Origin: Bugula neritina
Taxonomy: Eukaryota > Animalia > Bryozoa
DNA: 64,000 bases
Direction: 5' to 3'
Assembly (NCBI GenBank): GCA_964035545.1
Contig: OZ037767.1
Coordinates: 20,972,628 to 21,036,627 of the forward strand
The notes beneath the pieces were generated by a model that was given only the letters and a program-made list of their open reading frames with translations, was not told where the DNA came from and made no database searches. Positions within the stretch are counted from its first letter, which is position 1; each line of letters begins with the position of its first letter. Below are positions 1-64,000 of this stretch, piece by piece. The position numbers and the translations under genes are program-made.

Positions 1-1888
1 TGTGGAAAGTGTTTTCATTCTTATGCTTTACATGCATTTTTGTTTCCTGTATTCACAAGTCACATTATCTTACACAATAGAAAGCAAACCTTACTCCACC
101 AATGGGCAGAGGTTCAACAACATTCTGCAGATTGCTATGGATAGTTCTCTTCAGTTATACAGATTACACCTGAGAAAGACTTACATTGGGATGTCTCACG
201 ATGAGATGTTGGAATGGTTTGAGTCTCTCATAATACCTCCAGCGTGATATCCCACCTTTACCGCACATGTCTCTCTCCATAATGAACCTGCCTCTCATTT
301 TCTTTATCTGCAGATATTAATAGAGCAAAAAATTAAATTAACTAATAATGGTATTAGCACAGATATGCTGATACATTATAGCTAATATCAAGCTACACAC
401 AGAGATGGGTGCACACAAACCAACAAGAACTATCTGCTAGGAAGCAGTCAGGTATTGCATCTCACCTTGTTTCGGACTTGCTTGGCCGTTTTGTTAGTGC
501 CAATGTCCGCAGCTATTAGATTCATGGCATTTTCATTCCGCGACTGGTTGATCATGGCGGCATTTTCTGACCAGCTGTTAATAAGGGCATCAACTTCATC
601 AACCGACCAAGGTACAGTGTCATCTTGTAGGGTAGCACTCGGCTCTGCAAAAGTCTCTCAGATATTACATAATGTAGTGAAATCAAAATGATCATAAGAA
701 ACAATGATGTTATATTCCAACAGTTCATTATGAGAGTTGAAAATGTTAGCATTTAGAAACTATTAAATGGTTTCATATTAACAAATTCTAATCTCAAATG
801 TCAAACATATAAATTTATGATAATTTTGATACGAGAGAGTTTGAAGGGTGCTGGAGTGCTATTTTTCTTTAGCAAACTTTTCAACTCAAGCAGATATTTA
901 CAGCTTGCAATGTTTGAAATATAAGATTCTGCCCAAAAACTATAATCAAATCTTTAAAAACTCAATTAAATAAATCATGAGCTCAACACTTCATAGCCCT
1001 TTATAAATGTATTACATTACAGTATGACATTGAGTTTGACAATGACCACCACATTCACTATGAGTATCAGTATGACTATCAGTATTACTATCAGTATCAG
1101 AATCACTGAATGAGTGAGTATGACAATGAATCACTGAATGTGATAGTAATACTATCAGTATCAGCTTCAGGTATCACTATTAATTTATGTATGAGCATCG
1201 TATTTTTGTACTTATACTTATTCTATGAGTATGAGTATATGTATCACGATTACTATCATTATGACTATCACAGTCAGTATGAGTATCAGTATGTCGTATG
1301 ACTATGGGTATGTGGGCATCACTATCACTACCAGTATAAGCATCAGCATGCATAAATCCAAACTCCAAAGTATTACAATTACAATAATTATTATAAAAAT
1401 AAAATTTAAATCAACATGTAATTTAACTTAAAGTTAAAAGTTGAAATAGTTAAAAAACAAAAGTGATATTAAAACTCACAAAGTACAACTACTACTACTA
1501 CTAGTACTACAAGACCATCACCGAGACGTAATACGGTAATAGATTTAGTATTACATTATGATTATGATTATAATTAAGTGAATATAAATATAATCATTAT
1601 TGTGACAATCTGCATCAACTAAATAACTTTTAGTTTTACAACCTCGAACTTCAGACTAGATAATAGCCACAGTAACAACAGATATGCCTATAGCCTATTA
1701 CAATGAGCGAGTTGAGCAGAGCCAGAGTTGCGCTCACAACGTACTGGAGTGATCGTATAAAATGATACGGAGACTTGAAACTGAAACAATTATCTACCAG
1801 CCCGAGAACATAAAAGTTAATTAAAAAATAACAAATTCACATAGGTTGTGTTTATACCTTCTTTGGGATCTTCTTTGTCAGTTTCCAT
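1..1888 (-). CDS. Myb/SANT-like (MSANTD/trihelix-type) DNA-binding protein, spliced, 3' end beyond window
   Basis: Phase-compatible GT-AG exons 1888-1858 (METDKEDPKE), 644-466 and 307-185, probably plus short exons near 127-98 and below 50. Joined translation WSVDEVDALINSWSEN...RNENAMNLIAADIGTNKTAKQVRNKIKKMRGRF...SRWRYYERL fits the Myb_DNA-bind_4 pattern. Absent from the ORF track because it is spliced. Confidence 0.8.
1010..1345. repeat. Degenerate hexamer repeat (AGTATG/ACTATC-like) in intron 1 of the Myb/SANT gene
   Basis: 6-bp periodicity; source of the spurious MSMSICITIT and YEYEY ORFs. Confidence 0.75.
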
Positions 1889-2325
1889 AATTATAAACAG
1901 TGTAGAATAAGTTATCAACGTGTAAAACGCATTTATTATTTTGTTTTTCAAATTTTCAAAAATTATGGCTCGGGCCAGCTAAAATGGTTCGCATCTACTA
2001 CCATCTAGAAGAGTTATGACGTCGACATTAGATCAACCAATTGAAAATGTTGAGCTACTTAGCTCTTTTGTTTAAAAGACAAGAAACTTATTTTAGGTCA
2101 ACACAAGCACATTGCCCCGTTTGTTATTGACACAAATCCGTAACTACTCACAATTGCCATTAAAATTATTAATATTATAATTCCATTTTGCTTTTAGGCT
2201 ACGTACGTAGGTTTTTTTGTTACGATGTCTGTCACAAGTCCTAGTTTATTTGTTTTATTGTGAAATTTTGTTTTCAGTTTAAATTGTAAATTAATTCTAA
2301 ACAAATTGTATCGGCTGATATTCAA

Positions 2326-2612
2326 CTAATACTAATAGTAATACTAATAAGTAATAGTAATACTAATACTAATAGTAATACTAATAGTAATAGTAATACT
2401 GATAGTAATAGTCCAATACCTAAACTTCACTTATATTAATATTATAAGTTATATGTATACTTATAGTACTACTACTACTACTAGTAGTAGTAGTACTAGT
2501 ATAATAACTATAAGCTAAAAATAAGTATTCATACTGATACTAATACTAATAGTAATACTAATAGTAATAGTAATAGCGTTCTAGAACGATTACTATTAGT
2601 ATTAGTATTAAT
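2326..2612. repeat. (TACTAA/TAGTAA)n low-complexity repeat
   Basis: Repeated ctaatactaatagtaa units. Confidence 0.75.
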
Positions 2613-3189
2613 GTTATTTAAAATCTAAGTTTAGTTACCAATCATAATTTATTCAATAGAAGATTTTGCTCAACTTTTGCTACAAGTACAACTAGTGCTC
2701 TTTTATATAATGTATTGCTATGTCAATTATAATTAACATGAAGTGTTACTGTTTCATGATTGTATCATTATGTAAAAATAGAAATATAAACATGCCTTTA
2801 AGTTTAAGAGAAAGTCTAAATTCTAGTATATCATTACTGTTTGCATTTTGATGAAGTGATGTTAGTTGAAAGCTTTTAAAAAGCTTTCTAGTACTTGAAT
2901 GTGTGTAATATTGTTTATTAACTATTGCTATCATTTTTGTCCAATTAAAGTTTTTGAGCAGCTGTTTTATTTTACTAATTTATAATAGCCTGTAATCATT
3001 CAAGCTTTGAACAATTTGTAGAAAGTTACTTTTTCCAACTTGCTTGAAAAGTATTTCTCAATTGTCATTTTTTCATAGTGCACTTTTCTCTCACAATATG
3101 TGTAGGTCTGTTTGTTTTGTTTGTAGGGAAGAGTAAGTAATCAGCATCTTTGAATGATTGAATCTGTCAGTTGAAGCAAAAATCTAGTC

Positions 3190-6100
3190 ATGGCCGCACC
3201 CCCAGCCTTAGGTAAGCATTGAACTATAACTATAGTTTTAGTTCAGTGTAGGTAAGATGATCCTAAATCCCAAAATTTCAATTTTGCCTGGTACTGTTCT
3301 AAAACATAAAACCTTGTTATAGCAAGCTAAACTTCTGTATTAGCATATATTGACCCTTCTATTTCTTGCAGTTGAACATTGCTAGTTTTCTTTGTTTTCC
3401 TGTCCTTAGATGAGATGTTGTTGCTTCATGTCAAGTTCTATAATTAGTTTTATGAAAAATCTTTCGTAAATTATTTGGTTGTAATTTTTACACAATTGTA
3501 TAGTATTTGTAGTGTTTTAACTTTTTTTCTAAGAATAAGTGGGAGGCTTGATTTAATTTTAAGTGATCAGCGATTAATAGTTGTTTAGCCAACCACTCCC
3601 ATTGTGCTATTCTGAAGTAATCATAGTGTAATACTAGTGACCAATTCCACCTATCAACAGCTTCGGCTAGAATGTAAGCAATAGCACAGCGCTGTTCACT
3701 CATTGTATAAATTCTCATTATGTTGGAAGCTTAGAGTCCATAATTTATGTTATACAAATATTCATATAGGGTATTTACATATCTGAACCTTATTTCAGCA
3801 ATTTGTAATTTGTAAATGGAATCACTCAAACAGCAATTTGACTTAAGTTCTTACAGGTCGTTACTCTCATCAGTATAATAGTGTGGGTATAGGCTGTCTC
3901 TCTTTTGAGTTATATAATTTGTTTTAATAAGTTTAGTTCTATTTTTTTAAATCAGTGCGCTTAGCAGTTAGCATATTATTCCAAAAAGTAGTTTTTAAAT
4001 AAGTATCCCAAAATATATATAATATGAGTAGCCAGCATATATATTATATTAGTACAAGATTTAAAAACTAGCTACTAAAATTGAAATATAGGACATGGGG
4101 GGGGGGGATAAGTTCGTATGAACTATTATACGGGAGGTTTATTGCATGCACTGGTTAGTACCTCTTCCAATCAATACTGAGGATAATTGGGGGTTTTATA
4201 TCGCTGCATCTGTAATATAGTACAGTGGCATCACGTTATGCATTATTTATGCTCAAGCAACCATTTCTTAATGCTATGCAACCCAATATACTTGATGTAT
4301 ATAATATACTATATCTGTTAGTTCCTCATCATCTTGTACACAATAGTGTATAAGCAATTTCTTTCAAACTCACAATTGGGAGCTCGTTGTTTCTTGGAAG
4401 ACTAGGTGGTGTCCGAATGTAATATACACCTAGTATATAGTACGAACATCTATGAGTGTAGTAGGTGTCTATGAGTATATAAAATACAATTTAGCTTAAT
4501 GGTCTTGGAACAAAGCACTGCATTCCTGTTTAGATTAGATACAATTCAGAGTGTTGTTTACTTTTGTTTAAATCAATAATACCTAAAAATAAATTGTTAA
4601 GGCAGTAGTTATTTCCTGCTCCTAATTTATACAACTAGCTGTTGACTCACTTGCCATCATCTAATGAGTTTAAGAGTTGTTCTTGTGCTAGCATAAAGAG
4701 ACTATAAACTAGTCTTAAGGTCATAATACTACATGGTACGGAATCATAAAGTTTTATTTGTAAGTTTAATTGAGCAAAGTCTTACTTATGTTATGCAGCA
4801 AAGCATAAGTAATGGAACTGCTTTAAGAAATGTAATTATTGTAATAGCATTAAAGTGACTTTTAATTTGGCATATTTTGCTCTACTGTATTGAATTATGT
4901 TTCAATAAATAAATTAAATATGCTGCCACATAGATCAGATTTTTCTACAGACAGCAAAATAGGCCTATTTAGCAAGTTTTAGTAATTTATGTTTTTGTTC
5001 CAATCAATTAAGATTTCGAAATGAAATAATATTTTATAACAGTTGTAGCAAAGCCATTGACAAATATAATTGGTCACTTGCTGTGAGAGATTTTCATGGC
5101 ATGCTGTTTTGCAGCAAAATTCGTGTGACATCACTGATTAACACACTTCATTGGTCAATCAAGTCTCAGTGGAAGATGGTGTTTGCTTCTCAGATTTACA
5201 AATTTAGAAAATTCTGAAATCGGAGTTGTCTGATTAGTTGTTTCTTGTAGTATGTTACTGGTTTTCCTCTGTAGTTGATTTACAAATGATAATATTAAGA
5301 TAACATATCATTAATATTTCACTGTAACTGTTGATACTCGAAATAATGCCTAAAGTCAATAAATTAGTGGGGATAATAATCACTGACTGATAAAAGACAG
5401 GAAAAGTATTTACTCTTGGATCATTTTACCTGCACACACTCGGTAGCTGTATAACAGTGTGTAGTAATTCGAAGGTAGATTGCCCTGAAAGGTGTTCTAG
5501 GATGAAGGTGGAGTAACTGTTATTACTACTAGTACTATGGACGAGTATTTGAAAAAATACGAAAAAGCGACAGGAAGTAAGCCTAGGCCGCAGCCAAAAG
5601 TTCGGCATCATGATAATAAACACCTGCTAACATTGACAAATAAGGATGGTGAGATTATTTCTCCAAATAAGGGGGTAATCAGGGTGGATCCATCAAGTGA
5701 CTCACCTTCAGTTGATGAGTCATATTCGAGTTATGCTAATGACTCATTTATACCAGAAGCTAAACCTGAAGGAGCTGTATCTACCAGTTTAGCAGGTTCG
5801 TCTGGAATAACTGTGAGCAACTCTGAATTCATTTTGAGACCAAAAGCGGTATCTCCGGCCCAATATGGTGAGTTGAGGGATTACTTATCCCATTACAATT
5901 AGCCCTCTACTTGACCTACACACACTACTTGGGAATATTGGTTAGTTACTAGAATCTAAACTAAGTTTTTTGTGCCCTGACTTGTAATGCAGATATTCTC
6001 TGTGTTTAATTATTCAAGAAGTTTTATAGTTGGTAGGAAGTTGTTGCCTCTGTGGTAGAATCCAAACATGGTTTTATCTCCTCCTGCCCTCTTTCTTAGT

Positions 6101-9100
6101 GTATATTTGATCTTTCCTGATGTATATTTGAATCCTTCTTTGTAGGTGTAGACTCTAGTTGTCTTAATGACAACAAATTCTTATAGGTTACTTTAGATCA
6201 ATTGCTAACTGTATAAGGTTACTGACTGAATTTAGTGTCAAAGCCCTTAATCCCAAGTATGTTCCTTAAGGCTGACAAAGTTGCTGCTCTCAATAAATTT
6301 GTTTTTGCTTAGCTTCTGACTTTTATACCTCTTCTCTTTTATTGGCATTTGCAGTTCATCATCCACTTTTATTAGTAGAGTCAGCAGGGTTGTTTGCTGA
6401 CTCAGAAATATCCAACTTTATTATGTGGTGAATAATGAGAGATAGTGTATTTGGTAACTTAAACATGTCCTTTAGTTTAGATCACCCGTTTCTTCCTTAA
6501 CGTGCTCAGCAATAACCACCAGCTGCATACTGTGAGGCAGCAAGTAGATGGAAAGTTGGTCAGCATCATCTGTTAAAATATATTACCATGGTTACAGTAG
6601 ATTATTATAAATGATAGGAAGTTTCTAGATGTAACTAGTTGGGAAATAACTTAGTAGAATCATTAGAATTGATAGCATCAATTTGTTGGTTTGAAAGTTT
6701 TGTCAATATGGTACATTGTGAAGATTCAGGCCTACTTCTTGTATATCTGCTAATGTGTTGTAGATATATTAAATTACAGTTCTATGCCGGAGTAAAATGG
6801 TTTTGCATGCACTTGAAGACAAAATTCAAGTGCAAAATTACTTGCTGCTGTGTCCTAGTATAATAATCAGCTTTGAAATTATCTTCTCATGCCTTTGCAG
6901 AGCATTGTGGAGGCAATTTCTTTTGCAAACAATGTACTATCATCGGAAAGTTGAATTCCTGCCATAACAGCTCATCATTTTCTAAAATGCCAAATGTTTA
7001 AGACCTGTTGTTGACCAAACTTAATGAGTTTGCAATCAGATTTGAACTCGAAAGTGATTTTGCACTTCAAAAAGTGGACCTTTGTTTATTGTTTGACACT
7101 ATATCTTAAATGCTGGTGCTGTGTGTGTAGTTTATCTTCAAAGATGATTATATCATTGTCTATACAAGGTGTATAGCACCATAATATTGAAAGATCCACC
7201 CTACATAACTTCAGCCAATAGGAAATCATTTAATTTAGGTTATCTGAGTACGTAGTAATTTTCTGATTTTTATTATTATGTTTTATTTCAATAGTTATTC
7301 AGAAGTTTTAAGTTTCTCAAAAAGTAGTTAATAAACAAATGAATTGCTTTCATTTTTAAACAAATAACATTAACAATCAAGAGCCTGAAACTTTTTTTCA
7401 GGGGAGTCCACAAATGAGTTCATGCTTAAAGACAGAAATTTTTTATACCTTTAATTATATGCAATAAGCTTAGGCTACTACATGATATCTTAGCTCATTT
7501 AATGTATTCAACTTATGCATTCTTATTACATCCACGCTGTGATTACTTCTGCAGTCGCGTAGTAGCGTGCAACAGAGTTGCATGTTAACTGAGTTATCAA
7601 GTAAGGGGGCTATTTGCGCCGCCCTTGCTACGCTATAGTTGATCTGGTAGTAATCAAATGAATCATATTTTATCAGTCACATGCCTGCAGCAACAGACGA
7701 AAGTGACCTACTCGCGCACACTGCACTGCTATATTTCGTGTGGGCAGTTCATATTTCGATGTGTTCATCGCTTTTGTGTTGCAGAACATTGATCTATTGA
7801 ATGTGTTATCGTCATCTCTCATAGCAGTTAGAGCTGTAAGTTGCTAGTATTTTCATTCTGCAAAATACTATTATTTGGGAAAGGTAGTTTGACATTATTT
7901 ATAAAATTAAATAGTTTTAGCATATTATTTTGAGTTTACTCACTTTTAGTTTTAGCCCATAAGTTAGTAATTAATACTAATACAGGTAAGGTTCCGTTGT
8001 TTTAAACAGTTTTAATAATACTAGCAGTGAGTTTGGTTAAATGTGTACATTTTGCCTTTTTACTATTCAATATAAATTCACTGGTTCCAGATTCTCAAAC
8101 TCAATACACCACTAGTTGAAGCTCAAAACTTGAAGTTTGTAGTTTTGGACTTCAAGTACTAGTAGTGGTGTAGTGAATTTGAGAATTTGGAACCGGTGAA
8201 CTTATTACTAGTATTTGAATGACATATATTTTATTAACGTGCTGACTGCTCACAATGACAATGACTGCTCACAATGACAATGACTGCTCGTCACAATACC
8301 TTACTTTAAACCATAATGCACTATGCAGAGACCTAGTTCTATATATATTTTTTCTAAATATCCAATTATAGTTGTTTTAAAAATAGAAGCATTCAACACC
8401 AAGTTGGAAGTATAAATAGCATTGTTGATAATTGCAGCTAATAGGGGATTAGTAACTGGTTGTGAAAATGTAGTACACAGTAAATATGTAACAATATTCT
8501 GCAATACAGGATGACAAACTTGCATAAAGTAAGGTATCACTACAGTATTATTTCTGCCCTTGCCTACCAGGGAATCTATTTTATGCTGAACGCTATAAGA
8601 CTGTAGGATGTTACAAATTGGCCTACATAATTCTCACTTAGATGACTGCATGTATTCCTGCATGGATAGCCATACAAAGTATATTCTGTGCACTAAAACA
8701 TACAGTTAGCTTACCAAAACTTTATTGCACTTAAATTAGTAATAATGTAATAGTAAAGAACATGACTAGTGTGATCACGCTGATGACTGTCTCCAGAGAT
8801 TGAGTACAGCTCTGGTCAGCTCTGCTGGGAGTTGTGGATATATCCTGGTCAATAGTTCCTTGCTACCAATTACCAGCATACCCCTCTACAGTCTCACATA
8901 TATACAATTATATATTATATTAGGTGCATGTTTCTTGGTTTGGAGTTCAAAGTGAGGGGGCAGTTCAATATACCCATTCTAGATGTTGAAAGCTGGGCAC
9001 TTTTTGATCAAGCCTGCACCTACCTCCTATATACTGCCAGCATAGTACTGTTTAATGCAGGGGTGTCCAACCTTTTCAGACCGAGGGCCAGTCTGCAAGT

Positions 9101-12100
9101 TGCAGCTTGAGCCGAGGGCCACAACATTTTTTCTGTTTTTAAAATCAATTTTCAAGATTCATTAAACATCTGCAGGCTATATGTATTGTAATTATAAGCA
9201 ATGGCTAGGCTTTGCATGTTTATTAAAATCATAACATATTTAAATAGATATATATTATTTATGTGTGTGTATGTGTGTATATATGCATTTAATTAAAAAA
9301 GGTAAACAAGAAACATTTCATTTTTATTACTTTGATAATCAATAATTATATATGCATTTATGTTTGTGCATAAAAAATTATACATATTATATATATACAA
9401 AATATATATTCATGATTGCACATGCAAATGTAAACAAGATGTGCCAGTGCTAAGAGTCTGTACTCATACCAGTATAGTTATATTTTACAACCATCAGTGA
9501 AACACTTGTGAGTACACAGTGAGTACTGTTTGCCTTGAACAATTCTGTTAATATCTGGTTTCGTATCAGAACACATAACCCTTAGTTGCTGGACTAAGTG
9601 CTGACTAGTGATTGAAGTGTAGTATTTATTTTTGTGTATTTCATATGACTGAAAATTGAAAGTTCAAAGTTCAAACCTTCAAGCCATCTCAGTGATAATG
9701 CTATGCAGTGCAGCATCTAACAAGCAGTCAAAGGTCAAGGAGATCACAAATCTCAAATCATTTCAGTACATACTCGCACAAAATTCATTATAAAACAAAA
9801 TTGTTTAGGCATCTAACATTAAAACAGTATGTAAATGAAAACTAACATATACATAAGAATAATTTAGTACTGCATAAGTGGAGTGTGTCCGGGATTCTTT
9901 AACTACTTATCTTTCACATTACAATCATAAAAATGAGCTCTTAGTTATACTTTCAAAAAAGTGTTTTCTCTATATGGCCAGTCCTGATTAAATGTTTTTG
10001 AAATATCTGTCTGCACAGGATAGTTACAGGCAACTTTTTAGCTGCAACTGCCTTGCTGAGGTGTGCATTGCAACTGTGTAAAAATTCAGTACCAGTAAAA
10101 ACAATCTCATTTGATTGTAGGCTACTAGAATCAAAATTTAAAAACTATGTTGTGAATCTCATTTTCCCAGTGCAACTTTTTTGAAATTTTTTCATTCTTT
10201 TGCAAAGTTGTAGAAAAAAACTGCACATTTTTGGCTAATTTTGCCTCAAAAGTTGATGTTTTTTAGTACCAGTAAAATATCTTAGCAGGAAAACATGATA
10301 TCTGAATAAAAAAATCAATGACTTTTAGATTTTATATAAACTGTGGATTTATACTCTGGAAATGGTATATTTTTTTTAAGTAGTAAGCACTGTGCATCAC
10401 TTCACACTTCAGTGAACGCGTAGAGATGAGAATATAATATAGCCGTCTACATTACTATAAGTCACAGGCTTGCTAGCTAACAGACTATAATGACTAGCTT
10501 GCTGTTATTGGTTGTAGTTTGATCTCAGGCTAAACAATGACAAGTAGGCAACACGCATGCCACCCACAAAACAATATTGTAGAAGAACTTAAACTACATT
10601 TTAATAGAAATTCTTAGTGGGATGCTCTCAGCCATTGAACTATAATCCCCTGGAATGGCCAATGTAAATTTTAAACGTCCAAATATTTCAGCCATATTGA
10701 AGAATTCTTATTTTTGGACACCGCCTACTTTCTAATGTAAAAGTAATGGAAATTACTATATTTTGCAGTATTTATAAAACCTTTGGCATCACACCACACA
10801 AGTGAATAATTCCAAAATCTACTCTATTTTTATCTGCTGGTAATAAGGGTTGGCTATAGCATAAAGAAATAAAGCTGGTAGTTATAAAAATATTCTTTTT
10901 TGAAACAACAAAAGCAAGTTGATATCAAGTAAAAACCTAGTATATAATATAACATCTACTTAAATTTAGCTGCTGGTAATAATTGTTGGCTATAGAATGG
11001 AGAAATGAGGCTAGTTGTTATAAAAATATTTTACTTTAAAACAACAAAAGCAAGTAGATATCAATTAAGAACCTGATATATAATATAAGTAATATAAATA
11101 AAAACTAGAAATAAAAAGTCTATTGACTCTTAAAAAGAACATTTTCATTATTTCTCTGTTGACAGCTCACTTTATGTAAAACAAGTTTTTTATTTTAGAC
11201 AAATTGTGTTGAAAATTTTTTTAATATATTTTAACAATGAGGTTGAGTAACGTAGAGTGGTGGTTCTCAATGTCAGTAGAAGTTTCCATAGCATGCTTTT
11301 CAATGCCAAAAATATCGTATCCACCAATCTCCCCCTTCACTGTAAGAATGATCCTAAAATACCATTCTAATAATTTCAAGTTATCAAGCCAGTAAAACAA
11401 TTCAAAAGCTTTTAATCTTTTTAGAAAACACAGGTGTACTCCAAAAACATTCAACTTGCTATGCTGTATGCTGCACAAAATGAAAATACTAATTCTCTCC
11501 AAAAAATGACTTGACAATTATTTAAACCTAATTAATTATGGCTGTTAAAACTGTGTGAACTGGTAGATCTTCATTGCTGGAATTTTTACTCACATTCGTA
11601 TTCTGTGGTGTAACTGGTTTCTAAAAAGAATTTTAAAAGTAACTTGCATAACAAATATAATTTTTGGACAACTTTGAAAGAATGCTAATTTTACACTATA
11701 GTTCAGAACTTAATAAAAGTCTAGATAGAATAGAAACCAACTCTGCTAATGAGACAGCTCCTTCATGCAACCTTCCAGTTTGGCCAGTGGTGTCAATATG
11801 CTGAGGATAAAAATGTTCACTGCACAGTTTTGCAGTTTCTGATAGTTCTTCTTAGCCCCTGGACACTTGCCACCATTCCTTACACATGCTGAAATCCTTT
11901 ATTTTCATTTTGTTAGAGAATCTAAAATAAAAATATATGAATACTTAAAGCTAAAGCTAAGTAAATTTAGTATACAAACTATTAATTTTTGCTGCATATT
12001 ATAATGTTTTTATAAAAAAGCTTTTGCTAAATCCTAATACTAGCCAACTTCTAGTACAATTTTGTGTAAGATCTACTTTGCCTTGGATCATTTATTTGTC

Positions 12101-15100
12101 AACAAAACTTAAGCCTTTGGCTATATCTTATTTTATACTTATATAGCGTTAGTGTTACAATTAGACTCTAATTCAAGTTGTAGTTCAGTTTTATAGCTAA
12201 ATCATCAAATTGAAATGACTAAAAGTATATGGGTAATGGCTATAAAAAGTTAGTCAATTTGAATTACAATAAATTAAGATTTAGATCATCATTATGACTC
12301 TAACTAAAAGTATAGTCATTGCCATATGTTTATAAATCATCTTTACCATAATAATTGATACGAATACAATTACCAATAACTATTAGTATTAGTGTAAGTA
12401 TTACTATTAGTGATAATATTAGTAGAAGTATTAGTATTACTCAAACTAACCTCAACCTGTGAAATGAAGTGTTTCTCTCTTTGCTATCAACGCGATGAAT
12501 TTGAGTAATTGAAGCAATTATAAGCAAAGCACTGTAATCCTGATGTTCTTTGGCTTTTTGAAACTGCGTGATAAGTGTGTTCAGAAGTATCCATTGTTAG
12601 TAATGCTTACCATAAAGTGACAAACCACGACATTTGAAAATTTAACAATGGCGGCAAACTGGCTAAAATTAAAATACTTCTCGAAAAGAGGCTCCAGTTG
12701 ACGTGAAAAAATGAACAGGTCACGTGATAAACTGCCCGAAAATCTTACTTCAAAGTGAAACTAACAATCCACCAATATGGCTGCTCTTTGGACGCGGGGT
12801 TACATTATAAAGCTACCGGATGTCCTTTCCAGGGTTATAGTTTCAGTTCAGCTTGCTGTTATTGGTTGTAGTTTGATCTCAGGCTAAACAATGACAAGTA
12901 GGCAACACGCATGCCACCCACAAAACAATATTGTAGAAGAACTTAAACTACATTTTAATAGAAATTCTTAGTGGGATGCTCTCAGCTATCCTATATGTGC
13001 TGCTGTTTCAAGCTAGTTAGCAAATTTGATAAACAAAAATTTGTAACTTGCTATACCTTGGGGGGCCACACAAATATAGCTGGAGGGCCGGATCCGCCGC
13101 CCCCCCCCCCCCCCCCCCCCCCCCCGCCGCCTGTTGGACAGCCCTGGTTTAATGTATCTCTAATGTTGGAAAATTTCTTGTTTTGGTCCACTGATGCATA
13201 TATAATTGACTGAATGGTAGCTTAGCCAGGTTTCTGCAATGTTGAGTTATGGAAGATGACCCAAATATTGCAACTTGGCATTGTGTAATCAGAGGCAACC
13301 CTGCTACAGTATAATTGGGCCAACCATTGTTAGCATTATAGTGGTTTGATAGTGGGAATAGATTATACAGTAGTCGTGGAAACTAAAGTTACTCCTAATG
13401 TGATCACATAATAGGTAGAGTAGCCAGTGACCATCAAGTTACAAATGGTACAGCTGCTATCATCTCTTACTGTTTTGAGGCCAGCAACCCTAGTGTGCTA
13501 GAACCCAGTGTTTTCCACCCAATTAGTGATGTCAGTGGGCTAGCTTTGATCTCTTCGTTCAACAGCTGCTAATGCTGCTTGTGGGACAGCAATGCAGCTT
13601 CAAATTTGTCTCTGCTTGCAGCTTTCGCTGCTGTATTACATCTGGTGTCCCACCACAGTTGTATCAAGAACTCTTGCTTTATATAGCCCTTGTATAGAAC
13701 CAATAAAACACCTACACAGTTATAAAACTGACCTATATTTGAGGACTAGATTCAGATTGAATTACCATTTACTTTATCAAGTTTACATTTGCTAGTCCCT
13801 TTGACTTATTGATGCAGTGAATGTTGAGTCACCTTTGGCTATTCTCCTACCAACATAATTTTATACTAATATATTATAGGTTATTGTTATGCATGCATAA
13901 GGTATTTATTATATGCTGGGTTGGTAACTATAATATTATATCAAACCTAAGTGTTAGGTAAAACTACTGCCAAAACTTAAACTCTAACTTATCTATTGAA
14001 AGCTATGCTCAAATGCCTTACAACTATTCAAGCGTACCTCTTTTCAAGTTATCTTCATGTTGCAGTTGCGGCTTCTGATGTATTAAAACATGGTAAACTG
14101 GAGTTACAGTTTAGTTACTTGGGCCAGCAGTTTCTCTTACCTTTAGATTTGCCTTTTCCATACATTATATGCAACTGTCTTCGCTGATTCAGTAAAAGTA
14201 TGTTTTATATCCTGTTGCTTGAGTAAAACTTGGCAGTCTATAGTTTAGACTTAAACAGTGTGACACAACATTTAGTTGACTTCACTTTACTGTTGCTTTT
14301 CAAGATACTTCACACCCCCACTCACAGTGAGTTTCTATGATGTGTGTCATTGAAATTTAATATCTATGAACAGTGACAGTAAATCACGTGAAAGAAGGTT
14401 TTACTCTGTATTTGCATATTCTGTCTAGTTAGTTTGCAAGAGATGATTGTAGCTTTGCAAGATGAAATGAGTTGTAAAAGAGATTTCACCATAGTAACTC
14501 TAAGAAATGATGTAGAGTAGCGTTTAGCATACAGTTCCCCTTGTTATTCCCTTCTGTACATGGGTAACCTGAAGATTTTACAAATGTTTACTCTCAATTT
14601 CTATCAGAAGTTGGTAATTTTGATTTAAAAAGTTAAGAAGAGGCCATTTTAGTATATTTCAAACCTGCAGTCAAAGATAACACATTGAGAAGGTTGAATT
14701 TCCCTGATCCATCCTGGTGGTTGGGGCTGTGTGAATTGGCTCTGAGTGTAAACTAGTTGAGTTTTAACACAGCTGCACTGTGCCAGTTGATGACTAGCAT
14801 GGAACATTCCACAGTTTACAGTCTGTTACATTATTATTAGTATATAGAATGTCTCTTTAGTGCATTGCTACAATTGAGTCATCACGTGGGTGTAATAAAA
14901 AGCAAAATAATACTACCATTTGCCAAACTTGATAGGCTTTTCTACTGCTTCAAACTTGAATGGTTTTTGTTATACTAGTAATTGCCTCAAAATTTAAAAC
15001 TGTTTCCTAGGTGAGAGCTTTTAAGTGGTTTAGATCCTATATATACATTTATGGAGGCATTTTAAGGTGTTATTCTTATATTACCAGCAAGTGAAGAGTT

Positions 15101-18100
15101 CACATATTTACACTGTTACAGGATTTGAAGGTGTAGAAAAAATGGCTGAGTCAGAGGGGAATGCTGGTGGTGTCTATCCAAGGCTCTCCGGCTCGATTGG
15201 CTTTGAGGGTGTATCACCACCTCCTGCTACAGCCGAGGGTAACCAACGTAAGTTCGCTAGGCTAAACATTATGTACATAATGGTATATAACTATAATACA
15301 TTAAATTATTATCGAGTGTATTGTAATATATTATTTTTATTATTATTGTAATATATTACATACCTAACTTTTTCAACAAATTAGTGTTTTATGTAAATAA
15401 ATTATAAATTGTTGTAAAATTTTAAGTTCTAATTTTTATAGCAATGGAATATGTGATATAATGTTGTAGTTTATAGCATTTGATTATAACAGTTTCTCCC
15501 TCATTACTCACTACTTAACTTATGTATATTTTAATGTAGCACCGAATTTTGTACTATATAATAGTCATCAGGTCTTGAAGCTAGTAGCAACTAACATTGT
15601 TGAGATGAAAAAGAAAAATCATTTTTAAAAAATGCTTTATCTTTACCAGCAAACAAGCTGCACTCTCATGCACTTTAAGTTAGAAATAAAAAAAGTGTAG
15701 AATATTTATTGAATTGTGAGCTGCCTAGCAGACAGAAGGGTTTCCTGTTAGATAAGACAACTCTTACTTGTAACAAGTATGGCTAGGGGCCTGGCCACAT
15801 GGGAACATTGCAGTAAAAACACAGCTGTTTTACTCATCAACACATGTTTCGCACATTCACTCACTTCTACTATATTTGTTTCAAAGCTATCATACTCCTG
15901 CCAGTTGGGTGTGTTGAAATTTAGTGTAATTTTAGTAAAAGCAGAATCTCATTCACATCAATATTAGCTCTTTCATCAAAGTGTGCCCAATCTTTTACAT
16001 ACTATTTCTTTCAAGTAACTTTTTAAAACTTTATCCTTAATGACTAAACACACTTTTGCCTACAAGAAAGTTTATTGCTGTGTCTGTCTCAATGTGTTTT
16101 TCATCACACTTTGTTGTGTGATGACAGAGTTGACAGCGTGATGACAGAGTTGACAGTGTGTTGTTCACTGAGAATGGCTTACAGCTGTGCCAGAAATGTG
16201 TGTGTACAGTGTGAGAGTGTGACGGTTATAGCTAAGTCTCTAGGTGTAGATATATTCTGTGCAATCATGAGTTGTTGTGTGCAATGCATTGTGGGCTACC
16301 TGTATATTCTCACATGCTAAATGCCATTATTACAGACATACTATACTAGCCCAGCTGCTATATATGTCATGTAACCCTATTGTAATACATGGCTGTAACA
16401 GAGTGAGCGGTGGTGTAGGGTGGGGGGAGACTGTGTTATCTTATACAAACACTCATATCTGGTTAGACAATATCTACGCAGAGTTAATCACAATGTTTAT
16501 TAGCTTCATCATTATCTTCTTGTCAACAATTCTAATACAGCTAACTATAGTTGTTCTGTATAGTTGAATATTTTATAGCTTAGTTTATTCACTAACCTAC
16601 AATACTGTTTTATTTTAAATTGCTCTATTAAAATATCAACACGAAATAATGTTTAATTTATATAAAATCAATATAATATACAATGGGGGCATATGTCATT
16701 CTTCTGTGTAAAATTGAAAACCCCTGAATCCTATTGCCAGCGTGACTGAACATAAAATCTAAAGTCTGGCTAGACCCTCACCCTCTGGATCAGGCGGAGA
16801 TAGCATATACATACATACATATAGCTGTGCTAAATAACTTTGAAAACTGCTTAATAGCTTATAAGTCTTTGGTTTAAACTGCTGTATTAAAAATTTTCTA
16901 ATCAACTTCAGTTTTCGTTTAAAATGAAGAGGTTAGAAGCACATTAGAATGTTGAATACAGCAAATATTATTATTTAGGTCATCTTGAATGATTCGATGA
17001 GGATTCATATCTGCTTGTAATTCAAAACTGATCAGTGAAATAGCATATAGTGTTGATAATGTTAGGTGTAAAGACGTTTGGAAAAAAAATAAAATATTTA
17101 TTTTATATATATTATTTGTTATTATGAAATTTTAAAAGCCAACATGATTTAAATGAGTCTACCCTTTTAAGGCTGTTTTATTCACATCATTGTGAAACCT
17201 GCTGCTTTTATACTCCGGATATGTTGAAGCTGAACTAAATTTAACTCTTTAATTCATTTTCGTCACAGCTTCAGTTCAAGCATTTTAGGCTCTAAAGATT
17301 TAAATAAACAAATAGTATATCTTGCATTCAACATTTTAGTATACTTCTAGTAATATATTTACCATAAAATAAGTGTGCAGTGGAATTCAGTTATTATGAC
17401 CTCATGCATGTTCAAAGTGACCATATTAAGATGCAGATGGGATGCATTTCAGTTTTCACTCCTTGTAAGATTATTCTCCTGTTGGTGGTTTTGGTTTGCA
17501 CAAGCTCATGTACAATTTTAAACATTTTTGGAGTTGTTCTCCTTTTATTACATCTGGCATGCCAAAGTGTTCATCATAATAAGCTAAATATTGTATCGCC
17601 TTGGGAGTTGTCTTCTAAACTATGTAAAGCGGGTAGAGAACACAATGGAGTATAAACATTTAATTATGGCAGTTATAGATAATGTAATTATATTATGAAT
17701 GAGTTTGCTGTAAATTCAATGCAATACTTTTTAAGTAGGTATAAAATATAGTGTGAAGCTAGTATTTAAATTGAAATCATTGTTATTTGCTCTGTCAAGC
17801 TGCCCTAGTTTGGAGATCAAGTCAGATAGATACAAACAAGCAATACATATGTTGCAGATCTGACAGTTTGAGTTTGACAGGGCAATAAATCTGCAGGAAA
17901 TTTTTAGACAATTTATAACTTTTACATTCCAAAGTTAACAAATAAGGCAATTTTTGAAATGAAATTAGGAGTAAGTAGGCTTACATATAACAAATCATAT
18001 TTGCTGCATTCAGCAGGCTTAATGGTTACAATGTCGTGACCTTTGATAATACCCCTAGTGATCCCTTGAATCATTATTTATTTAAGTTCATCATTAGCTA

Positions 18101-21100
18101 CACAACACCTGTTATTATACTTGCTCATCAATTGTGTTATTTTGTCAAATGCGACTAGGATTCTGGGTTATAAAATCACTGACATTATTGTCAAATTACT
18201 AGCTAGTAATTCTTAGCTGATAATGATGTTGGTACGGTTGGTTGCTCATCTCCCCAATAAAACGTCTGCGTGTGAATTAGTGCATGACGACCGACCTGGG
18301 TGCTATTTCAACTAACAGTCAATTGTGCAGAGATTGTGCGTAGAGTAACTTAGTGCTCTCTGCATGTCTAACTCTATTTTCTTGACTCTGTGTAGCTGCG
18401 CCATCCTACAGAGCTGGTAAGTCGAATTGCGGTTGTGTTGGTTTCACTTCAACACTCTAACACGTTTCTTTTCTCACAAATCTGGTCTTCTAAGTTCTAA
18501 CCTTGACTTTGGTGCCACTAATATGAATATCTATTAGTTTCTATATTCCATAGTATAGTTGGGTGATGGTTTCTTTTTCTTTGCTTGAAGAAATATTTCC
18601 CAATCCACTTTAAAACTGTATAACCAACAAATTTCATAATGTAATGGGCTATTCATGAGTAGGCAAGGTTATTTATACACTATTTTATGGTATGAAGTTT
18701 TTAGTCCCAAATGTTGGCTTCTCCAAAATCTAGTTTTTTCACGACGCAAACATTCACTCTCACTGTATCCCCAATATCAGTGGGGTTATTGGTTCCACTC
18801 TTGGGTGTAATCAGGCTACTTACCCCTTACATTACTCACTAATTACCACTTAGCAACTAATATATCGTACTATTTGTGAGTTATAACTCTCTACAACTAA
18901 ATCCCTCATCTAATCCCCCATTAAATAACCGGTGGGTGACATGTTATTGCAAGTGACAAGGTGCAGTGCCTGCTGCTGCCTAACTTAGAATAAGTAAAAT
19001 CACATGCTGACCTGTTCTTTAGATGAGACAGATGAAGGTATGTTAACTAACAGTATGCAACTAGCCTTGGGATATCTCAAAACTTGGTTAAAGTTCACCT
19101 CTGGTTGATATTAAATTGATATCCCAAGGCTGTGTGTATTCTGCGTTGATTGTTGCTCATATAATTATAATGTTGTAGCTGTGCTGGGTGCATGTAACTT
19201 GTACACCTCTATCTCTATTCTAGCTGTCTCTGGGGCTGCAGTGTATGCAGAGCTGTTTCTATACTTCTAGTGGAAAGTTCATTATATTTAATGTCCGGTC
19301 ATTTATTTCCCTATAGATCCTATTTGATCACTGAGCTGCCTGTATTATTGTTGTGGGACCAGCAAGTCCACCCTCCTTCAGTCTGTAGTGAAGTGTTGGA
19401 TCTCATCTATTAGCTGTGCGCAGTCTTTGCACCCAGCAGCTGATGTACCCGCACTCAGTACATGATAATTGGTCACGTGACTCCATAACCCAGTCATGTG
19501 ACACTATAACTCACTGAGACGGAATTGCCATTCATTCAAGTTTATCATTTCCTCAATAGACAAAATTTTAGTTATTTGGTTATCTGTTGATCAAAAGCAC
19601 AGTTTGTGAAATATGCTGGCTACTTTTTTGTTGCCTCATTGTATTTGCTGAGATATTGTGAGATGTAGTAGCTAGTAAACATAGCTCGGTGCACGTTTAG
19701 GTCTTTTGCAACTGGAGTAGGTAACAATTTGCTGATTTCTTGGGCCAATTTTGCTACTCATATGACTGGCTATCCAAGAGTAACATAATGACTACCAGGG
19801 TACTGCGAGGCAGGCATTGACCTACATTTTGCTCAGTAGCTGATAAATAGATTTTACTTAGGTTTAGCTAAATCGTTTGGGATTCTACACTTATTTTCTA
19901 TACTTTGGGTAATTCATCATTCTTAAGCTATTTTGGTCAAAAATAATTAATGGGTTTAGCGATTTATTAGCAGGTAATTACTACAGTAGGTTGGTGATCC
20001 TGAGTTATGGGAGAATAAATAACTCCACTTTAGCCTCTGATAGATTTAACTGTTATTGGGGGGGGGGGGTAACTATTCCATCATGTCATACATATAAAGT
20101 TTATGGGTTGGCTTTGAAGTCTAGCTATATTTTATTGCACTATAGTGTAATATTTTGTTGTATTATGTTTTATTTTATTAAATACCATATATTTGTGTAT
20201 TGTGCTGGTTTGTAATATTGTGCTTTGTATTTTATATTATATATTATTGTTATTATCACGTCTTTATTTGCTATTTTTTCATTAGTTTAGGTTTCTACCT
20301 TTTAGTGTAAAGTTGAGATCTCATGCTAAATCTCACATGATTCAAATTTCCATGTTGCACTATTTTAAACTGGCAGAGTTGTCCTCTCTTCTCTTGTGAA
20401 CTGTATTCCGAAACACTAGTTACTAGTATTTACCTGCTGCGTCATCTTTTTAACCTAGCTAATGAGTTTCATTTTCATTGGGAGTTGTTGCATCCGCTGC
20501 TTGTGAAACTTAAGAGATTTCCAGGTCTGTTATGTTGTGTAGGTCACCAACCTGTAGATATAGAGATGAGTGAGTCATCAGCTTTTACTATTGACCTACA
20601 AAATCGTGGTAATGTGCCCCAGCTTTTGCTATTTTATACCACCTGCTCTTGAATGGCATGCGTTGGAGGACAACTTCTTACTAAATTTTTAAATACAGCA
20701 ATACTTGCAACTGTTACAATAACAGCATGTAGGTAGTGATTAGTTGGCATAAGTATAGCGGGTAGGGTGCAAGTACAGCCCTCCCTTGATGAAACCTGGC
20801 TTGGTGGTCAATAAATTCCAGACTAAGAAAAGGAATATGATTTCTCCTCAACACTGGTTTCATTAGGCTTACGGCTGACAACTTCACTTCAGCATATTCC
20901 AATTTACTTGATATTATATCACAGGAAATCTGCACCTCTGTGTTCAACCTAATCCATCTCCTATAGTTTAAGGTAGTTAAGGCTGTATTAAATATGGACC
21001 TTTACCTTCATTGCTGGCAACTATTATCCTATATCGAAGTTTTGGTGATAATGACTTTTTCAACTTTCTTTTTACCATGTCTCTCCGGTTAGCCTGATTT

Positions 21101-24100
21101 CTCCCCTTTCTGCTCAGTACCAATTGTTATGGCTGCTGTCTGTTAATGATTTCTTAGAATAACCTATTCATAATTATGATTTGCATGAAGTGATCCTCTT
21201 TGATCTTAGGATAACCTCCTACTAACCACTATCTCTCTCTTATGCTGGCACTTTGCTATCACTGTGTATCTGTATATCTCTTAATAACTGGGATAGATCT
21301 GTTGAATTATAAAGTATCTAAAAATAATTGAACTTTTAACTATGGAAGGATTTTTTTGTAAATCTAATTAAATTTCATGTTTGAATTGAAACAACTTTTC
21401 CTCACAATCAATGTTTTACTTATAAATTCCAAAAGACAAAAAGCTGATAGATCATTTATGCAATTACAAACTAAAAAACTGGAATTTACTGTCACATATA
21501 ATGATTTAGTTCCAGAACAGATAAAGGCCCCCTGTGCTGGATTTGTGTTGGCCCTAGGGGGTTCAAGTCCCTTCTATCCCAGCATATAACATTGTATGTG
21601 AATCATTGCAGCAATGGACAGCTCTGAGAGCTCTTATCTGGTGAACAATGACAAACCCTCTTCATCATACAAACGATACAATTCAGACGGCACTGCTGCC
21701 GATGCCGTGGAGCTGGCAATAGATGAGTTTGATGAGGTAAGAATATCCTAAAATTCTTACCTTCCAAGAATGCACATGTTAAGTCACTTGCAGTGTTTCC
21801 TTGAAGACACTTGATATTTTCACTCTCACCGTGTTAGATATTATTTTGGTCTCGTGACGTTATATTGTCTTGTTCGTGCTGCTGCAGTACCAAGTTTACA
21901 CCGTGTTTGTGAATGTTTTCATAACTTGTATTTTAAACTGTAGGGAGGAAAAAATAGGGTAAGACTATGTTTCAGTATTTGCTGTACAGGCATATTTAAT
22001 CTGCTTTATTCATGGCATTTGGAGTCAATGTCTGCTTTTCCTATTAGAGGGTTGAGGGTTTAACCTTCACTGCAGTGTGCAGCTATGTTGCCTACATATA
22101 TTAGTCTAGACTGGGACAAAACAGGGCAATAATAACGTAATATCTTCAGTTACTAACGCTCGTTGAGTTGGTAGCGAGTTGGTAGCGAGTTGGTAGCGAG
22201 TAGGTAGCGAGTTGGTAGCGAGTTGGTAGCGAGTTGGTAGCGAGTTGGTAGCGAGTTGGTAGCCTGGCGCACCAAATCTCAAAGTTCTTCAGCCACCAGC
22301 ACTTACTTATGCAATTAGAAAAATTTGGGTTTTTCTGATTTCACTTCAAATAATGATATTCACATCAAAGAAATAGTTTGTTAGAGGTGCCATTTAAATG
22401 CTTTATGTAAGATTAAGTAATAAGGTATTGGCACATTTTGTCTTCCATAAGTAGTGGAGTATAATGTGTACTGCTGTCTGAGAATTATTTGGTTAGCATC
22501 AGCTACCCTCTAGTTTTCTAATGATGAGTAAGCTGGTTGGTCAAAGGCCTTTATTGGTGTAAAGGATACTGGTAACTGTAAACTAAGTGTTCTAAAAGAA
22601 ACAGCACCACGTGTAGAGTCTAGTTAACTTTTCTTCCTTAATCAACTTTAATATGCAGTTAGTTGTGATCTAAATACTATGGGAGTAAGTGAGTGAGTGA
22701 GTGAGTGAGTGAGTGAGTGAGTGAGTGAGTGAGTGAGTGAGTGAGTGAGTGAGTGAGTGAGTGAGTGAGTGGGTGGGTGGGTGGGTGGGTGGGTGGGTGG
22801 GTGGGTGGGTGAGTGAGTGAGTGAGAGGGTGGGTGGGTGAGTGAGTGAGTGAGTGAGTGAGTGAGTGAGTGAGTGAGAGAGTGAGTGAGTGAGTGAGTGA
22901 GTGAGTGAGTGAGTGAGCGAGCGAGCGAGAGAGTGAGTGAGTGAGCGAGCGAGCGAGAGAGTGAGTGAGTGAGTGAGTGAGTGAGTGAGTGAGTGAGTGA
23001 GTGAGTGAGTGAGTGAGTGAGTGAGTGAGTGAGTGAGTGAGTGAGTGAGTGAGTGAGTGAGTGAGTGAGTGAGTGAGTGAGTGAGTGAGTGAGTGAGAGA
23101 GTGAGTGAGAGAGGGAGGGAGTGAGTAGAAGATATGAGCGACACTGTAACACTTCTTTAAATTATATTTTATCAGATTAGAAATGAATCTGAATTAGTTT
23201 CCAGACTGGTTCAATATTACATTTTGTGGTTCTCAATGTCACTGCTAAGTATCTTGTGGGAAGAACTTTAAAACAACCTTTTTTTTCTTCAAGTCAACTT
23301 GAATGTGGCACCCCACTGCATTATATTGAAATAAATATAAATCAATGCTTAAGCATACTTTTACCAAATATTATACTAACCAGTTTGTGGGCTAATATAT
23401 ACTCATTACTCTAATCTGCCTCTTAGACTCTACTACGCTGCCATGTGTGTCTTAACTCTATTCATGTATCAGTCTTTTACACTAGCTGTTGATGCTAAAC
23501 TCTCACCTGTCTGACAAAGTATAAGTGTGCTAACTATTCTACATGTTTACCTGTATGCTTTATAGTTTATACTATAATATACCTTGACACTGTATACCTG
23601 TACACTGTGTACCTGTACACACCTTGTACATGTTGTCAAGCTGTAACATACCTCATACTATTTATACTGACAACACCATCTGTGATGATGTTATACAATG
23701 CTCCCTCCATATCTCACTAAGCACCCCAATTTGTGACATAGTGAAATACCAGAGTTAACTCATGGATCTGTTAAATTCGGCCATTTTGTCCTTATACATA
23801 AGCCACAAAACAGGGTTCCAGCCCGTCAATAGAGTTTTGCGAAAAATGGATCCGTGAGATATTGAGGGAGCACTGTATTTCCTATTCTATTTGTATATTT
23901 ACTTAAATGTCTGGGTCTTAATTTTCTACTGCTGGGATTGGGAGTTGTCTCTCCTTGGGGTTGTTTATCTGGTGTTTATTTTCCTACTTGGTCCTAAAAG
24001 CTAAGAGTTGTATTTTGCATACACGGCCTGAACCAGCTGTTATCAAATCTGCTGTACTGTGTTTGTGATTTTTGTTGAACTACTTTCTCTATTGGTGTTA

Positions 24101-27100
24101 TTTTCATGGTTACATAGTGCTACATATACTGAATGTGATGCCAACTTTAGAATGATACCCCAGACAGAAATACGCTGACATTCAGGGACGGGGAAAGAAT
24201 CATAGACTACGTTCTCGCCTACTCTGAGTCATCCGAAGCTGACCAGAATGCTAAGCGAGACTCCTTCCACAAGGCGCTGAAGGAAGAAGGTTTACAGCTG
24301 GAGATAGAAGACAAGATGGTAAATATTCCCTTCAGTCTCTTCACAACTACTATTCAGATTTTAACTCTGTGGGCATATAGGGAAGAGTTGTTTCCCCTTT
24401 TATCTTAAGTTGGCATTAATACCTCATCACATGTGGTAAGATTTTAGCAAGGATGTGGACACAAACTGGTAACATTAGGGTAGAATAGGGGAATAAACAC
24501 TTTTGTACGGATGGATACATTAATTCAATTACGACTAAATTGCGTGGTGAAGCAATATTCACTAGGTTTAAGTAGTTGAGTTATTTCTTCCCCTCACTAC
24601 AGCTAATTTTGTCCAGCAAAAGTTTTGCTCACCTTGTGTGAAGTATGTTTGAGTTTGTAGGTATTTTATTGAACTATTACTTGTGGTGCTAGAATTATAA
24701 TTATTTGGCAAATACCAGGAATGTCCAAAGAGTGATTAATTCCTAGCGTTTAGGAGTTATATTCCCTCAGCCATTATATGATTTTCCCCTCCCCCATGTG
24801 TATTCTAATACCTTAAGTTACAGCCTCTCTTAGTTTTATATGGGCTTGAATTGCACATTTTTGTGATATTTTCTTAACATTGTTAATTATCTACTCTTTG
24901 CTCAGTTCTTGACTATTTAATGTCTATGATATGAATTGTACTTTTTTTTACTCTTTTTCATTTGTATAAATCCATGTGTTAATTCCATAATTAATTTAAA
25001 CAGCTATTTATATTTTTATTTAAACTCAGTTTTTAACCAGAATATTGTATTCTATTGCTTTATATTATATTATATTGTATTTTGTTATACTGGAATATAT
25101 TTTACTATATTAGGTACATTATGTGTATTGTAATGTATTATATTGTATATTTTACTGTATTATATTGCATTATACTGTATATTATTATATTATATTGCAT
25201 TATGCTGTATATTATTATATTATATTGTATTATACTGTATATTTTTATATTATATTGTATTATACTGTATATTATTATATTATATTGCATTATGCTGTAT
25301 ATTATTATATTATATTGCATTATACTGTATATTATTATATTATATTGTATTATACTGTATATTTTTATATTATATTGTATTATACTGTATATTATTATAT
25401 TATATTGCATTATACTGTATATTTTTATATTATATTGTATTATACTGTATATTATTATTATATTATATTGTATTTTAGTATTCTCAAGATCTCCAGACGT
25501 ATTTCTGTAAAGTTCATATGCCCTGGAAGATGTGTTTGGAGTATGCAGAGCTGTTCAAGATCAAAATGCCTATACAGGTAAGTCTAGTTACTTTTTATAC
25601 AGGTAAGTCTAGTTACTTTCTATACAGGTAAGATTGTTACTCTCTATACAGGTAAGTCTAGTTACTTTCTATACAGGTAAGTCCCTCTAATCAGAACATG
25701 TACTGCACTGTGTTTGTTGGGCCCCCTTGTTAAATTTATATGTACAATGTTGGTATTCTAACAGTGTCTAATTTCTGTATACTAAACTTAGTGTGTTTAT
25801 TGGCTGGTTTACTATCAACAGTGTGCTCATTGGCTGGTTTACTATCAACAGTGTGCTCATTGGCTGGTTTACTATCAGCAGTGTGCTCATTGGCTGCTTT
25901 ACTATCAGCAGTGTGCTCATTGGCTGGTTTACTATCAGCAGCTATTACCTTTACCTACTGCTGCCGCTACTTCAACAATTTATTTGTAGAAAAATGATGT
26001 TGATGAGCCAATGACTGCCCAGTGCTGCACCCCGTTTGCCATGTGCAGACCAAACGTAGAAGAAGAAGAGGACTATTTCACTTCTCCCTTCTATAAGGAC
26101 GGGACGTAAGTAGAACCCCCTACCTTATGGCATATTATTTCATGAACCTTTTGTAGTAATTCATAACATTGTAGTATTTAAAGTTTTCTGAAGCAAATTC
26201 AGTTTTTCAAATAAACTGTTGAAGTCAAACTAACGGATCGGCTACTTTTTTGCTCATTTATTTAATTAGAAAGTTCAATCGTAATCGGGGATTATTCCTT
26301 AAATCAACTTTGACCTCTGCAGATTTGTTCTATGGCTCTTTAAAGTATTCATACAAACTGCCATCTAGTGGCTCTAGCGGCTACCAGCCTACTAACCACC
26401 AGACGGTGTGCTTAACCTAAGTGAAACCAGCACCTCCCTAGGGCTGTCTAATCACTCTTGTAGAGTATTATGTTACTCAGTTTCATCTGATATAATACAT
26501 TCTTGTAAAAACACCGTATATGCTTTATTCTGGTTCTGTGATATTAGATTTTTATAATTTTGTGTTGAGAATGTGTTAAGCCTAAGACTTATTCTATCTA
26601 CTGAACTCTAAAGTAAAAGTTCTACATTGCATGAGGGCAAACATTTTGCAAATAATATGATCCGTATTACTTATAACTACATGATGCAATTGCTCTCCTA
26701 TAAGAAGAACTTTTTTGTGGTGCACACATCTTTGTGTTTAGAAATTTCCAATATTTTTAATTGAACTAACAACGGCACCAAAACATTATACTTTATCTCA
26801 ATTGGCATTTTATTAGTAAGTTTTCCTGCAGATAATATCATGTTTAAAGATGTCTACATTATTATGTGATGTAAATTTTCTCGGTAATAACTCAGATTGT
26901 GCTGATGCTTTAACAGGGACCTGTAAGTGTGGAACCTTAAGCACTGCAACTGTAAGACTGTCAGTAGATTTTACGTTCTTGTAAATAGATATTGTGAAGA
27001 TGGTTTCAGCTACAGCCCACACTCTGAACATTCATATATAATGAGTTATGCTTTATTCAGCTTGGATCTCTGATAAAATAATAAAAAAATTAACTTGGCA

Positions 27101-30100
27101 GACAAAAAAGATTAGTCATTGCCGGTATTTTTTCAACTGGTGAAGTGTTTTTATCTGTTGACTACATGTTGAAACTGTGACTCATCTTTTTGAAGCAACT
27201 GTAGATTGTGGGATAACTTGTCTCTTTTAAAGTATCTATGATTGTGGGCCCCATAAGTAGCTGAAAGTATCTTTAATCTACCAACTCTTCGTCCTTCCTC
27301 CCCTTCTCAGTTTGAATTCAGACCAATCATCTTCACTCTATGGCTATTCTTGCTTCCACTTCATACATTGCTAGCAATGCTCTACCATGTGTCTGCATGA
27401 TTATACCTAGACTAGATGCATGTTGTCCTGCATTGTGTACTTTTTATCTATACACCAGGGATTTAATTTCTTCAAACAAAATATTTTGCTGAAACTGTAT
27501 TTTATTTGTCTAGGAATATTCATGCCATACAATTTCAAATAACTAAATGTATGCTGTGTTGAAATATCCTTTCTAATTTTACTAATGGTTTATGGAGATT
27601 TTAACCCATTCTTTTCTTGCCAATTTAGACCTTGCTTTACACTGCTTTTTGCTCATCATATCTATCCCTTTCTATAGCTGGTACTAGTGTTTACTGGCTA
27701 CTGTTTTAATTCAGTTATTTTCAGCATTAATTTTTTGATTTTAATTTTATTTTTATAATTTCTCTAGCTTTTACTCTGTTATGGATAAACTCACAACGAA
27801 AGCTGACAGTTACTCTGATTTGGTAGTTACGCTCAGCTTCCTTGCTTTAGATGCTTTTTCTGTATGAGAACTCAACATCAGCATATATTATTTAGACGAC
27901 AGGCTAACTTACGTACAAGAACATTATTATTGGGCTACACATGTGTGCACTGTGATCGCAGCTGAGCAGTTACCCAATGCTGATAAATGTCATAAAAATT
28001 GGAATAATCAGTGAAATAATTAACCCTTATTAATATTTGTGTCCAAAATTGATTTGGAATTATATTCCCCCCTATAATCTTTAAAAATTATTAAACTTAA
28101 CTAAAAGCTTTCAAGGACGTGTAGCTTCAAAAGAATATTTTATAAATAATAAAACACATCATTTTAATATACAATAAAATGTACACGCAGTTATAAATAA
28201 TTTGTAAGATATTTTTTGAAAAAAAAAGATTGAGAATATATATTAGTAGCTCATTTTATTTTATCTTACAAAACACACGACATTAATAAATAATTTAGTA
28301 AACTTTTTTTCAAACCTAGTTTTGTACTAACTTATTGTTTCATTTCTGAAAAGAGAAAACGTATTATGTTTCATCTCACAAAAACTTCTTTATTTTCAAA
28401 CTATAAGTCAAGTTACCCCTAAAAATAACATTGTATTGATGTGTCGTTTGTTGCTGGTAACATTATGGTTTTGTGATGATTCCAGTTTCATAGACTATCA
28501 AGGTCCTGACGTACCTCAGCCTAATTTCTTCACTCCAGCTCAGAGAAGTAGGATGGTACATGAGGTACTGTTGAGGACACGCTATGGTGATGAACAACAA
28601 CAGTTTGGTAGGAACCTCAATCTACAATTCAGCTCAAATAACTTCTCAAAATGTATTTAATATACAGCATTTTAAATTTGCATTACCCTGTTCTTTTTAA
28701 AAGGAAATTCTCTCATCTTGTCCAATAAATTGTATAAAATCATCTGTGAGATAAAGGTTTTTCATCATGTGGTCTTAATAACGAGGTGCACAGTCTATGA
28801 TAACTGCACTGCATGGCTATATGGCAGCTGATAGAGCACCTGTATGTCATGCCGATATTACAGCTACTTGTTAGTGCTGTTGTCTGCATGTCATCATCTC
28901 TTTAAAATAAGATAAACTCAACTCTGCTATTTAATAGCCACTCAGTTAGAACAACATGTCTTGCTAATAGTTTATTCAGTATCCAAAGGCCAATGGATTA
29001 AGTTGAAACATTAGATTAAGAAACTCCAGTCCATGTATTCATGTGATCCCCATTTTCCATCATGTAGGGTGCTTCTTATAACACCAGGTAAAGTTTTAAG
29101 TTTCTTAATATTTTTATTTGATGCTTATAAGTTTTAGATTTTATTGTTTATTGTTCAACAGTTTTGATTTCATTTTATGTTTCCTATTTGAGAGTCTTCA
29201 CTCCGTCACTTTCAGATATCACTGTTAGTCACTCTAGCTTCTGTGTGTCACCTTTCAGGTATCAAAAGACTCGTGTCGCAAGGTGTCTACACCTCTTTCT
29301 TCCCCCTTCACTCTGGTTCTTATAAGTTTGAGAAACTCGGTGTTGACAGAATTGAGAACAAAAGACAGGAATTGTTTTATGAATGGGCGAGACCTGGCGC
29401 TTTCATGAAGGAGCAGCCGTATGATGCTATCCGGTGAATGTTGTGTTGCACTATATCATATTATATTATACTATACTGTATTATATTACACTATACTGTA
29501 TTATATTACAATATACTGTATTATATTACACTATACTGTATTATATTACACTATACTGTATTATATTACACTATGCTATATTATATTACACTATACTGTA
29601 TTATATTACACTCTACTATATTATATAGCACTATACTATATTATATTACACTATTCTCTATTATATTTACTATACTGAAAAATGTTACAATGTGTAGTAT
29701 TATGTTGCATTATATTTTATTTTATCACACTATAATGTATTATATTACGCTATACTGTATATTACTTTATACCATATTATATTACACTCTAATGTATTAT
29801 ATTACCGATGCTGATTTGTTATTTAATGAGCCACTATATTGTTCCCAGGGAATATTTTGGTGAGAAAGTCGCCATATACTTCAGCTGGCTAGGGTTCTAC
29901 ACCCTTATGCTGGTGCCAGCCTCCATTGTTGGTCTCATAGTCTTCATCTATGGCCTGGCCACCATGTACACAGACCCAACGAGCAATGAAATATGCGGGA
30001 AAGATGGCCACCTCATCATGTGCCCACAATGTGACGAGCTCTGCACCTACTGGAGGCTCAACACTTCCTGTCTCTACAGTCGGGTCAGTTTCCTCGATCT

Positions 30101-33100
30101 CTTCTCTTTCCGTCTTTCCATCTCTTATGTCCATTTATGTTCTCAGATCAACTCGCCGTTTACATGCCATCAATATTTTTCTGTCTGTCACATATGTCTA
30201 TCATCTCTATGTTTCTGCATATCATCTCTTTTCACCTCCATTTCTACCCTTACCCTCCTTTTGCCGTTTTTACAAAATTTATTTATATCGGTTGTTTTTT
30301 CAATATTTTTTACAATCATATTTTCCTGCTCCTTCCACAGCACGCCTACTGTGTCCCATAGAACTGAGCCAACATTTACTGCTTAACTTTGTAGGTCACA
30401 TACACTGTTGATAACCCTGCAACGATATTCTTCACTATATTCATGGCACTGTGGGCAACTTTCTTCATGGAGTTTTGGAAACGGCAACAGGCTCGTATCC
30501 AGTATGACTGGGATGTGGCCGACTATGAAGAGGCAGAGGTGAGTGCTATGACGTCACGTAATGCCACAGTAGCATCATAAGATGTCACTGTGACGTTGTG
30601 TGATACCACTGTGATGTCACGCAACATCACAGTGACGTCATGTGCTGTTGCTGTGACATTGCATGATGTCACTGTGGTTTATATATCTTTTACTTTTTAA
30701 TTTCATGTAACATGAAGATTTAAGCCAATTAATACAGAATAACATGGTGTTCTGTGAATATTCTACAATATAAGGTGCTATAAATGCCATATATGTGTCA
30801 TTGGGTATATTATGTCTTTACGATATAGCTTAGTCTTCATATGTGGTTGAATATATTTTTCCAATGCATGATGATACATTATGATACGATGCACTTTATG
30901 ATACATTCTTTGAAAGGATTTTGCCCCACTGTAGAGTCTAGCTCTACTGTGCACATGACTCTGTTTTGAACAGATTGATTTTGCAGTTGAACTGCTGATT
31001 CATAAATAGTTTGAACATCTGTGTGAATTTGTAAAAATAATCATACCATTGAGTTCTGAATTTTAGATTTATAACATCTGTTGAGTATCTCTATTGCATC
31101 TAGTCTCAGGGAGTATTTGAGCCTGATGTTGGGATTTTATAGTAAGCCCTCAGAAAAGGTTGAATCACAGTCTATGTTTATCACAAGCTGACATTTTATG
31201 TATTGTATGTATTGCATGTTTCGTACTTTAGCAAAGCATGCGGCCAGAGTTTCAAGCTAATGCTAAGAATAAGAAGAAGAACCCAATTACTCATGACTAC
31301 GAGCCTTACATGACCATGTGGGAGAGAGGCCTCCGTATTATGTCCTCTCTTATGTTCATCTTCTTTTTGGTAAGCCTGTCATTTCTTGAGTTGATTGTGC
31401 ACATTTTCAGATGCGCTTTACTACTAGTGCCCTGTGTCTATTACTATAAATAAACTTATACTTTACTAGTGATACATGTGCTTTGACTTGCTGCAACTTT
31501 CTATCTTTGATTTTAGTTACTGGTGGTGCTGGCAGCCATTTTGGCCGTAATAATATACAGAATATTTGTGGTGGTGTTGATCTACAACAGCCGTGACCAG
31601 CTCATCAAGTCTCAAGCCAGTCTAATCACCACTGTCACTGCAGCCTGTCTGTCGGTTGTTGTCATCACTTTGCTCAACAAAGTTTATGAGAAGATAGCAG
31701 TCTTTCTCACAGACCGAGGTGAGTGATTTACAGACAGGGATGAGTCATCTATAACTCACATCTGCTCTGTATCACAGACAGTGATGAGTCATGTATAACT
31801 CACGTCTGCTCTGTATCACAGACAGGGATGAGTCATGTATAACTCACGTCTGCTCTGTATCACAGACAGTGATGAGTCATGTATAACTCACGTCTGCTCT
31901 GTATCACAGACAGGGATGAGTCATCTATAACTCACGTCTGCTCTGTATCACAGACAGGGATAAGTCATGTATAACTCACGTCTGCTCTGTATCACAGACG
32001 GGGATGAGTCATGTATAACTCACGTCTGCTCTGTATCACAGACGGGGATGAGTCATGTATAACTCACGTCTGCTCTGTATCACAGACAGGGATGAGTCAT
32101 GTACAGCTCACGTCTGCTGTTTTCGTCTCATCAACATAACCTCATTATTATGTAATACTTTTAGAGATGTGGAAGTATCAGACTGAGTGGGAAGATTCAT
32201 TTACTGTAAAGATGTACTTGTTCCAGTTTGCTAACTACTACGGCACCATCTTCTACATTGCATTCATCAAAGGCCGGTTAGTATTCTTGCTATCCCTATG
32301 GCGTTACTCGTTTGTATTCCTAGTAGTAAATATGTTGAATTATCTAATGTTTTGTAAATAACCGCCATAACTACTTGGTGCCATATATGTATATGAACGT
32401 GTTTATTTAAAACAGAGGTCCATGTGTTGTGTTCCTAAAATTAATTTTATCTTTGCTTTTAGATATCAATGAGGCCAGTCTCTTTGTTGTCTACTAATTG
32501 TTTTATTTTTATAAAAATAGCTTAGGTTCCATCGTCAACAGGATATATATTTGGAGCGTACAGATGGTCCCCTCTGATGCCGTAGGTCATCTTGTAGCAT
32601 GTAACACCTTTGCACACGCTACAAACTTCATTGCATAGTTTGCGGGAGTGAAATATGTGTATGTTAAGCTGTTCTGTTGATTTGATTGATAGGTTATATT
32701 TTATTGTCAAATAGTCTGGCTTCGTTTAGATTGGTTGATTTACAGGAAGATTTGATAACAAATTAAAATTGATTTCTACTATGAATTCTCTTCAAAGCCA
32801 AAGTGGTTTTAGTTCCATTGAAGTTAATAATGTTTAAGAAGATTTGTATATATTTAGATATAATTTACAAATTTACTGTCGATCATATTTAAATGGAGCA
32901 AGACTTATTGAAATGCGCTAAATGTTTGGAAAATTATTGCTATACTGTGAGCTGGAATCACACTGTAGATTCGTGTGTTTATAGTGCTCATTAATTTCGT
33001 ATTGACTCTTCACTATCCAGTGTGTTTCCAGCTTGCAGTTACCAACAGCTATGTGTCTTACAGCTTATTGTATACAGATATTCAGTCTATTATGGAGTGA

Positions 33101-36100
33101 GTCATCCATCCGCTTTCTGCCTTGAAAGGTGCTGCCGTTGTGCTGCTGCTCGGCTACTGTAATGTCATATTTTAGGCTGATCAGAAAATCTAACTGAAAA
33201 TATTCGGTTACTAAAATGACTCGCTGTTGCAGACTAAAGAACTATTTCATAAAAATGCATTCTTTTATTCTGTGAGACTTTATGTATATACATTGCCTTT
33301 CTCTAAAGGTAATGGGGACAAGTGTGTGATGGTGTATTGAATAAAATCGTATCTAAGGTTATCTGCCTAGATGAATATGCATTTGAGTAGAACTTGCATA
33401 CTTTCCATTGCCAAGTTCTGTTTTACACCCAAAACTGCTTCATCTTGTCTAATTAACGGTTGACTCAATCATTGCTGTTGATGTGCCCTCTTCTTGCTAC
33501 AGAATGCAGGGGTCTCCACTGCGCTACACCAAGTTGGCAGGCAGACGACTGGAAGAGGTTTGTCTCATGTCTAGACTAAGTTCTATATATAAGTGTTATC
33601 CGTTACTTTAACCCTTTATGGGTTGAAACTTGATTGGCTACTCACCACTGCTCTCTCCTATTAAAATTAGTCTTTCATGTTCTGGTTCTTTCTCAGTCAC
33701 TCAAAGTCATTCAAACTAAAAACATTCAGTCAGTGATTTGCTGCTTTGTAAACTCACTCCTAGTTGGAAGAGCTCGTACTCTGACATGACTCGCTTCTAT
33801 AGGATCTACTGTCATGAAAAGGATTCAAATTTAGTTAATGGAACGTCTCTTTTGATTGGGTCTACCTCTTTCTTTCTGTGTTCTCAGTGTTGCCCTATTT
33901 GAAAGATGTTTCATGTTTTCTATACATGTACACTAACCTGTCATATTCTACAGCTGCAGAGTTTCTAACCAACGGGAAACCTCCTGGACAGACAGTCAAT
34001 TTCTACTAACTACAAACATTCTACTCGCATGTATTTATATTTGTGGGCTTGGCGTGTTTAACCTGTCCTTGAATAGTGCTGCGTGTAACTAACTGTGTGC
34101 TCTATTTATGTACAGAATCATTGGCTATCCAGGCGACTATATCCGCCCTTTCTACTATCGGAATGAGGAGGTTTGTTTGGTGTCGCTATGCATGACTGTA
34201 CCTTCAGTCTGCAACTTTAACTCAACCGCTTTTTGCACCGTGCTTGGCCAGTCTTCGATGTCTTTGCTTGTTTATTTAAAGTTAAATTAACAGATATGAC
34301 AAGTTTAAATTGGGTGTTACTATACATTGTATATATTTATGCTGGGAACAGTGGGTATATCTAGAGACTTATTGAAGTCGAATTAATGCATAGCTCATTG
34401 GCTAGACCTCCTCCTGTTTCTCATCTTTGTAGTTGTTACTATTCATGTATAGTGTATGTACTTTCCACCACCCTAACTGTAACCTCTGTATGCTGTTGTC
34501 ATCTAAGATTTCTAGTTGTTCATCATCATACTTCATAGTGATAGCTCAGTACTCCCACTGACAGTACAGTACTACTCACACCGACACTACAGTACTACTC
34601 TCACACTGACAGTATAGTACTACTCTCACACTGACACTACAGTACTACTCTCCCACTGACAGTATAGTACTACTCTCACACTGACACTACAGTACTACTC
34701 TCCCACTGACAGTACAGTACTACTCACACCGACACTACAGTACTACTCTCACACTGACAGTATAGTACTACTCTCACACTGACACTACAGTACTACTCTC
34801 CCACTGACAGTATAGTACTACTCTCACACTGACACTACAGTACTACTCTCCCACTGACAGTACAGTACTACTCACACTGACACTATAGTACTGCTCACAC
34901 TGAAACTACAGTACTACTCTTACTGACAGTACAGTACTACTCACACACTGACACTACAGTACTACTCAGTACTCACACTAACACTACAGTACTCCTCACA
35001 CTGACACTACAGTACTACTCACACTGACACTACAGTACTACTCTCCCACTGACAGTATAGTACTACTCACACACTGACACTACAGTACTACTCACACACT
35101 GACACTACAGTACTACTCACACACTGACACTACAGTACTACTCACACTGACACTACAGTACTACTCACACTGACAGTACGACACCACTGGCATTTGTATT
35201 CACCATACTTCATGCAGCTTGATGCAAAGTGTAATAATGCCTTACTATCTTCTACGACCGATCAAGTTCACCCCAGCTTCATGTCACTCTATGTTTACCT
35301 CAGCACCTTTCTGGCTTGACATTGCCTTTTTAATAATTGAAGCATATTCAGAGTTAAATAATCTTAACATATCTATAAAATATATTTCTTCGGTGCAAGC
35401 ATGCTCTATGCACTTTTACTTAATCAATGTTTTACCATAAAATGCAATAACAAAGCTACCAAAACTTAGTAATTAAATATCTGATAGATAGCTGTAACAC
35501 TTTACTGTAAATTTAGCATCTTTTACAAAACTATATTTAACTTTTTGCTAATTTGAGTTTTTACTTTTGCCATAAAATTTGTTCTAAAATTCTGACTTGT
35601 GTGATTTCGTTGGCTTGTATTGGTTTGCTGGTGCTTGCAGTGCGATCCATCTGGCTGTCTGACTGAGCTGGCTATACAACTCGCCATTGTTATGGTGGGT
35701 AAACAAGCCCTCAACAACTTTAAGGAAATAGTCATACCGTGAGTATAATATATCACTACACACAGTATAGTATCTCTCTACACACAGTATAATATCGCTC
35801 TACACACAGTATAATATCTCTCTACACACAGTCTACACTCTCTGCTATAATTATATTATTATTTTCTTTAAAGCAGTTTGCTACTATTTCTATATATAAT
35901 TCTCGTGCATTTTTGTGGTCTTTTTTTGCAAACTACTGTTGGAGGCTGTATTAACCTCGTATTTCTACTTTCATAAAATTTTGCTGTTGCTAATAATTAC
36001 TGAAACTTCTAGCATTGTCTCAGTTTCCTATACCTGCCAGAGATTTGTTAGATGCAGTTGAAAATGTTAAACAATGTGAAGCAAAAGATCCTTACTTTCA

Positions 36101-38433
36101 ATACGGCAGCAACTAAGCCATGTTCTAGGGTCAAAGGTTAATTATACAAGTTGAACTGGCAGCTATTGGAGTTTCATTGTTACTAAGATTTTTCTGCTGT
36201 TGGTAGAATTTTGGTGAAACTGTTCAAGAGCCGTAAAGGCAGGAAGAAGATTGAAACAGACGATGACAAATACACAAGTTGGGAGAGAGACTACGACCTC
36301 GTGGATTTCCCGGTACACGGGTTGTACGAAGAGTACCTAGAAATGGGTTTGTTCTCACAATGTAGTCTTTCATTTGTATTTTTGTAATTATTGGTTTACT
36401 TTAAGCTGAAAATAGTAGCCTTCTCACAGGATAGTATTTGTAAGTTTTAAATCAGTTTTCTTAAATTATTTACCATAAACCTTATAAACTTCCGTCAAAG
36501 TTATGATATAGAAATTCTTTAAACCATCTGTTCAAATGTATGCGGTGTTAACTTTTTGCTAAATCTGGTTTTAAGTTGCTAGATGTTTGGCTTCGACTTA
36601 GCTGGCATGTTTTCAGCAATATTTGATTTTGCACTCTTTCATCAACTTTTCATTGAATTTTGATTGTAAATAGATGTATTCTTATTCTTGCAGTAATACA
36701 GTATGGTTTTGTGACTCTATTTGTTGCGGCCTTCCCATTGGCACCCTTCTTTGCTCTTCTCAATAACATCATAGAAGTAAGGCTAGATGCCACTAAGATG
36801 ATCACTCAGTGGAAGCGCCCAATGGCAGACCGAGCTCAAGATATTGGAACTTGGTTTGTGATTCTACAGGCCATCTCTAAAATGGCGGTGCTTATCAATG
36901 TGAGTTTCAACTCTTCTGCTCTTATCACACACATGCATGCTGATGTCACCCACATGTAATGCAGTCAGGTTTTAGAATTACTAACCGAGCTCATGCTCTT
37001 GGTAAATGTTAGTTTGACTCGGTGGTTGTGTTGCAGTGTTGGTTTTCAAATATTGTGCAATATAACACAATAGAGCTGCTGCAATATATTCATTGTAATA
37101 TGTTGAGTGCAACTTTGTAAATTCTGTGTAATTAATAGTAACTGATATTTAAATTTACAGGCAGGCATTATTGCTTTCACTTCGGATTTCATCCAAAAGA
37201 GCATGTATGAGTACACGGACGTGAAGCAAGACACTGGTCAAAGCTACATTGAGTGGAGTCTCTCCACCTTTAGAACCTCTGATTTTGATAATGAGAGCAT
37301 GCCCATTCCTGCGTTTGAGAATGCTACATTTGGTGATACGATTTATGCCAACCATGAGTGCAGGTCAGTCAAGATTTTTATTGATAATTATTTACACTTA
37401 CTAGACATGAGTGTCTTCTTAACAGTAATGCGTTTGCTTCAGCATTTTCGACTTGAGAATTCAAGATCTGACAAATTTCAGTGCTTCTAGTAGGCATTTT
37501 TCTCAGATTTCAGAATCATTTGGCTTCTTATTATGGGAAAGTTCTGTGCACTAACTATATAATCATGAAGGTTGAGAAAGTTTAAATTTTTGCTGCTTAT
37601 TTGTGTGTGAAAACTTTTTTTCTACATCAGATTATTCATCAAGTGTGAAGGCCATCGTCACTTATAGTTTGAGAACTTTTGTCTTTCTTGTTAGATATCG
37701 GGACTTCAGGAACAGCCCCAATTCAAGCACATGGGACGACTCTGATCCCTCAACTCAATACGTTTTGACAAAAACATACTGGCACGTGCTCACTGCTCGA
37801 CTCGCCTTCATTCTGGTGTTTGAGGCAAGTATATTTGGTCAGGAATTTTATATGATTTGTTTTACTAGAACTAGTAGATGCGAGTAATTATGCAAAGTTT
37901 CTATAAAATTTAATAAGATCATTATTAAACAGTGCATTTTCTGCCTGCTATGCCGCAGCACTTGTTTATATGTTGACAGCAACACATGTTGATGTAACCG
38001 TTATTTCTTCCAATAGCATTCACTACCAACGCTCGTTACTGATAATATGCTGTTGACATAGTAAAACTATCCTATATCCATACATGTGATACCTTGGTAA
38101 CACCTGCTGACTATGCATGTTTGTTTGATACCTTCTGACTATGTTCACATATATATATGCGTGATATACCTTGGTGATACCTACGGACTCTATATACACA
38201 TGTGTAATACCTGCTGACTATTTTCACGTATATTATGTAGTAATTTATTTTTCTGTATTCAGCACCTGGTGTTGGGAATTGCCGAGCTCATCAACTTCCT
38301 GGTACCTGACGTGCCAATTGATGTGCGAGACCGAACTCTCCGAGAGAAATTCCTTGCTAAAGTCTCGCTTCACGAGAGAATTAAACAACAGAAGGAAGGT
38401 GACAGCGCAGACGTGAATGGCACAACTTTTTAG
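3190..38433 (+). CDS. ANO: Anoctamin / TMEM16 Ca2+-activated chloride channel or lipid scramblase (ANO1-7 type), multi-exon
   Basis: Phase-compatible exons: 3190-3211 (or 5537-5867), 15122-15247, 18396-18416, 19023-19037, 20543-20569, 21612-21736, 24151-24318, 25479-25577, 25990-26105, 28486-28607, 29259-29433, 29849-30083, 30395-30538, 31232-31369, 31517-31718, 32165-32276, [32521-32581 | 33503-33557 | 34116-34170], 35641-35738, 36207-36346, 36694-36899, 37161-37363, 37695-37824, 38263-38433 (TAG). Family motifs: [84 protein letters not shown] (Ca2+-binding residues intact), PDVP. Confidence 0.95.
3209..3256. mobile_element. P-element-type excision footprint: 32-bp TIR-TIR palindrome (3217-3248) between 8-bp TSDs TAGGTAAG
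   Basis: TAGGTAAG|CATTGAACTATAACTA-TAGTTTTAGTTCAGTG|TAGGTAAG; CATTGAACTATAA is identical to the left terminus of the THAP element at 10633. Confidence 0.8.
5537..5867 (+). CDS. Alternative first coding exon of the anoctamin gene
   Basis: 110-codon open frame from ATG ([10 protein letters not shown]...SPAQY) ending at a phase-1 donor TATG|GTGAG, compatible with exon 15122. Confidence 0.7.
8073..8204. mobile_element. Foldback hairpin / MITE-like palindrome
   Basis: taaattcactggttccagattctcaaactc...gaatttgagaatttggaaccggtgaactta; inverted pairing over nearly the whole length. Confidence 0.7.
10496..10632. repeat. 137-bp direct repeat, copy 1 (copy 2 at 12850-12986)
   Basis: agcttgctgttattgg...gggatgctctcagc, identical by eye in both copies; they bracket the THAP element. 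Confidence 0.9.
10633..12849 (-). mobile_element. Internally deleted P-element/THAP9-like transposon nested in the hAT element
   Basis: Imperfect ~65-bp terminal inverted repeats (AACTATAA..CCCTGGAA..AATGTAA..CGTCCAAA..CAGCCATATTG). Decayed two-exon THAP domain: ~12546-12457 [12 protein letters not shown] and 11921-11750 [26 protein letters not shown], with a frameshift and a stop. THAP9-like C-terminal remnant at ~11221-11350 ([30 protein letters not shown]). Confidence 0.75.
22165..22263. repeat. 11-bp minisatellite (GAGTTGGTAGC) x9
   Basis: Direct reading; one variant copy. Confidence 0.9.
22686..23126. repeat. (GAGT)n/(GGGT)n microsatellite
   Basis: Direct reading; source of the SLTH ORFs. 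Confidence 0.95.
23696..23875. mobile_element. Tc1/mariner-pogo-type MITE (180 bp)
   Basis: TA|CAATGCTCCCTCCATATCTCAC ... GTGAGATATTGAGGGAGCACTG|TA: 22-bp TIRs with TA TSD. Confidence 0.85.
25140..25476. repeat. 30-bp AT-rich minisatellite ending at an ANO acceptor site
   Basis: tatactgtatattattatattatattgcat units. Confidence 0.9.
25571..25683 (+). repeat. ~25-bp tandem repeat of the exon end and 5' splice site (TATACAG|GTAAG) x5
   Basis: tatacaggtaagtctagttacttt(t/c) repeated. Confidence 0.9.
25790..25941. repeat. 30-bp minisatellite x5
   Basis: ttggctggtttactatcagcagtgtgctca units. Confidence 0.9.
29445..29800. repeat. 20-bp AT-rich minisatellite
   Basis: ttatattacactatactgta units. 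Confidence 0.9.
31729..32118. repeat. 44-bp minisatellite, ~9 copies
   Basis: cagacagggatgagtcatgtataactcacgtctgctctgtatca units. Confidence 0.95.
33503..33557 (+). CDS. ANO mutually exclusive exon B ([18 protein letters not shown])
   Basis: 55 nt, ctacag|A...GAAGAG|gtttgt, phase 2 to 0; same length, phases and donor as exon C. Confidence 0.85.
34116..34170 (+). CDS. ANO mutually exclusive exon C ([18 protein letters not shown])
   Basis: 55 nt, gtacag|A...GAGGAG|gtttgt; canonical anoctamin G.PG.Y...R.EE loop. Confidence 0.9.
34548..35178. repeat. 22-26-bp minisatellite (cactgacactacagtactactct)
   Basis: Direct reading, about 25 copies. Confidence 0.95.
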
Positions 38434-39186
38434 TGTAGAGCTTCTGACACAACTTACCTCATTTTATTGGTTTTTATAGCATATGATATTTAATGTTCAA
38501 TATTTTGTCATTTAAAGGTTGTTTTCTTGGTATATTTAATCAGTAAATAAGTTGTTGCTGAAGTCATTTATATACAAACCAAAATTATACTCTTTTCAAG
38601 TATCTATTTACATACATATGGTTCTATTTAGACATGCTATTTACTTTATTGGGTAGTCCTCTAACCATTTACAAATTTACCATTTTCTCTTCAATCACAT
38701 TGGATATTTAGGACTGAACTTTGCATCACTTATGTTAATATCATAATTTCAACTATGTTCGGTTTAGCAACAACTATGATTGTTTCTGAGCAAGTTATAC
38801 TGACTATTGTGTTTACTGTACATCTAACTTTTCTGATATAAATAAATCGAGGTATTTGTATTTTAGTGGAGTTGTCTTCTCCTTATTCAATGATTGTGAT
38901 TGTATAACTGCAATATTTCAGAAACTGATTGCATTATATGCAACTTATTTTTATTTCAAAATGCCATATTTGTATTGATGGCTAAATAAAAATACTTGTA
39001 TAACTAAATATTTTTGCTCAAAAAGGAAAATTTTAAATTGTACAACATAGCAAATGAAAATCTGGGTGATATATGTATATATATATAGATATTTGACAAA
39101 GAAAATAGCCAAAAAACCAGAAAATCACTTTGTTATACCAAAACAGTATGTACAAATATTTACAAACCTCAGCAAAACTGTTTCAT

Positions 39187-41280
39187 TTAACAACAAGCAA
39201 GACACAGGCCTTTGCTACCACATTCAGCATGACAGAAGGCACCACAATTGTTACAGATGACAAGAGCCCGCTGACTGCACATGCAGGAGTTGAGCAGACT
39301 GGACACGCCATTCATAATGTTGGTCTTACTTTCAGTAACACTGAGCACCGGCTGGGTGGCATAAATAGTGTCTGTTAGTGTAGTAACGCTGCTAGACTGA
39401 CTGGTGTTGCTCTTGCTTTCGGTGGTTATCGAAGTATCACCGGATGTAGCAGTTGTAGGGACTGAAGAGGCAGGCACCTGATTGGTTGCCTTTTTACCAC
39501 TGGGCAATTTACTCAACTTTTTTTTTAGTTTTTGTCGGAAAGCAGTTCTGCGCTTATAAGCTTTAGCAGCATAACCATCCTCATCTTTATTCAGGGCTAA
39601 AAATACATGACCAGAGAGCGTCAGCTGGGATTTCCCATTGCGGAATTTGTTCTTGTACACAGGTATATCAGAACTGTAAAGCCCGTTACTACTGGATGAT
39701 GTTGCAGTATCTAGCAGATGTCTATTACGTACCGGTTTATTTGAGATAATTTTTCTTTTCCCACCAGGACCGAGTACCACGATTGTAGCACCTTCAACAG
39801 ATTTGCCTAGCACCTGCTTACATATTTCATAGCTGCGTTCTAAATCTAGAGTTTGTGAGCCTTGCTTAGAAGACTCACATATTTGCTTTGAACGCTCAAG
39901 GTTTAGTGATTTAGGTATGATTTTACTGGTTACAGATCCATTGGAGCTTACAGTGACTATGACGGGTGATGGCTTACTCCCGTTTGCAGGTGAGCGCACT
40001 TTGGCTAGTACTTCATTTACAGCTTTACTTACACTCAGTTTGCCTGGTACTATATTCGGATTTTTTCGAAGCGTTACTATCACGGGGTTTTTGTTTCTAT
40101 ATCTGAGTATTGTAGGTAGATTATTTTGCAACGTTTTATCCTTCTTGATAGGAGCTGCTGTGGGTGTTTGAGAGTTGACAGGACTTTTTATCATTTGTGT
40201 GAGTAATGGATTACAATTGGCTAGTGTTGTGACGACTTGGCCATGTGGATTTCTGACAACTATTGGAACAACTTTTGTAACTTTCTCCCCAGCAGAATTA
40301 TTTTCAGCCACTTTTTCAAGCCTAGTTATGGCTACTGGAGCTGCTTTTGGACTAGATTCCTTGGAAGTATTGGGAGGTGGTGAAGAGATGGATATTTTAG
40401 CAGTCGACACTGGAGAATCAGGATGAGGCCGCTTAGTACCTGCTAGAAATGATTTTGAAGATTCAGTGTCTCTAGACTTGCTAATTGAACTTGCAGCCTG
40501 TGCTTTTGCCTTAGATACCGCAAGTTTAGCTAATGCTGCAGATGGGCTGATTGTCTTTGAGTGGGAGAGAGTCTTGGTAGACTTGAACATTCCTTTAGTG
40601 ATGCTGGTCATAGGTAAACCAACTGTAGGTTTTGTTGGTTTAGATAGATTCAATGGAGGCTTATTAGAGTTCACAGTATTACTAGGACGAAGCTTTTTCT
40701 TCGCAAGTTTATTTTGTTTAGCTTGATATGATTCATATGATGTACATATAAATGGAGCTCCAGCTTTTGGTACACTTGGACTGAATGGTGGCATCCTTAA
40801 AACTTGAGCATCACACTCCCACACGACAGGATCAACGTCAATTCTACTGCTAGCTGAAGATAAACAAAACTCACCATTTCGCAGTCTGTCCCGATATTCG
40901 ACACAGCTTTTGGCAAAAAATTCATTACTCAACGCATTCACAGTCATAGCAAAAGGAACTTTTGTACTGTCAAGTGGTATACGATCCGTTTCTGGCAACA
41001 GTCTGATCAACTCATTTTGGTATTTAGTTGGTAAGTGATCGAAAGCAGCAGGAGTGAGTAGCTGCTTGATGTTTACATTTGCCACAATCGATGCTGGAGT
41101 CTCAAGATCGCATCTACTAAGTCTATGTAGACGCTCGTGAAACAGTAAGCGATCTTGAATTGACAAAGCCTTGCCTTCTGCCAATTTAGACTTTGTTGAG
41201 TTCTCAGTTCCCGAGTCATCGGAAGCACTGATTTTATTATGGTGGCCATTTTGATTTCCACTTACTACCGAACTAGCCAT
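39187..41280 (-). CDS. Asx: Polycomb-associated Additional sex combs (Asx/ASXL) homolog, single coding exon, 697 aa
   Basis: DEUBAD/ASXH domain (DLETPASIVANVNIKQLL...LLPETDR...ALSNEFFAKSCVEYRDRLRNGEF) and C-terminal atypical PHD (CMCSQRALVICNNCGAFCHAEC..LCLAC); LERS.xIC motifs. Confidence 0.93.
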   Translation of the reverse strand: MASSVVSGNQNGHHNKISASDDSGTENSTKSKLAEGKALSIQDRLLFHERLHRLSRCDLETPASIVANVNIKQLLTPAAFDHLPTKYQNELIRLLPETDRIPLDSTKVPFAMTVNALSNEFFAKSCVEYRDRLRNGEFCLSSASSRIDVDPVVWECDAQVLRMPPFSPSVPKAGAPFICTSYESYQAKQNKLAKKKLRPSNTVNSNKPPLNLSKPTKPTVGLPMTSITKGMFKSTKTLSHSKTISPSAALAKLAVSKAKAQAASSISKSRDTESSKSFLAGTKRPHPDSPVSTAKISISSPPPNTSKESSPKAAPVAITRLEKVAENNSAGEKVTKVVPIVVRNPHGQVVTTLANCNPLLTQMIKSPVNSQTPTAAPIKKDKTLQNNLPTILRYRNKNPVIVTLRKNPNIVPGKLSVSKAVNEVLAKVRSPANGSKPSPVIVTVSSNGSVTSKIIPKSLNLERSKQICESSKQGSQTLDLERSYEICKQVLGKSVEGATIVVLGPGGKRKIISNKPVRNRHLLDTATSSSSNGLYSSDIPVYKNKFRNGKSQLTLSGHVFLALNKDEDGYAAKAYKRRTAFRQKLKKKLSKLPSGKKATNQVPASSVPTTATSGDTSITTESKSNTSQSSSVTTLTDTIYATQPVLSVTESKTNIMNGVSSLLNSCMCSQRALVICNNCGAFCHAECGSKGLCLACC

Positions 41281-42950
41281 TTATTATTCCAATGTTTTTT
41301 AAAATACAGTTTAAATTGTTTAAACTGATAGTTTATAGCAAAATGACACAATAGTCATTTTTAGTTATTTTTAACACAACTTTTATCACGATTACGCAGC
41401 ATATGTATAAATCTTCAAGTTAAAATGTACATTTGCTCGAATAATAGTAGTAATTTACTAAACTATTGGAATTTAGGTCCGCACGCAAGTTTTATATAGG
41501 TCAACGCACCAATAAGGTTTTAAAACTGAAATTTGGTTGCTGTCTTTAAAAGAATTATTTTTTATTATTTAAATATTTTTTAGTAAAAAAAATAGTTGTA
41601 GCGTTTTATATATTACTTGCAATAAAATTGTGTGCAACCATTCGAAACCACCCAAAAATTCTAAGGGAGAAAATAACTCTTAGCTAAAAGCATAAGCCGC
41701 AGAAAGATGGGTTGATTTATTACATGTCCCAGACATGCAAATGTTGTGAAATTCGGTGTAAATACTGACTATAATAAGTAGGCATGAACAAAAGTGAAAA
41801 AAAGTTAGAACTCTGTTGGATTATTCAAAAACAAAAGATCATTCAAAGTGTTTATACAAGGTGTTGTAAAAAGCTATCTCTGCCCCATGCTCCTCTATAT
41901 TTGATGGCAAGTGCTTTGATATCAGTTACTTTCTGAATATGCAAATCTATATCATGATACCCAAAGCAAAATTTAGAGCAGTTTTTGAAAAACTTTCTGA
42001 TAGCTTTTTCATCATTGGCATAGATACAAGTGAAAATAATAGGTAGTCAATTTATTTATCCACATATTATAAAATGCATGTCTTGAAAATTTCATTACAA
42101 GTAAGTTGAAATAAAGTAATAGACAGAAATTCAAGTAAGACAAAATTTGTAACTCGAATTTGTAGATTTACTGGTGACACAGCTGATTGCATATGGTTTT
42201 CCACCAATTCCCAGACACATATTTTTTGGCAAAACCCTCAAAAAATTTGCACCGTGTGCTTCTTCTGTTTCTGCTTAAATTATGACAAAACATTACATAT
42301 AACAAGAACTGCCCTGTGTGGCCTTTAGCATCAAAGTATTGTAAAGACCTATATCTGACTTTGTCTTAATGAACATTTAAACACGATGGGCATGAGTTTT
42401 CACTATTGGTCAATCCGAAGCAGGCAAATAACCTTGGGACTTATCAACATTATGCGATCACTGTAAATCTTTAGCTCAATTTGCTATGAACAATTAATAA
42501 CCCGTACTGTTGGTGTTCATTGCTATATTATTTGATTACTTTTGGTGCACATCTATTACTATTGTATATATGTGGTTTTCTAACTTCTAAGTTAAACATA
42601 ATATAAATTTTAATAAATCATATAAATTATAATATTAGCTTTGTGTAAGTTAACATGACACGTTGCTTCAAGAGCATAATACATAATTTTATTTTGTTTA
42701 TATATATAAGTAATTATAAATATCAAACTCAATTATAGCCCCACCCACACACCACACACACTTACATATTCCAGAATTCTTGCAACTCCTAAAATTACAC
42801 TTGATCTTAAATTTACAAACCTTTCAAATATTCTATTTAGTAGCAACATTAGTTTCTCTCATTTTGAAGGTGTGGAATATGATATTTTGCTCTGTGCTAG
42901 TGAGGAGACAAAGGTTAAAAAAGCCTCTGTACACAGATTGTGCTAGATGT

Positions 42951-42984
<34 letters not shown>

Positions 42985-43189
42985 TTATATTATAGTTTTT
43001 AAATTTCATTTAATCAACTCTGAAGATAATTCAGAAGTATCTGAAATGTCTGTTTACTTTATCTATTTAGCTTAGTAAAGTAGTAAAAAGTGTTTGTGGC
43101 TCGTTTATTTTGAAGGAAGCGACTAGCTCAAAAGAATACATGCATGTTTAAAAAGCATACACATCTCTATCTACTGCCTATATAATATT

Positions 43190-43301
43190 ATGTGTGTGTG
43201 CGTGTGCGTGCATGCGTGCGTGCGTGTGTGTGTGTGCATGTGTGTGTGGGTGTGTGTGTGTGCGTGTGCGTGTGCGTGTGTGTGTGTGTTCGTGCGTGTG
43301 T
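43190..43301. repeat. (GT)n/(GCGT)n microsatellite
   Basis: Direct reading. Confidence 0.9.
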
Positions 43302-43581
43302 AGAAAAAATTTTATTACACCAGAGCATTCGAGTCTATACAAGTTTGAATTACTGAAGGCTTACTGTTCATCGAAACTCGGCACTCTTACAGCAAGCTGT
43401 GTCATTCCTTAATATAATATACTAAGTTATAGAAGTTTAGTCTCTGGTAACAAAATATCAAATTAATAGAAACATCAATCAGATCAATACTAAAGTATAA
43501 AATATAAATTAAATATAAATATAAATATGAATCAAAATTATGACTTTATAGATATTATTCTCCGTAAAAGTTCTAGGCTGA

Positions 43582-46500
43582 TCATGTCTGGGTTTTGTTT
43601 CTACCAATCATAATCTGCGTTTCATAAAGACCTCCTGAATTTGAATATGTCGACCAATATATCCCCGAAAGACTCACGTTTGAAGTTGCGCTCCCTGAAT
43701 ACCATCTGCCATTTAAATTAGATGTAAAGTTACAAGAGCGGATCCACCACGCGCCTACAGACATTACATTGCGTAGTAATTGTTACAGGAAGGTGAAGGC
43801 AACTCTTGAAAGCCTGTATAAATTGCTAATACTATTATAAAAAAACATAATATTTTAAATAGAAATTGATATTTTAGACAAATTACCATAGATAGGAAAA
43901 TTACAAAGACTGCCATTGGCAAAGTTTGGATAGAGCACAGGACTTCCTTGGAGAGCTGTTAAACTGTCACCTGCATCTCCATCATAACCTGAAATCTACC
44001 ACCAAAGTTGACATTTAAATGCAACTTGCTGTGATCAATTGGCATATGTGTAGTTGTTATCAGCATTAGTACATTTTTATTTCATATTAGACATGACTAA
44101 ATGAAATAAATACTTCACCTACTTCAGTCAGTATGTAATCTGTTTGGTGATGAGATTTGAAAAGCTTGAAGCTTGAATAGTTGGCATATCTTGTAGTTCC
44201 ATTCCACCCTTTCATTGTTATATGGAGAGCCGATCGTTCAATATCTTTTGTCAGCCATAATATCATATTCAAGCCTAAATCCACCAATCAATTGCATTCA
44301 GAGAACTATAATAAACTCTGACTAGAAGCATTATATAACAATTTGCCTACCAGATGTTCTACTGCACTCTTTAGAATATATAATTGTTGCTGCTATTTAT
44401 ATACTGAACCCTTGCTGATAACAACTGGTATTATCACCGGTGAATTCATGCTGGATAAAGCTAATAAGTTTCAAGACTTGTTATTTTAAGTGCTAAATAT
44501 AAATATAGCAGTCCCACTTAAACTTGCTTTTATTTAGAAAACAATAATTGGTTAAAAATCATGTTATCAGAGTTGCTAAATTCAAAACTAAGCTAATGGC
44601 GTAGATTAATTCATCAAATAGATAAGTTTTTGTGGATTGTTTTTATTTTTATAAGAAGCTGCTAACTTTCTACCCAGACTAACTTAGCTAGAATACTTAA
44701 AACGCTCATACCCAACCAGTATTCGCTTGAGATGTTGCCAAAACCGTTTATAAACTGGTAGTCATAAGCCTTCTCAAAGCTAACAGAACCATCCAACCGC
44801 CTCTGCACCACTGTCCAGCCTTGTATACCATCAAATACGCATTTAGTTCGACCTATTTTTCCACTAGCCAATGGTCTTATGAAATAAGTACTATTTGAAT
44901 TTATCTCCCCATTTTCAAATGCTTCTTGACAATCTAAGCACAACAATTAAGTGATTAAAGTTCCTTGAAACAAGAAATTTGGAATTTGGCTACTGCCCTA
45001 ATTAACTTCATTATTGCCTAGTTGATAAAATTTTTACGTTGTAAACTACCATTTCATTAAATATAAAATAAACAGGCCTATTTAAAAACTTAGTAACTTA
45101 GATTGGTTTACTAAAATTTTTATTTTTTATATCAAAATGCGCTTCATTTGAAACTTGGTCTGTTTACATAGTGTACCAGCATGCAAAAAACAAACAGGTT
45201 CCAAGCAATTGTGAACGTATTGATTCGTTAAGCTTGTATAGTGTTACAATTTCTAGTTCAAACAGATATTATGTGAAATATTGCATTTAATAGCAAATAG
45301 AAGAATAAGCAAATTAACTGAAGTTTAAAAACATATTACCTCTATACACTGGCTGCCGCCTATTAGTGCACTGTATCTGTGTACCAATTACCAAGCAAGG
45401 CTGCCGCTGTAAAATAAGTTGATATCATATTATAATAACTGCAATCCATATAGCAGGCTAAAAATAATTCATCCTTCACCACTTGCTTAGTTACTGCTAA
45501 CTTATTTTCCACTTGCTTGGTTAATTTGTACAAAGTTGTTGCTTTTTCCAACAAAGAATTTAATTCTACTGGTTAAAATGCTGCATGGTTTAATACGTAC
45601 TAGATCACATGGGTTTGGGTCTTAGCAGAAATAGTTCTATAATTGCTTATTTAGTATTTAAACACAGCCTTTCAAAAATTAGAAAAAACCCATTTACCCT
45701 CACATAGGGATGAATGTTTTGAGCTGTTATGTAAATTGTGTCAATGTTTGTAAAAGTGTTTTGTATATAATATCAAAATAAAAGATAGCATATGCAAAGA
45801 AGATAATAGGCAAACGAATATTATATTTCGTACCACAAACTTTGTTTTTGTTTTTCACACTATGCCAACAATTAGTGCAGAGTTATAGAGTAACTAATAA
45901 GTAATGACTATATTATTATGAAATGTACTAACTGTTACTACAAGCTAGCGACTGATAGTAACCAGTATACAGGCAATGATACATCTTTCTGGCAAACTAA
46001 AATGTAGTTGGTTGCTTGATGCCTATTTTTAGATATGAGAAACAACCAGACTGTCTTTAAACTATTTTTATTGCATAATTTATAACGTATTAGTGATAGT
46101 ACAATATAACAATAAACAACTAAAAACAATCAATATACTAATAGCTACACATTATAGGACGTATTGGTATACAGAGTAATATCTAAAGACTACGAGTGAA
46201 GCTGAAAACAAAGCACATGGTAAAAGATGGACTCACTAGATTAGAACATTGGCTGCGTCTACATCTGCTGCAGATAGCCACGAGACTGCTGCCAGGACTG
46301 CTGTTGAGTTCAAACATGTGTTCTCCAAGCGACTTACTCAACTTGCATGTCTTGGAAATGGTGTCATATAACAACCCACTGCAAATCACATCACTGACAC
46401 ACTCCATGTAACATGTTGCCATTGTTGGGGCTTCTAAGATGAATAATAATTACACCAGCATTACACAAAATTGTCATTATAATTTCATAAAGGAATGTAA

Positions 46501-47711
46501 AAGAAAATAAATTAGAGTTGAATAAAGGAATAAAGGATAAAACAAATTAAAAAGATTGATTTTCTTAAACAAAAAACAATATCTATATGGCTACAATTAT
46601 CACATTAGCAAGCTCTAGTGACTTTCGAGTTCTAAAGCTTAAAGTTGCTATTTTAATCAATATTTCACAGTTTAATTTACACTTCAAATATAACTTTATT
46701 TTATTACAGCTACTAAGTTTAACATTAGCACATTAAACAAACTTACTTTCTCACCATAACCATTTTAATCCTTGCGGGAACTGGACCACATTAAAAAAAC
46801 TACTGTAAATACATACCGTACTTATTTTCCTAAATGTTTTCTTTTTCACAAACTTTTGACGTGCAAAATCTGTAGTCAGATCTTTAAAGGTGGTATGAAG
46901 TAATTTAATTTTAATATTAAGACAATGCACTTCTCTGTCTATTGTACAATTGCAGTATAAATATTTATAAACTGTTTCTGGAAATACTCATGTTCTTTGT
47001 AGGAGACTATAAAATAAAAAAGCAGGGGTTAGAGCTTTTGCCCAGTAAGCACGAAGTCATGGGTTTGGGCCCCAACAAAGGCCATTGGTGATGTTAGGAA
47101 GAGATCCAGTCATAATTGCTCCTGTGCCTCATTTGAATAAGTCCTTAGCGCGCTTTAACAAAAACCCTTTCCATCAGGAGTTTTCTCACAAGGATAGTGA
47201 CTACAAACTTGTGTGAGTTATTTTTGTAGCAGGCTCTAATAGTCTAGGTTTACAATAAACAAGGTTCATATAAATCAACTTGACTAGCTAGGTTATAATT
47301 AGCAAAGCTTAGGTTTTATTTTTGCTAGTGACAGCTTGCTAACCAGCATAATGACATCATTACAAAATAAACACAAAACAATGCTCCACGTACTCAGTAG
47401 GAAAACTGCTCCATAGCTAAACTGCTAAGCAGGTAGATTTAGAGTTGTGATCTCTTTGCAGAACTTATTCCTTGCCTGTATAGCTTGAAGCTAAAGAATA
47501 TTTTGGAGTGAAAAGCTGCAGTAATAAATTGCTGCTTACTTGATACAGAGTAAACTTGTGCTTCTATAACTTCTTCGAACTCAGGTTTCACTCGAAAATT
47601 CCTAAATACTTGTCCTAAATCCATTCCAACCAAATTATCACTTACTGTAGGCGTGCATAGCCACAGTTGTAAAAGAGCATTAAAGAGTTGAATTTTGTGG
47701 TTGTGTTTCAT
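43582..47711 (-). CDS. Secreted protein: signal peptide + PAN/apple-like domain + fibrinogen C-terminal (FReD) domain
   Basis: Phase-compatible exons 47711-47540, 46433-46237, 45406-45340, 44933-44712, 44274-44119, 43988-43887, 43754-43582. Motifs CYMECVSDVICSGLLYD...CKL (PAN) and DCQE, GWTVVQRRLDGSVSF, GFGNISSEYWLGL, YANYSSF, GYDGDAGDSL, GAWW..C..SNLNG, GIYW (FReD). Confidence 0.85.
47022..47195 (+). mobile_element. Probable decayed tRNA-derived SINE
   Basis: A-box-like gcaggggttagagc and B-box-like gggtttgggccc followed by ggccattggtgatgttaggaag...; GC-richer than the surrounding intron. Confidence 0.4.
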
Positions 47712-48042
47712 TTTAGCTTATAGTGTGTTGTTCATGACCTTCTGCAGCCTCATCTTGGGTGAAACCTAATATAAAGTTAAAGCAAATCGATTTTGGCTGA
47801 AAGTAACTCAATCAAGATGTTAGCCAAATGAATTATTAATGTTTGACAAATATACTTGCTTTAAAAATTTGACATTCTTGCCAATACATGAAATGGTAAT
47901 CTAGTGAAAGCAAACATGTTATTTAATGAGTTATAAATATCATCCTTTGTTATTTTTGCCGCAAAGACTAATTCTTTCCTCAACACCTGAACATTCAACA
48001 CTAGTAGTTTATAAATAATAATAATACAGTTGCATGCCTAAG

Positions 48043-52955
<4,913 letters not shown>

Positions 52956-53030
52956 CGAGCTAGCAATTTGATTATAAATAAGTATACGAGAAACATTGTT
53001 GATTTATTACTTTATTAGGCAAAGTAATTA

Positions 53031-53070
53031 TACTGATATTTCGGGTACCACTGTACCCATCTTCAGAGTA
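53031..53070 (-). ncRNA. Minimal type I hammerhead ribozyme (Penelope-associated)
   Basis: Minus strand: TACT CTGAAGA T GGGTAC AGTG GTACCC GAAA TA TC AGTA; intact core, 6-bp stem II, TACT/AGTA stem I. Confidence 0.75.
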
Positions 53071-53570
53071 GCAATGAATGAAATTCAAAAATTATTACGT
53101 TACGTTAGACGTTATGCATGACACAAAGATTAGAGAGTGGCTGTTATTGTAAATTATTGAAACTTAGGGAGATAATCTTATTTTATATATTACGCAGGTC
53201 AAAAATTATACTGTTTTTTTGCATAAAAAATGAATTAGAGTTGACAAAAAAAAGAAGATATCCAAATATAAAAAAAGCAAGAATTAGTGAAACTATGTGA
53301 GAGTTGAGTAGTGTGGAGCTATTGATATCGTTTCAGGGGTATGGAGTAATTTTGTTTATTGAGTTGCGGTTTTATTTGTTTAATGTAGAGAGCTTCGGCT
53401 ATAACTTTTCGATGGTGGATTCCTTCAAATGAATGATTTAAAACTGTTACATTGTCTATTGATATGTTTCCATGATTAGTGGTGGAGATGTGTTGATAAA
53501 TTTTGGAATTGATGTCATGGCAGTGTTCATGTATCCTGTGTGATAGGCAACGTCCGGTTTCGCCTATACA
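53031..53570 (-). mobile_element. 5'-truncated Penelope-like retroelement (GIY-YIG endonuclease C-terminus + 3' region)
   Basis: [15 protein letters not shown]...SKIYQH...RKVIAEALYIKQIKPQLNKQ (53319-53570), typical of PLE GIY-YIG ends; bounded by (TA)n tracts. Confidence 0.88.
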
Positions 53571-53573
53571 TAT

Positions 53574-53699
<126 letters not shown>

Positions 53700-53700
53700 A

Positions 53701-53747
53701 TCTGTGTACAACAGCTGTTTTGGGATTTATCCCCTCATCAGCACAGA
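53701..53747 (-). ncRNA. Second type I hammerhead motif, probably inactivated (GAAA to AAAA)
   Basis: Minus strand: TCTGTG CTGATGA G GGGAT AA ATCCC AAAA CAGCTGTT GTA CACAGA; 6-bp stem I, 5-bp stem II, palindromic AACAGCTGTT. Confidence 0.65.
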
Positions 53748-54902
53748 ACAGAGTACCTCTTATGCAGTGTAGCTACTTCCCAATCGCCTCGGCTCATGGT
53801 GTAATATGATTAGAACACTGGCTTGCAAGTTGAAGGGCTGTGGTTTGATTTATGATAGGAGCAGAAATATTAAACCATTATGGTAAAAATTGGAAAATTT
53901 AATAATGATATATTTTTTAAAACTGACAGTTTTTCACAATAAATAGAAACCACTAAGTTTAGTGCACATGCACATGTTGTAGTCTCCAGATCTGGCAATA
54001 AATATATATATGCGTTGAGTATAGAATAAATGCAAGCATAAATTATCATATGTCAGTGGGGCCCACTGCTTAGCAAATCAGCTTTATACACACTGTCTGG
54101 TTGCAGTGTCTATCAATGAAAAGTAGTTGCAGTGGTGGAGAAATTGAGAAAAGTCTGTGCTCTAAATTAGAAATGTAGCAGAAAAAATATGTTCTCATGA
54201 GAATTTTAACTGACGCCACCAACCCAACAAAAATATTAAAAATATGAGCTATTAAATTTTTTACTACTGCACCTAAAAAGTCAATTTGAGCAAATCTGAG
54301 AAATTGCTTCTTAGAGTAGGGATTATTGGAGTTGCTCACCAACACAGGGTTGCCATAGTTACAACCCAGTTTACACAGTAGTACAATAAAATGGTCAGGG
54401 CCAGTTCTTATTCCACTACTGGTGAACACTTAAAACCATATTGTTATCTGTGGCGTGGTTACCATTTTCATCTGGGAGGTTTGGCAGGTAAGTGTGCTTT
54501 TGGCGTGCAACCTAAGATTTCATAAGTATATCAGACAATAACATGCAAGACGTAGGCGTAAAGGAGGTCATAACTCAGGCAACAAAAACTAAAAGTAAAA
54601 TATCTAATTTGTTCAAAACTCTATTGTATTGTATTTGGAAAAGTTGGTTTTTACTAGGTATCTTCTTTTTGCATATCTGCCCCCCCCCCCCAGTATTTCA
54701 TCATGTCTATCACATATAATGCAGCTGCAAATATTGTGTCATGTCTCTTAGATATCATACACTTATCTATATAATGGACGGCTTGATAACAGCTACTGGA
54801 GAGTTATTTACACAGTCAAGCGTACAAAGTATAATATTACTACCTGCAGCCTACAGTATGCTCACTCAGCTGTGACTGGATATTATTTGCAGCGATTTCA
54901 AG

Positions 54903-57900
54903 ATGGCCTTCTTGGGACTAGAATTGTACTCCTGGATTTTACTTTTCGTGCTGCTAGCCCTTCTCTATTGGTAAGTCAGCTTCATGTGTTTACTCTCAAA
55001 GCAGATGGCTCTCAACTTAACATTAAATATGCCGTAATAATCTTATGTTCAGCAAATTATATCAATCACTTTAACAGCAACAGCTTGTATTATGTATAAT
55101 CCCGAACTAATGAGAATTGAATCGTTCTGCTTTCAAGTGTAGTGAATTTTTCAATTCACTATATTATGTGGGTCGACTTATACAAAGCTACTGCACCAGG
55201 TTAATCACGTTATAACAAGTTTATTATTTACAAAGATACAAGAATTGAATTACTACTAAATGAATTATACGATTACATAATACTGAGCACTTTGTACACA
55301 ACTACTCTAAGCCAAGTCCCAAGCTGCTCTGCCCGGCTAGCTGCTTAGCGTGCTTCCACTACGCGTAGCTAGCTCCACCTGATATCAATTAACAGTCCTT
55401 CCTGATTGGCTAGTATTAGTGGTGCCACTGTCGACCATAAGACGCACGGTCGGCTGGGAGTCGATGTAGTCGACCTCCACAATAAGATAACGTAGAGTCG
55501 ACCCTTTCGATATATAAACTAAATTACTAATTGCACTACTAAAATCCATTACACTCGCCACACCTATCGAAAGGTACACTCTATGATTAATTTGGGCATA
55601 GAAGAATAAAAAAACCAGAAAGATTGAAAAAGTAAACAAGAATAAAAGAACACAAAATAACACCAGAATAACATAATCAAAGTGATTCACATAAACATTA
55701 ACAAGACGAGCGATTAATGGCTCGCCGACAGAGTTGACGTGTCTCACCAGATCACGTAAGGGAGCACGAGTATAGGAAGGGAAGGGGGGATAGGGACACG
55801 CTCACCTAGTCCGAGCCAAGCAGTTGGTGATGTCGAGAAACCACCAAAAGAATCTAGCGTGGCAAAAGAACTTCCCCAAAGGGGGGGGAGGGGGGTCGAC
55901 TTGTCTCCTTCTTATAAGATAGTGTCGAGCACCAACAGTCCACACTGATAACCGGTCGAACTCCCGAAGGGGGAATATAAAATTCCCTCAACTACACTTC
56001 TGTCTTTTACTTATTATTTTTCATGCAGGATTACTTCTTTTCTTTAATATTACCTTCATTACTTTATTTTACGATTTGCTCCCTTCTTTCAGCATCATTA
56101 TGTTGTCGCTACGGCGAAAAGAGAGAAGAACTCCTCTGTCTGATTGCATCCACTGTACCACACGGGTTGTAGGGCACCATCCGCCACGACAGTCACCAGA
56201 TCTGCTGCTATGGTGCTGCAAGAGTCCAGTTAAGCAGTCATAATCGAAGTCAGCAAACGTGCAATAAGAATGATGGGTGACTGCGTGACGGTGGTGCCGG
56301 GAGAAAGAATATGCTCCGCCATTAAAGTCTCACCTGCAACAGAATGCCAGAAACTGTTGAAGGGGTTTTCCTCTGGTCAGTACGACACCTCGACTGAGTC
56401 TCGCAACCTATTAACCACTGATTCTTATTAAATCACGCGGCCGACTGCCTCACTCAAAGTCGTCAGTGAAATCACTTGACTTAGAAAACTAGCCTTATCG
56501 TTATGATAAAGTGAGACTGATTTAAAGCTACCAGCTTGAATTCCATTTAACTAATAGAATTATACTAGTAGACTTACCATAAGACAGCCACGGCGTTAGT
56601 CTGCTGCCCACTTAGGCCTCGTAGTACGCCAGCTTGCCGGGTACGTGCGCGCACGTTGGCAGTTGAAATAGAAAAGAACGCTCTTCGCAGTGAAAGTGAT
56701 TACATCATACCCCTTTCACTAGCGAGCTGGCTTCGCTCTTTTCTATACCCCGGTGGTGTTATTATGATATATATTTACACCACTGGGTAGGCAACTCAAA
56801 GTTGTGTCTCCTTGTATTTAGGAAACGCAACTCTCAAATGCTCATCTCCCCAGATTTCTTTTATGATAGCTGATGGATGTTTTTCCACTGCATCACACAA
56901 GAAATCTTTTAAATAAGATGGAGGCGCCCTAGTGCGTTGCCTACGCTCCAACTGCACTGGGGAATTTGCTACTACTGGTGACTCTTCCACCACGGGTGGT
57001 GTCGCCAGTACGGGGGGGGGGTCCACCAGTACGGGTGGTCCCCTCCCAGCTGCCTCTTCCTCATGAATTTGAGGAAATGCCATCTCATTTGGGGCGATAG
57101 GCCTGTCGGCCGGCTCCACTGGTGGTGGGGCCGGCTCCGACTGGTCTTCCGGTGTGTCGGCCTCCTCCTCCTGGGGTGGAGGTGGCCGGAGCGAGTTAGG
57201 CGGCGCGCCGGTCGCCCCTTCCTGATCTTGCAGTATCTCCTCTATCTCCCTATACGCCATGCCTCGCCCCCTCATAGGAGGGCGTCTAGCGGGCTCTAAA
57301 AGAGGAGGTGCTTGACCTGCTGCACCAAGACTCGCCCAGTAAGATTTCAGCCGTGCTTCGTTCTGGACCGACACTTGTCCAGACCGTTCCACTTTATAGG
57401 TGTGATTAGGCATCACCTCAATCACGCAATAGGGACCCACGAACTTCGGCTGCAACTTAGCCGCCTGTCCGCGCCGCCGGCGATGACTGGTCATCCAGAC
57501 CCAGTCTCCCACCTTATACAAGGGGGGGGGGGAGGTCATCAGAGTCACCACTCCTGACCTGCCATTGCTGCTCACGTAGCACTTCGTAAGCCGTCCCCAT
57601 GCGTTTTACGAGCTCATCCACGTAGTCGTGGACGTTGCTCTCAGGAGCCGGAACATGATAAGTTACGTGCTCAGGAACCCTGGTTTCTCTCTCCAGCATG
57701 AGAAAATTAGGGGTCTCCAGTGTACTGGAGTGAGGGGTACTACGATAAGCTCGCATGATTTGCGGCAGCACCAAGTCCCACTCTTCCTGGCTCCTACCGA
57801 TAAGCAGGCTTCTCAGTGAGTCCCCTAGCATTCGGTTGTTCCGCTCCACAACCCCGTTCCCTTGCGGGTGATACGGGGTCGTCCGACTCTGGTTTACCCT

Positions 57901-60900
57901 CCACATTTTACAGAGATCGCTCCTGAGTTGCGACTGAAACTGGGCGCCTTGATCAGAGTGTGTTTGCTTCGGCAAGCCGAAATAGCAAAATACCTGCTGG
58001 TCCAAGGCTCTGGCCACCGAGGGGGCCGACGCATCTGGAATAGCCAGTGCATCAGCCCACCGCGTGAAATGGTCAGTTAATACCAGTATCCAGTTATTAC
58101 CTCACACTGTTGTGGGCATGGGGCCTACCAGATCTACAGCAACTACCTGCCACGGACGACCGGCATGGAGGCGACGCCTCCCTGCGGTCTCAGTGGGGCG
58201 GCCATGCTTACTAGCTTGGCATACCTCGCACTTACGCACCCGGAGTCGGACATCCCGGGTCATACCGTGCCAAAACCACTGGAGTTGAAGACACCTAGTC
58301 ACCCTACTAGCTCCTGCATGAGCTTGCTTATGGGTGTCCCAGATCAACTCCCGCCTCAGAGCGGACGGACAGACTACCCTCTCTCGTTCACTGCGACTGG
58401 TGCCGGCTGCCAACGTTATCGTTAGCAGCCCATCACCGTTAAACCGGAGGGAGTCCCAGCGGTGGCAGAAGTATTTAAACTCTGCACTCTTCACCCGCTG
58501 TTCGGCCTCACTCGGCCGCTGTCCCTCCTTCTTGGCTTGGACTAGGTCAGCTACCACCCCTGGTAGCGTAGCTTGGAGTTGACACAGCTCCCCTGACGTT
58601 CCTGAGCAGTGTGGGGTTTGCGTGAAGGTTGTTAACAGCTTCATTAGGGGATTCGGACCGAAGTTGTCCTTCCTCCCAGCTGTATACACCCGCTTTCCCC
58701 AACTGTTCTTCAACGTCCGAGCCAGGGGGTCCACCATTCCTGCGCTCGATATTCTGGCATTGCTTACACCCATCTGCCTGGCGGCGGCGGCTGAGTCCGT
58801 CGGCATTACCGTGTTTCTTACCGGGTCGATGTTCGATCCGATAAGAAAACTCTGCCAGGATTTCCAGCCAGCGCGCTACTTGGCTTGATGTTTCAGCCCG
58901 TCGACACAGCCATATCAAAGACGCATGGTCCGTCCGCAGCCGGAACGTACGCCCATATAAATATGGTCTAAAGTGTTTGACCGCCTTGACTACTGCCAGG
59001 AGCTTCCTCCTGGTTGTACAGTAGTTCTTCTCAGGCGCCGACAGGGCTTTACTATAGTAAGCCACCACCACCTCGCGACCAACTTGGACTTGCGACAGCA
59101 CAGCCCCCACATTATGGTTACTGGCATCAGTATCCAAAATGTACTCCTTCGCAGGGTCAGGATACGCCAAGATGGGTGCTTCCACCAGGCGATCTTTCAG
59201 GTGGTCAAATGCCTTCTGCTCGGCCTGTGTCCACTGCCATCGCACCCCTTTTGCTGTCAGCCGATTCAACGGCTGTGCAATTCCGGCGAAGTCTGTTATA
59301 AACGCGGCCTTGTCCTGTGCTTCAGGACTCAGGGGCATCTGCCAATACCCGCTTAACGAGTCCAACGTGCTGAAGAACTTGCTACCAGCTAAGGCATCGA
59401 GCGACTCATTGATCCTTGGAAGAGGGTAAGCGTCCTGGATGGTCACGCTGTTCAGCCTGCGATAATCAACGCAAAACCTCCAGCTCCCATCCTTTTTCCG
59501 AACCAGGACAACTGGAGAACTCCAGGCCCCATGGCCTGGCTCAATCAGGTCCCGGTTCAGAAGGTCTTGCACCTGCCGGCTCACTTCTCTCTCCTTCTCA
59601 GGACCTAATCGGCGGGTCGGCTGCCGGATGGGCGCCGTCCCCGCCGCCAGAGGCATCTCATGACAGACAGCCTTAGTCAGACCCATGTCATGGTCGCCGC
59701 AACTAAACACGTCCTTGTACTCAGAGAGTAGCCGCGCCATCACCAGGCATTCCCGCTTGCTCTCACAGCCGTCACAGGCATCCTCGTACAACTCCGCTAT
59801 GTGTTCAGGCACCCGCCCCCTGCCGTCTCTAGTGGGTATCCCACGGGCTTCGTCCGCTGTCTCCAGCGTGAGCCCAATATCCTCCTCCTGTACGGAGTGG
59901 AACTTCACCACTAGGGACCCAGCCGGCAATTCTACCGGCTCCGTGAAAGGATTCACGCACTGGACCAGGGACTCCCCCCGCTCATCCAGTCTATTCAGAC
60001 TGTTAGCGAGCTGGACGCCCCCCAGTGCACCTTCCACCACTCCTAGCTCGGAGATTTTCCTACAGTTCACTCTGCAGCGAACTGTAGCACGGGAGCGCCC
60101 AGGTACAGTACAGCGCTGTACCACCTGCACTCCCCCCACCAAGGGTCGGCCAAATCGGTTGACACAGGCCAGCTCACGTCCGGCCATCACCACCGCCAAT
60201 TTGTTAAAGTCGATGTAGCACCTGTGTCGCTTCAGAAATGGCATGCCCAAGATGGCGTCCTCCTTAAGTTGACTGACGATGAAGGTCTCGCTGATCGTCT
60301 GATCACAGACTCTACCAGTCAACTGGATTACCCCATAGAAAGGAATACACGACCCGTCCGCCAACGTGCCGTGCTCCCCTTCATATGGTTCTAGGCTAGC
60401 CGTGTCCCTAGCACTGAGAGTGTCGAATAGACGCCGGCTCAGTAGGTTTGTGGTACACCCAGTATCCAACAGGAATGTGACAGCTTTTCCGGCAAGCTTG
60501 CCGGGGAAGAAATAGCTGCTTCCATATGGCTGAGCGCTCACTGAGCGGTTCGTCTCTTGAGGCGACACCTCATGTGCATGGAGTTTGGGATGCACCTGTG
60601 CCTTTCGGTTGCGAGGGGGTCGTCGACGTCGCTTGGGCAAGCAGGTTACATCTCGGTCTTGCTCACACACGGGCGGCCGAGTGAATTCTCGGACTGGTGC
60701 TTGTGTGGGCAACCGAGGGAAATCCCTGTTTCGCTCCCACTCGTCGTACACTCCCTGATCAGGCAAACCTTCAAAGCGGTTTTTGAGTGCCCAAGCCGGA
60801 GGTTTTGGCGGGCCTTGCGGCCTACTAACTCTCCTTGGGACTTGCCACCCTGGCGAAGGCGGCCTCCTCACCCGGTGGGGTTTAGGCCTTGGCCTCTGCC

Positions 60901-63883
60901 TTGGAGGGTTAAACTGGGGCCCACGGTTGGCGGAAGTTACCGTGGGCCGTTGCCGTTTAACTGCCTCCCTCTACCATGGGGGCAACTTCGCATGAAGTGC
61001 CCACCACAGCCCCAGCATACGGGGCGCCGCCTGTCGTCGACAGCTGTCGACGACCCTCTGGGTCGCTCGGCTGTCGACTGCTGGCGTAGTTGCCTGATCT
61101 CGGCTAACAGCTCTCAAACCAAGCTTGTGGTCAAGCTAGTCGGCTCGTCGGCTGCTGCCGTGGCGACATGTACAGCTGTCTTCGCCGGCGACGTCGACAC
61201 GTCGTCGTCTGCTCCTACCTGCTGTATTGTCGTACCAGGCCGGCACGCACTGTCGGCTTGGAAATAGGCATTTCCAAGCGTTAGAGCGCTTTCCATGGTC
61301 TCAACCTCGGCCACCAGCAGATCCTGTTTCAACCCGAGGTTGTTAATAGACTGGAGGAATGCATCCAGTGCTAAGCTCTGTCGACTATCAGCAGGCAAGT
61401 CGCTATAGGCGACTTGTGCCAGTCGTTCGACTACGGTCGCATGCTTTGCAGGTTAGTCTTAGGATTTCTCCTAAGTCCCTGGAGTTGCACGCGAGCATCT
61501 CGAGCGGTTAATCTAAACCGAGCTCTCAATGCCTCAAATATGTCACCGACATTCTGGCTTATTCCATAGGGTTTAGCCGGCCCTGTCAGACATAACCGTA
61601 GCTGGATCAGAGTAACCCTATTTGGCCATCTGCAGATGGCCGCCACATCACTAAACTCAGTGATGAACTGCTCCACATCTTCTTCTCCTGAGAAGATGGG
61701 AGCCTGCAAGTGGTACCTGTCCATAGGCAGCGCTGGGCCGCCTATGTGATCCTCCTCTATTGCTACCGGTCCCTGTCCGGGCGCGTCGTCCTCGTCGGCC
61801 ATCTTCTTTCTACTCCCTGGCTAGGAGCATTTGTATTAAGTGGAATCCCACCGCTGCCACCACTGTAGTGAATTTCTCAATTCACTATATTATGTGGGTC
61901 GACTTATACAAAGCTACTGCACCAGGTTGATCACGTTATAACAAGTTTATTATTTACAAAGATACAAGAATTGAATTACTACTAAATGAATTATACGATT
62001 ACATAATACTGAGCACTTTGTACACAACTACTCTAAGCCAAGTCCCAAGCTGCTCTGCCCGGCTAGCTGCTTAGCGTGCTTCCACTACGCGTAGCTAGCT
62101 CCACCTGATATCAATTAACAGTCCTTCCTGATTGGCTAGTATTAGTGGTGCCACTGTCGGGGAGTTGATGTAGTCGACCTCCACAATAAGATAACGTAGA
62201 GTCGACCCTTTCGATATATAAACTAAATTACTAATTGCACTACTAAAACCCATTACAATATTATGTGTAAGCATAGAACATCAGAAAGGATTCAAATACT
62301 CCTCATTGCAGTTTGCTAAATGCTTATAAATAACTGTGCATTAAATTTGATCATTTTCTACTATTTTCAGTCAAATAATATGATTGTAGCGGTGATTATA
62401 TTTATTCTTTTTTTATTCAGGAATGGCACAAAAACTTACAACACATTTCAAAAACTGGGAATTCCATACATGAAGCCTAAGCTACCATACCTAGGTCATG
62501 TGATGAATATTCTATTCAAGGTGGGTCTGTTTGTTTCAACAGCACTCAATTACATGGTTTCTAGCTGCATGTTGAGGCTTATGAAATCTAGAAATCATTC
62601 AATTGCAACATAATTGTTCACTTTAGCAGTGAAGTGACAGTTTTAAGCCACTTCTAAATTTTCAACATGTTAAGAGTTAAATTCACTTTGGTAACAAAAT
62701 GAATTATTATATTACTATCTTTTATAGAATTCTACCATTTTATGTGTTTAAAGTACTGTAGTGCAAAAGTTTTCCTAATTGGCACATCTACAATATAAGC
62801 TTTGAACTGATGATATATTATTTTGATAGATTTTCATATATCAAAATATATAATATGATTATATTAGATACAGTATTATATTTATAATAATATTATATAC
62901 GATAGTGTTGGCTGGTTCTACAATTATCAAATGCCTATTTTATGTGATAATAATATCATTTCACTTTTGTTGCAAGAATATTTCAAAATTATTTCGTTGA
63001 ACAAGCTTACCATGTGTACTTATGAATATATATTATGCCATCTCCAACTTCCTTTTGTTTTACAGTCAATCATAGAAGAGGATATGATGAGGCGTGCCGA
63101 GTTTCCTGGTAAAATATACGGGTAAATGTTGTTTACAGAAACATTAGTGTTTGCGATTGAGAATAAAATAAAGCTTTAGAATTTGCTGATCCCCTTCAAA
63201 ATGCAGAAACTTTCGATGCATACCAATTTCTTGAACTCAAACCTTGTTACAGCTCAAACAAGTTTCAGCATTGTCAGTCAAATCAATTCACAGCAAAACC
63301 GTTTTGTTGATTGACAGGTTTCCTTAGAAAACTACAACTATACATAATAATTATAAATATATCATTTTATTTATTAATTTTTAATTGATTTTTGATTTAT
63401 TACTCTAATTTTATTGCCACTAGTTTAATTGGCATCATATTTTCATATGTTTTATGCAAAAATATTTGATTTAATAGCTTTATTTAGATTTGTGGTTTAT
63501 ATGTTGAAGCAATAAAATTCAATATTAAAATAATTAAAGTAAATATACAAACATAATCAATGCTGTTTGCATATCATTGTAAGAGAACTATAGAAAATTT
63601 TGAAAACATAACCTGTTGAAACTAGTGGTAAGTTATTGTATATTTTATAATTGACTTGGTTTTCAGCCAGTTCAGGGGCCGACAACCCCAGCTGTGTGTA
63701 GCTGATGTCGAAGTATTAAAGGAAATCACTATTAAGCAGTTGCAGAACTTTAGAAATCACGAGTCACTGTTGGAAGGAGAAGACAATATTCACACGAGAC
63801 ATGTTGGGGCCGTTATGGATGAGCATTGGAAGCACGTTCGTTCTATTCTCACGCCAACCTTCACGTCGGGCAAACTCAAACTG
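54903..63883 (+). CDS. Cytochrome P450, clan 3 (CYP3A/CYP5-like), 5' part; continues beyond window
   Basis: Exons 54903-54970 (MAFLGLELYSWILLFVLLALLYW anchor), 62421-62520 (NGTKTYNTFQKLGIPYMKPKLPYLG), 63066-63121, 63667-63883 (GRQPQLCVADVEVLKEITIKQ..F.N...WKHVRSILTPTFTSGKLK, WxxxR helix C); phases compatible. Confidence 0.9.
55138..62257 (-). mobile_element. Decayed Ty3/gypsy LTR retrotransposon in CYP intron 1, antisense to the gene
   Basis: TG..CA LTRs 55138-55553 (416 bp) and 61864-62257 (394 bp, 22-bp indel plus a few substitutions); PBS TGGTGGCAGCGGTGGGATTC (tRNA-Leu) at 61843-61862; purine-rich AGGTGTGGCGAG before the 3' LTR. Confidence 0.96.
56796..61802 (-). pseudogene. gag/pol of gypsy element 2, frameshifted, RT core deleted
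   Basis: Gag fragments (61802-61114), LLDTGC protease, RT start WRFCVDYRRLN fused directly to DFAGIAQPL (YxDD region absent), RNase H DTDAS, integrase HSDQG..GVVER and a GPY/F motif, spread over several frames. Confidence 0.9.
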
Positions 63884-64000
63884 GTAGGGTAATCAATAGA
63901 ACTGCAAGGATAATATATTATTTGTATGATTACCTTAAATATTCCTTGTAATTTTTCAATTTACAAGTATGATTTTGCCCCAAAAAATGCATTTTTTTAA

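Follow-up and report, generated by a model that had tools for sequence, protein, structure and literature searches.

Two alternative loop exons in an ANO4-like anoctamin gene of the bryozoan Bugula neritina: a putative mutually exclusive pair

We analysed a stretch of 64,000 nucleotides from the genome of Bugula neritina (referred to below as the window) and found, in an ANO4-like anoctamin gene, two neighbouring exons, A and B, that encode two versions of one extracellular loop. Judging from the genomic sequence, we consider it likely, with a probability of roughly 0.78, that this is a real tandem-duplicated, mutually exclusive exon pair, of which each mRNA would carry one copy, and that the gene would thus give two full-length proteins. 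That the pair as such is real and conserved we regard as probable. As far as can be told from the comparisons described here, it is probably also a splice switch that has not been described before. The positions of the features are given in Table 1.

Table 1. The anoctamin gene and the exons around the alternative loop (positions in the window)
Feature	Position	Strand	Remarks
ANO4-like anoctamin gene, homology-supported part	24151-38430	+	Pfam PF04547 matches; identity to P0179
Constant TM5 exon	32165-32276	+	aligns to mTMEM16F 543-575; 99% identical in sibling-species contigs
Exon A, 55 nt, non-canonical loop version, net charge +2	33503-33557	+	present in KAF6023228.1; Watersipora counterpart L044:42116-42170
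Exon B, 55 nt, canonical G-x-P-G-D-Y loop version, net charge -1	34116-34170	+	positional counterpart L044:43219-43273
Constant exon: loop end (C-x-P-x-G-C) and TM6 including the N and E calcium ligands	35641-35738	+	

A first-pass annotation of the window had taken the gene for an anoctamin and the two exons for its extracellular TM5-TM6 loop, and this identification has held up. Pfam family PF04547 matches the gene exon by exon on the plus strand, at window-equivalent positions of about 29.8-37.0 kb, with a best match of 101.8 bits against a curated cut-off of 28. The swapped exon aligns to residues 606-624 of mTMEM16A, that is, to the extracellular loop between helices 5 and 6. The exon pieces of the window are 93-100% identical to the GenBank ANO4 protein of B. 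neritina (KAF6023228.1, here P0179), about 98% overall, and P0179 itself matches the solved chains of ANO1 (E = 6e-146) and ANO6 (E = 2e-138) in the PDB. Furthermore, all six aligned calcium ligands of TM6-TM8 are conserved (N650, E654, E702, E705, E734 and D738 in mTMEM16A). We count about 17 coding exons in the homology-supported part of the gene; its 5' end lies outside the mapped part. Note that the exons were searched singly, that the public proteins P0179 and P0178 (isoform X2 of Watersipora) stood in for the full-length product, and that the only joined model is a local frame check across four exons. In the AlphaFold2 model of P0179 (pTM 0.84, mean pLDDT 85) the A loop forms moderately confident short strands (pLDDT about 82) between the helices at 226-255 and 283-320.

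A residue that is significant for the subgroup is found at the TM5 position K588 of mTMEM16A (Gln559 in TMEM16F). In the alignments Bugula has a Gln at this position. The TMEM16A/B-type chloride channel subgroup has the Lys, and at this position the Bugula protein departs from that subgroup. On this TM5 feature the Bugula protein looks more TMEM16F-like than TMEM16A-like, and with a Gln instead of Lys588 the analogy to an anion channel is weak.

Exons A and B are both preceded by cag, start with AAT, end with GAG and continue into gtttgt; they have the same phase and lie 558 nt apart. The TM5 exon upstream of them ends with CG, the first two bases of a split Arg codon, and is followed by gttagt. 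The coordinates of the two exons, their common phase and donor, and the peptides with their net charges had all been given correctly in the first-pass annotation, as had the end of the TM5 exon and the start of the TM6 exon. The TM6 exon ends at 35738 and not at 35739 (the donor GT occupies 35739-35740), a base short of what a reading of 33 codons would give.

Since 55 is not a multiple of three, the inclusion of both exons or of neither shifts the frame, and the frame alone can account for the exclusion at the protein level. This expected frame break is what we see: either exon on its own leaves the reading frame intact, A and B together run into a TGA inside exon B, and an mRNA with neither exon reaches a TGA early in the TM6 exon. 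Such products would carry an early stop and would presumably fall to nonsense-mediated decay or end up as truncated proteins. Equal length, equal phase, the splice sites and the frame are the genomic hallmarks of a mutually exclusive pair, and on these hallmarks the proposal that A and B exclude each other is supported.

Between the two exons, 6 of 18 residues and 23 of 55 bases are identical, figures that we counted against the pair reading. Their homology is indicated by the six common residues, by the fit of both peptides to the loop pattern of the family, and by the counterpart that each of them has in Watersipora. No third loop-like exon was found in the 3.4-kb interval between the constant exons (32277-35640), and an Rfam scan of positions 31000-37000 gave no matches. 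We also considered whether a weak donor marks the regulated exons; this argument was dropped when the constitutive exon that ends at about 36346 proved to have gtttgt as its donor, too.

Two intronic minisatellites flank the alternative region. The first (31730-32118) consists of 8.8 copies of a 44-nt unit and ends 47 nt before the TM5 exon, and the second (34552-35179), with 25.6 copies of a 25-nt unit, lies in the intron that separates exon B from the TM6 exon. In the contigs of the sibling species the 44-nt array seems to have collapsed, as one stretch of contig L017 aligns to several units.

The two versions of the loop can be compared with those of other anoctamins. About 110 anoctamin loops, nearly all of those examined, resemble exon B, with the pattern G-x-P-G-x-Y ... 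R-x-E-E. Of this family pattern exon A retains the Gly, the Pro, the Tyr, the Gly at position 13 and the R-x-E-E end. The Pro of the loop is invariant in an alignment of 30 sequences, and the R-x-E-E end is present in both A and B. Among the ANO4-like proteins of Mytilus, of which one 90% cluster has 62 members, we see that P0181 differs from P0182 and P0183 at the split codon before the loop (Lys or Arg); this may be due to species differences or to other alternative exons.

The first-pass annotation had pointed out that an exon B that is never spliced in and is not conserved would be a dead duplicate, and had suggested looking into related genomes. In a second bryozoan, Watersipora subatra, the pair is conserved. 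The Watersipora orthologue (contig L044) has two 55-nt exons of the same phase with AG/GT borders between its TM5 and TM6 exons; the first encodes FIGSPSDYAKLAEQRIEE and the second VNGTPDHYMRTFGKRGEE. It also has the same downstream ASXH/PHD neighbour as the gene on the Bugula sibling contig L020, so that the synteny is maintained. Between the introns of Bugula and Watersipora no alignable blocks were found. In the coding sequence, exon A and the first Watersipora exon have 10 of 18 residues in common, and 7 of these 10 codons are synonymously changed; the differences at codon positions 1, 2 and 3 number 8, 5 and 13, respectively. Synonymous-site turnover is seen in both orthologous exon pairs. 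The signature of each type is conserved as well, with G-S-P..Y.K-L-A in the first exon as opposed to the canonical Y-x-R-x-F in the second. Such a turnover of codons with conserved residues, next to introns that do not align, bears the mark of long-term selection on the peptide in both copies. Taken together with the single loop exon of a mollusc and the single-loop paralogues of Bugula described below, the Watersipora pair indicates that the exon pair is old and under coding constraint, and it places the duplication before the split of the Bugula and Watersipora lineages.

The rival explanation that survives best, and one that we still consider unlikely, is that one of the copies has become a relic without use in B. 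neritina, either as a dead duplicate or as a mere poison exon that induces decay, and that the gene makes a single protein isoform. The public models could be read in this way, as the protein databases hold one loop version per species. The GenBank model of Bugula, KAF6023228.1, which was made with AUGUSTUS using transcriptome hints (PMC7576161), has only the A loop, with one Arg-to-His difference. The RefSeq models of Watersipora have only the second exon, in all four of the isoforms X1-X4; the first exon may therefore be rare or stage-restricted. When the protein collections were searched with the open frames at the TM5 exon and at exon A, only genomic ORFs of sibling species came up and no transcript fragments. 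Exon A, furthermore, has a non-synonymous change between the sibling species. On the other hand, both copies have kept an open frame, the exact length of 55 nt, the AG/GT borders and the family residues in two lineages with saturated introns, and neither the synonymous-site turnover in both orthologous pairs nor the complete identity of exon B in the sibling species fits an unused relic.

The sibling-species comparison is based on the contigs L017-L020, whose introns are about 90-92% identical to those of the window and contain indels in addition. Exon B is identical in these contigs at 55 of 55 positions and exon A at 53 of 55, with one synonymous and one non-synonymous (Arg to His) change. 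For exon A, two changes in 55 nt compared with an intron divergence of about 9% correspond to a Poisson P of about 0.13, the siblings being too close to separate exon A from intron. All in all, the contigs and the protein that JGI, Logan and GenBank list under the name Bugula neritina diverge from the UK assembly by about 8-10% and many indels in the introns and by about 2% in the protein, which suggests that these sequences come from different members of a cryptic species complex. The assembly used here, with its 216,009,554 bases in 321 contigs, matches the Darwin Tree of Life assembly of B. neritina, for which 216.00 Mb in 320 scaffolds plus the mitochondrion are reported (PMC11480708).

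A relative of Bugula is represented by a JGI contig (L021) that is intron-free and collinear with the spliced exons over 629 codons and a 3' untranslated region, at an identity of 75-91% per exon. Its 55-nt loop segment (L021:880-934) encodes LSGTAYKPTRYLGGRMEQ and is without the canonical P-G-D-Y. The best match of this loop in the window is exon A (a score of 29, compared with 1 for B), and its nucleotides are nearer to the second Watersipora exon; we count it with neither type. The Pro that is invariant in 30 other anoctamins is missing from it, and a Pro is found three residues later. The metagenome contigs of close relatives (L012, L022, L023 and L025, from ENA and JGI) end before the loop exons.

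Less probable than a relic, and in our view improbable, is that the pairs of Bugula and Watersipora are independent duplications, or were reshuffled by gene conversion, and that the pair is younger than the split. When the 42,974 stop-free 18-residue windows of the 64-kb window were scored with BLOSUM62 against the first Watersipora exon, exon A came out on top. The best match is reciprocal (31,277 and 42,974 such windows), with a score of 46 over a background of about -17.6 to -17.7 +/- 8.4 to 8.5. An independent origin sits badly with the scores inside each species: A reaches 13 with the adjacent B, and the two Watersipora exons reach 24 with each other, both well below the 46 of A with the first Watersipora exon. 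The order, size and phase of the exons are also identical in both species. It would agree better with the second Watersipora exon, which is nearly as similar to A (35) as to B (37), and it has to be kept in mind that 18 residues hold little phylogenetic signal.

Finally, the idea that exon A owes its open frame and its splice sites in an intron to chance is, on the comparison of the sequences, effectively refuted: there are many AG...GT open frames of 40-79 nt in the same introns, but none of them resembles the loop, while exon A, when compared with the Watersipora exon, exceeds the background score by about 7.5 standard deviations and also occurs in a public protein.

The mollusc Lottia has introns at the same two positions and a single 58-nt loop exon in an interval of 783 nt. 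In Bugula, the loops of the paralogues on C3 and C8 were compared. The paralogue on C3 (20878796-20882022; L007, L049) is located on the same strand about 120 kb upstream of the ANO4-like gene; its loop is B-like, is fused to the TM5 exon and has the donor at the same position after E-E. It is a linked paralogue without the alternative pair. In the paralogue on C8, TM5 and TM6 are encoded too close together to leave room for another loop exon. Going by these structures, the small loop exon is ancestral, and the duplication, on the species and paralogues sampled, is specific to the ANO4-like gene in bryozoans.

In the course of events that we propose, the starting point would be a small ancestral exon for 18 residues of the extracellular loop between TM5 and TM6, which would have been duplicated in the bryozoan lineage before Bugula and Watersipora separated. 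Each mRNA would now take one of the two copies, presumably with both being used within one animal and with a regulated choice between them. The predicted isoforms would share TM5, TM6, the calcium site and the frame of the loop (G-x-P ... R-x-E-E), while about 12 loop residues, located where the subunit cavity opens to the outside, would set them apart; they might also differ in function.

The first-pass annotation had inferred that the exchange alters the charge of the outer mouth. A conserved charge switch is ruled out by the Watersipora loops, of which the first has a charge of -2 and the second of 0, compared with +2 for A and -1 for B in Bugula. It had further pointed to the equivalent segment of TMEM16A and its basic residues. 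The segment does align as named, and K603 and R621 of TMEM16A are tied to anion selectivity in a passage of a review that cites Peters et al. (PMC7118279). However, the equivalents of these residues are the same in both Bugula isoforms: that of K603 sits in the constant TM5 exon, and those of R621 and E623 belong to the R-x-E-E end that is identical in A and B. The position of K588, as described above, is a Gln. As to function, our best guess is that the exchange tunes the outer vestibule or some contact on the extracellular side, and that it is no simple switch of charge. A bolder possibility, less likely than not, is that the pair, probably kept since before the split of Bugula and Watersipora, swaps the loop at the outer mouth of a TMEM16F-like protein in such a way that the isoforms differ measurably in ion permeation, lipid scrambling, gating or extracellular interaction. 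A switch between channel and scramblase behaviour is speculation.

In Dscam and 14-3-3 zeta, the choice of one among several exons is enforced by RNA pairing between docking sites and a selector. In Bugula, a shallow test showed no intronic block conserved with Watersipora that could serve as an RNA-pairing selector, and among the inverted repeats on either side of the exons the best one (33226-33239 with 34202-34215) has one arm disrupted in the sibling species. We have dropped such a pairing as a candidate, the intron alignment and the bracketing repeat giving it no support in this test.

Tandem-duplicated mutually exclusive exons are well known in other channel genes, for example exons 5N/5A of Nav and exons 8/8a of Cav1.2. 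Like these, A and B are adjacent homologous exons of equal length and phase, encode a short segment close to the permeation or gating machinery and are conserved across species. Unlike these, the Bugula pair is found in a TMEM16 gene and changes an extracellular loop instead of a transmembrane or voltage-sensor segment, and its exclusive use at the protein level is predicted from the frame. Alternative splicing of short segments also occurs in TMEM16A (ANO1), where the segments a, b, c and d are cassettes or alternative starts in cytosolic regions. The Bugula gene resembles TMEM16A in that alternative splicing of an anoctamin would change a short protein segment, and differs from it in that its two exons would exclude each other and encode the extracellular loop between TM5 and TM6. 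In full-text searches of the literature, no report of mutually exclusive exons came up for any anoctamin or any bryozoan; in the literature searched, the feature is thus new in its family and position.

Mutually exclusive exons in channel genes usually mark segments in which small changes matter physiologically. If both isoforms are expressed, the extracellular TM5-TM6 loop would be a tunable part of a TMEM16 protein, and two natural variants, together with the Watersipora pair, would be available for patch-clamp and scrambling assays. If the isoforms differ in function, they would amount to a natural loop-swap experiment on a poorly defined part of TMEM16. For annotation, the pair means that the current public models each give only one of the two loop versions. 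The record of gene structures in bryozoans is very thin, and the pair contributes to it an exon duplication that is specific to the lineage and has been retained in two groups of cheilostomes.

Two further features of the window lie outside the alternative region. A long repeat with a period of 12 nt, (THSL)n on the minus strand, occupies positions 22650-23190 inside an early intron of the anoctamin gene. At 55200-62100 there is a GC-rich block (51-57% compared with about 34%) with long open frames on the minus strand that, by eye, look like the gag-pol of a retrotransposon. On either side of the block there is an open frame of 141 nt (55205-55345 and 61931-62071); the two are identical and would be compatible with LTRs.
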